Below are positions 1 to 64,000 of a stretch of 64,000 nucleotides of DNA, in pieces (position 1 is the stretch's first letter; every line of letters starts with the position of its first letter). The translations under genes were made by a program, and so were the position numbers. This stretch comes from Pseudomonadota bacterium (GTDB taxonomy: Bacteria; Pseudomonadota; Alphaproteobacteria; Rhodobacterales; Rhodobacteraceae), in NCBI GenBank assembly GCA_038527345.1, contig JBCBFX010000006.1, forward strand, positions 640 to 64,639. The letters run 5' to 3'. The notes under the pieces were generated by a model. The model had not been told where the DNA came from and made no database searches. It saw nothing but the letters and a program-made list of their open reading frames with translations.

Positions 1-1
1 G

Positions 2-655
2 ACACAGTTCGAAAACGGGGTGCGCCGATCGGTTGAACAGTTGGACCTGACGGATACGGGCGGCCCGTCGGACGCCAGGTCCTGGGAACGGGTCGAAACC
101 TATTACGACACCGGCGGGCTGGTCGAGGCGAAGTTCCAGTTGGATGACAACGGTGTCGAAACGCTGACCCTGTATGAAAACGGAATCCGCGCGTCGGTCC
201 AACAGGTCGATCTGACCGAAACCGGCGGCCCGTCAGACGCCAAAGGGTGGGAGCGTATCGATACGTTCTACGATGCAAATGGCATGATCGCAGCGCGCAA
301 CCAAATCAATGATGACGGGAAAGTCATTGAAAGTATTTATGAAAACGGAAATCTGGCGATCAAGATCATTCAAGACACGGATGGCAATGGCAACAGCTCG
401 GACTTGCGCGACTGGGACCGGATCATCATCGAATATCTGGAAAACGGCGACGTGCAGTCCCGGGCGACGGAATATGACGATGGCGACGTGACCGCGTTCC
501 TGTTCGAAGAGGGGCAGCGCAGCTTCAAGTTCGAACTGGACGGGGATGACAGCGAAGACTGGGTTTCGCGCGAGACGGCCTATGATGTGGACGGGTCGGT
601 GCTGTCGGTCACGACCTACGATTTTGATATCTTCAACCAGACGCCAGGTTTCTGA
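2..655 (+). CDS. 3' part of a gene for a tandem-repeat secreted/surface-type protein; the 5' end lies outside the window
   Basis: The frame is open from the window edge. Codons TQFENG precede the listed ORF and echo the later LYENG motif. About 55-60 aa modules recur, for example DLTDTGGPSDARSWERVETYYDTGG and DLTETGGPSDAKGWERIDTFYDANG. The sequence is D/G/N/E-rich. Stop at 653-655. Confidence 0.6.
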   Translation, partial: TQFENGVRRSVEQLDLTDTGGPSDARSWERVETYYDTGGLVEAKFQLDDNGVETLTLYENGIRASVQQVDLTETGGPSDAKGWERIDTFYDANGMIAARNQINDDGKVIESIYENGNLAIKIIQDTDGNGNSSDLRDWDRIIIEYLENGDVQSRATEYDDGDVTAFLFEEGQRSFKFELDGDDSEDWVSRETAYDVDGSVLSVTTYDFDIFNQTPGF

Positions 656-686
656 ATTCGGTCAGACGCTTACAGGTCAAAGTTCC

Positions 687-1037
687 TCACAGGTTGGCAG
701 CGATGAACCACGCCGCCAACGCCGCTTCAATCCCGCCAAAGATCAGCACCTTGGTCACCGGGGGGTTGTCGAGGAACAGCGACACCACACGTCCCAGCGC
801 CGCACCCACAAAGGCAAACCCGATCATCCCGTAGCCCAGCGGATGGTTCAGGTACAGCGCCCCCAGGCCTGCGACGACGAACAATCCGCCCACCGATGCG
901 CGCATCTCGCTCAGCCCCATGGTGCTGTCCGTGGGGGCCAGATCAAGGGCCGATGCCGTATAGCGCGGGGCGAGAAATCCGAACAGGCCAAAGCCGATGG
1001 TCAGAAGCGTGGCAACCAGGTTGAGTGAATCGGTCAT
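687..1037 (-). CDS. small integral membrane protein (about 4 TM; DUF4345-like, tentative)
   Basis: 116-aa ORF with an ATG start at 1037. It is almost entirely hydrophobic and Gly/Ala-rich in helix-length segments. The antisense alternatives are Arg/Pro-rich junk. Confidence 0.6.
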   Translation of the reverse strand: MTDSLNLVATLLTIGFGLFGFLAPRYTASALDLAPTDSTMGLSEMRASVGGLFVVAGLGALYLNHPLGYGMIGFAFVGAALGRVVSLFLDNPPVTKVLIFGGIEAALAAWFIAANL

Positions 1038-1122
1038 GCAGGGTCAGGTAGCGTCGCAGAGGGGATTGGGCAAGGCTGACGCGCCGTGCTCTGTCGGACG
1101 GAATACAGCCAGGAGGGTACGA

Positions 1123-1956
1123 ATGGGCAAAGGTTGGGTTCTTTTGGTCGAGGCGTTGACCGAGGTCTGGCAAGGGCGGTGGGCGGCGCTGCGGATCGCG
1201 GCACTGCCAACGCTGGTCATCGGCGTGCTCGATCTGATCATTCAATACGATTATTGGCACGGGGATCCCGAAAGCCTGGGCATTCTGTGGGCAACAGCGG
1301 CCATGTTTTTCGTGATCCCTGTCATCGCGATCGGATGGCACAGATACGTGTTGCTGAATGAGGTGCCCCATGCCTTTGCGCCTCGGCTCAAGGTGGGTCG
1401 GACACTGCTCTATGGCGCAAATTACCTGATGATCGCGTTGCTGCTGACGCTCATCGCAATCCTTGTCTTCTTCGTGGTTTACGGTCTGACGATATCGATC
1501 TCGGGACCTGACTACCCGGGTTTTTCCGAAGTGTTTGAACGTGACCGCTATCCGGTTGGATACTTCGTGGCGTTGTTCTGCGCCACGGTTGTGTTTCTGA
1601 ATTTCTATTTCCGCTACGGCGCGACCCTCTTGCCATCCATCGCCGTGGATGATCGCGGCCAGATCCGGCGCCGGTCGTGGCGAGAAACGCGGGCACTGTC
1701 CGGCACGGTCTTTTGGCTGGCGCTTTGGGCTGCCGTGTTGCAATTTCCGCTGGTTGCCGGAGAGGATGCGTTGCGATCTCTCGGCATTCTGGGGGACCCC
1801 TCATATCTGTCCGACATGGTTGGGGTCCCGATCTATGCGGTGTTGTATGGGGCCGTTGCCATTTGCGGGGCAGCGGTGCTGAACCGTCTTTACCGGGCGG
1901 TGCAGGCGTCAGAGCGCCGTCCAGACTCCCAGCACACCCACCACGATCAGGCTTAG
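1123..1956 (+). CDS. multi-pass membrane protein, function unknown
   Basis: ATG at 1123 is preceded by AGGAGGG at 1111-1117. The longer 997 start overlaps the divergent gene. There are several hydrophobic helices (ALPTLVIGVLDLII, LMIALLLTLIAILVFFVVYGL, FVALFCATVVFLNFYF). Confidence 0.6.
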   Translation: MGKGWVLLVEALTEVWQGRWAALRIAALPTLVIGVLDLIIQYDYWHGDPESLGILWATAAMFFVIPVIAIGWHRYVLLNEVPHAFAPRLKVGRTLLYGANYLMIALLLTLIAILVFFVVYGLTISISGPDYPGFSEVFERDRYPVGYFVALFCATVVFLNFYFRYGATLLPSIAVDDRGQIRRRSWRETRALSGTVFWLALWAAVLQFPLVAGEDALRSLGILGDPSYLSDMVGVPIYAVLYGAVAICGAAVLNRLYRAVQASERRPDSQHTHHDQA

Positions 1957-2562
1957 CGCCCAGACCAGTTCCAGGTCGAACCAGCCCTTGCGCAGGAATT
2001 CCATTCCCAGCCAGCGGTGCACCGCATAGGCGACGGCCCCACCCGAGCCGATCATGGCCACCGTGTGGACCACCGCCACGCCAAGCGCCAGCAACGTGGT
2101 CGCCATCAGGGCCGACGCCGCGCGGTGGCCGGTGTCCAACTCGTCAATCGCGCAAAGGCCCAGATAGATCGGCACCAGCATCAGGGCCGCCCCGTGGGCC
2201 AGCGCCACAAGGAACGACCACAGTGCCAGCCGGTGTGGCGGGATGCGGGCCAGAAAACGGGGGTGTTTGCGGGTAATGGCCAGGTACAGGCCCATGGCGA
2301 TGACGATGAACCCGGCACCCAGCCGTATCTCGCGCTGCCAGTCGATCAGCATGGTCATCAGGGAAAAGGGCAGCAGGATGCCCAGCATCGCCGCGAAATG
2401 GCCCACGGACAGCGCCCCCAGCGCAGGCCACAAGGCCGACCGCCGCCGTTCGAACAGCGCGGCGGACACGGCCAGCGGCCAGCCCATGCCGGGGTTCACC
2501 CCGTGATAAAGGCCAGAGAGTACAACGGCGAGCCAGAGGCCCGCCGCCGTTGTCAATTCCAT
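1909..2562 (-). CDS. six-TM His-containing membrane protein co-transcribed downstream of the methanethiol oxidase gene (possible metal handling, speculative)
   Basis: 217-aa ORF. Its ATG at 2562 lies only 6 nt after the TAG (2569-2571) of the upstream SBP56 gene. It is strongly hydrophobic with conserved-looking His residues (LYHGVNPGMGW, ALAHGAALM, VVHTVAM). Confidence 0.7.
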   Translation of the reverse strand: MELTTAAGLWLAVVLSGLYHGVNPGMGWPLAVSAALFERRRSALWPALGALSVGHFAAMLGILLPFSLMTMLIDWQREIRLGAGFIVIAMGLYLAITRKHPRFLARIPPHRLALWSFLVALAHGAALMLVPIYLGLCAIDELDTGHRAASALMATTLLALGVAVVHTVAMIGSGGAVAYAVHRWLGMEFLRKGWFDLELVWALSLIVVGVLGVWTAL

Positions 2563-2568
2563 TCCTGT

Positions 2569-3969
2569 CTAGACCGACGGATAGCAGAAACTGTCGGTGG
2601 AACAGTCCCCGCCCTCAAGCCGGATCTGGTGGCTGCGATAGCCTTCGGGGAACTTGGTCCAGAACTTTTCGTCCAGCGTCAGGCCACCGTTTTCGCCCAC
2701 ATGGGCCATGACCATCGCCGCCCCGCGATCACCGGGATAGAACTGGTCGTCCCACGTGGAATACAGCGAGTTGGTCCAGTAGACCCGTTTGCCGTCGCGG
2801 CTGATCTCGACCATCTGCGGGCCATAGCCGAATTCCTGCCCGTTGGGGTGCTTGTGCTTGGCCACGATGCCGCCGATTTCGACCTTGCCCGCAAGGGTCG
2901 GGTTCATCGGGTCGGACACGTCGTACTGGTGCATCTCGCCCAGGCCCCAGCAGGCGACGTACAGGTACTTGTCATCCAGGCTCAGGTCGATGTCGGTGAC
3001 CAGCGGCGGCACAGCGCCAAAGCCCTTCAGCAACTCGGGCAGGTCGTCGGCATCTGCGGGCACCGGGTCGATGGTGATGGTCTTTTTCGCCTCGAACGTG
3101 CCGTCGTCGTTCTGCCACCATGTAAAGATGGCGCCTTGCAGGTTGGTGGTATCCACCACCACGCCGCAGAACCCGTGTTGTTTGGCGGGATCGTGTGCGG
3201 GGCGGATTTCCAGCGCCATCTGGTGGTTTGCGCCCAGATCGATGCTTTGCACGTTCTTGCGGCCCCGCAGGTCCCAGAAGTGGATCGTGTGACCGTACTT
3301 GTTGCTCAGCAGATCCTCGGGGACCACACCGTTTTCGAATTGCGGCGGCAGCCCCCATTCGGACGACACCATGTAGTCACGCGGCAGGTTCCACCAGAAA
3401 TCATAGTGTTTGTCCTGAATGCCACGGTCCATCTCGTAGCGGCCGAGGATCTCGAACGACTCGCAATCCATGATGAAGATGCCCGGAGGGCCGTCGGTGC
3501 CGTCCTCGCCACCGCCGCCCAGAGTCGACACATAGATGCCTTCGGGGCCGCAATGGATCGTGTGGGGGCGGGAATAACCGGTCTTTTCAAACAGCTCTTC
3601 GGGTTCGATCGTCTTGTGAATCTTCAGGTCCATCGGGTCCTTGACGTCAATCACATAGATACGCGACGACCGGATGCCGGGAATGATCAGGTAGCGCCGT
3701 TCCAGGAACGCGTGGCCGGTCAGCGGCGACAGGGCCGAGGAACAGGCGTTCCAGCCGAAATGGTGGAATTCGTCGCCCAGGTTCGGCACGAACAGCGAAT
3801 TGATGATCTGGCCATAGGTGTCGCTGTCGGGGTTCACGTCCACGACGGCCAGGCCATCCGGCTTGCTGCCATCGGGGCTGAGCATGAGGGTAAAGGCCAC
3901 CGTTTCCGCGGGGGCCTCCATCGCGGATTTTGGCGATGGATAGAATGTTGGGTCCGGTCTTAAATTCAT
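2569..3969 (-). CDS. mtoX: selenium-binding protein (SBP56) family protein / methanethiol oxidase
   Basis: 466 aa. The N-terminus DPTFYPSPKSAMEAPAETVAF and motifs EFHHFGWNACSS, RIYVIDVKDP, HTIHCGPEGIYVS and FWWNLPRDYMVSSEWG are characteristic of SBP56. RBS GGGAGGA lies upstream of the ATG at 3969. Confidence 0.88.
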   Translation of the reverse strand: MNLRPDPTFYPSPKSAMEAPAETVAFTLMLSPDGSKPDGLAVVDVNPDSDTYGQIINSLFVPNLGDEFHHFGWNACSSALSPLTGHAFLERRYLIIPGIRSSRIYVIDVKDPMDLKIHKTIEPEELFEKTGYSRPHTIHCGPEGIYVSTLGGGGEDGTDGPPGIFIMDCESFEILGRYEMDRGIQDKHYDFWWNLPRDYMVSSEWGLPPQFENGVVPEDLLSNKYGHTIHFWDLRGRKNVQSIDLGANHQMALEIRPAHDPAKQHGFCGVVVDTTNLQGAIFTWWQNDDGTFEAKKTITIDPVPADADDLPELLKGFGAVPPLVTDIDLSLDDKYLYVACWGLGEMHQYDVSDPMNPTLAGKVEIGGIVAKHKHPNGQEFGYGPQMVEISRDGKRVYWTNSLYSTWDDQFYPGDRGAAMVMAHVGENGGLTLDEKFWTKFPEGYRSHQIRLEGGDCSTDSFCYPSV

Positions 3970-4026
3970 GACGTCCTCCCTGACGTGGTCTGAAAATGGC
4001 CTGCCCGGCGTGTTGTTGTGCCCGGT

Positions 4027-4776
4027 TCAGGCGGATTGCTGCTCCTGTTTTTTGGCGGCGCGGGCGCTGACGACAGTATGGGCCAGCTCGCGCGTGTAGG
4101 CTTCGAGTTTCAACAGGGTCGCTTCGGTTTTGGCACTATCCTGCGCCTCGACGGCGTCCGCGATGTCGGTGTGCAGGTCCACGATGGTTTCGCGGGACCG
4201 CGCGGTGAAGGTGATCATGTTCATCAGGGGCTGCATCGCCTCGACGGCACCGGCCAGTTGATAGGACAGCACCTTGTTGCCGGCCCCATCGACCAGCGCA
4301 CGGTGAAAGGTGACGTCGGAGGCGCAGAATGCCTCGTCCGTGAGGCCCGGCTGGCCCTGGCGGTGAATTTCGGCCCGCATGGTGGCCAGATGATCGGGGG
4401 TGCGCCGTTGCGCAGACAGCGGCGCGCAGGCCCGTTCCAGCGCATAGCGCGCCTCGCAGGCGACATCGAAGCTGACGGCGTTCATGCTCAGCAGCAGGGA
4501 CGAGGTGGTGACCTGCTGGTCATAGGCTTCTTCGAAGCGCAAACGGTTCACGAACGCCCCGCCCGAAGCCCCGCGCTGGGTGCGAATCAGCGACTGCGCC
4601 GCCAGACGTTTCAGCGCCTCGCGCACGGTCGGGCGCGAAACCTCGAATTGGTCGGCAAGTTCACTTTCCGATGGAAGTCTTTGATCTACAATCAAATCAC
4701 CGGCGACAATGCCGTCACGGATGGCTTCGGCAATCTGCGCCGACAGGTCCTTGGTGCTGTCCGGGTCAATTTTCAT
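4027..4776 (-). CDS. GntR family (FadR/FCD subfamily) transcriptional regulator
   Basis: 249 aa. The N-terminal winged-helix signature is LPSESELADQFEVSRPTVREALKRLAAQSLI, followed by an all-helical C-terminal FCD-like domain. Confidence 0.9.
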   Translation of the reverse strand: MKIDPDSTKDLSAQIAEAIRDGIVAGDLIVDQRLPSESELADQFEVSRPTVREALKRLAAQSLIRTQRGASGGAFVNRLRFEEAYDQQVTTSSLLLSMNAVSFDVACEARYALERACAPLSAQRRTPDHLATMRAEIHRQGQPGLTDEAFCASDVTFHRALVDGAGNKVLSYQLAGAVEAMQPLMNMITFTARSRETIVDLHTDIADAVEAQDSAKTEATLLKLEAYTRELAHTVVSARAAKKQEQQSA

Positions 4777-4802
4777 TTGTCTTACATTTTAATGTCTGAC
4801 AA
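4777..4802. promoter_or_regulatory. imperfect inverted repeat, candidate GntR-type operator in a divergent promoter region
   Basis: TTGTCTTACAT-ttta-ATGTCTGACAA. 9 of 11 positions are symmetric and the half-sites have a GT..AC core. It sits immediately upstream of the regulator start and 34 nt before the DUF2182 gene start. Confidence 0.45.
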
Positions 4803-4835
4803 TTAATCCGGCAACACTCGAGTCAGGGAGGGCTC

Positions 4836-5621
4836 ATGCCGCACGTTGTACGCAGCACGCTTTGGCTGGGCTTTTTCGCCCTGATCCTGTGGGCATGGTG
4901 GGTGATGTATTCCATGAGCGTCGACATGGACGTCAATCTGCTGGGCATGCCGGGCGAGATGGGCGCGCGCATGGCGGCGATGGACCCGCGGATGCCGATG
5001 GACATGCCGATGGCGCGGTTCGGGCCGCTGTTTTCGATGTGGGCCATCATGATGGCGGCGATGATGCTGCCGACGCTGGTGCCGACATTGCGCGCCTACG
5101 AGGACCTGATGGTCAGCGCCAATGGCACCCGGGCCGGGTGGCTGGGCGTGCTGGCGGGGTATTTCATCGTCTGGGTGTTGTTTGCAGCGCTTATCGCGGG
5201 CGTGCAGATTGCGCTGCTTTATGGCGGTGTGATCGACATGCTGGGGATATCCAAGACCTGGACATTCTCGGGCATCCTGCTGATCGCGGTAGGTCTTTTT
5301 CAATTCAGCCGTGCCAAGGAAGTGTGCCACGGGGTCTGTCACAGCCCGATGATGTATTTCCTGGGCCACTGGCGCACGGGATTTTCCGGTGGCCTGCGCA
5401 TGGGTCTTGGGCTGGGGGCATTTTGCGTGGGCTGCTGCTGGGGGTTCATGGCGCTTGGCTTTGTCGGCGGGGTGATGAACCTTGCGTGGATGGGGCTGGC
5501 GACGCTGTTCATGGTGCTCGAAAAACTGCCGCAGATCGGGCATCGTGTGACGAAACCAATGGGGATCCTTCTGGTGCTGGCGGGTGTCGCCGTGCTGGGC
5601 TGGCCCTATGCGATAGGATAG
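4836..5621 (+). CDS. DUF2182 family metal-binding integral membrane protein
   Basis: 261 aa with RBS AGGGAGGG before the ATG at 4836. A Met-rich N-region (MPGEMGARMAAMDPRMPMDMPM) is followed by hydrophobic helices and a CHGVCHSP motif. It is followed by its usual partner DUF1326. Confidence 0.8.
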   Translation: MPHVVRSTLWLGFFALILWAWWVMYSMSVDMDVNLLGMPGEMGARMAAMDPRMPMDMPMARFGPLFSMWAIMMAAMMLPTLVPTLRAYEDLMVSANGTRAGWLGVLAGYFIVWVLFAALIAGVQIALLYGGVIDMLGISKTWTFSGILLIAVGLFQFSRAKEVCHGVCHSPMMYFLGHWRTGFSGGLRMGLGLGAFCVGCCWGFMALGFVGGVMNLAWMGLATLFMVLEKLPQIGHRVTKPMGILLVLAGVAVLGWPYAIG

Positions 5622-5630
5622 GAGAGTGAG

Positions 5631-6338
5631 ATGGCCGTGAAGAAACGCCCCAACGCCGATAAGCTGCCCGTCAGCCAGCGCATCGACAGCCGGATGCCGA
5701 ACCCCGGCCGCCGCCAGATGAACCCGACGGAATGGGCGATCAAGGGCGAGTTGTTCATGAACTGCTCTTGCGAAGTGGTTTGTCCCTGCGGGATTTCTCT
5801 GGGCAAGCACCCGCCGACCTATGGCTATTGCCAGACGTGGTTCGCGATGCAAATCGACGACGGACATTTCGAAGGTGAAAGCCTCGCCGGTTTGAACGTC
5901 GCCTTGTTGATCGATATTCCAGGCCGCATGTGCGAGGGAAACTGGAAGGTGGCTGCCTATGTCGACGAACAGGCGAATGACAAAGCCTATAACGGTCTGT
6001 TGAAAATCCTTTCCGGACAGGCAGGTGGCAGCACCGGCGTATTCAACTTTCTTGTGTCCGAAATCCTGGGCGCCGAGCGGGAAAAGGTAGTCATCGAAAA
6101 AGACGGCCGCCGTCGTCGCATCATTGTCGGGCGCAAGATTCAGGGCGAGATCGAAATGATCCCGGGCAAGAACCCTGACGTCCCAGTTTCGATGCAAAAT
6201 ACCCAGTATTGGATGGGACCGGTGATCTATCCGGCCGTGGGCCTGAAGTCCAAAGTGCGTGACTACGGTCGGGTCTGGGATTTCGAAGGCAAGTCCGGCG
6301 ACATCATCCCGGTCGACTGGAAAGGCCCCAAACCGTGA
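5631..6338 (+). CDS. DUF1326 family Cys-rich protein
   Basis: 235-aa ORF with the hallmark WAIKGELFMNCSCEVVCPCG. RBS AGGAGAG precedes the ATG at 5631. An alternative start at 5718 (MNPTEW) would give the more usual length. Confidence 0.8.
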   Translation: MAVKKRPNADKLPVSQRIDSRMPNPGRRQMNPTEWAIKGELFMNCSCEVVCPCGISLGKHPPTYGYCQTWFAMQIDDGHFEGESLAGLNVALLIDIPGRMCEGNWKVAAYVDEQANDKAYNGLLKILSGQAGGSTGVFNFLVSEILGAEREKVVIEKDGRRRRIIVGRKIQGEIEMIPGKNPDVPVSMQNTQYWMGPVIYPAVGLKSKVRDYGRVWDFEGKSGDIIPVDWKGPKP

Positions 6339-6844
6339 TCGAACCGGGCTATGTGCGGACCATGGCCCGCTACAACGCGTGGCAGAACCGGCAGCTGACC
6401 GAAACGCTGGACGGCGTTTCGGATGACGTGCTGCGGGCCGATCACGGCGCGTTCTTCGGGTCGATCATGGCCACACTGAACCACCTGCTTTGGGGCGACC
6501 AGATCTGGATGAGCCGTTTCGACGCGCGGATCGAGCGCCCCGCGGGCGGTGTGCCGCAAAGCGTCGACCTGACGCCCACCTTTGCCGTCTGGAGTGCGGA
6601 CCGCTTCCGCATGGACGGGGCGATCCGGATGTGGGCCGACACGCTGCGCGCCGTAGATCTGAAGGGGCAGTTGTCGTTCTTTTCCGGGGTGTTGCAGCGC
6701 GACGTTCAGGCCCCGCTGGAGGTGTGCGTGATGCATTTCCTGAACCACCAGACCCATCACCGGGGTCAGGTCCATGCCATGATGACCGCCGCGGGCCTGT
6801 CCGCACCGGTCAGCGATCTCTTTCTCATGCCGGAGGATGCCTGA
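6335..6844 (+). CDS. DinB family protein
   Basis: 169 aa. The pattern YNAWQNRQL...ATLNHLLWGDQIW...FLNHQTHHRGQVHAMM fits the His-triad four-helix DinB/YfiT fold. There is a GTGA overlap with the upstream stop. ATG at 6362 is an alternative start. Confidence 0.75.
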   Translation: MIEPGYVRTMARYNAWQNRQLTETLDGVSDDVLRADHGAFFGSIMATLNHLLWGDQIWMSRFDARIERPAGGVPQSVDLTPTFAVWSADRFRMDGAIRMWADTLRAVDLKGQLSFFSGVLQRDVQAPLEVCVMHFLNHQTHHRGQVHAMMTAAGLSAPVSDLFLMPEDA

Positions 6845-7947
6845 TGGCGTTCATATCCCCTTCGCGGCGGCTGCGCCGCACCCCGTTTTCCGAAGGTGTC
6901 GAGGCGGCGGGCGTCAAGGCCTATACCGTCTACAACCACATGCTGCTGCCGACCGTGTTCGAAAGTGTCGAGGCGGATTACCGTCATCTGAAAGAGCATG
7001 TGCAGATCTGGGATGTGGCCGTCGAACGCCAGGTCGAACTGCGCGGCCCCGATGCGGGCCGCCTGATGCAGATGCTGACGCCCCGCGATTTGCGCCGGAT
7101 GCTTCCGGGGCAGTGCTATTACGTGCCCATCGTGGACGAAACCGGCGGCATGCTGAACGACCCGGTCGCGGTAAAGCTGAGCGAGGACCGCTGGTGGATT
7201 TCGATCGCCGACAGTGATCTGCTGTACTGGGTCAAGGGCATCGCCAATGGCTACCGGCTGGATGTGCTGGTCGACGAACCCGACGTATCGCCGCTGGCGG
7301 TACAGGGTCCCAAGGCCGAGGACCTGATGGTCCGCGTGTTCGGCGACCGTATCCGCGACATCCGCTTTTTCCGCTTTGACATGTTCCAGTACGAGGGCCG
7401 CGACCTTGCCATCGCCCGGTCGGGCTATTCCAAGCAGGGCGGGTTCGAGATCTACGTCAACGGTGCCGATATCGGGATGCCGCTTTGGAACGAGTTGTTC
7501 GAGGCGGGCGAAGATCTGAACGTGCGCGCGGGCTGTCCCAACGGGATCGAGCGGGTCGAGGGTGGGTTGCTGAGCTATGGCAACGATATGACCGACGACA
7601 ACACGCCCCACGAATGCGGGCTGGGCCGGTTCTGCGACACCCAGACCGCAATCGGCTGTATCGGCCGCGATGCGTTGTTGCGCGTGTCCAAGGAAGGCCC
7701 CGTGCAGCAGATCCGCCCGATTGCCATTCACGGCGATCCGGTGCCGACCTGCGACCGTTTCTGGCCGTTGATGGCCGGGGACAAGCGTGTGGGCCGCATC
7801 AGTTCGGCCGCGTGGAGCCCGGATTTCAACACCAACGTCTCTATCGGTATGGTGAAGATGACCCATTGGGACCCCGGCACCGAACTGGAGGTGGAGACCC
7901 CCGACGGCACCCGTCGCGCAACGGTGCAGGACAAGTTCTGGATCTGA
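6844..7947 (+). CDS. dmdA: DMSP demethylase (GcvT-family aminomethyltransferase)
   Basis: 367 aa from ATG 6844, which overlaps the DinB stop. The N-terminus MAFISPSRRLRRTPFSEGVEAAGVKAYTVYNHMLLPTVFESVEADYRHLKEHVQIWDV matches my recollection of roseobacter DmdA. It has GcvT-fold length and is followed by acuI, as in Ruegeria pomeroyi. Confidence 0.82.
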   Translation: MAFISPSRRLRRTPFSEGVEAAGVKAYTVYNHMLLPTVFESVEADYRHLKEHVQIWDVAVERQVELRGPDAGRLMQMLTPRDLRRMLPGQCYYVPIVDETGGMLNDPVAVKLSEDRWWISIADSDLLYWVKGIANGYRLDVLVDEPDVSPLAVQGPKAEDLMVRVFGDRIRDIRFFRFDMFQYEGRDLAIARSGYSKQGGFEIYVNGADIGMPLWNELFEAGEDLNVRAGCPNGIERVEGGLLSYGNDMTDDNTPHECGLGRFCDTQTAIGCIGRDALLRVSKEGPVQQIRPIAIHGDPVPTCDRFWPLMAGDKRVGRISSAAWSPDFNTNVSIGMVKMTHWDPGTELEVETPDGTRRATVQDKFWI

Positions 7948-8038
7948 GACCGGAGGACCGGGGGCCAGCCCCCGGACCCCCGGAGTTTATTTGGCAAGAT
8001 GAAGCAGGGGATCGGCCCTGCCAACAGGGAGAAACGAG

Positions 8039-9025
8039 ATGTTCAACGCGTTGGTGGTCAACAAGGATGAAGACAGCGGCAAGACCTCTGCCGCGGTGAC
8101 CGGGATGTCGCTGGACGATCTGCCCGAAGCCGAGGTGACGGTGGCGGTCGAGTATTCAACCGTGAATTACAAGGACGGCTTGTGCATCGGTCCCGGTGGC
8201 GGGCTGGTGCGGAAATACCCCCACATCCCCGGCATCGACTTTGCCGGCACGGTCGAGGCATCGGACGACGACCGCTACAAGCCCGGCGACAAGGTCGTGC
8301 TGACAGGCTGGCGTGTGGGCGAGGCGCATTGGGGTGGCTATTCGCAAAAGGCCCGGGTGCGCGCCGATTGGCTGGTGCCGTTGCCCGAGGGTCTGGACAC
8401 CCGGCAGGCGATGGCCGTGGGCACGGCCGGGTTCACCGCGATGCTGGCCGTGATGGCGCTGGAAGATCACGGCATCAAGGATGGTCCGGTGCTTGTGACC
8501 GGGGCCGCGGGCGGCGTGGGGTCGGTTGCCACCGCCATCCTGGCCAACCTCGGACACGAGGTGGCCGGTGTCACCGGGCGGCCCGAGACGGCAGATTACC
8601 TGAAAGGTCTGGGGGCCACACAGATCGTGCCACGCGAAGAGCTGAACGAAACGACCAAGCGCCCGCTCGAGGGTGAGACATGGGGCGGCTGTGTCGATGC
8701 CGTGGGCGGCGAGATGCTGGCCCGCCTGCTGGGGCAGATGAAATACGGTGCTTCTGTCGCGGCTGTGGGTCTGGCGGGGGGTGCGGCCTTGCCGGCAACC
8801 GTCATTCCGTTCCTGCTGCGCGGTGTGAACCTGCTGGGCATCGACAGCGTCATGCAGCCCTATGACAACCGTGTCCGCGCATGGAACCGCATCGCCAAGG
8901 ACCTGCCCATGGACAAGCTGGAAGCCATGGTGCAGCCCGCGACACTGTCGGACCTGCCGCAACTGGGCCGCGATATCCTGAAAGGGCAGGTCAAGGGCCG
9001 GGTGGTCGTGGACGTGAACGCCTGA
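8039..9025 (+). CDS. acuI: acrylyl-CoA reductase, YhdH/AcuI family MDR oxidoreductase
   Basis: 328 aa. Motifs are MFNALVVNKDEDSGKTSAAV, VEYSTVNYKDGLCI and the NAD(P) motif VTGAAGGVGS. The position directly downstream of dmdA fits. Confidence 0.85.
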   Translation: MFNALVVNKDEDSGKTSAAVTGMSLDDLPEAEVTVAVEYSTVNYKDGLCIGPGGGLVRKYPHIPGIDFAGTVEASDDDRYKPGDKVVLTGWRVGEAHWGGYSQKARVRADWLVPLPEGLDTRQAMAVGTAGFTAMLAVMALEDHGIKDGPVLVTGAAGGVGSVATAILANLGHEVAGVTGRPETADYLKGLGATQIVPREELNETTKRPLEGETWGGCVDAVGGEMLARLLGQMKYGASVAAVGLAGGAALPATVIPFLLRGVNLLGIDSVMQPYDNRVRAWNRIAKDLPMDKLEAMVQPATLSDLPQLGRDILKGQVKGRVVVDVNA

Positions 9026-9045
9026 TGCCGTCGTGGTCCGGGTCA

Positions 9046-9336
9046 TCACCGACCCGGATCAGATCGGGCCGTTGCACCATGTTGCAGAAAAAAGCCGTGA
9101 TCGGGGGGAATGCACACCCCCGGCGGCAGCCGTTCGCGCCGCGCGCGGATTTGCGTCAGTCCGGCCTGCACAGCCAGTGCGACATCGGCACGGGGCCGGT
9201 CATCCTGACAGGACTGCGCGTGCAGGCTGCCGCTGTGTTCGGTCCCGCACATGCTGTCGCGTTCGGGCATGGTCTGCTCCTGTCCGGTTGGTGTGTCGCC
9301 GCAGTCCCGGCCGCATTGACGGGCCAGGTCGACCAC
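9046..9336 (-). CDS. hypothetical small Cys-containing protein (weak call)
   Basis: This is the only ORF in the 9029-9400 gap whose third codon positions are mostly G/C (10 of the first 12 codons checked). No family was recognised. It has a GTG start; an internal MPERDS start is possible. Confidence 0.3.
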   Translation of the reverse strand: MVDLARQCGRDCGDTPTGQEQTMPERDSMCGTEHSGSLHAQSCQDDRPRADVALAVQAGLTQIRARRERLPPGVCIPPDHGFFLQHGATARSDPGR

Positions 9337-9400
9337 GCCGCCGCTGTTGCCCCCGGCGCGGGATCGGCTAGCCTTCGGGGATCGAGATTCGGAGACCGCA

Positions 9401-9829
9401 ATGACATCGCAGACCCCCGCCTATGACGACCAGAACATCTTTGCCAGGATCCTGCGGGACGAGATCCCGTCAGTGCGCGTCTTTGAGGATGACGACACGC
9501 TGTGCTTCATGGACATCATGCCGCGTGCCGATGGCCATTGCCTGGTGATCCCCAAGTCGCCGTGCCGCAATGTGCTGGATGCGTCGGATGCGCAACTGGC
9601 CGCCGTCATGGCATCGGTGCGCAAGGTGGCCAATGCCGCCATGTCCGGGCTGGGGGCCGACGGTATCACCGTCCAGCAGTTCAACGAGGGGCCGGGCGGG
9701 CAGGAGGTGTTTCACCTGCATTTCCATATCCTGCCCCGGAAAGCAGGCGTCAGCCTGCGCCCGCCAGGCACCATGGGCGATATGGATCAGATCAAGGCGA
9801 TGGCCGACCGGATCAGGTCGGCGCTCTGA
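9401..9829 (+). CDS. HIT (histidine triad) family protein
   Basis: 142 aa from ATG 9401 (RBS GGAGA). Motifs are IFARILRDEIP, CFMDIMPRADGHCLVIPK and the histidine triad HLHFHILP. Confidence 0.88.
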   Translation: MTSQTPAYDDQNIFARILRDEIPSVRVFEDDDTLCFMDIMPRADGHCLVIPKSPCRNVLDASDAQLAAVMASVRKVANAAMSGLGADGITVQQFNEGPGGQEVFHLHFHILPRKAGVSLRPPGTMGDMDQIKAMADRIRSAL

Positions 9830-9832
9830 ACG

Positions 9833-11719
9833 TCAGAAATCCTCGGCCGGGAACTGGGGCAGGCGACCGCGATAGATGCGGTCGCCCAGGGTCGAAATCC
9901 ACCACGCATAGGTGTCGTTGGCGCGCACGGCGCGGTTGTGGTTCCAGTCCTTGCAGCCGCGGTTCATGCCCAGCCACACGGCGGCGTCGTCATATCGCGC
10001 CTTGGCTCCGCGATAATCGCGGCAACTGCGCCAGTAATCGTGGCGGTCGGTGACCCAATAGGCGGATTTCGGGATCTTCATCCAGTGCAGCATCTCGTGG
10101 GTGAGGATGGTGACCTGATCGATGAAAACCCCGTTGTCGAACCAGCGCTGGCACAGGTTGATCGTGCCATAGACGGATGTGTTGGCATTGGCGTTGAAGG
10201 TTTCGCAGGGGTGTGCGCCGTCGCTGTCACGCACGCGGCACTTGATCCGGAACGTCTTGCCCCGGAACCGGTCGACAAACAGCTTGTCGACCACCCGCCG
10301 CACGTCATGGAACCGGCCGTGATCGTAGCTGCCGAAGTAGCCGCGGGGCGAGATGTTGTTGTAGCCCGGCGCGGTGCCCATGCGGTCCGTAAAGGACCAG
10401 GTCCACATCGCGGCCCGGCGCGGTTGCGCGTTGAGATGGCTCATCACCTGCCGCGCCCGCCAGACGTTGTGGTGCGCGCGCGTCCAGGCCCGGCGGATCA
10501 GGGCGCGGTCATCGTTGGAACATCCCTGCCAGTTCACCGGGTAGCGGACATTGGGCATGTCCGCCGGATAGGGATCGCCCGCAATCACGTTCCCCGGATC
10601 GTTGGCGGAAAACCGGATCCGCGTCGGAATCGTGTTTGGACCTGGGGGCGAGGGCGGTTTCGAGTTCGGGATCTTGGAATTGCTGGTGCAGCAATCGTCG
10701 AACACGTTGGTGGCCAGGGTTTTCTTCATGTTGCAGCGGGCGCTGCTGCTGTTCGAGGCCGGAACAAGGTTGGCGGCCTTGCATTCGGGGTCGCGCCCGC
10801 AGGCGGCGCGGCACAGCGACAGCGCGTCGGCATCGTTGCGGGCGTCCAGCCGAAGCCGCCGGTAGTTGGGGGCCGTGTTCCGTACGCCGGGCCGGCTGTT
10901 GTACATGTTGTGATCGGGTGGCGCGCGTTCATAGGTGCTGAACCCGTCATCGGACACGACGCTGGTCGGGTTGTTGCCCGACAACGTGCACAGGCCGACG
11001 GGACGGGTGGCCGACGTCTTGCGATAGACGGCATATCGACAGGTGGCGTCGGCCGAACACAGATGCACACAGGCGCGGACATCGGCGACATTCACCGGCA
11101 CCTCGATTGCGAATTGCAGGCGCGTGTCGCGCCGCCAGCGGAACGCCTCGAAACTGTCCCGCTGACGGCCCGACACACAGCACGCGCTGACGCGGCGTTC
11201 GGTTTCCTTTGCCATCAGGCGGCATGTGGGCGGGCTGTCGGGCCCAAGGCGTCCGGGTTTGACGTAGGTGTAGGCGAGGCACCCATCCTCAAACGCGCAG
11301 GCATCGCGGCACATTCCCGGCCTTGGGTGCGGCAGCGTGATTTCCTTGAGCACTTCGCCGCGCAATTCGGTGTCGGGTTCGCGCGTGCCATCGAAAACCG
11401 GCGGCGTACGACGCCGGATACCCGCATGAAAATAGGGTGTTGCAGCGGTTTCGGAAATCACATGATACAGCGAACATTGCGGCGGGCGGTCGTTGGTACC
11501 CTTGCGCCAGTTGAAGCCGCGGCAGATCGGATTGTCTTGGCAGGTTTCCGCGCACCGCGCCCGCTGACCGCGCCGCATTTCGATCTTTTCGAAGCTGCCA
11601 CCACGGACAAACGTATTGTCGAGGTTCCTGAGAATGTCCGACGTGTTGGTGCGGGTTTGCGCCTGGGCTGCCGGACCCACGATAAGGAAAAGGGCAAAAA
11701 AACAGGAAAGTAGGCGCAT
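9833..11719 (-). CDS. secreted protein with four PAN/apple-like Cys modules and a C-terminal HExxH (aspzincin/M35-like) metalloprotease domain
   Basis: ATG at 11719 (RBS GAGGGGA) gives the signal peptide MRLLSCFFALFLIVGPAAQAQ. There are four C-x3-C-x5/6-C-x(10-18)-C modules (CAETCQDNPICRGFNW..CSLY; CRDACAFEDGCLAYTY..CRLM; CVHLCSADATCRYAVY..CTL; CRAACGRDPECKAANL..CNM). HEMLH is encoded at 10085-10099, followed by VTDRHDYW and ANDTYAWW. Confidence 0.8.
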   Translation of the reverse strand: MRLLSCFFALFLIVGPAAQAQTRTNTSDILRNLDNTFVRGGSFEKIEMRRGQRARCAETCQDNPICRGFNWRKGTNDRPPQCSLYHVISETAATPYFHAGIRRRTPPVFDGTREPDTELRGEVLKEITLPHPRPGMCRDACAFEDGCLAYTYVKPGRLGPDSPPTCRLMAKETERRVSACCVSGRQRDSFEAFRWRRDTRLQFAIEVPVNVADVRACVHLCSADATCRYAVYRKTSATRPVGLCTLSGNNPTSVVSDDGFSTYERAPPDHNMYNSRPGVRNTAPNYRRLRLDARNDADALSLCRAACGRDPECKAANLVPASNSSSARCNMKKTLATNVFDDCCTSNSKIPNSKPPSPPGPNTIPTRIRFSANDPGNVIAGDPYPADMPNVRYPVNWQGCSNDDRALIRRAWTRAHHNVWRARQVMSHLNAQPRRAAMWTWSFTDRMGTAPGYNNISPRGYFGSYDHGRFHDVRRVVDKLFVDRFRGKTFRIKCRVRDSDGAHPCETFNANANTSVYGTINLCQRWFDNGVFIDQVTILTHEMLHWMKIPKSAYWVTDRHDYWRSCRDYRGAKARYDDAAVWLGMNRGCKDWNHNRAVRANDTYAWWISTLGDRIYRGRLPQFPAEDF

Positions 11720-11968
11720 CGGGCATCCCCTCAAATAGAGTTTCGGCAATTAAATGCAGTGTGCCGAAACGGCTGAATACCGGGCAATTATGCCACCTTT
11801 GAGGGAATCGACCAAGTGACCGGATCAATCTGGATCATTCGATGCGGTGCCCCTGAACGTCGCCAGAACAAGGGCTTGCGCGCCTTGGGAAACGATTTTT
11901 TTCCCTTTTTTGTCAGGTGTGTTAGGCTGCCATTACACAAAAAAAACCAACATCAGGGAACTCCAAAC

Positions 11969-13819
11969 ATGGCACTCAAACCTCCATTGATGGAGCTGCA
12001 TATTCCGACGTCGGACAGTGGCTTCTACAAGGGCTTTACCAAGAACGTGGCGGTCACCGCAAAGCTGCTGGTGGGCGCGCTCATCATTTGGGCTGTTGCT
12101 TTTCCCGATCAGGCCGGTGCGGTCCTGTCGAGCATCAATGGCTTTATCCTGGCCACCTTCAACTACTGGTACGTCTACGTGATGGCCTTTTACGTGGCGG
12201 TCTGCCTGTTGCTGGCGATACTGCCCGCATCCGGCAAGCTGAAGCTGGGCCACCATGACGACGAGCCGGAATTTTCCAACTTTTCCTGGTTTTCGATGAT
12301 GTTCGGTGCCGGGATCGGTATCGGGATGCTGACCTTTGCCACGGCGGAACCGATGTATCACTGGGGGACGAACCCGCAGACGATCTCGGGTGAATTGGTG
12401 GGCAGCAGCGCTGAAAACGTGCGTGCGGCCTATGTGTGGTCCTTCACGCACTGGGGGCTGGCGGCCTGGGCGTCCTATGCCATCGTGGGGCTGAGCCTGG
12501 CCTATTTCGCCTATCGTCGTGACCTGCCGCTGACCATCCGGACGGCGCTCACGCCGATCTTTGGCAAATCGCTGTCGGGTACGCTGGGTCACGTGGTCGA
12601 TGTCGTGGCCGTGGTCGCCACCGTGCTGGGTGTCAGCCAGACGCTGGGCTTTGGCGTCGAACAGTTCGTGGCGGGCCTGTCGCGCATCGGGTTCGGCGAC
12701 TGGCTTTACAACGTGGCCGAGGACGGCGGGAAATCCGTGTCGCTTGCGGCCATCGTGGTGGCGTTGCTGGTGATCATGGGGGCCTCGACCCTGTCGGCGC
12801 TGTCCGGCGTGGGCAAGGGCATCAAGTGGTTGTCCAACATCAACATGGGCCTCAGCTTTTTCCTGCTGGCGTTCTTCCTCGCTTTCGGATCGACCTTCTT
12901 TGGTCTGCAGGCGCTGTTCCTGGGCATCTGGGATTATATCCTTTCGATCCCCGGCAACATCATGACGGTTTGGACAGCGACGCCGATGGACACGTTCACG
13001 GCATCAGTGCCTGCCGCTGTGCAGGCGCTGCCGGCAGAGGATCTGAATGCGATCTTCTCGTCGGCCAGCAGCCCGTGGGGCACGCTTGCCTCCTTTACCG
13101 AAGGATTGCCGGAATCCGCAGCCGGGCTGCCCGCGGCGGATATCGCCGCAACCTATGCAGCGGCGACCGATGGCCGTCAGTCGGGCTGGCAAGGTGCCTG
13201 GACCATCTTCTATTGGGCCTGGTGGATTGCGTTCGCTCCCTTCGTCGGGGTGTTCCTGGCACGCATTTCCAAGGGGCGCACGGTGCGTGAATACGTGCTG
13301 GGGGCCATCGTGATCCCGGCGGTCATGTGCTTTATCTGGTTCGCCATCGTGGGCGGCACCGCCATCGACCTGGAACTGAACGGTGACGCCAATGGCGCCA
13401 TCACCGGGGCAGGGCAATCGGACCAGTTGTTCGCGATGCTGGCCGTGATCCTGCAACCGACGCTGGCGTGGATCATGTCGATCATCGTGGTGGTGCTGCT
13501 TCTGACCTATCTCGTGACGTCTGCTGACTCGGCCGTGCTGATCATCAACACGATCAACGCCGCAGGCGACGAAGGGCCCAAGGCGCGCCCCCACATCCTG
13601 TTCTGGGGTGCGGCACTGGCGCTGGTCGTGGGCGGTCTGATCGTCGCGGGTGGTCTGAGTGCGATCCAGACCGCCATGGTGATCGGGGCCTTGCCCTTCA
13701 GCCTGGTGATGGCGCTGATGGGTGTTTCAGTGCTCAAGGCCGTGTGGAAAGACGGCCGCCGCCTGAAGAACGGTGTGGCCGCCACATCGGCCGAGGTGCA
13801 GGGCGCACCCGCCGAATAA
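11969..13819 (+). CDS. BCCT family (betaine/carnitine/choline-type) transporter
   Basis: 616 aa from ATG 11969. BCCT signatures FSNFSWFSMMFGAGIGIGMLTFATAEPMYHW and WTIFYWAWWIAFAPFVGVFLARISKGRTVREY are present. About 12 TM segments. Confidence 0.9.
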   Translation: MALKPPLMELHIPTSDSGFYKGFTKNVAVTAKLLVGALIIWAVAFPDQAGAVLSSINGFILATFNYWYVYVMAFYVAVCLLLAILPASGKLKLGHHDDEPEFSNFSWFSMMFGAGIGIGMLTFATAEPMYHWGTNPQTISGELVGSSAENVRAAYVWSFTHWGLAAWASYAIVGLSLAYFAYRRDLPLTIRTALTPIFGKSLSGTLGHVVDVVAVVATVLGVSQTLGFGVEQFVAGLSRIGFGDWLYNVAEDGGKSVSLAAIVVALLVIMGASTLSALSGVGKGIKWLSNINMGLSFFLLAFFLAFGSTFFGLQALFLGIWDYILSIPGNIMTVWTATPMDTFTASVPAAVQALPAEDLNAIFSSASSPWGTLASFTEGLPESAAGLPAADIAATYAAATDGRQSGWQGAWTIFYWAWWIAFAPFVGVFLARISKGRTVREYVLGAIVIPAVMCFIWFAIVGGTAIDLELNGDANGAITGAGQSDQLFAMLAVILQPTLAWIMSIIVVVLLLTYLVTSADSAVLIINTINAAGDEGPKARPHILFWGAALALVVGGLIVAGGLSAIQTAMVIGALPFSLVMALMGVSVLKAVWKDGRRLKNGVAATSAEVQGAPAE

Positions 13820-13844
13820 CACGTCTGCACAGGCAGACCACCAG

Positions 13845-13876
13845 GGCCCCGGTGCTTGCGCGCCGGGGCCTTTTTC
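13845..13876 (+). terminator. rho-independent terminator after the BCCT gene
   Basis: The stem GGCCCCGGTGC / GCGCCGGGGCC has a tetraloop and is followed by TTTTT (13871-13875). Confidence 0.75.
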
Positions 13877-13908
13877 GTATCGTGCGGTCACACCTGTCGG
13901 AGAATGCC

Positions 13909-15132
13909 ATGTCCCTCGATCTTGATTTCGTCCGCGCCCAGTTCCCCGCCTTTGCCGAGCCGTCCCTGCAGGGCCAGGCGTTTTTCGAGAATGCGGGCGG
14001 CAGTTATGCCTGCGGGCAGGTGATCAACCGGCTGCACCGCTTCTATACCCAGCGCAAGGTGCAGCCCTATGCCGATTACAAGGCCAGCCGTCTGGGCGGC
14101 GAGGAGATGGACGAGGCGCGCACCCGCATGGCGGCGATCCTGGGGGTGGACGGGGACGAACTGAGCTTTGGTCCGTCGACCACACAGAACACCTATGTGC
14201 TGGCGCAGGCCTTTGCCCATATAATGCAACCGGGCGAGGCAATCGTCGTGACCAATCAGGATCACGAGGCCAACACCGGTCCCTGGCGGCGGCTGGCCGA
14301 GCGCGGGATCGAGATCCGCGAATGGTGCGTCGACCCGGCCACCGGCCATCTGGACACGGACACGCTGGAGCCGCTGCTGGACGAGAGCGTGCGCCTGGTC
14401 TGCTTTCCCCACTGTTCCAATGTCGTGGGCGAGATCAATCCGGTGGTCGAGATCACCGCACTGGCCCATGCGGCGGGGGCGTTCGTATGTGTGGACGGCG
14501 TGTCCTACGCCCCGCACGGCTTTCCGGATGTGGGCACGCTGGGGCCGGACATCTACCTGTTTTCCGCCTACAAGACCTATGGCCCGCATCAGGGGCTGAT
14601 GGTGATCCGCCGCGCTTTGGGGGAACTGTTGCCCAATCAGGGGCACGTGTTCAACGGTGACACGCTTCACAAGCGGTTCACGCCTGCGGGGCCGGACCAT
14701 GCGCAGGTGGCGGCCTGTGCGGGCATGGCGGATTACGTGGATGCGCTGTTTGACCATCACATCGGCGGCACGGCGACCCCGACCCGGCGGGGCCGCGCGG
14801 TCCACGACCTGATGCGCGCCCGCGAACAGGCAGCCCTGACCCCGGTGCTACAGGCGGTTGCGGCGCGCAATGACCTGCGTGTGCTGGGTCCGGTGGATCC
14901 GGAACGCCGCGCGCCCACCGTGGCGCTGGATCTGGGCCGTGATCCGGTGCCGGTGGCGGCAGAGCTTGCACAACACGGCGTCATGTGTGGCGGCGGCGAC
15001 TTCTATGCCGGTCGCGTGATCGACGCGATGGGCGTCGATCCCGCGCGCGGTGTGCTGCGGCTGAGCTTTACCCATTACACGACGGATGCAGAGGTGGATC
15101 AGCTGCTGACCGCCCTCGATGCGGTGCTGTGA
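13909..15132 (+). CDS. class-V aminotransferase-fold PLP enzyme (cysteine desulfurase/SufS-like family)
   Basis: 407 aa from ATG 13909. Family-typical segments are FENAGGSYA, ITNQDHEANTGPW, HCSNVVGEINP and SAYKTYGPHQG (PLP-Lys region). Confidence 0.8.
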   Translation: MSLDLDFVRAQFPAFAEPSLQGQAFFENAGGSYACGQVINRLHRFYTQRKVQPYADYKASRLGGEEMDEARTRMAAILGVDGDELSFGPSTTQNTYVLAQAFAHIMQPGEAIVVTNQDHEANTGPWRRLAERGIEIREWCVDPATGHLDTDTLEPLLDESVRLVCFPHCSNVVGEINPVVEITALAHAAGAFVCVDGVSYAPHGFPDVGTLGPDIYLFSAYKTYGPHQGLMVIRRALGELLPNQGHVFNGDTLHKRFTPAGPDHAQVAACAGMADYVDALFDHHIGGTATPTRRGRAVHDLMRAREQAALTPVLQAVAARNDLRVLGPVDPERRAPTVALDLGRDPVPVAAELAQHGVMCGGGDFYAGRVIDAMGVDPARGVLRLSFTHYTTDAEVDQLLTALDAVL

Positions 15133-15154
15133 CCCAAAGTAACCCGTGGTTGCT

Positions 15155-15182
15155 TGATCCGGGCGCGCCCGCCCTACGTAAG
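15155..15182 (+). promoter_or_regulatory. candidate ECF sigma-E (RpoE/ChrR-type) promoter upstream of the photolyase gene
   Basis: TGATCC (15155-15160), a 16-nt spacer, then CGTAAG (15177-15182), about 27 nt before the phr start. It resembles my recollection of the Rhodobacter sphaeroides sigma-E promoter class, whose regulon includes phrA and cfaS. The consensus was not re-verified. Confidence 0.4.
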
Positions 15183-15208
15183 GCTTTCAAACAGAAACGG
15201 ATTCGAGT

Positions 15209-16627
15209 GTGAGCATTTCTCCGATTATCATGTGGTTTCGCCGCGACCTGCGGCTAAGCGACCATCCGGCATTGACCGCAGCCTGCGACAGCGGACGGCC
15301 CGTCATTCCCGTGGTCATCCGCGACGCATCGGTGGACGGTTTGGGGGCTGCGCCGAAGTGGCGCTGGGGTCTTGGGGTCGCGGATCTGGGGCAGTCGCTG
15401 GCCGACAAGGGCAGCCGCCTGATCCTGCGTTCGGGCAATGCGCGCGACGTGCTCGAAGCGCTGATCAAGGAAACCGGGGCAGGAGCCGTATACTGGACGC
15501 GCCAATACGACCCGCAGGCGATCGAACGGGACACGGATGTGAAATCCGCCCTCAAGGCGCAGGACATCGATGCGCGCAGCTTTGGCGGCCACCTGATGTT
15601 CGAACCGTGGACAACCGAAACCAAGACCGGCGGGTTCTACAAGGTCTATACCCCGTTCTGGAAATCGGTAAAGGACCGGGATGTCGATGCGCCGCTGCCC
15701 ACACCAGGCAAAATTCCGGCACCGGACAGCTGGCCAGATAGCGACGATCTGGATAGCTGGACCTTGGGGGCTGCGATGGATCGCGGCGCCGCAGTCGTGC
15801 GCCCGTATGTGCAGCTTGGCGAACGTGCTGCTCAGGCGCGGCTGGGGGCGTTCATCGCCTCAAAGGTCGCCGGCTACGATGAGGGTCGCGACCTGCCTGC
15901 GCAGGACCGCACCTCGAACCTGTCGGAAAACCTGGCCCTGGGCGAAATCAGCCCGCACCAATGCTGGCATGCAGGTCTCCGCGCCCGGGACGAGGGCAAG
16001 GCGGGGGCCGAGACGTTCCTCAAGGAGCTGGTCTGGCGCGAATTCGCATATCACCTGATGCACCACACACCCCGCATCCTGACCGGCAACTGGCGGGAAG
16101 ACTGGGACGCTTTCCCCTGGAACGACGACGCCCGCGCGGCGCATGTCTGGGCCTGGAAAAAAGGGCGCACCGGCATCCAGTTCGTCGATGCGGCCATGCG
16201 CGAGATGTACGTCACCGGCCGGATGCACAACCGGGGCCGCATGATCGTGGCCAGCTACCTGACCAAGCACCTGCTGACACATTGGAAGATCGGGCTGGAG
16301 TGGTTCGAGGATTGTCTGATCGACTGGGATCCAGCGTCGAATGCGATGGGGTGGCAGTGGTCGGCGGGGTCCGGACCGGATGCCACGCCATACTTCCGCG
16401 TCTTCAACCCTGTCACGCAGCTCGACAAGTTCGACAAGAACCGCGACTACGTCAGCCGCTGGATCGCCGAAGGGCGCAGCAACCCGCATGCCGATGCGCT
16501 GGCGTTCTTTGACGCCATTCCGCGCCATTGGGGCATGTCGCCGCGTGACAGCTATCCGTCGCCCGTCGTCGCCGCAGACGAAGGGCGCAAGCGTGCGCTA
16601 AGCGCTTATGAAAACCGGGATTTCTGA
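15209..16627 (+). CDS. phrB: deoxyribodipyrimidine photolyase (CPD photolyase/cryptochrome family)
   Basis: 472 aa. Motifs are IMWFRRDLRLSDHPAL, FKVYTPFWK, SNLSENLALGEISPHQCW, WREFAYHL, TGIQFVDAAMREMYVTGRMHNRGRMIVASYL and MGWQWSAGSGPDATPYFRVFNP. Confidence 0.92.
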   Translation: MSISPIIMWFRRDLRLSDHPALTAACDSGRPVIPVVIRDASVDGLGAAPKWRWGLGVADLGQSLADKGSRLILRSGNARDVLEALIKETGAGAVYWTRQYDPQAIERDTDVKSALKAQDIDARSFGGHLMFEPWTTETKTGGFYKVYTPFWKSVKDRDVDAPLPTPGKIPAPDSWPDSDDLDSWTLGAAMDRGAAVVRPYVQLGERAAQARLGAFIASKVAGYDEGRDLPAQDRTSNLSENLALGEISPHQCWHAGLRARDEGKAGAETFLKELVWREFAYHLMHHTPRILTGNWREDWDAFPWNDDARAAHVWAWKKGRTGIQFVDAAMREMYVTGRMHNRGRMIVASYLTKHLLTHWKIGLEWFEDCLIDWDPASNAMGWQWSAGSGPDATPYFRVFNPVTQLDKFDKNRDYVSRWIAEGRSNPHADALAFFDAIPRHWGMSPRDSYPSPVVAADEGRKRALSAYENRDF

Positions 16628-16700
16628 GACATGAACGCTGTGCCGCTTGCGTGACACCTGCTGTCAAGCTAGCGTGACAAAAATGCGAATGGGAGAGCGC

Positions 16701-17909
16701 ATGATCCTGACAACGACCGACGGCCAGTCAAACCTGCCGCGCTATTTCGCCCGTGCCTTCAGCATGGTGCAGGGGATGAACCGGGGGCGGATCGACTTTG
16801 TCCTGCCGGATGGCCGCCACTTTCGCGCCGAAGGGCCGAACCCCGGGCCCGTGGCCGAGGTGCATGTGCACAACGCCGACCTGTTTGCCCGCCTGATCCG
16901 CGAAGGGGACCTTGGGTTTTGCGACGCATACCTTGACGAATGGTGGAGCACGCCGGACCTGCAGGCGTTCATGGATTGGGCCCACGCCGACAACGAAGAC
17001 ATCTATGACGGCTTTCCCGGCATGGGGCTGGTGCGCAATTTCGAAAAGTTCCGGTTTTGGCTGCAACGCAATCACCGCGAACAGGCGCGCAAGAACATCA
17101 GCTACCACTACGATCTGGGCAACGATTTCTACGGGCTGTGGCTGGACGATACGATGACCTATTCCAGCGCCCTGTTCGAGACGGGACAGGAAAGCCACGA
17201 GGCCGCGCAGATCGCCAAATACGCCAGCATGGTGGACCAGATGGGTGCACAGCCCGGGGATCACATCCTTGAGATCGGCTGCGGCTGGGGCGGTTTCGCC
17301 GAATACGCAGCACGGGAACGGGGTCTGAAAGTCACGGGCCTGACGATCAGCGAAGAGCAGTTCAAGTATGCCCGGCAGCGCATTGAAAAGGCTGGCCTTT
17401 CCGATCAGGTCGAATTCAAGTTGCAGGATTACCGCGACGAGCGCGGCACATATGACGGCATCGCATCCATCGAGATGTTCGAGGCGGTGGGCGAAAAATA
17501 CTGGCCCGTCTATTTCGACACGGTGCGCCAACGCCTGAAACCCGGCAAGAACGCGACGCTTCAGATCATCACGGTGCAGGACCGCCGCTGGAAGGTATAC
17601 AAGCGCGGCGTGGATTTCATCCAGAAATACATCTTTCCGGGCGGTATGCTGCCCAGCCCGACGGTGCTGCGCGGTCAGGTGCACAAGGCGGGGCTGGCGG
17701 TGGAAAAGTCCATCGAGTTCGGCCAAAGCTACAGCATCACGCTGCGCCGCTGGCACGACACGTTCAACGAAAAGTGGGACCAGATCGCCGAGATGGGATT
17801 TGACGACCGGTTTCGCAGGATGTGGAATTTTTACCTGACCTCTTGCGCGGCCACCTTTGAAAGTGCCAACTGCGACGTAACGCAGATCACGATCAAACGA
17901 CCTGGATAA
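16701..17909 (+). CDS. cfa: cyclopropane-fatty-acyl-phospholipid synthase family SAM methyltransferase
   Basis: Motifs are HYDLGNDFYGLWLDDTMTYSSALF, the SAM motif ILEIGCGWGGFA, and IASIEMFEAVGEKYWPVYF. The start is set at ATG 16701 (RBS GGGAGAG). ATG at 16683 is an alternative. Confidence 0.9.
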   Translation: MILTTTDGQSNLPRYFARAFSMVQGMNRGRIDFVLPDGRHFRAEGPNPGPVAEVHVHNADLFARLIREGDLGFCDAYLDEWWSTPDLQAFMDWAHADNEDIYDGFPGMGLVRNFEKFRFWLQRNHREQARKNISYHYDLGNDFYGLWLDDTMTYSSALFETGQESHEAAQIAKYASMVDQMGAQPGDHILEIGCGWGGFAEYAARERGLKVTGLTISEEQFKYARQRIEKAGLSDQVEFKLQDYRDERGTYDGIASIEMFEAVGEKYWPVYFDTVRQRLKPGKNATLQIITVQDRRWKVYKRGVDFIQKYIFPGGMLPSPTVLRGQVHKAGLAVEKSIEFGQSYSITLRRWHDTFNEKWDQIAEMGFDDRFRRMWNFYLTSCAATFESANCDVTQITIKRPG

Positions 17910-17931
17910 TAAATGACCGAGGATACGAGCA

Positions 17932-18372
17932 ATGCCTGACGCAGCCAAACTGGTCGCTGCCCTGGGCCTTGCGATCCTGGGCTTTATCGTGTCCGGCATG
18001 ATCATGCCGCTGTTCGAGGAAGAGACGAATTTCGGCTGGTTCGTCTGGATCAACGTGGTCCTTGGTGCCTTGTGCGGATGGATGATCATCGGACGACGGG
18101 CCGGGCGCGGCATCACCTCTGCCATCAACGTCGGGCTGACGGGGGCAGCGATGATGGTGTTCTGGGGCCTTTTTGTCCAAGCCTGCAACGAGATGGTGCG
18201 CGTCGCCATGAAGAACCGTTATGACGGGCCGTTCGAGGCGCTGATCGCCGTTTTCGAGATCGGTTCCGAGTGGGCGCTGCTGATGTCGACCGTGCCGATC
18301 TGGGCCACCTTGGCCATCGGCGGCATCGTCACCGGCCTGCTGACGGAATATGCCTGGCGGACCTGGCGGTAG
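17932..18372 (+). CDS. trgA: TrgA-like membrane protein (tellurite-resistance locus component)
   Basis: 146 aa with 4 hydrophobic helices. It sits immediately upstream of the GGCT/NUDIX fusion and cysK, the trgA-trgB-cysK order described in Rhodobacter sphaeroides. Confidence 0.7.
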   Translation: MPDAAKLVAALGLAILGFIVSGMIMPLFEEETNFGWFVWINVVLGALCGWMIIGRRAGRGITSAINVGLTGAAMMVFWGLFVQACNEMVRVAMKNRYDGPFEALIAVFEIGSEWALLMSTVPIWATLAIGGIVTGLLTEYAWRTWR

Positions 18373-18376
18373 CACT

Positions 18377-19486
18377 GTGGCCTGTCTGTTCTTTTACGGC
18401 ACATTGCGGCATGTGCCCCTGCTCGAGGTTGTATTGGGCCGTCCGGCGGACGCCCTGGATATCGCGCAGGACAGTTTGCCCGATCACGCCGCCTTGGCTG
18501 TGGCCGAGGGGCCGTTTCCCATGATCGTCGCCCGATCCGGCGAAACGGCAAGGGGGGTGGTGGTGTCGGGTCTGAGCGACGCCGACATCGCGCGGCTGGA
18601 TTTCTATGAGGCCGGGTTCGACTACGATCTGCGGTCCCTGACCACCACGGGCGGCCGCGCGGTCGCGGTATACTTTCCGACGCAAGGCGCATGGACCATG
18701 GACGGGCCATGGGACCTGCAGGCCTGGATCGAGCGCTGGGGTGCCATGACGGTCGAAGCCGCCCGCGAGGTCATGTCCGAGATGGGCCGCATGACACCCG
18801 CCCAGATCGACCGCCGCTTTGCCCGCATCCGGGCGCGTGCGCAAAGCGTGGTCAACGCACAATCCTCGCGCCACGGGGCAGGGGTGTTGCGCGGCAAGGT
18901 CGAGATCGGGCGCCGCACCCGTGCCTATTCCGAATTCTTTGCCATCGACGATATCCGCCTGCGGCACGAAACCTTTGACGGTGGCATGTCGGACTGGCTG
19001 GACAGGGCCGTTTTCGTATCGACCGACGCGTCCATCGTGCTGCCCTATGATCCGGTACGCGACCGGGTGCTGCTGGTGGAACAGATCCGCATGGGGCCCC
19101 TGGGCCGGGGCGACCCGACGGTATGGCAGATGGAACCGATCGCAGGTCTGATCGACCCTGGCGAGACGCCGGAAGCCGCCGCACGCCGCGAAGCGCAAGA
19201 AGAGGCAGGGCTGGAAATAGCCCGGCTGGAACCTGTCGGCGAATGCTATGCCTCGCCCGGGGCGGTGACCGATTTCTTTTACCTTTACGCGGGTTTGTGC
19301 GACCTGCCTGATGGCGTTGCGGGGGTCGGTGGGGCCGTGGACGAGGGCGAGAATATTCGCACCCATGTCATGGCCTTCGACGATCTGCTGGCAATGGCCG
19401 AGGATCGGCGCGCGGCCAATGTCCCATTGGCGATGCTCACCTATTGGCTGGCCCATCACCGGCCCCGCCTGCGCGCGGGTGGTTGA
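18377..19486 (+). CDS. trgB: TrgB-like fusion protein: N-terminal gamma-glutamylcyclotransferase-like domain + C-terminal NUDIX hydrolase
   Basis: The GTG at 18377 gives MACLFFYGTLRH, a GGCT-like start. The NUDIX box is GLIDPGETPEAAARREAQEEAGL. Confidence 0.75.
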   Translation: MACLFFYGTLRHVPLLEVVLGRPADALDIAQDSLPDHAALAVAEGPFPMIVARSGETARGVVVSGLSDADIARLDFYEAGFDYDLRSLTTTGGRAVAVYFPTQGAWTMDGPWDLQAWIERWGAMTVEAAREVMSEMGRMTPAQIDRRFARIRARAQSVVNAQSSRHGAGVLRGKVEIGRRTRAYSEFFAIDDIRLRHETFDGGMSDWLDRAVFVSTDASIVLPYDPVRDRVLLVEQIRMGPLGRGDPTVWQMEPIAGLIDPGETPEAAARREAQEEAGLEIARLEPVGECYASPGAVTDFFYLYAGLCDLPDGVAGVGGAVDEGENIRTHVMAFDDLLAMAEDRRAANVPLAMLTYWLAHHRPRLRAGG

Positions 19487-19540
19487 GGTCACCGCACCCG
19501 CCCGTTACACCGAACCCCAAAGCCGTGAAAGGACGATGCC

Positions 19541-20571
<1,031 letters not shown>

Positions 20572-20575
<4 letters not shown>

Positions 20576-22986
20576 TGCGCGACATGCCGGTTCGGGCCGC
20601 GCTGGCGGTCATTTTTGCCTTGTTTTGGGCAGTCTCGGTCTGGGCGCAGGATGCGGGCCCGAATTACGAGGCATGGGAAACCGTCGCGACGCGGGCCGAG
20701 GATGCGGTCGAGGCCGCGCGAGCGTCCGACGCCGCGCTCAGCAACCTGCGGGCCGAGGTGGCGGGCTGGCGTGAGCAGTTTCAGGGCCAGTTGAACACCA
20801 ATGACAGCCGTCTGGAAACGCTGCGCGACCAGATCGACGCCCTTGGTCCCGTCCCCGAAGAGGGTGAAACGGAACCGCCCGAAATCGCGGAACGGCGGCA
20901 GGAACTGAACGCCCAGCTTGAACGGCTGAGCACGCCGCGCCGCACCGCCGAAGAAGCGTTCAGCCGGGCCAACGGCATCATCACGGAGATCGACGAGATC
21001 CTGCGCCAGCGTCAGGCGGATGAATTGCTGAACATGGGGCCGTGGCCGGTCAATCCGGCCTGGTGGGGCGATGCAGCGGGGGCTGTGCAAACCACCGTGG
21101 CGGCGGTTTTCAGCGGTGTGCGACAAGCGCTGTCCAACCCTGTCACGCGCGCCGAATTCCGTGACAACCTGCCGCTGACCATCGGTCTGTTCATCCTTGG
21201 CCTGGGTCTGCTGGCCCGGTCCCGGCACTGGATCGAAGTGCTGGCGGGCCGGATTCAGCGGGCGGACACGCGTGCGGGCACGGGGGCTGCGGCGTTCTTT
21301 GTGTCGCTGGGGCAGATCATCCTGCCGATGATGGGCCTGCTGGCCCTGCTGCGCGCTGTGGGGGCCACGAACCTTTATGGCCCGCGGGCCGAGGTCGTGC
21401 TGAACGCACTGGAACCCATGGGATTTCTGGTGTTTTTCGCGCTGTGGCTGGGCAGCCGCATCTTTCCGCGTGATGACGCCCTGCCCACACCGCTGAACCT
21501 GCCGCCCGAACGCAGGACCGAAGGACGTATCTTTGCCTTTGTGCTGGGGCTGGTGATGGCGCTTTATGTGCTGGTGCGCGAGGTGTCGGATTACGAACGC
21601 TACAGCGTCCAAACCGAGGCCGTGCTGCATTTTCCGCTGATCGTGCTGGCCAGCCTGCTGGTGCTGCGGATCGGTTGGCTGCTGCGCCGCACGCTGCACA
21701 ACATGGAACAGGATGCCACACCGGACCGCGCCTTTGGCGCACGGCTGATCCGGGTGCTGGGCCGTGCCACGATTGCCGTGGCGCTGATCACACCGGTGCT
21801 GGCGGCGGTGGGCTACGGGGCGGCGGCCAAGGCGCTGATCTATCCGTCGATCCAGACACTGGCGCTGTTCGGCACCTTGGCGCTGTTGCAGCAACTGGTC
21901 CGCGATCTTTACGTGGCCGTGCGTCCCGGCGCCGATGCCGGTGACAGCCTGTTTCCGACGCTGATCGGCTTTGGTTTGGTGATCCTGGCCGCTATCCCGC
22001 TCAGCCTGATCTGGGGCGCGCGGGTCACCGACCTGACCGAGCTGTGGGGCCGCTTGCGCGAGGGGCTGACCATCGGCGACGTGACCATATCGCCGTCGAA
22101 TTTCCTGACGCTGATCGTGGTCTTTGTCCTCGGCTACATGCTGACGCGCGGGGCGCAGTCGGCGCTCAAAACCTCTGTCCTGCCCAAGACGCGGATCGAT
22201 CCGGGTGGCCAGACGGCCATTGTGTCGGGGCTGGGCTATGTCGGCATCTTCCTTGCGGCTTTGGTGGCGATTACAGCGGCCGGCATTGACCTGTCGGGCC
22301 TTGCCATCGTCGCGGGGGCCCTGTCCGTCGGCATCGGCTTTGGCCTTCAGACCATCGTGTCGAACTTCGTGTCCGGCATCATCCTGCTGATCGAGCGCCC
22401 CATCTCCGAAGGTGACTGGATCGAGGTGGGCGGGCAGATGGGTTATGTGCGCTCGATCTCTGTCCGGTCGACCCGGATCGAAACATTCGACCGCACCGAC
22501 GTGATCGTGCCCAATGCGGATCTCGTGTCGGGCACCGTCACCAACTACACCCGCGGCAACACCGTGGGCCGCGTTATCATCCCCGTTGGCGTCGCCTATG
22601 GCACCGATACGCGCCGTGTCGAAGGCATCCTGCGCGAAATCGCCGAGGCGCATCCCATGGCGCTGGCCAACCCCGCACCGATGATCCTGTTTGCGGGCTT
22701 TGGGGCCGATAGCCTTGATTTCGAGGTACGGATCATCCTGCGCGATGTGAACTGGTCGCTGTCGGTGCGCAACGACATCAACCACCAGATCGCCGCGCGG
22801 TTTGTCGAAGAGGGGATCGAGATACCCTTTGCCCAACGCGATATCTGGCTGCGCAACCCCGAGACGCTGCGCGAGCAGCCTGCGCCTGCATCCGCGCCTC
22901 CGACCCCGGCAGAGCCGGATCACCTGACCGCGGACGACATGACTGACAGCGATGCGGACGCAGACGCAGACGGAGACGGACGATGA
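20572..22986 (+). CDS. large MscS-family mechanosensitive channel (MscK/KefA-like, periplasmic coiled-coil N-domain)
   Basis: 804 aa from an ATG overlapping the cysK stop. It has the signal peptide MMRDMPVRAALAVIFALFWAVSVWAQD, a coiled-coil region and about 11 TM segments. The MscS core is FGLQTIVSNFVSGIILLIERPISEGDWIEVGGQMGYV. The C-terminal tail is acidic. Confidence 0.85.
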
Positions 22987-23705
22987 CCCGGATGCTGTTT
23001 CGCGACGATCCCTACCTGCGCGAGGCCTCGGGCATCGTGACCGGCCACACGGACGAGGGGGGCATCGTGCTGGACCGCAGCCTGTTCTATCCCACAGGCG
23101 GCGGCCAACCGGGCGACAGCGGATGGATCGCATGGCAGGGCGGCGCGCTGTCGCTGGCCACCGCCGTCAAGGACCGGCGCGATGATGCAATCGTGCTGGT
23201 GCCGTCCGAACCGCGGGCCTTGCCCCCTGTGGGCACACAGGTCGTGCAGACCCTGGACTGGGACCGCCGCTTTTCCCACATGCGCGTCCACACGGCCCTG
23301 CACCTGCTGTCTGTCGTCCTGCCGTTTGGCGTGACGGGCGGGTCGATCAGCGTGGGGCGCGGGCGGCTTGATTTCGACATGGAAAACGCCCCAGACGACC
23401 GCGAAGCCATCACCGAGGCCCTGAACGACCATGTGTCGGCGGATTACCCCGTTACCGAGGAGTGGATCACCGAGGCCCAGTTGGACGCCAACCCCGGCAT
23501 GGTCAAGACGCTGTCGGTGCAGCCCCCGCGCGGTGCGGGCGATATCCGGCTGGTCCGCATCGGCGGGGGCGTGAACACGGTCGACCTTCAGCCCTGCGGC
23601 GGCACCCACGTGGCCCGCACCGGCGAGATCGGTGGCCTGCGCCTTGGCAAGATAGAGAAAAAGGGGCGGATGAACCGCCGCGTCTATCTTCATCTTGAGA
23701 CGTGA
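22983..23705 (+). CDS. alaX: alanyl-tRNA editing protein (AlaX-M type, Thr/Ala-tRNA synthetase second additional domain)
   Basis: 240 aa. Zinc-binding motifs HTALHLL and CGGTHV are present. The N-terminus is FRDDPYL...LFYPTGGGQPGD. ATGA overlap with the upstream stop. Confidence 0.85.
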   Translation: MTRMLFRDDPYLREASGIVTGHTDEGGIVLDRSLFYPTGGGQPGDSGWIAWQGGALSLATAVKDRRDDAIVLVPSEPRALPPVGTQVVQTLDWDRRFSHMRVHTALHLLSVVLPFGVTGGSISVGRGRLDFDMENAPDDREAITEALNDHVSADYPVTEEWITEAQLDANPGMVKTLSVQPPRGAGDIRLVRIGGGVNTVDLQPCGGTHVARTGEIGGLRLGKIEKKGRMNRRVYLHLET

Positions 23706-24082
23706 TGCTGTACCGCCCGCTTTTTGCCGCCGCAGGCGTGTTTGCGATTGCGCTGGGGGTGCTGCTGCTGGTCGCGCCCGAGCTTTATCTTGACGCCTAC
23801 CTGGTCGCACCGGATGACAGCCGCGCCTTTGCGGCGCGCCGTCTGGCGCCGGCGGTCATGGGATTGGGCGCTGTCCTGTTGCTGATGCGCAGCCTTGCGC
23901 CGGGACCGGTCCTGATACGATTTTCCGGTATCACGGCCTGCGTCTGGTTCGGGGTCGCGGCCACTGGTGCATACGATTTTGCCACGGGCACGGCCCACGG
24001 CAGCATCCTGATTGCCGCCGTCATCGAGGTCGTGCTGGGCGGCCTGTTCCTGCTGGCCGCGCGGGGCATACGCGCCGCATAA
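23705..24082 (+). CDS. small membrane protein, unknown function
   Basis: 125 aa (GTG at 23702 or ATG at 23705, overlapping the alaX stop). Four hydrophobic segments. Confidence 0.55.
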   Translation: MLYRPLFAAAGVFAIALGVLLLVAPELYLDAYLVAPDDSRAFAARRLAPAVMGLGAVLLLMRSLAPGPVLIRFSGITACVWFGVAATGAYDFATGTAHGSILIAAVIEVVLGGLFLLAARGIRAA

Positions 24083-24151
24083 TGCGGCAATTTCCAGAAA
24101 ATGCGCACGAGCCCTTGCAGAGTCTTGCGTCTTTTCGATAGACCCCGCCTT

Positions 24152-24241
24152 GGACAGGTGGCCGAGTGGTCGAAGGCGCGCGCCTGGAAAGTGCGTAGGC
24201 GGGAAACCGTCTCGAGGGTTCGAATCCCTTCCTGTCCGCCA
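24152..24241 (+). tRNA. tRNA-Ser (anticodon GGA)
   Basis: Acceptor stem GGACAGG/CCTGTCC with discriminator G and an encoded CCA. The anticodon stem is CGCGC/GTGCG with loop CTGGAAA. It has a long variable arm typical of class II tRNAs and T-loop GGTTCGAATCC. Confidence 0.92.
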
Positions 24242-24364
24242 CCACCCCACCGCGTTGAATGAAATCGCAGCAATCCGCGCTGTTTTCCCGCCGCGAAAAC
24301 TGCCGCGCGCATGGCGATGGATTGCCATGAATTTCGGCTGAGTGGCCGCGTGGGTTGCCTGGCC

Positions 24365-24790
24365 CTACCTGACGACGAACACGGATTGCTGCGCATGGCG
24401 CGCAACCCGGGCGGCGTTGGGGCCGATCAGGTAATCCTTGAGTTCGGGGCGATGCGCGCCCACGAAGATCGCGTCGATGTTCAGCGCATTCGCGGTGCGT
24501 ATGATCTGATCATAGACGGTGCCTTCGGCGATGTGCAGCTCGGTCGCGACGTCCTGCGGGATTGCCGTACTGGCCCAATCGTCGAGTGCGGTCTGGGCGG
24601 CGGACAGGGCGTGTTTGATGTGATCAGCCCCCAGCGACGCCCCGACAATCGCCATGCCAGCGTCTGGCACCACGTTCAAAAGGTGCAGCGTCGCCCCCTC
24701 GGCGCGGGCCATGGAAACCGCGGCTTGCGCGCTGCGCGCGGCGCCTTCGGGTGCATTCACGTCCACGGCCAGAAGCAGGTTCTTGAACAT
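24365..24790 (-). CDS. universal stress protein (UspA family)
   Basis: 141 aa. Motifs are MFKNLLLAVD and IDAIFVGAHRPELKDYLIGPNAARVARHAQQSVFVV. RBS GGGAGAA. It lies 11 nt downstream of the TRAP permease stop. Confidence 0.85.
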   Translation of the reverse strand: MFKNLLLAVDVNAPEGAARSAQAAVSMARAEGATLHLLNVVPDAGMAIVGASLGADHIKHALSAAQTALDDWASTAIPQDVATELHIAEGTVYDQIIRTANALNIDAIFVGAHRPELKDYLIGPNAARVARHAQQSVFVVR

Positions 24791-24801
24791 GGGTGTTCTC
24801 C

Positions 24802-27429
24802 CTAGAATGCAGGTTGTGTGGCGCGGCGGCGCTGGACCAGGACAAGCCCGCCCAAAAGCAGAAGTGCCGGGACAAAGAACAGCTCTTTCGGGAAACGGTC
24901 GTTTTCGATCTGCACTTCGGTGATCTGAACGGGCGTGTCGCCGTAAAAGTCGTATTCGTTTCCGAGGCTTTCAAAGAAGGGCGTGCCGGGAAAGGGTTCG
25001 TCCATGGCCAGCACATCGCCATCCGGCAGCACGGTGAGGCCTTGCGCGTCAAGTGCCCCTTCGGCGTCGCCGCTGATGGCGGGCAGGGTGATGGTGGTGG
25101 GTCGAATGCGGCCCGTGTCAAAGTCGGGCCCTTCGATCACCACGCGCAGTTGGCGATCCGTATCTGCGCTGGCCATCAGTTCGATCGCGGCAGGTCCGGA
25201 GGCGGTTCGGTACTTTTCGCTCACCTGATCAAGCAGGAAGTCGGGCCGGAACAGCATGAACGCGATGCCCAGAAGCGCCACAGTTTCCCACGTGCGGGAT
25301 TTGGCGATGAAGTACCCTTGGGTCGCGGCCGCAAACAAGAGCATGGCGATGAGCGATATGAAGAAGACGAGGATCGCCTTTGCAAAGCCCACGTCGATCA
25401 GCAGCAGGTCGGTGTTGAAGATGAACAGGAAGGGCAGGAGGGCCGTGCGGATGTCATAGGCAAAGCCCTGGACCCCCGTTTTGATCGGGTCGCCGCGTGA
25501 TATGGCCGCCGCCGCATAGGCGGCCAGCCCCACGGGCGGCGTGTCGTCGGCCAAAATCCCGAAATAGAACACGAACAGGTGCACGGCGATCAGCGGAAAG
25601 ATATAGCCCGCCTGCGCGCCGACCGTCAGGATCACCGGCGCCATGAGCGAGGACACCACGATGTAGTTGGCCGTGGTGGGCAACCCCATGCCAAGGATCA
25701 GCGACATGATGGCCACAAGGATCAGCAGGATCCAGATGTTGCCGCCCGCGATCACCTCGACCACTTGTCCGATCACCTGGTGCGCGCCCGTCAGGCTGAT
25801 GGTGCCCACGATCACACCCGCCGCGCCCGTGGCGACACCGATGCCGATCATGTTGCGTGCGCCCAGGATCAGCCCCTCGATGAAGTCGCGCCAGCCCTGG
25901 ACGGTGGATGCGCCGAAGCCTTCGCCCCGGAACATCGCCTTGAGCGGACGGTGCGTCAGCGCCACGACGATCATGAAGATCGTGGCCCAGAAGGCCGACA
26001 GCGATGGCGACAGCCGGTCAAGGCTGTCGGTGCGCACCATGAGGTTCCAGACAAGGATAAAGATGGGCAGCGCGAAATACGCCCCGCCCAGCAGCGTTGG
26101 CGTGAGCCGCGGCGCTTCCAGCGGGCCGTCGGGGTCGTCCATGGCCACATCCGGGAAGCGCGAGGCGAAGTAGACCAGCACCAGATACAGCAGCGCCACG
26201 ATCACGACCGCGCCATAGACGCTTTCGGTCATGAAATTGTCCAGCACGCTGCGCAGGCCGATCATGATGAACGTGCAGACCCCCAGAAAGATGAAGCCCG
26301 ACAGGAACAGGATCAGGATCAGCACGGGGCCGATATGGCGGCCTGCCTTTTTCAGCCCCTGCATCTGCATCTTCAACGCTTCGAGGTGCACGATGTAGAG
26401 CAGCGCGATGTACGAGATCACCGCAGGCAGGAAGGCATGCTTGACCACGTCGATATAGGGGATGTTGACGTATTCGACCATGAGGAAAGCCGCGGCCCCC
26501 ATGACCGGTGGCGTCAGTTGCCCATTGGTGGAACTTGCCACCTCGACCGCGCCGGCCTTTTCCGCAGGAAAGCCGATGCGCTTCATCAGCGGGATGGTAA
26601 AGGTGCCGGTGGTGACGGTGTTCGAAATGGACGAACCCGAGATCATGCCGGTCAGCATCGACGACAGCACCGACGCCTTGGCCGGACCGCCGCGCAGGGC
26701 GCCCAGCAGGGCAATAGCAACCTTGATGAACCAACTGCCGCCGCCGGCGCGATCCAGCAGTGCGCCGAACAGCACGAACAGGAAGATCATCGAGGTCGAC
26801 ACGCCAAGCGCGACGCCGAACACGCCTTCGGTCTGCATCCAGTAGTGGCCAAGCGCCTTGGACAGGGATGCGCCGCCATAGTTGGTGATTTCGCGGGCCC
26901 ATTCGGAATAACCACCAAAAAAGGCAAAGGCGACAAAGGTCGTCGCGATGATCACCAGCGGCAAGCCAAGCGACCGGTAGACGGCGATCAGCAGGACAAT
27001 CATGCCGATGGAGGACATCACGATGTCGGATGTGCTCCACAATCCGGGGCGGTCGGCAATCTGAAAGCGGAAGACAACGAGATACAGGCACGAGCTGACC
27101 CCGAGGATGATCAGTGCCCAGTCGTAAAGCGGGATGCGATCCCTAGGGGAGGATTTGAACAGCGGAAAGGCGAGTGTCGCCAGCATGATGGCAAAGGCCA
27201 GGTGCACAAAGCGGGCCTGGGCAACGATATTGGCAAAGATGCCCATTCCGGTGGCCTGGGCAATGACGCCCGGCACTTTCGACGCGATGTAGAGCTGGAA
27301 GAGCGACCAGACGATGCAGGTGCCGATGATCAGATTGGCCTGCCAGGCGGCAGCAGGGTTGCGCGCGCCGGTATCGGCCTCGGCCACGAGGTCATCGGCA
27401 GATGGTTGAGCCGTGTTCTGATCGGTCAT
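24802..27429 (-). CDS. TRAP transporter fused permease (TAXI-type 4TM/12TM DctQM fusion)
   Basis: 875 aa from ATG 27429. It is a very hydrophobic multi-pass protein with a soluble insertion near the C-terminus. It is adjacent to a TAXI solute receptor gene. Confidence 0.88.
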   Translation of the reverse strand: MTDQNTAQPSADDLVAEADTGARNPAAAWQANLIIGTCIVWSLFQLYIASKVPGVIAQATGMGIFANIVAQARFVHLAFAIMLATLAFPLFKSSPRDRIPLYDWALIILGVSSCLYLVVFRFQIADRPGLWSTSDIVMSSIGMIVLLIAVYRSLGLPLVIIATTFVAFAFFGGYSEWAREITNYGGASLSKALGHYWMQTEGVFGVALGVSTSMIFLFVLFGALLDRAGGGSWFIKVAIALLGALRGGPAKASVLSSMLTGMISGSSISNTVTTGTFTIPLMKRIGFPAEKAGAVEVASSTNGQLTPPVMGAAAFLMVEYVNIPYIDVVKHAFLPAVISYIALLYIVHLEALKMQMQGLKKAGRHIGPVLILILFLSGFIFLGVCTFIMIGLRSVLDNFMTESVYGAVVIVALLYLVLVYFASRFPDVAMDDPDGPLEAPRLTPTLLGGAYFALPIFILVWNLMVRTDSLDRLSPSLSAFWATIFMIVVALTHRPLKAMFRGEGFGASTVQGWRDFIEGLILGARNMIGIGVATGAAGVIVGTISLTGAHQVIGQVVEVIAGGNIWILLILVAIMSLILGMGLPTTANYIVVSSLMAPVILTVGAQAGYIFPLIAVHLFVFYFGILADDTPPVGLAAYAAAAISRGDPIKTGVQGFAYDIRTALLPFLFIFNTDLLLIDVGFAKAILVFFISLIAMLLFAAATQGYFIAKSRTWETVALLGIAFMLFRPDFLLDQVSEKYRTASGPAAIELMASADTDRQLRVVIEGPDFDTGRIRPTTITLPAISGDAEGALDAQGLTVLPDGDVLAMDEPFPGTPFFESLGNEYDFYGDTPVQITEVQIENDRFPKELFFVPALLLLGGLVLVQRRRATQPAF

Positions 27430-27485
27430 GATGTGTCCCCCACGCGAGCGTTCGGCCGCCCGACTGCTGGTCAAGTGCAGTAAGT

Positions 27486-27517
27486 GAAAACGCCCGAAGC
27501 GGTGGCTCCGGGCGTTT
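27486..27517 (-). terminator. hairpin + T-run between the TAXI receptor gene and the permease gene (intra-operon attenuator/terminator)
   Basis: On the minus strand the sequence reads AAACGCCCG-gagccaccgctt-CGGGCGTTTT, a 9-bp stem followed by a U-run. Confidence 0.6.
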
Positions 27518-27529
27518 CGATGGAGCGGC

Positions 27530-28498
27530 TCAGTTCATCAGGCCCAGTTCCTTGTAGGCCTTTTCCGCACCGGGGTGCAGCGGGGCGGACAGCCCGTCCT
27601 TGACCATTTCAGCCGGGTCGAGGTTGGCAAAGGCCGGGTGCAGGCCACGGAAGTCGTCGATGTTTTCCATGACCGACTTGGCCACAACGTAAACCACGTC
27701 CTCGGACACGTCAGCCGACGTCACGAAAGTTGCGCCCACGCCGAAGGTGGTCGTGTCGCCATCCGTGCCCTTGTACATGCCGCCCGGGATGGTTGCCACG
27801 CGGTAGAACGGGTTGTCGGCGACCAGCTTGTCGATGGGTTCACCCGTGACAGACACCAGTTTCGCGTCGCAGGTTGTGGTGGCTTCCTTGATCGCCGCCG
27901 CCGGGTGACCGATGGTATAGATCATCGCGTCGATGTTGCCGTCGCACAGCTGCTTGGCCATCTCGGAACCCTTGTATTCGGTGGCCAGGGCCAGGTCGCC
28001 CATGCCGATGCCAAAGGCGTCCATCACCACTTCCATCGTGGCGCGCTGACCGGAGCCGGGATTGCCGACATTCACACGCTTGCCCTTGAGGTCTTCGAAG
28101 CTGGAAATGCCGCTGTCACCGCGCACGATCAGGGTAAAGGGTTCGGGGTGCACCGACATCACGGCCCGAATGTTGGGAAAGGCCGCGTCGCCCTCGAATT
28201 TCGAGGTGCCGTTATAGGCGTGGTGCTGCCAGTCGGACTGGGCCACGCCAAACTCAAGCTCGCCCGCCTTGATCGTGTTGATGTTGTAGACCGACCCGCC
28301 CGTCGATTCCACGGCACAGCGAATGCCGTGTTCTTTCCGCGACTTGTTCACCAGTCGGCAGATTGCACCGCCCGTGGGATAGTAGACGCCGGTCACGCCA
28401 CCCGTGCCGATCGAGATGAATTCCTGCGCTGTGGCAATGGGCGCAGTCATTAGCGCGCCGGCCACCACGGCGGCCCCCAGTTTCAGTTTCGCAAACAT
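27530..28498 (-). CDS. TAXI family TRAP transporter solute-binding protein
   Basis: 322 aa from ATG 28498 (RBS GGGAGAA). Signal peptide [26 protein letters not shown]. The TAXI hallmark is [24 protein letters not shown]. Confidence 0.9.
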
Positions 28499-28693
28499 AA
28501 GTGTGTTCTCCCATTGATTTGGTATCACCACGCCCGGTTATTACCCGGGCGTCTCGTTTGGTGTGTCTACCCTGTGCAAGAATTCGCGCGCACGCAACCT
28601 CTGCGCGCAGAAAATGAGACGGCGACTCGAGGCTTTTCTGATCGGAAAATTCGGCGCATCCTGCACCTGTTCGCCCGCCAGAAGGTCCAGATC

Positions 28694-30016
28694 ATGAGCC
28701 ATGTGTTCCCGCGCCATTCGAAGTCACCCCCGCCAATGGTGTCACGCGGTGAGGGTCCGTATCTGTTCGACGGGCAGGGCAAGGCGTATCTGAATTGCGG
28801 CGACGCGGCCGTGTCCTGTCTGGGGCACGGCGATCCGCATGTCACGGCAGCGATCAAGGGCCAGTTGGATCACGTGGCCTTTGCGCACACGGGGTATTTC
28901 ACCTCAGATCCCGCGGAGCGGCTTGCCGACAGGTTGGCAACGGTGGCACCCGAAGGTCTGGAGCGTGTGTATTTCGTGTCCGGCGGGTCAGAGGCGATGG
29001 AGGCGGCGCTGAAACTGGCGCGCCAGTATTTCATCGAGATCGGGCAGCCCGAGCGGCACAAGGTCATCGCCCGGCGTCAAAGCTATCATGGCAATACTCT
29101 GGGGGCGCTGGCGACCGGCGGAAACGCCGCGCGCCGCGCGCCGTTTTCGCCGCTGCTGATGGATGTGAGCCACGTCTCGCCCTGCTATGCCTATCGCGGG
29201 CAGCAGGATGGCGAAACGGATGTCCAATACGTGGATCGGCTGATCACCGAGATCGAGGCGGAAATCACCGCCCTGGGTCCGGAGACGGTCATGGCCTTTG
29301 TCGCTGAGCCTGTGGTCGGCGCGACGTTGGGAGCGGTGCCGCCCGTCGGCGATTATTTCGAACGGGTTCGCGGTTTGTGTGATGCCCACGGTATCCTGCT
29401 GATCTTTGACGAGGTGATGTGCGGGATGGGACGCACGGGGACGCTGTTTGCATCCGAGCAGTACGGCGCCGCCCCGGACATCTGCGCCATCGCCAAGGGG
29501 TTGGGTGCCGGCTATCAGCCCATCGGCGCGATGCTGTGCACCGCCACCATCCACGACACGATTCGCGATGGGTCGGGGTTTTTCCAGCATGGGCACACAT
29601 ATCTGGGCCATCCGGTGGCCTGTGCCGCCGCGCTGGCCGTGCTGGAGCGGTTGCTGGATGACAGGGTGCTGGACCGCGTGCGGCCCTTGGGCGATGCGCT
29701 GCATGATGCATTGACGGAACGGTTCGGGCAACACCCGCATGTTGGTGACATCCGCGGTGTGGGTCTGTTTCGCGGAATTGAATTGGTGGCGTCGCGCGAA
29801 ACCAAAGCGCCGTTTGATCCAGGCGACAGGGTGCATGCGCGGCTCAAGGCCGCGGCGTTCGAGGAAGGGCTGATCTGCTATCCCATGGGCGGGTCGGTGG
29901 ACGGGACCACGGGCGATCATATTCTGCTGGCACCGCCATTCATCCTTCGGGACGGCGATGTGGACACGCTGGCCGACAAGCTGGCGAACGCGATCCGCAA
30001 GGTGCTTCCCGGCTGA
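28694..30016 (+). CDS. class-III (omega) aminotransferase family PLP enzyme
   Basis: 440 aa from ATG 28694. Motifs are VSGGSEAMEAALKLARQY, SYHGNTLGALA, LLIFDEVMCGMGRTG and IAKGLGAGYQPIGA (PLP Lys). Confidence 0.9.
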   Translation: MSHVFPRHSKSPPPMVSRGEGPYLFDGQGKAYLNCGDAAVSCLGHGDPHVTAAIKGQLDHVAFAHTGYFTSDPAERLADRLATVAPEGLERVYFVSGGSEAMEAALKLARQYFIEIGQPERHKVIARRQSYHGNTLGALATGGNAARRAPFSPLLMDVSHVSPCYAYRGQQDGETDVQYVDRLITEIEAEITALGPETVMAFVAEPVVGATLGAVPPVGDYFERVRGLCDAHGILLIFDEVMCGMGRTGTLFASEQYGAAPDICAIAKGLGAGYQPIGAMLCTATIHDTIRDGSGFFQHGHTYLGHPVACAAALAVLERLLDDRVLDRVRPLGDALHDALTERFGQHPHVGDIRGVGLFRGIELVASRETKAPFDPGDRVHARLKAAAFEEGLICYPMGGSVDGTTGDHILLAPPFILRDGDVDTLADKLANAIRKVLPG

Positions 30017-30107
30017 TGCCGTCTTTCGTTTCGCATTCGGCATGTTGCAGGCGACTGTGCGATCCGGGGCAAGGCGGACATGGCGCGGCGCAACCAGACC
30101 GGCCGCG

Positions 30108-30686
30108 TCAGGCGGCATCAGCCTCCAGCACCTCCGGTTTGACTTCCAGCGGAAGGTCGATGGTGGGCAATTTCTGTTTGAACACCGTGACGCCCTCGAC
30201 CTGAATGGTGACGGCAGGTTTGGCCCGGCCCGCGGCGACGCTGACGATCCGACGATTGGTGACTGTGACGATCAGCCCTTCGACCTTGAGTGTGAAGGTG
30301 ACAGGGACCGGCAGCTTGCGGATTTCGGCAATCTTGCCAAGCTCGATCACGATATGCGGCGTAAAGCCCGCCTTCAGGCTGTGGGTGGCAACAGTCACCT
30401 GACGCGGTTTGTCGTCCTGCGGGCCCTTGGGTCCGATCAGATCGCTGACCTGGCCCAGTCCCTTCCATGCCTGCACCAACGCCTTGACCGGTGAAATGGC
30501 CAACGCATCCTTCACCGCCTTTTCAAGGGCAGTTGCCAGTGTTGATCCATCCGGGTCGATGGCCCGCAGGGTCAGCCCGGCCTCGCCCTTCAGGGCGTCA
30601 CCGACCGCTTCGACGACCTCTTGCATGCGCGCTTCAGGCAATTCGTCGGCCAGCACCTTGCGCGGCTCTGTTGCCGGAGTATTCAT
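30108..30686 (-). CDS. hypothetical 192-aa cytoplasmic protein, translationally coupled to the upstream 888-aa envelope protein gene
   Basis: Its ATG (30686-30684) overlaps the TGA (30685-30683) of the upstream gene, an ATGA overlap. No signal peptide or TM segment. The N-half looks acidic and helical and the C-half looks beta-rich (VTFTLKVEGLIVTVTN, AVTIQVEGVTVF). No family was recognised. Confidence 0.7.
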   Translation of the reverse strand: MNTPATEPRKVLADELPEARMQEVVEAVGDALKGEAGLTLRAIDPDGSTLATALEKAVKDALAISPVKALVQAWKGLGQVSDLIGPKGPQDDKPRQVTVATHSLKAGFTPHIVIELGKIAEIRKLPVPVTFTLKVEGLIVTVTNRRIVSVAAGRAKPAVTIQVEGVTVFKQKLPTIDLPLEVKPEVLEADAA

Positions 30687-33349
30687 GTCTCTGCTCCCTC
30701 GTCCTGCTCCATTTCGACCTCGATGCGTGGTGCGACGTCCTCGTCTACCCGCATCACCAATGTGAGCGGTGAGGATGGGTCAAGCACGACCGACGGTTCG
30801 TGATCCGGTTCCGCGAATATCCGTGGTCGGGCTGCAATCACGTGGCGCCCTTGGGCGGTGTCTTGATTGCGCCGTCCGCCACGAAGCTTGGCGATCAGGT
30901 AGCCGGACCCGACACCGGCCAGCGTCAGCAGCGCGCCCCAGACCCAAGGCGGAATGACAAGACCGGGTGCGGCCGGCCGCAGCAGCATGATCTGCGACAT
31001 CGCAAGCGTTTCGCCACCAGCATTTTGCGCTTCGATCACCAGTGCCCTGTCCCGACCGGGTGCGGGCATCTTCACCGGCCCGCGCCAATCGGTCCCCGCA
31101 TAGGGCGCGCGGGACAGGACTTCGCCGCTGTCGGGATCCGACACCACAATGGTCGCGGTGTCGGCGGGATTGGCGACAGCGACCGAAAGGCGGGTGGTGT
31201 CGGCGTCCACGGAAAAGCCATCCAGTGACGTGACACGCAGTGTCACCGGTGCTTGAACCGGTGCGGCCGGGCGCACAAGCGTGATGGTTTGCGTTGCGTG
31301 CGCCTCTCCGTCCCGTCCCATGGCCGCGATCACCACCGGCAGGCTTTGACCCGGCTCCGGCATGGAGACTTGCAGCCGCGCCCGTCCATCTGCCAATCGG
31401 CTCTGTGCCAGCGTCACCGCGTTCGCGCTGCCATCGTTCTCCCGTGCAATGACCGAGGTGATCCAGTCCGCGCCGGATGTCACGCTGGCGACTGTGATGA
31501 CGCTGTCCGTGTCTGCCTCGAACCGTCCGGTCGGGCTGATTTCAAGCGCAACAGGGGCGCGACGAATGCGCAACTCGTCCTCGACAAGCACCCGGCCCGT
31601 GCGGTCCATCGCTTGTGCACGAAGCACCATTTCCCGACCTGGCGGCGGCAGGGCCTGTGTTGTGTCCCAGATGCCGTTGCCAACGGGCCTGCCTGCCAGA
31701 ACCGCCATGTCCGGCCCGGACCGCAGCACAAGCTCTGCCGTGGCCCCCGGGTTTTCCAGCACAAGTCGCAGGCGCGCCGAAGCAGCGTCGACGACCGGTC
31801 CGTCGGGGCTTTGGAGTGTCAGGCGTGGCGGCAACACCGGGGCAGGGCGGGTCATCGTCACGGTCTGACGTGCAAGGGCATTCCCGCTGCGATCAAGTGC
31901 GGTGAACGTGACGCGCTGCGTATCACCGGGGCCGGGCGCGGGGACATACAGCGTTGCTGTGCCGCCGCTGATGGGTTGCGAGATCGGGGCAGTCCCGGCG
32001 CCCCGTGCTTCGATCCGGGTAACAGCGGAGGCGCCGCCGGGCAGCGTTGCGGTGAAATCGGTGCCCGGTCCGTCGACCGTGATCGAGCCGGCCGGGCGCA
32101 CGTTCAGCACGACTGGCGGTCTGATCAGGCGCAGGGTGTCGCGGTCCAGTGCGGTGCCTTCCGGTCCGATCGCCTCGACCGCAAAGGCGGCCTCTTGCCC
32201 CGGTGGTGGCATCGGCAGATCGAACAGGACCGGCTGTCCGCGCCAGGGTTGCGCCTGTGGGCCGATCCCCGGGCCGGTCACGCGGATCGAGGCCGTCAAT
32301 CCCGGCTGCGACAGCCCTATGGCGACGCGCGTGCGCGGCGCGTCCACTTCGATCCGCGGCGGCACGTCCAGCGCCACGGGTTGCGCCGCCTGACACGCGC
32401 GGTCAAGCTCATCGCGCAGGCCTATCCAGCGTAGCCGCCCGGCATTGAACTGGTCCATGCGGCCGCCCAGATAGCCCGCGATGGCCCGGCAGGTGTTCGG
32501 CCCCAGCGCCCCGTCGCTGGCACCGGGCGAGAATCCGACGCATGTCAGCCCGTCCTGCACCTGCCGAACGATGTTGCCGGTCACGACCTCGCGCGGGCCG
32601 CACCATTGCAACAACCGAAGCGTCACTGCCGCTCGGGCCGACAGATTGGCGGTGTTGGTTGCCACGACAAATGCCGTCAGGTCATCGAAATCCCGCGGCA
32701 AATCGACGGTCGCGGCATATAGCGGTGAGCCCTGCGCGGCATTCATGCGCACCCTTTGACCGCCCGGCAGTTGGACAAAGGCCTCGCGAATTGCGCTTTG
32801 ATCGTCGGTGATCCGGGCTCTGACCGTGGTTCTGCGGCCCTGACCCTCGAAAATCGGCCGAACGGGAGCGATCTGTGGCGGTGTGCGGTCGGCCACGACG
32901 TCATCGTCGGGTGTCACGTCATCCCCGGGATCAGACCTGGTGTCATCCGAAGGTCCGGTATCGCCATCAAGCCGCTTGTCCAGCTGGGCCAGATCGAAGT
33001 TGCCCCCGATGTAAATGTCACAGGCCCCGGATCTGAGCGCCGTGAAAACCTCTTCGGTTGAAAGAATGCTTGTGTTGACGCGCTCGCGCCTGAGCCGACT
33101 GACCAGCACGCGGTCGGATGCGCAGGTTTTGACCTGCCTCAGAAACGCCCGAACATCGCGCGGCTGCGTGAGCATGACGAACAAAAACGCGCCGGCCATG
33201 AAACGGTTCGCATCGGCGACATAGAGACCGGTGTAGCCCGGGATCGGCTCGACCCCCTGCACAGAAAGACGGGACGCTTGTGCAAGAGCCTGCCCGCTCG
33301 CCGAAACGATCAGGCTCAGGGCCAGAAGCGAGGCAAAAAATACACGCAT
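30683..33349 (-). CDS. large single-pass envelope protein: signal peptide, PG-binding-like motif, Ig-like repeat modules, C-terminal TM and acidic cytoplasmic tail
   Basis: ATG at 33349 gives the signal peptide MRVFFASLLALSLIVSASGQALAQA. The segment VRQVQDGLTCVGFSPGASDGALGPNTCRAIAGYL resembles the PG_binding_1 pattern. It carries five ~83-100 aa modules. The TM helix VIPPWVWGALLTLAGVGSGYLIAKL is encoded at 30884-30958, followed by a 66-aa tail ending EVEMEQDEGAET. Confidence 0.8.
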   Translation of the reverse strand: MRVFFASLLALSLIVSASGQALAQASRLSVQGVEPIPGYTGLYVADANRFMAGAFLFVMLTQPRDVRAFLRQVKTCASDRVLVSRLRRERVNTSILSTEEVFTALRSGACDIYIGGNFDLAQLDKRLDGDTGPSDDTRSDPGDDVTPDDDVVADRTPPQIAPVRPIFEGQGRRTTVRARITDDQSAIREAFVQLPGGQRVRMNAAQGSPLYAATVDLPRDFDDLTAFVVATNTANLSARAAVTLRLLQWCGPREVVTGNIVRQVQDGLTCVGFSPGASDGALGPNTCRAIAGYLGGRMDQFNAGRLRWIGLRDELDRACQAAQPVALDVPPRIEVDAPRTRVAIGLSQPGLTASIRVTGPGIGPQAQPWRGQPVLFDLPMPPPGQEAAFAVEAIGPEGTALDRDTLRLIRPPVVLNVRPAGSITVDGPGTDFTATLPGGASAVTRIEARGAGTAPISQPISGGTATLYVPAPGPGDTQRVTFTALDRSGNALARQTVTMTRPAPVLPPRLTLQSPDGPVVDAASARLRLVLENPGATAELVLRSGPDMAVLAGRPVGNGIWDTTQALPPPGREMVLRAQAMDRTGRVLVEDELRIRRAPVALEISPTGRFEADTDSVITVASVTSGADWITSVIARENDGSANAVTLAQSRLADGRARLQVSMPEPGQSLPVVIAAMGRDGEAHATQTITLVRPAAPVQAPVTLRVTSLDGFSVDADTTRLSVAVANPADTATIVVSDPDSGEVLSRAPYAGTDWRGPVKMPAPGRDRALVIEAQNAGGETLAMSQIMLLRPAAPGLVIPPWVWGALLTLAGVGSGYLIAKLRGGRRNQDTAQGRHVIAARPRIFAEPDHEPSVVLDPSSPLTLVMRVDEDVAPRIEVEMEQDEGAET
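30959..32362 (-). repeat. five tandem protein-level modules (~83-100 aa each, Ig-like/beta-sandwich guess) within the 888-aa gene
   Basis: Each module ends in a similar Pro-rich linker: LRLIRPP, VTMTRPAP, LRIRRAP, ITLVRPAAP, IMLLRPAAP. Internal strands look conserved (P-x-P-G-x-x-x-x-V/L-x-x-x-A-x-x-x-x-G). The repeats are diverged at DNA level. Confidence 0.65.
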
Positions 33350-33590
33350 GTCCAAAATCGCCTTTGCGCGAAACGCCGAAAAATCGCCAATCAATCAACT
33401 ATAGATAGCATGAAACCGGTCTTTCTGTCACGGCGTCCGGCACCGGGACATGGCATTGGCCGCATGATCACCCTGATCCGGGCGGCAGGAACAGCCCGTC
33501 GCAGGTCCGGTCGAACCGATGGGCCGGTGCCGTTTCCGCACCCCCCCACAGCGCCGGTCCGGCGTTCCGGAAACCGCAGGTTCGGGGCGA

Positions 33591-35999
33591 TCAAATAGGG
33601 CTTTCCTCGGCCTTGATCGTCAGGCGGGCGCATCCGCCGTTTCCTGCATAGGAGTTCATGAACGGCCAGAAGATCATGTCATTGACGTACAGGAACAGAT
33701 GGCCGTCCTTTTCCGCCCGCACCCGCGCGGTCACCGTAGTGATCACAGGCGTTTTCTGGTCGACCCCCTCGCACCCCCGCACCCCATCGACCGGCCACCC
33801 CTGGACTGACCGCATGAAATGGGTCGACTTGCCCGAATAGTTTTCAAGCGGCACGATCGAACTGCCGACCCGGCCGATTTGCGCCACGGGCTGGAACCAA
33901 CTGGTGCCCGTCCGGCGGATCAGCTTGCCAAAGACATAGGACCGCTGGCTGGTTTCAAACCCGGACATCGGAACGCGTTGTCCTTCGTCGCTGAACGGCA
34001 CGAGTTCCTCGAGCCTGATCCAGTATGTGCGCCCCTCGACAAGGTCTACGCCAGAGCTCCAGCACACCTCTCGCGGAGAAAATCCACCGGGCGTTTCGTA
34101 AACCTCGCCGGGTTCGACGCCGCGCGACAAACCGGGCTGCGGACACAGATTTCCGGCGACTGTCGTCACGGTCAGACCGGTGACCTGCACGACCTTCACC
34201 ACGCCCAAAAGCACAAGGGCCGCCAGCGCGACTGGAATGACCCATGCGCTGAAGAAGGTATAGATGTGTTTGGCGATGCCGCTTGCCCGAAGCCTTTCCC
34301 CCGTTCGGACCAGCAGCCGGTCCAGCGCGCGGTCGAGTGTCATCGTCTTGTCCGACGTCCAGACGGTACGGGACCCGTCCCGTATCCGGTCGCGCAAAGA
34401 TGTGCTGGAGCGTTGCAATGCGATGGCCAAAAGGATGAGCGGAATGGAGAGCGCGGGTATATTGGCAAAGGATTGCAACCAGGGCTGTACAAAGCCGGGC
34501 ACGACCGCAGTCACCACACCGGGCAGCGACAGACTTGCCGCGCTTTGCGGTGGCATGCCCGGTTGGACCAACGCCCTGATCACGGTGTCGGTCCAGGGCA
34601 GCGCCGCCAGAAACAGCAAGATGGCGATGAATGCCACGTTCGCCACCCGTTTCCACATGACCAGCGATTTGACCTGCTGGGCAAGGGCGCTGTTGTGGCT
34701 GAGCGACACCTGCTGCGGCTGTTCATGCGGCAGGAAATCATCCGTCAGCATCACGGGCGCATAGCCATCGCGACCCGCCAGGATCTTTTCGACCACCGAA
34801 CCATGCACAACGGGCTTGCCGCCAAAGGCGTCTCCGCTTTCGACGGGGCGGGGGGTATAGCGGTATGCGGATTTCATTCCGCTGCGCGAGTCGTGGATCA
34901 GTGCGTTCTTTGATCGGCGACTGTCCCAGTCGTCGACCAGCGGAGCGATGAATTGCAGGCCGTCCTGTTCCGCCTCGCGTATCATCCAGATCAGCGGCTC
35001 GAGCGAGGCTTCATCGTTGGGATAGCCGCCACCGATGTCGGCATGCATTCCGGCAAACCAGACTTCCTTGATCCGGGGCCCGTCGGTCTGGTTGCCGGGG
35101 CCGCTCAGGTCCAGGCGCGGTGTCTGATCGAACCGCAGCGGATGGTAGGTGCGCCGCTCGTCGTCCAGTGCCAGGGCATGGCGCACGTCCTCTACCGCGG
35201 CACTGCAAACGCGGTTTCGGAAGCTGATCGGCCAGATCCAGAAATCGATCATCGCCCGCACTTCCTCGAGCGGGACACCATAGGCTTCGACCGTATCAAA
35301 CAGGCCAAGGAACTTGATCTTGACGTTTCCGGCATCACGCTCGGGACATTCCGATTTGACGGTGCCCTGTACCTGCGCGTGCGTCTTCTGTCGCAACACC
35401 CAACGTTTGATCCGCACACCGACATCGCGAATGAACCTGCCGGCCGAAACCGTCGGGCTCATGCGGATCTTGCCGGATTGCGGGTCGCGGAACGGCGCTG
35501 TCTTTTGCCGGTAATCCCGCCATGCGCCACCGGCATTGCGCCGCATTTCCGCCGACGACACGGTGCGGCCGTCGACTTGCTTCGGGATCAGGCCCTGAGA
35601 CTGGATCAGGCTCGCCAGGGTGCGCACGGTAAAGGCGCCGCGGCTGAAGCCGAACATCCAGATTTCATCGCCGGGTTCCCAGTTCCAGCACAAGAACCGA
35701 TAGAGTTTCTGCACATTGCTGGGAACGCCAAAGCCGGTAGCACCGTCAAACAGGCGGATCAGACCGATCGAGGACGTGCCGACGCCGGGAATGTACCGGG
35801 CCAGCTGCTGGTTCTGCTTCAACGGATGCAGCCCGCGCTTGTCCACCGCGTCGTAGATCCGCCAGATGTTCGACGCCTGGCTGCCGAACGCATTCCCGGT
35901 TCCGTCGGCAAACACGATCAGACGCTTGGGCAGGCGTTTGCCGGTCTTGCGACCCTCGTGCAATTCCGGACCGGTTTCTGGTTTGTGATTACTTTTCAT
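33591..35999 (-). CDS. DUF2235 (Tle1-like alpha/beta-hydrolase) domain protein fused to a multi-TM region and a C-terminal beta-rich domain
   Basis: 802 aa from ATG 35999 (RBS GGAG). DUF2235 hallmarks are LIVFADGTGNAF, YIPGVGT and the nucleophile elbow IWMFGFSRGAFTVR. Three to four hydrophobic helices lie at about aa 470-620. The C-terminal ~190 aa contains HLFLYVNDMIFWPFMNSYAGNGG. Confidence 0.82.
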   Translation of the reverse strand: MKSNHKPETGPELHEGRKTGKRLPKRLIVFADGTGNAFGSQASNIWRIYDAVDKRGLHPLKQNQQLARYIPGVGTSSIGLIRLFDGATGFGVPSNVQKLYRFLCWNWEPGDEIWMFGFSRGAFTVRTLASLIQSQGLIPKQVDGRTVSSAEMRRNAGGAWRDYRQKTAPFRDPQSGKIRMSPTVSAGRFIRDVGVRIKRWVLRQKTHAQVQGTVKSECPERDAGNVKIKFLGLFDTVEAYGVPLEEVRAMIDFWIWPISFRNRVCSAAVEDVRHALALDDERRTYHPLRFDQTPRLDLSGPGNQTDGPRIKEVWFAGMHADIGGGYPNDEASLEPLIWMIREAEQDGLQFIAPLVDDWDSRRSKNALIHDSRSGMKSAYRYTPRPVESGDAFGGKPVVHGSVVEKILAGRDGYAPVMLTDDFLPHEQPQQVSLSHNSALAQQVKSLVMWKRVANVAFIAILLFLAALPWTDTVIRALVQPGMPPQSAASLSLPGVVTAVVPGFVQPWLQSFANIPALSIPLILLAIALQRSSTSLRDRIRDGSRTVWTSDKTMTLDRALDRLLVRTGERLRASGIAKHIYTFFSAWVIPVALAALVLLGVVKVVQVTGLTVTTVAGNLCPQPGLSRGVEPGEVYETPGGFSPREVCWSSGVDLVEGRTYWIRLEELVPFSDEGQRVPMSGFETSQRSYVFGKLIRRTGTSWFQPVAQIGRVGSSIVPLENYSGKSTHFMRSVQGWPVDGVRGCEGVDQKTPVITTVTARVRAEKDGHLFLYVNDMIFWPFMNSYAGNGGCARLTIKAEESPI

Positions 36000-36370
36000 G
36001 GCGCTCCGCGGTTTTTCGCGCAAAAAAGATTTCTGTTCGCACGGGGAATTCGATGCGCGCCGCGCGTGTGCGAATTCAATTCATATGTCTTCGAACCAGG
36101 CGACAAAAAAACCTCGTCATGTGCATGAATTAAAAAAACATTTCTTCGATCATCTGCTGCGGCGGCCACCATGCAGACCGCTGTGCGAAATCAATGCTTT
36201 GCCGATCTCAACGGTCAAGAAATCAACCGTCGGACAGTATTGTTCAGGCCGCCCAATTGGCCGCGCTTCTCTACATGGTTGCAATAAATTCGATTCGGGC
36301 CAACACTGAATGCAGATGTTCCGAACAATAGGTTGATGCCATTTCCAGACAAAAATCAGGAGATATCTTG

Positions 36371-38782
36371 ATGTTTTCCCGTAGTTTTTTCTTGATTTCC
36401 CTTATTCTGATTTTCCCGGTCGCAGCAGCGGCGCAATTGTTCTCGGGTCCGCGTGACGAGGCGATGCTTGTGGGGCGCGACGAAACAACGTTTCCGCCTG
36501 CAGACGAAAACTACTTCGCCGAGATGGACAACGGCCTGGCGCTGTCCCCGGACGAGGTCAAGGGCCGCAACATGTGGATGGTCTGGACCGGCGGCAACGA
36601 CCTGCTGTGGGACCGGCTGACCCGCGACACGTTCGGGCAGTTCGATCTGCTCAAAACGTTGTCTTCGCATCCCGATCTGCCTGCGCAACGGTCGAACCGT
36701 TTTGAGTATCTGGGCCTGATCAACGAACCCTGTTTCGAAGAGGCGACCGGCCCCGACCCGGACAGGTTCGGCCTGTGGCTGGACCGGCGCACAGACGACT
36801 GCGCGCCCGATCCCTTTGCGAACGCCGACAAATATCCGGGCGTTGAAATCGGCGCGCGGGGACGCAATGTGCCTGCGGGGTCCTATTACGGCGAACCGAC
36901 CGGTGTGCTGGGCCTGCGGTTGTTTCCCAATCCCGATTTCGATGAACGCGCGGAACAGCGTTGGGACCCGGAACGGTTTTACAACGATCCCGATTACTAC
37001 TTCGACAAGGATCTGGTCCGCCCCTACCGGGTTGGCATGTCCTGTGCCTTTTGCCATGTGGGCCCAAGCCCGATTGACCCGCCGGCCGACCCGGAAAACC
37101 CTGCGATGCGCAATCTGAATGCGACCGTCGGTGCACAGTATTTCTGGTTCGACCGCATCTTTGCCTGGCAGCCGGACGCGCGCCAATACATGGTCCAGCT
37201 GATCCACACGGCCCGGCCCGGTGCGCTGGATACGTCGCTGGTGTCACCCGACTATATCAACAACCCCCGCACGATGAACGCGATATACCTGCTTGAAGAA
37301 CGGCTGCGGAACGCAACGCGGTTCGGAGAGGAAAGGCTGTCGGGCGGTGAACGGGACAACGTGCAGTTTCAGGATGTCGTGGCCGATGGTCCGCTTCTTG
37401 ATTACTTCAAGTCGCCTGATCTCAGCCTCAGCCCACGTGTTCTCAAGGACGGTGCGGATTCGGTCGGGGCGCTTGGCGCGCTGAACCGGGTCTATCTGAA
37501 TATCGGCCTGTTCAGCGAAGAGTGGACGCGGCACTTCAATCCGATTGTCGGCGGTCGCGACATCACGCCGATCAAGATCGAGACCGCGCAGAAAAACTCG
37601 GCCTACTGGCGCGCGACCGAGGCGCAGACCCCGCTGACCGCGCTGTATTTCCTCAAGGCCGGACGCCCGGACCTGTTGTCCGACGCGCCGGGCGGTGCCG
37701 CGTATCTGACCGAGGACGACGAAACACTGGACCGCGGCAAGACGCTGTTTGCCGAAAACTGCGCCCGCTGCCATTCCAGCAAGCTGCCCGAAGTCGCCTA
37801 TCGCACCATTCCCGGGGGCTGTTCGGGACCCAACTACATGCAATGCTGGTCCAATTACTGGGAATTGACCAAGACCGACAGCTTCAAGGCCCAGATGCGC
37901 GAAATCGTCCACGCTGACGATTTTCTGGACAACAACTATCTGTCGAACGAATTGCGCATTCCGGTCACCTTGCTGGAAACCAACGCCTGCAGCCCGCTGG
38001 CGACCAACGCCATCGAGGGCAACATCTGGGACAACTTCTCGTCATCGACCTACAAGGCGCTGCCGTCGGTCGGCAAGATCAAGGTGCATCACCCGGTGAC
38101 GGGCGAACCCTATGACTTCGATATGCCCGCAGGCGGGCGCGGCTACACCCGGGTCCCGTCGCTGATCAGCCTGTGGTCGACCGCGCCGTACCTGCTGAAC
38201 AACACGGTCGGCACCTACGAACAGGATCCGTCGGTCGAGGCGCGCATGCGCACCTTTGATGATGGCATCCGCAAGATGCTGTGGCCCGACACGCGGGTGC
38301 GGGACAGCGAATTGGGCGACAAGGTGCCCGGCCTGATCGACCGCACGACCGCGCAGAGTTACCTGATGATCCCGCGCGGTTTCCAGCCCGATTTCCTTGT
38401 GCGTCTGTTCGAGCCGTTCCGGGACGAATTGCCGTGGCTGTTCAGCGCAAATGGCGACATCGAGCTTGGTCCGATCCCGAAGGGCACGCCGGTCAACCTG
38501 CTGGCCAATCTGAACGTCCGGCTGGATCAGGCGGATCTGATCGACCGGATCGAACATGATTTCAAGCTGGCGCGGCTGATCATCATGATGAAGCGCGACT
38601 TGAAGGATCTGCCCGACAACGTCAGCGACACGCAGGCGCGCGCCATATTCGCCGATCTCGTCGACCCGCTGCTGGAACTCAGCAAATGCCCGGACTTCGT
38701 GGTGAACCGTGGGCACTATTTCGGCACCAAGCTTTCGGATGCGGAAAAAGAGGACCTGATCGCCTATCTGAAAAACTTCTGA
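36371..38782 (+). CDS. secreted di-haem c-type cytochrome-like protein (large, family unassigned)
   Basis: ATG at 36371 lies 7 nt after AGGAGA. Signal peptide MFSRSFFLISLILIFPVAAAAQ. There are two CxxCH motifs: CAFCH at 37043-37057 and CARCH at 37760-37774. Confidence 0.85.
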   Translation: MFSRSFFLISLILIFPVAAAAQLFSGPRDEAMLVGRDETTFPPADENYFAEMDNGLALSPDEVKGRNMWMVWTGGNDLLWDRLTRDTFGQFDLLKTLSSHPDLPAQRSNRFEYLGLINEPCFEEATGPDPDRFGLWLDRRTDDCAPDPFANADKYPGVEIGARGRNVPAGSYYGEPTGVLGLRLFPNPDFDERAEQRWDPERFYNDPDYYFDKDLVRPYRVGMSCAFCHVGPSPIDPPADPENPAMRNLNATVGAQYFWFDRIFAWQPDARQYMVQLIHTARPGALDTSLVSPDYINNPRTMNAIYLLEERLRNATRFGEERLSGGERDNVQFQDVVADGPLLDYFKSPDLSLSPRVLKDGADSVGALGALNRVYLNIGLFSEEWTRHFNPIVGGRDITPIKIETAQKNSAYWRATEAQTPLTALYFLKAGRPDLLSDAPGGAAYLTEDDETLDRGKTLFAENCARCHSSKLPEVAYRTIPGGCSGPNYMQCWSNYWELTKTDSFKAQMREIVHADDFLDNNYLSNELRIPVTLLETNACSPLATNAIEGNIWDNFSSSTYKALPSVGKIKVHHPVTGEPYDFDMPAGGRGYTRVPSLISLWSTAPYLLNNTVGTYEQDPSVEARMRTFDDGIRKMLWPDTRVRDSELGDKVPGLIDRTTAQSYLMIPRGFQPDFLVRLFEPFRDELPWLFSANGDIELGPIPKGTPVNLLANLNVRLDQADLIDRIEHDFKLARLIIMMKRDLKDLPDNVSDTQARAIFADLVDPLLELSKCPDFVVNRGHYFGTKLSDAEKEDLIAYLKNF

Positions 38783-38792
38783 GGAGCCCGAC

Positions 38793-40676
38793 GTGAACCC
38801 GGCCAGCTTTGACTATGTCGTCGTCGGCTCGGGTGCGGGCGGCGGTACGGTCGCGGCCAGGTTGGCCGAAGCCGGGATGCGGGTGCTGCTGCTTGAGGCT
38901 GGCGGCGACCCCAGATCGGCGCAGGGCGGCGTGCGCGGTATGGGAGACGCGAACAGGTTGCCGGATGACTACGACGTGCCCGCCTTTCATCCCTTTGCGT
39001 CCGAGAATGCCGCGCTGCGCTGGGACTTCTACGTAAACCACCATTCGGACCCGGATCAGTCCGCGCGCGACCCCAAACGCGCACCCGAGGGCGTGCTGTA
39101 TCCGCGTGCCGGCACCCTTGGCGGCTGTACCGCGCACAACGCGATGATCTTTGTCTATCCGCACCACGACGACTGGCGACACATCCAGGAGCTGACCGGG
39201 GATGACAGTTGGTCGCCGGCTGCCATGCACGCACTTTTCCGCAAGATGGAGAATTGCGGACACCGCCCGGTCCAGAAGGCGCTGAACGCCATCGGCATCG
39301 ATCGGACCGGCCACGGCTATGATGGCTGGATGCCAACCGAAAAGGCGATCCCACGGGCCGCGCTGCGCGACGATGACATCATGGATGTTGTGCGTCAGTC
39401 CCTGCGCGAGATGCTGGCAGAGGGGGGGGAGGTCGGACGCCGCTTGCGTTGGCTGGTTACAAGCGCGGCCGACCCCAACGACCTTGACCGGATCGACAAC
39501 GATGCGGAGGGGATGGTGTATACACCGCTCTCGACCCGGGATGGCGTCCGCTTTGGCGCCCGCGAACGCGTGCTGGACGTCGCACGCCGATATCCCGATC
39601 GGCTGGTCGTGGAACTGGATGCCCTGGCGACACGGGTGCTGCTGGACGATGCGCGGCGTGCCATCGGTGTCGAATACCTGAAAGGCGCGCGGCTTTACCG
39701 GGCACATGCGTCACCGAATGGCGATGCCGGCGATCGGCGACAGGCGATGGCGACCCGAGAGGTCATCCTTGCCGGTGGCGCATTCAACACACCGCAATTG
39801 CTGATGCTGTCCGGGATTGGCGCTGCGGACGATTTGGACCGCTTCGGCATTCCTCAACGCGTCGAACTGGATGGTGTAGGCGGCAACCTTCAGGACCGGT
39901 ACGAGGTCGCGGTTGTCAACAGGATGGCCTTTGACTGCTGGGAAAGCATGGCCGACTGCCGATACGAAGCCGGTGATCCCTTGTGGCAGGGCTGGAAATC
40001 CGGCGGCAGGGGGCTTTATGCCACCAACGGGGCGGCACTGGCGGCGATCCGGCGATCCCGCCCGGATCTGCCGCGGCCGGACCTGTTCTGCATGGCGCTT
40101 CTTGGACGCTTTTCCGGCTACTATCCGGGCTATGCGGCGGACCTCGCGGCCAGCCGGAACCACCTGAGCTGGGCCGTTCTCAAGGCGCATACGCTGAACC
40201 GGGCAGGGCGGGTTCGCCTGGCTTCTGCCGATCCGCGCGACAGGCCCGTCATCGATTTCAACTATTTCGAGGACGGGGGCGACACGGACCTTCAGGCGGT
40301 CGTCGAGGGGGTCAAGTTCGTTCGGAAGCTGACCGAACCACTGCGCCGCGACGGTCGCATTACCGCCGAGGAAATACCCGGCCCGGACATTCAGACCGAC
40401 GCACAGATCGCCCAGTACATCCGCGACGAATGCTGGGGCCACCATGCGTCGTGCAGCTGCCCCATCGGTTCCCCGGAACGCGGCGGGGTTCTGGACAGCC
40501 GGCTTCGGGTGCATGGCACGCGGGGCCTTCGGGTCGCCGACGCCTCCGTCTTTCCGCGCATTCCGGGATTCTTCATCGCGTCGTCCGTCTACATGGTCGG
40601 CGAAAAGGCGGCGCAGGTCATTCTGGACGACGCTGACCATCAACACGCTACAGAAGGGATCTATCATGGCACATGA
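38793..40676 (+). CDS. GMC family FAD-dependent oxidoreductase (choline dehydrogenase-like)
   Basis: 627 aa. The FAD motif is FDYVVVGSGAGGGTVAARLAEAG. GGCTAHNAM is present, and the C-terminal GMC signature is HHASCSCPIG...RVADASVFPRIPG. Confidence 0.9.
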   Translation: MNPASFDYVVVGSGAGGGTVAARLAEAGMRVLLLEAGGDPRSAQGGVRGMGDANRLPDDYDVPAFHPFASENAALRWDFYVNHHSDPDQSARDPKRAPEGVLYPRAGTLGGCTAHNAMIFVYPHHDDWRHIQELTGDDSWSPAAMHALFRKMENCGHRPVQKALNAIGIDRTGHGYDGWMPTEKAIPRAALRDDDIMDVVRQSLREMLAEGGEVGRRLRWLVTSAADPNDLDRIDNDAEGMVYTPLSTRDGVRFGARERVLDVARRYPDRLVVELDALATRVLLDDARRAIGVEYLKGARLYRAHASPNGDAGDRRQAMATREVILAGGAFNTPQLLMLSGIGAADDLDRFGIPQRVELDGVGGNLQDRYEVAVVNRMAFDCWESMADCRYEAGDPLWQGWKSGGRGLYATNGAALAAIRRSRPDLPRPDLFCMALLGRFSGYYPGYAADLAASRNHLSWAVLKAHTLNRAGRVRLASADPRDRPVIDFNYFEDGGDTDLQAVVEGVKFVRKLTEPLRRDGRITAEEIPGPDIQTDAQIAQYIRDECWGHHASCSCPIGSPERGGVLDSRLRVHGTRGLRVADASVFPRIPGFFIASSVYMVGEKAAQVILDDADHQHATEGIYHGT

Positions 40677-41118
40677 TATCGAAACGCTCATGGATATGAG
40701 TCAGGATGAGCTGGACGCGCTGTTCTCCAGCGTTCCGGCGGGCGATATCCCGGACGGCGAGGCCGAGGGCACCGCCATCGTCGCCCCGGGTACGAAATTC
40801 ACGCCGCTCATCTCGCGCTTCATCAACAGCTTCGCCTGGCAGGGAAAAGTGTTCGACGGCTCCAAGGGGGTCTTGCGCAACCGCATTCTGCCCTTTGGGC
40901 TCAATGCCATTCTCGCCAGGGTCTACAAGGATAAAAGCTGGCTCGATGGCAAGGAATGCATCGTGCTCGACTATTCCGATACTTCCATTCTGGCGCAATG
41001 GATCCGGGACGAGATCCGCGCCATCGGACCGGGGCTGTACCTGGGCAAGGTCTATTGGGACGACAATCGCCTGATCGACTTCGCACTCGATTTCAACGCC
41101 GACACGGGAACGTCCTAG
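40666..41118 (+). CDS. small 150-aa protein (GXWXG/DUF4334-like, tentative)
   Basis: ATG at 40666 overlaps the GMC gene end by 11 nt. The segments AWQGKVFDG and ECIVLDYSDTSILAQWIRDEIRAIGPGLYLGKVYW...IDFALDF resemble the DUF4334 pattern as I recall it. Confidence 0.6.
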   Translation: MAHDIETLMDMSQDELDALFSSVPAGDIPDGEAEGTAIVAPGTKFTPLISRFINSFAWQGKVFDGSKGVLRNRILPFGLNAILARVYKDKSWLDGKECIVLDYSDTSILAQWIRDEIRAIGPGLYLGKVYWDDNRLIDFALDFNADTGTS

Positions 41119-41149
41119 GCGGCGCACCTCGCGCCGGATCCGTATTGCC

Positions 41150-42451
41150 ATGACGCCGCAGACCACATTCCTCATTCTCGCGCCCGTCGCCGAGGGCAGG
41201 ATCGAAGACCTGCGCGCGCTTCTGCTGGACATGACGGTCAAGCCCGGTCTGGCGGACCCCGAAAATCCGCTGGTGCCGTTCGGGCGCTTTGACCGTCTGC
41301 ATGTTGCGCGCTTCTTCATTCCGCAGGTGGACACCTGGCGCGACATCGGGGCTTACGGCGTGGCCGCCGATCCTTATCCGCCGCAGCTTGCCTTTCTTGG
41401 TGACATCGACGGCGACAGGGAAAGCTTTCTGAACGAGCTTGTGCGCCACGCAGGCGACGGGCTGCGCCGGATTTTTGCCCATTGCGAAGACTTCGAGGAC
41501 GAAACCGATCTGCGCGCCTGGATGAGCACGCGGAACGTGGTCGAAGCGGCGAATTACGTAAACACGCTTGGTCGTACGGTGCGGCAGGTGAACGAAGAGG
41601 CGGCGCTGGCCATGGCCCTCAGAGCGCACCTGCCGCACCTGGTCAAAGCGCATGGCGCAGCGGACGCCATCTTGCTGCACGCGCGGATGCGCGAATTCGT
41701 TGACACCGAAATCAAAGAAGGGCGCTTGCGCCTGACACCGCCCGAGCGGACACCGCCATCTCGGACCATCGCCGACTGGGTCGAAAAGATCGGCGTGCCG
41801 CTGGGACTGTTTGCCATATCGCCGCTGGTTCTGCTTGCGTCGCCTTTGCTGTTGTTTCGATTGCGTCAACTGGAACGGTCAGACCCCGAAATCCTGCCGC
41901 GTCCGGACGATGCCCGGGTCGCCACGCTTGGCACCTATGAGGACCACGATGTAACCAATCCCTTTTCGGCCATCGGCGATCTGAAGCCCGGAGGTTTCCG
42001 GCGGGCGACCGCAACAGTCGCCCTTTACCTGCTGAACTACGCGGCCCGGCATATATTCTCGCGCGGTTACCTGACCCGCGTGCAGACGATCCATTTCGCC
42101 CGGTGGGTGTATCTGGATGACAAACGGCGCGTGATGTTCTGCAGCAATTACGATGGCGCATTGGAAAGCTACATGGACGATTTCGTCAACAAGGTCGCCT
42201 GGGGCCTCAATATCGTGTTCTCGAACGGTGTCGGCTATCCGTCCACGCGCTTCCTGATCCTTGATGGGGCGGAACAGGAGAGCAGGTTCAAAAGCTACCT
42301 GCGCAACCGACAGCAACCGACCGAGGTCTGGTACAAGGCTTATCCCGGCCTTACGACAATCGACCTTGCGCGGAACACCCAGATCCGGGCCGGATTGCAA
42401 TCCCGTCCACGCGGGCATCGGGCGCTGCGCAAATGGCTGGGCAAGATATGA
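41150..42451 (+). CDS. hypothetical 433-aa protein with one central hydrophobic helix
   Basis: The ORF is in an operon position. The hydrophobic segment is IGVPLGLFAISPLVLLASPLLLF. The conserved-looking TRVQTIHFARWVYLDD and ALESYMDDFVNKVAWGLN were not assignable to any family I can name with confidence. Confidence 0.72.
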   Translation: MTPQTTFLILAPVAEGRIEDLRALLLDMTVKPGLADPENPLVPFGRFDRLHVARFFIPQVDTWRDIGAYGVAADPYPPQLAFLGDIDGDRESFLNELVRHAGDGLRRIFAHCEDFEDETDLRAWMSTRNVVEAANYVNTLGRTVRQVNEEAALAMALRAHLPHLVKAHGAADAILLHARMREFVDTEIKEGRLRLTPPERTPPSRTIADWVEKIGVPLGLFAISPLVLLASPLLLFRLRQLERSDPEILPRPDDARVATLGTYEDHDVTNPFSAIGDLKPGGFRRATATVALYLLNYAARHIFSRGYLTRVQTIHFARWVYLDDKRRVMFCSNYDGALESYMDDFVNKVAWGLNIVFSNGVGYPSTRFLILDGAEQESRFKSYLRNRQQPTEVWYKAYPGLTTIDLARNTQIRAGLQSRPRGHRALRKWLGKI

Positions 42452-43950
42452 GCCGTGCGCGCACATATCCCGCGCGTCCTGTCGACTTTGCCGACATGCA
42501 GGGGCTGGTGCGCTTTGGCCACGGGCGGCTGGTCGAAGCGGAATTCCTGCTGCTGTCCGTGACCGATGTCGCGGCTGCGCGGCACTGGCTGGCGACGGCG
42601 CCCGTGACCTCTGCCGAAACACTGGAAGAACCACCCGACGTGGCACTGCAAATCGCATTTACCGCCACAGGGCTGCGTGCGCTTGGGCTGGCGGACGACT
42701 TTGTGGCGCAGTTTTCGCAGCCGTTTCTGGCCGGGATGGCGGGCGAGCAAAGCCGGGCGCGCCGATTGGGCGATACCGGCACCAACGCGCCGGAACACTG
42801 GCATTGGGACGCGGCGGGCAGCCACGTGCTGCTGATGCTGTATGCGCGCGCGGGCGGGCTGGACGACTTCAGGTCGACCGTTCTGGAGGGTGAATTCGAA
42901 ACGGCTTTCGGCCGTGTTCAAACCCTGACGACCCGGTCCAACGACGGCATCGAACCGTTCGGCTTTGCCGACGGCATCAGCGAACCGAAAGTGGATTGGG
43001 AACAGGCGCATCCGCCGTCGAAACACGGTCGCGAAGCCTATGAAAACATGATTGCACCGGGTGAGGTCGTGCTGGGCCACATCAACGAATACAACGAAGT
43101 GTCGCCCGCCCCGCAGTTGACCACAAGCGTCGCGGGCGCCGACGTCCCGCCAACGCAAGAGAGCCCGCAGGACATGCGGGATTTCGGCGGCAATGGCAGT
43201 TATCTGGTGCTGCGCCAACTGGAACAGGATGTCGCGGGCTTCTGGCGCTACCTCGATGATGTCACCGACGGCGACCCGACCGAACGCGCGGCGTTGGCCG
43301 CAGCCATGGTCGGCCGCCAGCAGGACGGCACGCCGCTTGTCCGGGGGCGGCGCGACATCGTGGGGGGACGACACGGCAACAACTTCACCTTTGATGACGA
43401 CATCGACGGTGTCGTTTGCCCCGTGGGTGCCCATATCCGCCGGGCCAACCCGCGCACGGGTGATCAGCCGCCGGGGGTCGATGGGGTCTGGTCCTGGATC
43501 CTCAGCACGCTTGGCTTTCGACGCCGACGCGACAAGCTGCCGGGCCGGCACGATCTGGTTGCGTCGACCCGCTTTCACCGCCTTGTCCGGCGCGGCCGGG
43601 CCTATGGCCCCAAGCTGTCGCCCGAAGACGCGCTGACAAACCCGTCGGGCGCGGCACAGGGTCTGCACTTCATCTGTCTTTGCGCCAATCTGACCCGTCA
43701 GTTCGAATTCGTCCAGAACGCCTGGATGTCCGCGCCGGGCTTCAACGGCCTGCGTTCCGAGGCCGACCCGCTGGTCGGCAGCCGCGCGCCCGTGGGCGGC
43801 GTGCCAAGTGACAGCTTCAGCATCCAGCGCGCCACCGGGATCGGTCGCCGTTACGACAACCTGCCGCAATTCGTGACCGTCCGCGGGGGCGGGTATTTCT
43901 TTCTGCCCGGCTTGCGTGCGCTCCGCTTTATCGCGCGGCAGAAAGACTAG
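42448..43950 (+). CDS. DyP-type (dye-decolorizing) haem peroxidase family protein
   Basis: 500 aa from ATG 42448 (ATGA overlap with the upstream stop; ATG at 42433 is an alternative). Motifs are MQGLVRFG, EPFGFADGISEP, CPVGAHIRRANPR (proximal His region), RRGRAYG and GGGYFFLPG. Confidence 0.85.
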   Translation: MSRARTYPARPVDFADMQGLVRFGHGRLVEAEFLLLSVTDVAAARHWLATAPVTSAETLEEPPDVALQIAFTATGLRALGLADDFVAQFSQPFLAGMAGEQSRARRLGDTGTNAPEHWHWDAAGSHVLLMLYARAGGLDDFRSTVLEGEFETAFGRVQTLTTRSNDGIEPFGFADGISEPKVDWEQAHPPSKHGREAYENMIAPGEVVLGHINEYNEVSPAPQLTTSVAGADVPPTQESPQDMRDFGGNGSYLVLRQLEQDVAGFWRYLDDVTDGDPTERAALAAAMVGRQQDGTPLVRGRRDIVGGRHGNNFTFDDDIDGVVCPVGAHIRRANPRTGDQPPGVDGVWSWILSTLGFRRRRDKLPGRHDLVASTRFHRLVRRGRAYGPKLSPEDALTNPSGAAQGLHFICLCANLTRQFEFVQNAWMSAPGFNGLRSEADPLVGSRAPVGGVPSDSFSIQRATGIGRRYDNLPQFVTVRGGGYFFLPGLRALRFIARQKD

Positions 43951-43959
43951 GAGATCACC

Positions 43960-45159
43960 ATGCGCGCCATCCTCGTCGCACTCCGCCGCCTGCTGCACCG
44001 TCTGTTGCAGGCGGGTCTGCATATCGAACGGCGGCTCGAACCCTTCTTTCGACCGCAACTGAACCGCCTGGTCCGCGCGCCCACCGCACGCCTGTTGCAA
44101 CGGCTCAAGAACCGCAAACGGCCCGACCTGGGCCTCGGTCCGGCCGAAGAAAGGATCTTTGACTGGGAAGAGGAAGCCCTGCAAACCATCATCGACGAAA
44201 TGCGCGAGCAAATGAACCTGCATTTCCAGCCCGGTGCCTATGAACGCGGTGGCAACACCAAGACACACGGGCTGGTCCGCGCCACTTTCACTGTCCACTC
44301 GGACCTGCCGGATCACCTGCGCAAGGGCGTGTTCGCGACCGAACGCAGCTATCCCGCCTATATCCGCTTTGCCGGTCCCGGGCCTGACGTGCCCGAGGAC
44401 ATCCGCGATGTGGGTTTCGGGTCCATGTCCGTCAAACTGATGGACGTGCCGGGCCCCAAGCTGATGGACGAAGAGAAGTTCACCCAGGACTGGCCCGCCG
44501 TTGTCACCCCGACCTTTGTGACCCCGGACGTGCGTGAAAACGCCAAGTTGCAGTACTGGAGCACGATTGACGAGGCGCTCTGGTACTTTCTCGATCCGCG
44601 TGACCTGCACCTGATCGACTTTCTGATGCAGGGGCTTTGGAACGAAACGCAGATGAACCCGTTGGGCCACCGCTACTACAGCTGCGTGCCTTACCTGTTG
44701 GGCGAAGGACAGGCGATGCTGTATTCCTACGCGCCGTTGACGGACGTGCCGATGACCATACCGGGTGTGCCATTCGGGCGCGTACCGCCGAACTACCTGC
44801 GTGACAACATGGCCAAGACGCTGCGCGGTAAACCGGTGGAATTCGACATGCTGGTCCAACTCCAGACCGATCCGCATCTGATGCCGGTCGAGGATGCATC
44901 GGTGCTTTGGCCCGAGGACAAATCACCCTGGATCCCGGTCGCGCGCATCCACATCCCCATGCAGGATTTCGACCGACCGTCGCAGATGGCGTTCGCCCGA
45001 AACCTGCGGATCAATCCCTGGCACGCGCTGCCCGACCACCGCCCCCTTGGCAACCAAAGCCGGGCGCGGCGTCGTATGTACCAGGAGTTGGCGGCCTTTC
45101 GACAGAAAATGAACCAGGCCGCCCATGTCGAGCCGACAGGAAATGAGACGTTCGACTGA
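43960..45159 (+). CDS. catalase-fold haem protein (small catalase-related/y4iL-like family; not a canonical catalase)
   Basis: 399 aa with RBS AGGAGA. Features are GGNTKTHGLVRATFTV (distal His region), YIRFAG, INPWHALPDHRPLGNQSRARRRMY (proximal Arg..Tyr region), and a length typical of mini-catalase relatives. Confidence 0.78.
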   Translation: MRAILVALRRLLHRLLQAGLHIERRLEPFFRPQLNRLVRAPTARLLQRLKNRKRPDLGLGPAEERIFDWEEEALQTIIDEMREQMNLHFQPGAYERGGNTKTHGLVRATFTVHSDLPDHLRKGVFATERSYPAYIRFAGPGPDVPEDIRDVGFGSMSVKLMDVPGPKLMDEEKFTQDWPAVVTPTFVTPDVRENAKLQYWSTIDEALWYFLDPRDLHLIDFLMQGLWNETQMNPLGHRYYSCVPYLLGEGQAMLYSYAPLTDVPMTIPGVPFGRVPPNYLRDNMAKTLRGKPVEFDMLVQLQTDPHLMPVEDASVLWPEDKSPWIPVARIHIPMQDFDRPSQMAFARNLRINPWHALPDHRPLGNQSRARRRMYQELAAFRQKMNQAAHVEPTGNETFD

Positions 45160-45506
45160 TCTGACCGCAGTTTCGGACCGGGCAAAGGCCCGCACATCGC
45201 CCGATCCGGTTGAACGGGCTTGTCTGGCGGACCGCACATATTTGCCCTGCCGGTGCCCAGCCCACCCAAAGCGCGCAAAGCATCAACGCGGGAATTGACT
45301 GCCCGGTTACGGGCGCCGGAGGGGATGGTGTCGTTCGTTGTGACGGTGAGCGCAACGGCAATCCGCCGTCCGATGGGTGTGCCGATCGCCCGCGATCAAC
45401 GCGCCTCTTGCAAAGCCGGGTGGGGCCGGTATCGTTATGATATCGTGACTGCTTCCGTTATGAATGCTGACTTGGAACGCACGCAACGTCGTGCATGGGA
45501 GGAACT

Positions 45507-46820
45507 ATGAGAAAACCAACGTTTGTCGCGCTTCTGGCTGCCGGAACGGCGTTGTCGCCATTGGCTGCCTACGCTGAAACCGAAGTGCAGTTCTGGCACG
45601 CCTTTACCGGGCGACTTGGAGAACTGGTGAAAGCCCAGGTCGAGGAATTCAACAACAGTCAGAGCGATTACGTCGTCGTCGAAAGCCACAAGGGCAACTA
45701 TTCCGAGACGTTGAACGCAGGGATCGCGGCCTTCCGCGCGGGCGAGCAGCCTCATATCCTGATGGTGTTCGAAGTTGGCACCGCGACCATGATGTCGGCC
45801 GAAGGTGCCACCAAGCCGGTCTACGAAGTGATGGCTGAAAGCGGCGCCACCTTTGATCCGGACGCCTATATCGGGTCGGTCAAAGGCTACTACACGACGA
45901 CGGACGGAGAGATGCTGAGCTTGCCGTTCAACTCCTCGACCCCGGTCCTGTGGGTGAACCGCGACGCGTTCGAAGCCGCGGGCGTTGATCCCGACACCGA
46001 TCTGTCCACGTGGCAGAAGGTCGGCGAAACGCTGGACGCATTGAAAGCAGGCGGCGAAGAGTGCCCGCTGGTCACCGCCTGGCAAAGCTGGATCCATCTC
46101 GAGAATTTCTCGGCCTACCATGACGTGCCATTCGCGTCGCAGGACAACGGCTTTGCCGGTCTGGATACCGAGTTGATGCTGAACGGTCCCGCACAGGTGG
46201 CGCACCTGACAGCGATGGGCGAATGGGCGCAGGACGGCAAGTTCGTCTATACAGGTCGGCGCAACGAGGGCGGTGCCAACTTCCGCTCGGGTGAATGCGC
46301 GCTCTTCACCGAAAGCTCGGCGGGGTATGCCGGCATCAAGGCCGAGGCGCAGTTCGATTTCGATGTGCGTCCGCTGCCCTATTGGGAAGGTGTCGGCAAT
46401 TCGCCTCAGAACACCATCATCGGTGGCGCGTCGCTTTGGGTTCTCGAAGGGCATGAGGCCGCGGAATACAAGGGCGTTGGCGAATTCCTTGCCTTTCTGT
46501 CCTCGTCTGACGTTCAGGCGCAGTGGCACCAGGATACCGGTTATCTGCCCATCACCGCCGAAGCGGGAGAAGCCACGCGTGCAGCAGGCTTCTACGAGGA
46601 AAACCCCGGCACGGACATTGCCGTGATCCAGATGACCGCCAAGGAACCCACCGCCAATTCCAAGGGGCTGCGTCTGGGGTCCTTCGATCAGATCCGCGGT
46701 ATCATCGACGAAGAACTGGAAGCGATCTGGGCCGGCGACAAGAGCGCCCAAGAGGCCATGGACAGCGCCAAGTCGCGGGGCGATGCGCTGCTGCGGCGCT
46801 TTGAGTCGGCCAACAAATAA
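45507..46820 (+). CDS. ugpB: sn-glycerol-3-phosphate ABC transporter substrate-binding protein
   Basis: 437 aa from ATG 45507 (RBS GGGAGGA). It has a signal peptide MRKPTFVALLAAGTALSPLAAYA and the family-1 SBP pattern EVQFWHAFTGRLGELV. It is followed by ugpAEC-like genes. Confidence 0.82.
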   Translation: MRKPTFVALLAAGTALSPLAAYAETEVQFWHAFTGRLGELVKAQVEEFNNSQSDYVVVESHKGNYSETLNAGIAAFRAGEQPHILMVFEVGTATMMSAEGATKPVYEVMAESGATFDPDAYIGSVKGYYTTTDGEMLSLPFNSSTPVLWVNRDAFEAAGVDPDTDLSTWQKVGETLDALKAGGEECPLVTAWQSWIHLENFSAYHDVPFASQDNGFAGLDTELMLNGPAQVAHLTAMGEWAQDGKFVYTGRRNEGGANFRSGECALFTESSAGYAGIKAEAQFDFDVRPLPYWEGVGNSPQNTIIGGASLWVLEGHEAAEYKGVGEFLAFLSSSDVQAQWHQDTGYLPITAEAGEATRAAGFYEENPGTDIAVIQMTAKEPTANSKGLRLGSFDQIRGIIDEELEAIWAGDKSAQEAMDSAKSRGDALLRRFESANK

Positions 46821-46827
46821 GCATGAA

Positions 46828-46860
46828 CCGGGCAGGTCCCTGCGGCCTGCCCGGTTTCTT
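46828..46860 (+). terminator. hairpin + T-rich run after ugpB (intra-operon attenuator)
   Basis: CCGGGCAGG-tccctgcgg-CCTGCCCGG followed by TTTCTT. Confidence 0.6.
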
Positions 46861-46874
46861 GCGGGGGCAAATCC

Positions 46875-47756
46875 ATGGAAAAGCGCGTTACCTTTCGCGG
46901 CTGGCTGCTGCCGCTCCTGCTGATTGCGCCACAGGTCTTCATTTCGGCGGTGTTCTTCTTTTACCCGGCCGGGCAGGCGATCTGGCAGTCGCTTTTCATT
47001 CCGGACCCATTCGGGCTTTCGTCGCAATTCGTGGGGCTGGGCAATTTCGAATTCCTTTTGGGCGACCCGTTCTATCGGGCGTCGTTTCTGACGACGGCGA
47101 TCTTTTCGATCCTTGTGACGCTGTGTTCGATGATCCCGGCCTTGTTTCTTGCCGTCATTGCGGATCGCCTGATCAAGGGGTCGGGCGTGTATCGGACCCT
47201 GCTGATCTGGCCCTATGCGGTCGCGCCAGCTGTCGCGGGTGTGCTGTGGCTGTTCATGTTCAACACGCGCGTTGGTGTCATATCCTGGTATCTCGGGACG
47301 CTGGGATATGACTGGAACCACGTCCTGAACGGGGGAGAGGCGATGGGGCTGGTTGTTGTCGCCTCTGCCTGGGGGCGGATCAGCTATAACTTCCTGTTTT
47401 TCTTCGCCGCACTTCAAGCGGTGCCCAGATCCGTGATCGAGGCGGCGGCCATCGACGGCGCCCGCTTCTGGCGCCGGTTCTTCACGATAGTGTTGCCGCT
47501 TCTGTCTCCTACCACGTTTTTCCTGCTGGTCGTGAACGTGGTCTATGCCTTCTTTGAAACCTTCGGCGTGATCCACACAATCACGGCCGGTGGTCCCCAG
47601 CAGTCCACGACCATTCTGGTTTACAAGGTCTTTTCAGACGGGTTCGTCGGGCAGGACTTGGGATCAAGCTCGGCCCAGTCGGTGATCCTGCTGGTTGTTG
47701 TCGGACTGCTGACGATCATCCAGTTCAAGTTCATCGAAAAGCGGGTGCATTACTGA
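46875..47756 (+). CDS. ugpA: ABC transporter permease (UgpA-like)
   Basis: 293 aa, 6 TM, with an EAA-type loop [21 protein letters not shown]. Confidence 0.88.
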
Positions 47757-48613
47757 TGGCGCGCGAAACGCATGGCATGGTGGAAAAACGCGGCGCAGGC
47801 CTGTGGCTGACCCATGTGTTCATGATCCTCGGCGTGCTGGTGATCTTTTTCCCGATCTGGCTGGCCTTTGTCGCGTCGACCGTCACGCAAGCCGATATCA
47901 TCCAGCCGCCCATGCCGGTGGTGCCGGGTGATCAGTTCTGGATCAACTATCGCAACGCGTTGTTTTCAGGCGTCAATGTTCCCGTGGCGACGATGCTGCT
48001 TAATTCGCTGATTATGGCGGTGGGCATCGCGGTGGGCAAAATCGCGATCTCGCTCTTGTCGGCCTTTGCCATCGTCTATTTCAGGTTTCCCGGTCGCAAC
48101 GTTTTTTTCTGGATGATCTTTTTGACGCTGATGCTGCCGGTCGAGGTGCGGATCGTCCCGACCTTTGAGGTGGTCGCGGGATTTGGCATGCTGAACAGCT
48201 ATTCGGGCCTGATCTTTCCGTTGATTGCATCGGCCACGGCGACGTTCCTGTTCCGACAGTTTTTCCTGACCATCCCGGATGAGCTGGCAGAAGCCGCCCG
48301 CGTCGATGGCGCGCGGCCCATGCGGTTTTTCTGGGATATCGTGGTGCCGATGAGCCGGACAAATGTGGCGGCGCTGTTCGTGATCCTGTTCATCTATGGC
48401 TGGAACCAGTATCTCTGGCCGCTGCTGATCACGACCGACCCGGAAATGAATACCATCGTCATGGGCATCAAGCAGATGTTCCCGTCGGGCGACGACTTTG
48501 CCCATTGGCCCACGATCATGGCGACGTCCATTCTGGCGATGATCCCACCGGTCATCGTCGTGGTGGGGATGCAGCGGCTTTTCATCCGCGGCCTTGTAGA
48601 CAGCGAGAAATAG
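47756..48613 (+). CDS. ugpE: ABC transporter permease (UgpE-like)
   Basis: 285 aa. TGATG overlap with the ugpA stop. EAA loop [21 protein letters not shown]. Confidence 0.88.
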
Positions 48614-48615
48614 AT

Positions 48616-49668
48616 ATGGCGACAGTCACCCTTGCGGGCGTCAGGAAAAGCTTTGGCCCCACGGACGTCATCCACGGCATCGATGTCGAGATTGCGGATG
48701 GTGAATTCATCGTCATTGTCGGCCCGTCCGGCTGCGGGAAATCCACGTTGCTGCGCATGGTCGCGGGGCTTGAGACGGTGACAGCCGGCGACGTGCTGAT
48801 CGGCGGCACACGCGCCAACGACAAGGAACCGATGGACCGCGATATCGCGATGGTGTTCCAGAACTACGCGCTTTATCCGCATATGTCGGTGCGCCAGAAC
48901 ATGGGATACGGGCTGAAGATCGCAGGCCTGCCCAAGGATCGGATCAATGCCAAGGTGGAAGAGGCCGCGCGCCTCTTGCAGCTTGAGCCGCTGCTTGATC
49001 GCAAGCCCCGACAGCTATCGGGCGGCCAGCGCCAGCGCGTCGCCATGGGCCGCGCCATCGTGCGCGAACCGGCGGTTTTCCTGTTTGACGAACCGCTCAG
49101 CAATCTGGACGCCAAGCTGCGCGTTCAGATGCGGCTTGAGATCCGCGAGTTGCAAGCCAAGCTGGGGATCACGTCGCTTTACGTGACGCATGATCAGGTC
49201 GAGGCCATGACGATGGCCGACCGGATGATCGTCATGAATTGCGGCGTGGCAGAACAGATCGGAACCCCGCTGGAAGTCTACGAGTCCCCGCGCACGCTGT
49301 TTGCCGCACAGTTCATCGGAAGCCCCGCCATGAACGTCATCGATGCCCACATTCAAGGGGGGGCCGTGATGATCGGAGAGCAAGCGGTGGCCGAGGCCAG
49401 CGCGCCCGATGGTCCGGTCAAGTTCGGCATCCGACCCGAACACATGAATCCCGACGACAACGGCCCACTTTCTGTTGCCGTTCAGATGACGGAACCCCTG
49501 GGCGCGAACACCTTGCTGCATGGCAGGTTGCCGGGGCACGCCGACAGCTTCACCATCAGCCTGCCAGGCGTCCACGCCATGCCGGAACGGGACGCACCCT
49601 TGCGCTTTTCGGTTCAAAAGGGTCAATCCCACATCTTCGATCCGACAACCGGCTTGCGGTTGGCGTGA
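48616..49668 (+). CDS. ugpC: ABC transporter ATP-binding protein (UgpC/MalK-like)
   Basis: 350 aa from ATG 48616. Walker [10 protein letters not shown], signature [14 protein letters not shown], Walker [12 protein letters not shown]. Confidence 0.9.
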
Positions 49669-50046
49669 TGCGCACTCAGCGTGCGGTGCGCGATCTGGAC
49701 GGTTGTTTGGTTTGCAATTACCCGCGCTTTTCACGCCAGGCGGCCTTTTCAGCTTCTATTTCTCGGGCTGTTACACCACGATTTATCAACGGCAGCGGGC
49801 GCGCGACGGCAAGTCCGCCGTGTGGCCGTTGCCGAACTGCGGACATCGCCGCCATGGACGACCCGGCCGGCCCAAGGCGCGGTGGATCGGCGCAATGGTC
49901 GTGAATATCAGCGGGATATGAGCAAGCGGATGCTTGCCGAACCATATCCTGGCGCAAAAGTGGAATTCGCCTGTCATGTGCGGGCGGTCATACTACCTTA
50001 AGATCAAACAACAGACGCATGTCGACCAGCAAGGAGTGAGCACCAG

Positions 50047-50511
50047 ATGGCATTTTCTTTGAAACTGAACGGCAGGACGCATCAGGTGGATGCAGAGCCG
50101 GGCACCCCGTTGCTGTGGGTGATCCGGGACGAATTGAAGATGACCGGCACCAAGTTCGGTTGTGGTGTGGCGTCCTGCGGGGCCTGCACCGTGCATTTGA
50201 ACGGTGAACCCGTGCGATCGTGCCAGACCTATATCGACGACGTCGAAGGGGCCGAGATCACGACAATCGAAGCCATCTCGGACAATAGGATCGGGGCGGC
50301 TGTGCAACAGGCCTGGGTCGAACTGGACGTGGTGCAATGCGGTTATTGCCAGTCCGGCCAGATCATGTCGGCCGTTGGACTGCTGACCGAAAACCCCAAG
50401 CCGTCGGCGCAAGAAATCGACGACTACATGTACGGCAACGCCTGCCGCTGCGCGACCTATCAACGTATCCGCGCCGGGGTCCAGCGCGCGTCCGAAATCC
50501 TGGAGGCTTGA
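50047..50511 (+). CDS. (2Fe-2S)-binding small subunit of a molybdopterin dehydrogenase (IorA/aldehyde oxidoreductase-type)
   Basis: 154 aa. Motifs are GCGVASCGACTV and CGYCQSGQIM...NACRCATY. RBS AAGGAG. Confidence 0.9.
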   Translation: MAFSLKLNGRTHQVDAEPGTPLLWVIRDELKMTGTKFGCGVASCGACTVHLNGEPVRSCQTYIDDVEGAEITTIEAISDNRIGAAVQQAWVELDVVQCGYCQSGQIMSAVGLLTENPKPSAQEIDDYMYGNACRCATYQRIRAGVQRASEILEA

Positions 50512-50513
50512 TC

Positions 50514-52691
50514 ATGACTGTGAACACATCCCGTCGCGGTTTCCTGAAAGCCGCAGCCGCCACCGGCGCGGTCCTGATGGTCGGCATCACGCCCAAAGGG
50601 GCCGTGGCCGCAGGGCAAAGCGCCATGCTGAACCCGTTTGTCCGGATCGGCGCCGATGGCACCGTGACGGCCATCGTCAAACACTTTGAAAAGGGGCAGG
50701 GGCCTGCCACGGGCCTGTCCACCCTGATTGCCGAAGAAATCGGCCTGCGCATGGACCAGATCGACTATGATTTCGCGCCCTCGAACCCCGAGGTGTACAA
50801 CAACCTGTTGTTCGGCCCGTTCCAGGGCACGGGCGGGTCCACCGCCATGGCCAATTCATTCATGCAGTACCGTCAGGCCGGGGCCGCCGCCCGCGAGATG
50901 CTTTTGCAGGCCGCCGCCCGGACATGGGGCGTGGATGCAGGCACGCTGACGCTGGAGGACGGTGTTATCAGCGGTGGCGGCCAGTCCGCCCCCTTGGGCG
51001 ACTTTGTCGAGGCCGCAGCGCAGCTTGAGGCCCCGGAAGAGCCGCGCCTCAAGGATCCGTCGGAGTTCAGGCTGATCGGCAATCCGGACGTGCGTCGCCT
51101 TGACAGCAAGATCAAGACGGACGGCACCGCGCAGTTCGCCATGGACGTGCACCTGCCCAACCAGATGATTGCCATGATCAAACGCCCCGAACAGCGCGGT
51201 GCGCTGGCGACAGGCATGGACGACACCGCGTCCCGCCAGATCAAGGGGTATATCCGTGCCGCCATCCTGCCCAATCAGGCGGGCGTCGCGGTCTACGCCG
51301 AAAACACCTGGGCCGCGATGCAGGCGCGGGACGCGCTGGACGTGACATGGGACACAAGTGCCGCCGAGGCGCGCAATTCGGACCAGATCGAAGCGGAAAT
51401 CCGGGCCGCACTTGAGGCTGAGCCCACCTATAACGTCAACAAATCGGACGCGACGGTGACGCAGGCGGCGCTTGATGCAGCGGACAGGGTGGTGGAGCAG
51501 ACATTCTATTTCCCGCTTCTGGCCCATGCCCCGATGGAGCCGCTGAATTGCACCATCGAACCCACCGCCGACGGTGGCATCGTGCTGCATGACGGCGCAC
51601 AAATGCCGACGGGGCCGCATATGGCGCTGTCGCAGATCCTCGGCCTGCCGATGGAGAAGATCGAAATAAGGACGATGCTTGCCGGCGGGTCCTTTGGCCG
51701 CCGCGCCACGCCCGATGCCGATTATCAGGTCGAGGCGGGGCTGGCCTTTGTGATGACCGACCGCACGCGGCCCGTCAAACTGGTCTGGTCGCGCGAAGAT
51801 GATTTGCGCTCGGGCTATTATCGCCCAGCTTTCGGTCACAAGGTGCGCGTTGGTCTGGATGCAAACGGTGACATCGTCGGCTGGGACCACCGCATCGCGG
51901 GCCAGTCGATCATGAAGGGCACGCCCTTTGAAGGGTTTGCCGTAAAGGACGGCGTCGATCACAGCTCGGTCGAGGGGGCGGCAGACACGCCGTATCAGAT
52001 CCCGGCGGCGCATTTTGGTCTGACAGACACGGAAAAGGCCACCAGCACATTGTGGTGGCGCGCGGTGGGGCACACCCACACGGCATACGTGATGGAGGTC
52101 ATGATGGACATGGCTGCCTCTGCAGCGGGTGCCGACCCGGTGGACTTTCGCCTGAAATACCTCGCGGGCGACGGGGCCGATCAGGTGCGCAAGACCAACG
52201 TGTTGAAACTGGCCGCCGACAAGGCCGGGTGGGGGAACGCCCCCGCGGGCCGCAGTCAGGGCATCGCGGTGCACAAATCCTTTGGCTCTTACGTGGCCGA
52301 GGTGGTCGAGGTGTCGGGCAACCCGCGTGACGGCATCCGCATCGAAAAGGTGACCTGTGCGGTGGACTGCGGCATTGCCGTCAACCCCGACATCGTCAAG
52401 GCCCAGATGGAAGGCGGTATCGGCTACGGCATCGGCCACACGATGCGGGACCGGATCACGCTGACAAACGGGGCGGTGGATCAGTACAACTTTCCCGACT
52501 ACGAACCGCTGCGGATCGGGGACATCGGCCAGATCGACGTGCACATCGTGCCATCCGCCGAACCGCCCACGGGTGTGGGCGAGCCGGGCACGCCGCCGTC
52601 GGCACCTGCGCTGGCCAACGCGATCTCGGCCATGAGTGACCTGCGGGTCAGCAGCCTGCCGATGGATGAAAACGGGGTCAGCTGGGCCTGA
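50514..52691 (+). CDS. xanthine dehydrogenase-family molybdopterin-binding large subunit (IorB-type), Tat-exported
   Basis: 725 aa from ATG 50514. The twin-arginine signal is SRRGFLKAAAATGAVLMV. It lies 2 nt after the small-subunit stop. Confidence 0.88.
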   Translation: MTVNTSRRGFLKAAAATGAVLMVGITPKGAVAAGQSAMLNPFVRIGADGTVTAIVKHFEKGQGPATGLSTLIAEEIGLRMDQIDYDFAPSNPEVYNNLLFGPFQGTGGSTAMANSFMQYRQAGAAAREMLLQAAARTWGVDAGTLTLEDGVISGGGQSAPLGDFVEAAAQLEAPEEPRLKDPSEFRLIGNPDVRRLDSKIKTDGTAQFAMDVHLPNQMIAMIKRPEQRGALATGMDDTASRQIKGYIRAAILPNQAGVAVYAENTWAAMQARDALDVTWDTSAAEARNSDQIEAEIRAALEAEPTYNVNKSDATVTQAALDAADRVVEQTFYFPLLAHAPMEPLNCTIEPTADGGIVLHDGAQMPTGPHMALSQILGLPMEKIEIRTMLAGGSFGRRATPDADYQVEAGLAFVMTDRTRPVKLVWSREDDLRSGYYRPAFGHKVRVGLDANGDIVGWDHRIAGQSIMKGTPFEGFAVKDGVDHSSVEGAADTPYQIPAAHFGLTDTEKATSTLWWRAVGHTHTAYVMEVMMDMAASAAGADPVDFRLKYLAGDGADQVRKTNVLKLAADKAGWGNAPAGRSQGIAVHKSFGSYVAEVVEVSGNPRDGIRIEKVTCAVDCGIAVNPDIVKAQMEGGIGYGIGHTMRDRITLTNGAVDQYNFPDYEPLRIGDIGQIDVHIVPSAEPPTGVGEPGTPPSAPALANAISAMSDLRVSSLPMDENGVSWA

Positions 52692-52712
52692 TCCGAACAC
52701 CAGCCTGCGGAT

Positions 52713-52741
52713 GGGTCCGGCCCGGTTTCAGGGCCGGACCC
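52713..52741. terminator. bidirectional hairpin between convergent genes
   Basis: A perfect 11-bp stem GGGTCCGGCCC / GGGCCGGACCC with loop GGTTTCA. Confidence 0.6.
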
Positions 52742-52749
52742 GTCTGTGT

Positions 52750-53394
52750 TCAATTCCGCGACGGATAGATACCGACAAGCGCCACACATGTGGTCATCGC
52801 CATGAATGGTTGCTGGTTATACACCTGTTGGCCCGACCCGTTGTTCAGGATGGTCGCGTTCGAAGTGAATTCAACCGAACCGACGCCCATGGACACAGCC
52901 GGTGTCGATGGATCGGAATAGATCGGAACGCTGCTGGGGAAGGTGGCGTAATACGCCCCGGTCGGATCCAGTGTGGATGGCGCGGCACCGCTGGCGACGG
53001 TGTTGCCTTCGATATCGCCGCTGACGCTGTGGGTATGCGGTGCCATGTTGGGGATCTGGTAGGTAAGAAACTCCGCCCCCCCGCGCTGGCCCATCGAGCG
53101 GGGTGACAATCCGTTGCCGGTGCCCTGACCGACATTCCCGCGACCCCGCAGATCGGGCAGGCCGAAGGTCGTGCGCCCATCGCCGCCATAGATGGTGCCA
53201 TACAGCGAAAACAACGCGTCCCATTGCGAAATCGCCAGCAAGGCACCGTTGGCTTCGGCCCAGCCCTGCGGACAGAAATTGCTGCCGAAGGTCTGGATCG
53301 TGCCGATGAACGGATCGACGTCGGCGGCGACCTGTGTCGGCGCCATGGTGGCCGCAACGGCTGCGGCACCCAGTGTGGATAGGATATGTTTCAT
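52750..53394 (-). CDS. secreted phage-tail-collar-domain protein (MdpB-like), paralog 3 of 3
   Basis: 214 aa with signal peptide MKHILSTLGAAAVAATMAPTQVAA. The collar motif is FGSNFCPQGWAEANGALLAISQWDALFSLYGTIYGGDGRTTFGLPDLRGR. The C-terminus is TTCVALVGIYPSRN. Confidence 0.85.
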   Translation of the reverse strand: MKHILSTLGAAAVAATMAPTQVAADVDPFIGTIQTFGSNFCPQGWAEANGALLAISQWDALFSLYGTIYGGDGRTTFGLPDLRGRGNVGQGTGNGLSPRSMGQRGGAEFLTYQIPNMAPHTHSVSGDIEGNTVASGAAPSTLDPTGAYYATFPSSVPIYSDPSTPAVSMGVGSVEFTSNATILNNGSGQQVYNQQPFMAMTTCVALVGIYPSRN

Positions 53395-53433
53395 TGTGAC
53401 GTCCTGTCATATGATGTTCTTGAAATCAGGTGG

Positions 53434-54084
53434 TTAGGGGCGACTTGGGAACAGTCCCTGGATCGCGATGCAGTGCCGGGTCACAAGGAACGGGGCCATG
53501 TTGGTGATCGGCTGGCCTGCACCTGTGGTGCTGAGTTTCGCAGCACTCACGTCGACCTCGATATCGCCGCCTGACATCGCCACCGGACCCGAGATGTCGG
53601 TGGTGTAGGCCCCCGTGCCCGACGTGAACGTTCCGATGAAGTTTCCACCGGGGTCAGGGACGCTGGCAGCGGTCGTCGACGCACCCATCTGCGCCTTGAG
53701 ATTGCCGCCGATCATGTGCGTGTGCGTCGGCAATTCCGCAACCGTCTGCGCGGTGGTTTCAGTTCCGAACGCGGCACCCAGCGGACGGTTCGTCAGGCCG
53801 TTGCCCTGGCCGGGGTTCACGGACACGCGGCCGCGCAGGTCAGGCAGCGCAAAGGTTGTCCGTCCGTCGCCGCCATAGGTCGTGCCCAGCAGTGCATACA
53901 GCGACTGGTTGCTGTTGATCGGCAGGATTTGCCCTGCCGCTTCGCTCCACCCGCGCGGACAGAAGGTAAATCCGAATGTCCGAAGCTCTCCGAGAAAGGG
54001 CGTGTCCGCCTGAACCGGAGCCGCAGGTGCCATATAGGCCAAGGTGGTGGCGGCCAGTGCAAAAATAGTCTTTTTCATGTTCAT
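53434..54084 (-). CDS. secreted phage-tail-collar-domain protein (MdpB-like), paralog 2 of 3
   Basis: 216 aa with signal peptide MNMKKTIFALAATTLAYMAPAAPVQA. The collar motif is FCPRGWSEAAGQILPINSNQSLYALLGTTYGGDGRTTFALPDLRGR. The C-terminus is HCIAIQGLFPSRP. Confidence 0.85.
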   Translation of the reverse strand: MNMKKTIFALAATTLAYMAPAAPVQADTPFLGELRTFGFTFCPRGWSEAAGQILPINSNQSLYALLGTTYGGDGRTTFALPDLRGRVSVNPGQGNGLTNRPLGAAFGTETTAQTVAELPTHTHMIGGNLKAQMGASTTAASVPDPGGNFIGTFTSGTGAYTTDISGPVAMSGGDIEVDVSAAKLSTTGAGQPITNMAPFLVTRHCIAIQGLFPSRP

Positions 54085-54106
54085 TATCCTTGGTTCTGTT
54101 GTCCAC

Positions 54107-54766
54107 TCAGCTCCGGGGCGGGTAGGCCCCGACCATCGCGATGCACGTCGTCAACGCCAAGGTGGGTTGCATGTTGTTTTGCGGTGCACTGCCGCCCGCA
54201 GGGTCAACCGTCACGCTGTTGACCGTCAGGTTGACCGACTGGTCGCCCATCAGGGTGGTGGTGTTCTGATCGGTGGCATAAATCTGTTGCCCCGCCGGAT
54301 GGCCCGCCGGAATTGTGCCAAGGGATTTGCCGTTGGGCGAGTTGGAGTTCGGGTTTGCGCTGGACGCCTTTACATCCGCGGTCGGAAGCGCCGTGATCGA
54401 ATGTGTGTGAGATGGCATCTGCGCCTGGGTCATCGTGACGGTTTCGACGCCGCCGGTCTGGCCCCATTGAAAGAACGGCAAGCCTGCGCCCTGACCGGTC
54501 CCGATCGTGTAACGGCCCTGCAGGTTCGGCAGCCCGAAGGTCGATCTTCCGTCACCACCATAGGTCGTGCCGAGAAGCGAGAACAACGCGGTATTCTGAG
54601 CAATGGGAAGGATTTGTCCATCCGCCTTTGCCCATCCGCGCGGACAGAAGTTGAATGCAACGACCATAACATCGGCCAGATACGGATTATCCCCCGCCTG
54701 GGCCGGCGCACTGTGTGTCGTGCAAGCCAAAGCGAGCGCCAAAGCACTTGATTTAAACAGTTTCAT
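54107..54766 (-). CDS. secreted phage-tail-collar-domain protein (MdpB-like), paralog 1 of 3
   Basis: 219 aa from ATG 54766 (RBS GAAGGA). Signal peptide MKLFKSSALALALACTTHSAPAQA. The collar motif is FCPRGWAKADGQILPIAQNTALFSLLGTTYGGDGRSTFGLPNLQGR. Confidence 0.85.
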   Translation of the reverse strand: MKLFKSSALALALACTTHSAPAQAGDNPYLADVMVVAFNFCPRGWAKADGQILPIAQNTALFSLLGTTYGGDGRSTFGLPNLQGRYTIGTGQGAGLPFFQWGQTGGVETVTMTQAQMPSHTHSITALPTADVKASSANPNSNSPNGKSLGTIPAGHPAGQQIYATDQNTTTLMGDQSVNLTVNSVTVDPAGGSAPQNNMQPTLALTTCIAMVGAYPPRS

Positions 54767-54873
54767 TGAGAAGTCCTTCAAATTGATGGTCAACGTGGAA
54801 AGGTTAACCTTGGGTTGCAGCGTCACAAAGCTCGAAATCTTCCAGGTTGGTCTGATGCTTAATTAAAGCATTG

Positions 54874-54882
54874 TGATATAAT
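54874..54882 (+). promoter_or_regulatory. candidate extended -10 promoter element in an AT-rich divergent intergenic region
   Basis: TGATATAAT is an exact TGnTATAAT match. It lies inside the only markedly AT-rich stretch of the window (about 54855-54900) and is flanked by two TTAATTA copies. It is oriented toward the wbqC-like operon. Confidence 0.35.
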
Positions 54883-55053
54883 ATTAATTATCCAAAACCT
54901 CGACTGTAATGAGAGACGCAGGGGTTGAATTATCATGTCGGGGCGCAAGAATCATGATGTGCCGCAGGTTGAAAACTGCCTGTTCCTGCGGGCATTTCTT
55001 TACTTTTCCCGGCAGTCGGTGAACGATCGCCGGATATCGCCACGGAACGACAT

Positions 55054-63484: not shown

Positions 63485-64000
63485 TTTCGTGTCCTCCTGA
63501 GGATTGAGACGTTAGTGTCTGCCGCCGGGATGGCATCCCGTTGGCCACGTCAGGCTGGACCGAACCAGAGCGGGAATCCTGAAACCCGTGCGAAACATCT
63601 CCGAAATCGAAGCGGGGGCGATTTCAGCAGATTTCAGGAAAATTTCGTCTTTTTTTCAGGCGCGGAAATGCACGCCGGGGCAAGCATATGGGCAGGGATA
63701 GCCGCTAAGCGGTGATATGGGGATACTCGGATGCACGCATGCGACATCAAATTGCGCCGAAAGCGGTTAAACCGTGGGTGTCAATTGTCGTATGTGACTG
63801 ACGCATTTTGCCTACGCGCCCTGCAACAACCGGCGTTCTGCTGGCCTGTGTTCAGGTGATGCAGGGTCTATCGTCATACGAGAAGTCCTGTTACGCTTTC
63901 ACCGGATTGAGTGGGACGCCGGTTGTTGGATTGGCAAATGCATTGTCGGTTGCCGGTCGGGTGCGTCCCGGCCGGAAAACACACCGTGCAATCATGCCAG

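Follow-up and report, generated by a model that had tools for sequence, protein, structure and literature searches.

A conserved bacterial cluster of haem and flavin enzymes with a possible role in lipid-hydroperoxide conversion

The di-haem protein and its described relatives

The Pseudomonas aeruginosa proteins PA2077 and PA2078 (FadCCP, the oleate-diol synthase) are a periplasmic fatty-acid dioxygenase and diol synthase; they are related to the rubber oxygenase RoxA and, like it, use O2 on hydrophobic alkenes (PMC4496055). In Nostoc punctiforme, a haem dioxygenase of the animal-peroxidase/COX family (the linoleate 10S-dioxygenase, 10S-DOX) acts with a separately encoded, small catalase-related haemoprotein, the 10S-hydroperoxide lyase (Brash et al. 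2014, J Biol Chem 289:13101, cited in PMC13049297 and PMC9579011). The window, by which we mean the whole 64,000-nucleotide stretch of Rhodobacteraceae DNA that was analysed, carries a cluster of six + strand genes (g1 to g6, 36371-45159) that bears comparison with both systems. The initial annotation of this locus knew of no pathway of such composition, and we likewise found no published description of one, or of the cluster, in the literature.

The cluster is real and tightly packed. The ORF list of the window contains all six genes, and their junctions, from g1/g2 to g5/g6, are +10, -11, +31, -4 and +9 nt, in agreement with the range of -11 to +31 nt first reported. The g4/g5 junction becomes -19 nt if an alternative g5 start at 42433 is used; an independent gene caller picked the same genes and the start at 42448 on an identical metagenome contig. 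Gene g1 starts with an ATG at 36371 (a TTG is also present at 36368), preceded 7 nt upstream by an AGGAGA ribosome-binding site. That site lies in a 347-nt, AT-richer divergent intergenic region (36024..36370), the presumed promoter region; we only infer that the promoter is placed there, since no sigma-70 consensus site was found in those 347 nt. Shuffled sequence has promoter-like and terminator-like sites at least as often as the interior of the cluster, so that transcription of the six genes as a single unit is plausible. Only g1 among the six proteins has an export signal, and thus the cluster spans periplasm and cytoplasm, as had been suggested.

Gene g1 (36371..38782, + strand) encodes an 803-aa di-haem c-type protein. 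The Sec signal sequence (MFSRSFFLISLILIFPVAAAAQ) and the two CxxCH motifs noted initially are both visible in the translation, and the motifs, CAFCH (aa 225-229) and CARCH (aa 464-468), are invariant in 18 homologues. Pfam Cytochrom_C matches the second motif, and the NCBIfam model NF040606 ("di-heme cytochrome c peroxidase") matches g1 partially and under its cut-off (E 2.8e-10). A weak, sub-threshold match to PF21419 (RoxA-like_Cyt-c) at PSLISLWSTAPYLLNNTVG is seen in 8 of the 18 family members. Comparison of the family profile with the PDB gave no solved structure that matches outside the cytochrome c motif, and RoxA was not matched.

Like PA2077/PA2078 and RoxA, g1 is Sec-exported and roughly double an ordinary cytochrome c peroxidase in size, and the CxxCH spacing is about 240 aa in all of them (229/468, or 239 aa, in g1 and 130/375 in PA2077; PMC4496055). 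All have a MauG-type motif downstream of the second haem and, close to the C-terminus, a His (His782 in g1) that is a candidate for the distal axial position. On the other hand, the His of their MauG motif (PYFH-NGSV) is replaced by Leu in g1 (APYLLNNTV), g1 is longer by about 130-180 aa, and it is a single-copy gene rather than one of a tandem pair like PA2077/PA2078, with partner genes that are not alike. Architecture and short motifs, to which the likeness is confined, suggest placing g1 in the bacterial cytochrome c peroxidase superfamily as a large protein of the RoxA/FadCCP kind, and it is a candidate for the primary (di)oxygenase of a pathway.

The other five proteins of the cluster

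Gene g2 (38793..40676, + strand) encodes a 627-aa FAD oxidoreductase without export signal, whose earlier assignment to the GMC family is borne out by the GSGAGGG motif in its translation and by Pfam matches to GMC_oxred_N (E 5.5e-19) and GMC_oxred_C (E 2.7e-31). The sequence WGHHASC is invariant in 39 homologues. The protein scores under the NCBIfam cut-offs for choline dehydrogenase, and its best PDB relatives (E 1e-45 to 1e-33) are alcohol/choline oxidases, chloramphenicol oxidoreductase and fatty-acid photodecarboxylase.

Genes g3 and g4 were initially called uncharacterised, and neither has a family match in Pfam or NCBIfam. The 150-aa conserved protein g3 (40666..41118, + strand), of no described family, also gave no match in PADLOC and PDB searches; at least 7996 homologues (90% clusters) were found among 8000 candidates scored, every one labelled hypothetical. 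The AF2 and Foldseek analysis that had been advised for both proteins was informative for g4 and gave nothing significant for g3, whose model is of low confidence (pLDDT 52.6) and whose non-significant Foldseek matches are mainly to lipocalin/FABP structures. The 433-aa membrane-anchored protein g4 (41150..42451, + strand) is the signature gene product of the module; its homologues, which keep a length near 433 aa, number over 5440 at the 90% level and fall into 3144 clusters at 50%. Its model (pLDDT 81, pTM 0.84) best matches WhiE-ORFI (9lmn, ABM/SchA-like; E 2.6e-5, prob 1.0), followed by the Abx(+)O polyketide decarboxylase 9ltx and then the tandem-ABM proteins 3f44 and 3mcs, in all of which a barrel is built from two ferredoxin-like halves. 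By this model, g4 is predicted to be a tandem ferredoxin-like (ABM-type) alpha+beta barrel. Identity to these barrels is at most about 10% and TM-scores are modest (0.33-0.59), and g4 differs from them in lacking a polyketide context and in the insertion of a roughly 40-residue hydrophobic helix between its halves. That single long helix (residues 203-244 of the model) is the central one remarked on earlier; in one homologue (P0369) the hydrophobic element is enlarged to several helices. Typical ABM barrels work without a cofactor as oxygenases, isomerases or decarboxylases.

Gene g5 (42448..43950, + strand) encodes a 500-aa DyP haem peroxidase of the C/D type without Tat or Sec signal. All three motifs by which it had been recognised (FGFADGISEP, CPVGAHIRRANPR and GGGYFFLPG) are present in the translation, and D175/G176, H329 and R331-R336 are invariant in 27 homologues; these comprise the Asp of GxxDG (D175), the proximal His (His329) and the arginines of FHRLLRRGR. 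TIGR01413 matches at E 5e-22, under its curated cut-off. The family profile finds 8re3 (E 6e-60), fungal D-type DyPs, Amycolatopsis DyP2 (4g2c) and Anabaena AnaPX (5c2i) in the PDB, all homologous to g5 over its full length and sharing its GxxDG Asp, proximal His and distal Arg region. Unlike these named enzymes, g5 is fixed beside g4 in a conserved operon and is sometimes fused to it. No profile relation between g4 and DyP is detectable.

Gene g6 (43960..45159, + strand) encodes a 399-aa catalase-related haemoprotein, or mini-catalase. A Pfam search gave no match, and its homologues are labelled "catalase family protein" by NCBI. A joint profile of g6 and its paralogue from other loci (hhalign E 4e-61 between the two) has as its best solved relatives the coral allene oxide synthase (AOS) domain 1u5u (E 1.6e-8) and MAP_2744c (3e4w, E 2.3e-6), and true catalases rank behind them (E 1e-3 to 0.1). 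The three share a core of about 320 aa and the proximal Arg-x3-Tyr, whereas g6 has at its N-terminus a conserved basic stretch of about 75 aa that 1u5u and 3e4w lack, and no lipoxygenase fusion such as that of the coral enzyme. Characterised members of this catalase branch act on fatty-acid hydroperoxides. The catalase fold read from the sequence at first holds for the proximal side, where the invariant residues R370 and Y374 correspond in alignment to R411 and Y415 of E. coli KatE, but less well for the distal side: in ungapped register the distal Thr-His of coral AOS falls on Gly98-Asn99, Asn99 is invariant, and the nearly invariant His103 lies four residues on. The paralogue has Gln and Ile/Val at positions 99 and 103 and no His there, and His103 can only tentatively be assigned as the distal His of g6. 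The haem-ligand residues whose conservation was in question, the CxxCH motifs of g1, His329 of g5 and Y374 of g6, are thus all invariant.

A four-gene core with interchangeable front ends

Relatives of g4 were found in at least 587 species genomes, whose range takes in Paracoccaceae, Nitrosomonas, Desulfobulbaceae and Acidobacteriaceae, and the carriers include sulfate-reducing lineages, nitrifiers, methanotrophs and microaerophiles. Among the carriers that can be cultured are Litoreibacter arenae DSM 19593, Sedimenticola selenatireducens DSM 17993 and Paraburkholderia sacchari LMG 19450. All of g3, g4, g5 and g6 are kept in 72 of 80 loci examined, those short of the full set being mostly truncated contigs; median junctions over the related loci are -11, +22, +10 and -4 nt, and core sequences are 50-90% identical across phyla. 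Since the identical gene order recurs in different phyla, the arrangement is far beyond chance. The neighbourhood conservation anticipated for the cluster is indeed strong, but comparison of the loci shows the conserved unit to be g3-g4-g5-g6, with order and spacing kept across several phyla, and not all six genes.

Upstream of this unit, 29 loci have g1 and g2 alone (front end A), 25 have only a different pair (front end B), and 4 have both. Front end B comprises a second mini-catalase, the paralogue of g6 mentioned above, and an alpha-dioxygenase-like haem protein of about 950 aa with a lipoprotein signal, which is closest to plant alpha-dioxygenases (E 1e-73 for its profile against the rice and Arabidopsis enzymes); its catalytic Tyr/His motif is intact and FTSVYRLH is invariant. 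From their distribution among the loci, A and B are shown to be interchangeable front ends, each starting with an exported haem protein. To the extent that the citing accounts describe the Nostoc proteins, the pairing of a dioxygenase with a small catalase-related protein in 25-29 related loci is like theirs, and g6 appears to fall in the mini-catalase branch of the Nostoc lyase. The front end B dioxygenase differs from 10S-DOX in its size of about 950 aa, its lipoprotein anchor and its nearness to plant alpha-dioxygenases; in the window the COX-type enzyme is replaced by the di-haem c protein and the GMC enzyme, and those accounts make no mention of g3, g4 or DyP genes.

Fusions also link the core proteins. 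Genes g3 and g4 are fused as one protein in P0370 and P0394, and g4 to DyP in P0397, P0499, P0489, P0459 and P0426; there are also a P450-g4 (P0507) and an EEP-g4 fusion (P0395). Locus L087 carries An_peroxidase, EEP-g4, DyP, g3, g6 and patatin genes.

Neighbouring genes and possible roles

Divergent from g1 lies a gene for a Tle1-like (DUF2235) phospholipase with hydrophobic segments (33591..36023, - strand; PF09994, E 1.2e-66) in which a GFSRG serine motif is visible. Full-length orthologues of it adjoin g1 in two other loci (L005 and L007), and Tle1-like genes lie at most 3.1 kb from the cluster, mostly directly adjacent, in 9 related loci. Patatin is the commonest Pfam domain in same-strand downstream genes (8 of 78), and alpha/beta hydrolases are neighbours in at least six loci. 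Phospholipase genes (Tle1-like and patatin) are thus the most recurrent neighbours, even if one or the other is adjacent in only about a fifth of the loci. The Tle1-like gene of the window is probably accessory and substrate-supplying.

The reading that we favour, with prospects that are not quite even, is that the cluster encodes a membrane-associated pathway of fatty-acid or unsaturated-lipid dioxygenation and hydroperoxide conversion ("oxylipin-type"). The adjacent phospholipase would free a fatty acid from membrane lipid, and periplasmic g1 would add O2 to form a hydroperoxide, or cleave a double bond, like PA2077 or RoxA. The Tyr-ligated haem of g6 would then act on the hydroperoxide as an allene oxide synthase or a hydroperoxide lyase does, rearranging or cleaving it, and g5 would reduce the hydroperoxide or take it as oxidant. 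Helix-anchored g4, physically with g5 and g3, might extract or transform a hydrophobic intermediate, and g2 might oxidise a product hydroxyl or supply an activating peroxide. Because g1 is periplasmic and g2, g5 and g6 have no export signal, an intermediate would need to pass through the membrane or reside in it. Synteny, fusions, front end B, the AOS-branch mini-catalases, the Nostoc and FadCCP precedents, the phospholipase neighbours, the gene set of L087 and the anchor and fold of g4 speak for this reading. Against it count the separation of g1 from g2, g5 and g6 by the membrane, the adjacency of a patatin or Tle1-like gene in no more than about a fifth of the loci, the short-motif nature of the likeness of g1 to RoxA/FadCCP, the uncertain distal His of g6, the low-confidence g3 model, the presence of TIR, caspase and subtilase neighbours, which suggest another direction, and the carriage of the module by sulfate reducers, usually regarded as anaerobes, in which an O2-dependent pathway is less obvious. 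If it is true, the pathway would be a bacterial "oxylipin-type" cascade that is apparently undescribed, and it might serve signalling, defence, membrane repair or catabolism.

The carriage by sulfate reducers and microaerophiles, which face O2 exposure, would suit instead a defence against peroxide or oxidative stress, in which the DyP and mini-catalase remove H2O2 or non-enzymatically peroxidised membrane lipid, g1 is a periplasmic cytochrome c peroxidase and g3 and g4 serve as accessories for membrane targeting or repair. Of the six proteins, three come from peroxide-consuming superfamilies, g1 partly matches the di-haem cytochrome c peroxidase model, and g4 is anchored in the membrane. This seems unlikely to us, however, since alpha-dioxygenase-like enzymes such as that of front end B, with its conserved radical-forming Tyr, make hydroperoxides, as a GMC oxidase makes rather than removes peroxide. 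The mini-catalases lie closest to the AOS branch, and with no His in its distal segment the paralogue is not built for H2O2 dismutation; links to phospholipases, P450 and EEP would be unexpected in a scavenging system. In lignin degraders, GMC oxidases are well known to be paired with DyPs as suppliers of peroxide; g2 is a true member of the GMC family, and g5 is nearest the C/D-type DyPs, a class that includes fungal oxidisers of dyes and lignin models. An H2O2-generating and H2O2-using oxidation of an aromatic, lignin-like or algal metabolite is nevertheless improbable: 25 core-bearing loci have no GMC gene and carry the alpha-dioxygenase-like enzyme and mini-catalase instead, so the initial proposal that GMC-derived H2O2 feeds the DyP and catalase fails as a general logic. 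No aromatic-catabolic genes recur among the cluster neighbours, and we know of no aromatic polymer metabolism in the nitrifiers, methanotrophs and sulfate reducers among the hosts. From the substrates first listed, an oxylipin-like one fits best, and an aromatic or algal metabolite is without specific support.

The remaining neighbours raise the idea of a conflict or immunity system against phages or competitors, in which the core makes a lipid-derived signal or peroxidises membranes and patatin, Tle1-like lipase, TIR, caspase and subtilase are variable effectors. Next to the core, patatin, Peptidase_C14 and Peptidase_S8 recur, as does TIR_2 (in 5 loci, sometimes in several copies); a CAP12-PCTIR TIR gene is present in L004 and caspase and patatin in L087. 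We regard such a role as very doubtful, given that effector-type neighbours occur in a minority of loci and that the identity of the core across phyla is unlike that of typical fast-evolving defence genes. In the window GC content is even and no mobile-element context was seen, and PADLOC models gave no match to the six proteins, the alpha-dioxygenase-like protein or the second mini-catalase. ThsB-like PADLOC models do match the TIR neighbour protein, and one patatin neighbour bears a TPR-S sensor domain.

Layout of the cluster and its recognizable enzymes

The six plus-strand genes follow one another closely, with junctions of +10, −11, +31, −4, and +9 nt in order: g1 (36371–38782), encoding an 803 aa di-haem c-type protein, g2 (38793–40676; GMC protein, 627 aa), g3 (40666–41118; 150 aa) and g4 (41150–42451; 433 aa), both without a named family, g5 (42448–43950; DyP, 500 aa), and g6 (43960–45159; mini-catalase, 399 aa). 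An AGGAGA site and a 347 nt intergenic region lie upstream of g1, consensus scans found promoter- and terminator-like sites within the cluster no more often than shuffled sequence would give, and it is likely that all six genes are carried on a single transcript. The same genes, with the same g5 start, are annotated on an identical metagenome contig. GC content is even along the window, each of the six genes is present in it once, and a plasmid origin was rejected when megablast found no match for the region in PLSDB. An 845 aa antisense ORF (42340–44877, minus strand) lies opposite g5 and g6; this and several other long shadow ORFs across the cluster are high-GC artefacts, not genes. A single tRNA gene (24152–24238, plus strand) is the sole Rfam match in the 64 kb window.

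The g5 protein is, by homology, clearly a C/D-type DyP, with haem binding and peroxidase activity predicted. A profile of 27 homologues matches 8re3 (E = 6e-60) and about 20 more DyP structures in the PDB over the full length, and g5 itself matches TIGR01413 with an E value of 5e-22 (78.6 bits, under the 100.5 cut-off). Its GxxDG motif, FGFADG, contains invariant D175 and G176, the proximal H329 (AHIRRANPR) is also invariant, and so are R375, R378, R381, and R382 of FHRLLRRGR, which aligns with the same motif in 8re3.

The g6 protein has no Pfam match, and its homologues are labelled “catalase family protein” by NCBI. Assignment as an ordinary catalase was rejected, as none of 30 members matches the Pfam Catalase model and true catalases (E = 1e-3 to 0.1) rank behind AOS-type proteins when a profile of g6 and its paralogue (A12) is searched against the PDB; the leading matches are coral AOS (1u5u, E = 1.6e-8) and MAP_2744c (3e4w, E = 2.3e-6). 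Searched alone, g6 reaches catalase-core structures at just E = 0.011–0.066. R370 and Y374, which do not vary among 30 homologues, align with the proximal R411 and Y415 of E. coli KatE; hhalign with KatE resolves this C-terminal half, which holds the proximal Tyr, and leaves the distal-His segment unaligned. The nearly invariant His103, preceded by Thr102, is one candidate distal residue, and an ungapped register with cAOS, together with the conserved Lys of the catalase “H-A-K” motif, places the invariant Asn99 at that position.

The g1 protein has a conserved export signal sequence and two CxxCH motifs (aa 225–229 and 464–468) whose C225, C228, H229, C464, C467, and H468 are invariant in 18 homologues. 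Its Pfam matches are to generic cytochrome c models alone. The NCBIfam model for di-haem cytochrome c peroxidase, NF040606, matches it in part (E = 2.8e-10, 40 bits, cut-off 150), a weak PF21419 (RoxA-like_Cyt-c) match at “PSLISLWSTAPYLLNNTVG” is present in 8 of 18 family members (E = 0.012–0.1), and a g1 profile searched against the PDB found generic cytochrome c/haem motifs only, with no match to CCP or RoxA. In size, export, 239 aa motif spacing, and possession of a MauG-like motif, g1 resembles P. aeruginosa PA2077 and PA2078 and RoxA, for which these features have been tabulated (PMC4496055), but the His of the MauG-type motif PY(F/L)HNGSV is absent; the frame is kept as APYLLNNTV (605–613), and a nearly invariant Leu609 stands in its place. 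Because the matches are below threshold and the motif His is Leu, we call g1 RoxA/FadCCP-like in architecture rather than a proven member of either group. The g2 protein is clearly a GMC flavoenzyme by its sequence, matching both Pfam GMC_oxred_N and GMC_oxred_C, with the FAD motif GSGAGGG and a WGHHASC segment that is invariant in its homologue alignment. No specific subfamily can be assigned; the choline dehydrogenase model gives 237 bits against a cut-off of 605.

A four-gene core with exchangeable front ends

When each GTDB species was represented by a single genome, relatives of g4 turned up in at least 587 species, and 80 loci were fetched. They come from Paracoccaceae, Geminicoccaceae, Nitrosomonas, Methylomonas/Methylobacter, Sedimenticola, Paraburkholderia, Acidobacteriaceae, Desulfobulbaceae, Desulfococcus, Desulfuromonadales, and Methylomirabilia. 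All four genes g3–g6 were mapped by BLAST in 72 of the 80 loci, usually contiguous, in the same order and on one strand, with median junctions of +22, +10, and −4 nt, and most of the loci short of the full set are at contig ends. The initial annotation had allowed that its six genes might lack synteny in related genomes or that their haem ligands might not be conserved; g3–g6 proved syntenic, and the ligand residues are conserved in the homologues. The four-gene module is little changed across marine Paracoccaceae, nitrifiers, methanotrophs, sulfate reducers, and Acidobacteria. In two loci, L023 and L067, g6 directly follows g4 with no DyP gene between them, so a neighbouring DyP is not indispensable to the module.

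Natural fusions show that haem enzymes are partners of g4 and indicate physical cooperation between the g3, g4, and g5 proteins. Representative g4 proteins are fused to g3 (P0370 and P0394) or to DyP (P0397, P0499, P0489, P0459, and P0426). One is fused to a cytochrome P450 and followed by a DyP gene (P0507; L086:8001–10577), and another is fused to an EEP domain (P0395; L087:8001–10079), where the fusion has An_peroxidase and DyP genes on either side and g3, g6, patatin, and caspase genes nearby. The EEP (endonuclease/exonuclease/phosphatase) family includes sphingomyelinase-type lipid phosphodiesterases.

The genes upstream of g3 are of two kinds. The pair g1 and g2 (front end A) is present in 29 loci, a different pair (front end B) in 25, and both in four. 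The first protein of front end B belongs to the animal haem peroxidase family, is about 950 aa long, and carries a lipoprotein signal; its profile matches the rice and Arabidopsis fatty-acid alpha-dioxygenases (E = 1e-73), and the motif FTSVYRLH, with the catalytic Tyr and proximal His, is invariant. The second is a 316 aa mini-catalase paralogous to g6 (hhalign E = 4e-61), in which Gln and Ile/Val take the places of Asn99 and His103 of g6. In an alignment of this second mini-catalase (L002:8576–9523) and its paralogues (A6) the proximal Arg and Tyr are kept and the distal segment has no His, which is unusual for a catalase-fold haemoprotein.

This pair mirrors a system in Nostoc punctiforme which, according to those passages of PMC13049297 and PMC9579011 that cite Brash (2014), consists of a COX-related linoleate 10S-dioxygenase and a separately encoded catalase-related 10S-hydroperoxide lyase. 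Adjacent An_peroxidase and mini-catalase genes occur in front end B of the related loci; the window has no An_peroxidase gene and shares this two-gene oxylipin system only through its mini-catalase. Where other lineages have front end B, an exported enzyme resembling fatty-acid dioxygenases thus stands in the place of g1. It is mainly this exchange that suggests that g1 may be a lipid (di)oxygenase, and the reactions known for PA2077 and RoxA, which g1 resembles in architecture, point the same way (PMC4496055).

The unannotated families g3 and g4

Both families comprise thousands of clusters without any annotation. Homologues of g4 form more than 5440 clusters at 90% identity, nearly all of 433 aa and every one labelled hypothetical; clustering at 50% identity leaves 3144, of which 1264 have E ≤ 1e-30. 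There is no family match for g4 in Pfam or NCBIfam. In its AF2 model (pLDDT 81, pTM 0.84) a hydrophobic helix of 40 residues separates two ferredoxin-like halves, and Foldseek places the model nearest tandem ABM/SchA-type barrels (9lmn, E = 2.6e-5, then 9ltx, 3f44, and 3mcs), a fold typical of cofactor-free transformations of hydrophobic intermediates. The helix is predicted to be a membrane anchor, and its replacement by several hydrophobic helices in the g4 representative P0369 supports this. The idea that g4 is a second DyP-like protein was discarded; the folds of g4 and g5 share no more than the ferredoxin-like barrel, and their profiles show no relationship in hhalign.

Searches of Pfam, NCBIfam, and the PDB gave no match for g3, and a suspected likeness to GXWXG/DUF4334 proteins was dropped, having no Pfam support at E ≤ 1 in 29 members. 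The AF2 model of g3, from 33 close homologues, is of low confidence (pLDDT 52.6), and Foldseek with this model returned nothing significant; the many weak lipocalin/FABP matches among its results may serve as a lead only.

Neighbouring genes and a possible role in lipid oxidation

Divergent from g1 lies a gene (33591–36023, minus strand) for an 810 aa Tle1-like/DUF2235 phospholipase (PF09994, E = 1e-66; GFSRG motif), in which several hydrophobic segments follow the catalytic domain and precede a C-terminal domain of about 200 aa without a family. Full-length orthologues flank g1 at the same position in the two closest genomes (L005 and L007). Near the cluster, Tle1-like genes are present in nine loci, patatin genes in eight, and TIR genes in five; these counts are lower bounds, since the heuristic choice of flanking ORFs sometimes took shadow ORFs in high-GC loci. 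Patatin genes are mostly directly downstream and on the same strand, as in four Nitrosomonas loci, and Patatin tops the Pfam tally of same-strand downstream genes (8 of 78), followed by response regulators, TIR_2, Tle1-like, caspase, alpha/beta hydrolase, and subtilase; the upstream tally is headed by alpha/beta hydrolases. Patatin and DUF2235 genes appear clearly enriched: 17 of the roughly 1400 genes in the neighbourhood are of these kinds, and many of them adjoin the cluster directly, against an approximate share of well under 0.1% of bacterial genes.

In several lineages genes for TIR-domain proteins (L042:14132–16174; L066, with three copies; L023; L059; L081), a TPR-S-fused patatin (L038:13901–16669), and a caspase-family protein (L087:1151–1987) lie directly beside the module, which suggests that the module may be connected with conflict or immunity systems. 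A search of PADLOC-DB 2.0 found no known defence system: none of g1–g6 matches a defence model, apart from a chance-level FAD-fold match of g2, and the only match, to ThsB-like models, comes from a TIR protein encoded next to the core at another locus.

The reading that we favour, tentatively and at somewhat less than an even chance, is that the module performs lipid chemistry at the membrane, as a bacterial oxylipin-type pathway of haem enzymes. An exported dioxygenase, which homology establishes for front end B and which we infer for g1, would oxygenate fatty acid that the neighbouring lipases could provide; the putative mini-catalases would convert the hydroperoxide, the DyP would take part in this lipid-hydroperoxide pathway, and the membrane-anchored g4 barrel, being of a cofactor-free fold type, may transform hydrophobic intermediates. 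Detoxification of peroxide or of peroxidised lipid is an unlikely alternative purpose for such a set of enzymes. The initial annotation had proposed a pathway that generates and uses peroxide; in the form in which the GMC protein makes H2O2 with which the DyP oxidises an aromatic or algal compound, this is quite improbable because the GMC protein is dispensable, g1 and g2 being replaced by the other pair in 25 loci. A conflict system that uses lipid oxidation, which the TIR, caspase, and patatin neighbours suggest but PADLOC does not support, is just as doubtful.

A broader, speculative, and rather improbable proposal is that the g3–g4–DyP–mini-catalase module, an exchangeable exported dioxygenase, and the phospholipase, TIR, and caspase neighbours form a system, widespread among prokaryotes, that uses lipid oxidation for signalling or defence. 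It would be the bacterial equivalent, and perhaps the forerunner, of the cascades that in eukaryotes run from phospholipase through COX or alpha-dioxygenase to allene-oxide synthase, with g4 as a new membrane-embedded partner that hands lipids to haem enzymes (DyP or P450).

The literature searched holds no description of the g1–g6 gene combination, nor, it appears, of the conserved four-gene core, the fusions, the alternative front ends, or the unannotated g3 and g4 families; the individual components fall within known superfamilies, and the logic of a dioxygenase with a mini-catalase has precedents. To our knowledge, bacterial oxylipin biochemistry has been described in no more than a few scattered instances (a diol synthase in P. 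aeruginosa, and a dioxygenase or lipoxygenase with a mini-catalase in cyanobacteria), and we know of natural substrates for few, if any, bacterial C/D-type DyPs. Should the module act on lipid hydroperoxides, enzymatic oxygenation of lipids would be far commoner in bacteria than has been assumed, g3 and g4 would gain a first functional context, and C/D-type DyPs a physiological role. Culturable carriers include Litoreibacter arenae, Sedimenticola selenatireducens, Paraburkholderia sacchari, and Nitrosomonas species.

A family of about 320 aa without a Pfam match, absent from the window, lies beside the module in at least eight loci of unrelated lineages, often as a tandem pair (L002:15818–16777; L021:2517–3497; L087:2486–3646 and 11446–12384; also L008, L010, L018, L022, and L035), and may be a further accessory component. 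Directly downstream of g6 in the window is an ABC uptake operon of the sugar/glycerol-phosphate type (45495–49668, plus strand; a 441 aa binding protein, two permeases, and an ATPase), which is not kept beside the module in other loci, the sole weak match being in L052. On the other side, at 30683–33394 (minus strand), a 903 aa protein, whose only matches are a weak one to PG_binding_1 and a weak likeness to one ORF of L016, has a signal-like N-terminus, Pro/Ala/Val-rich repeats of about 90 aa, and a C-terminal hydrophobic helix.
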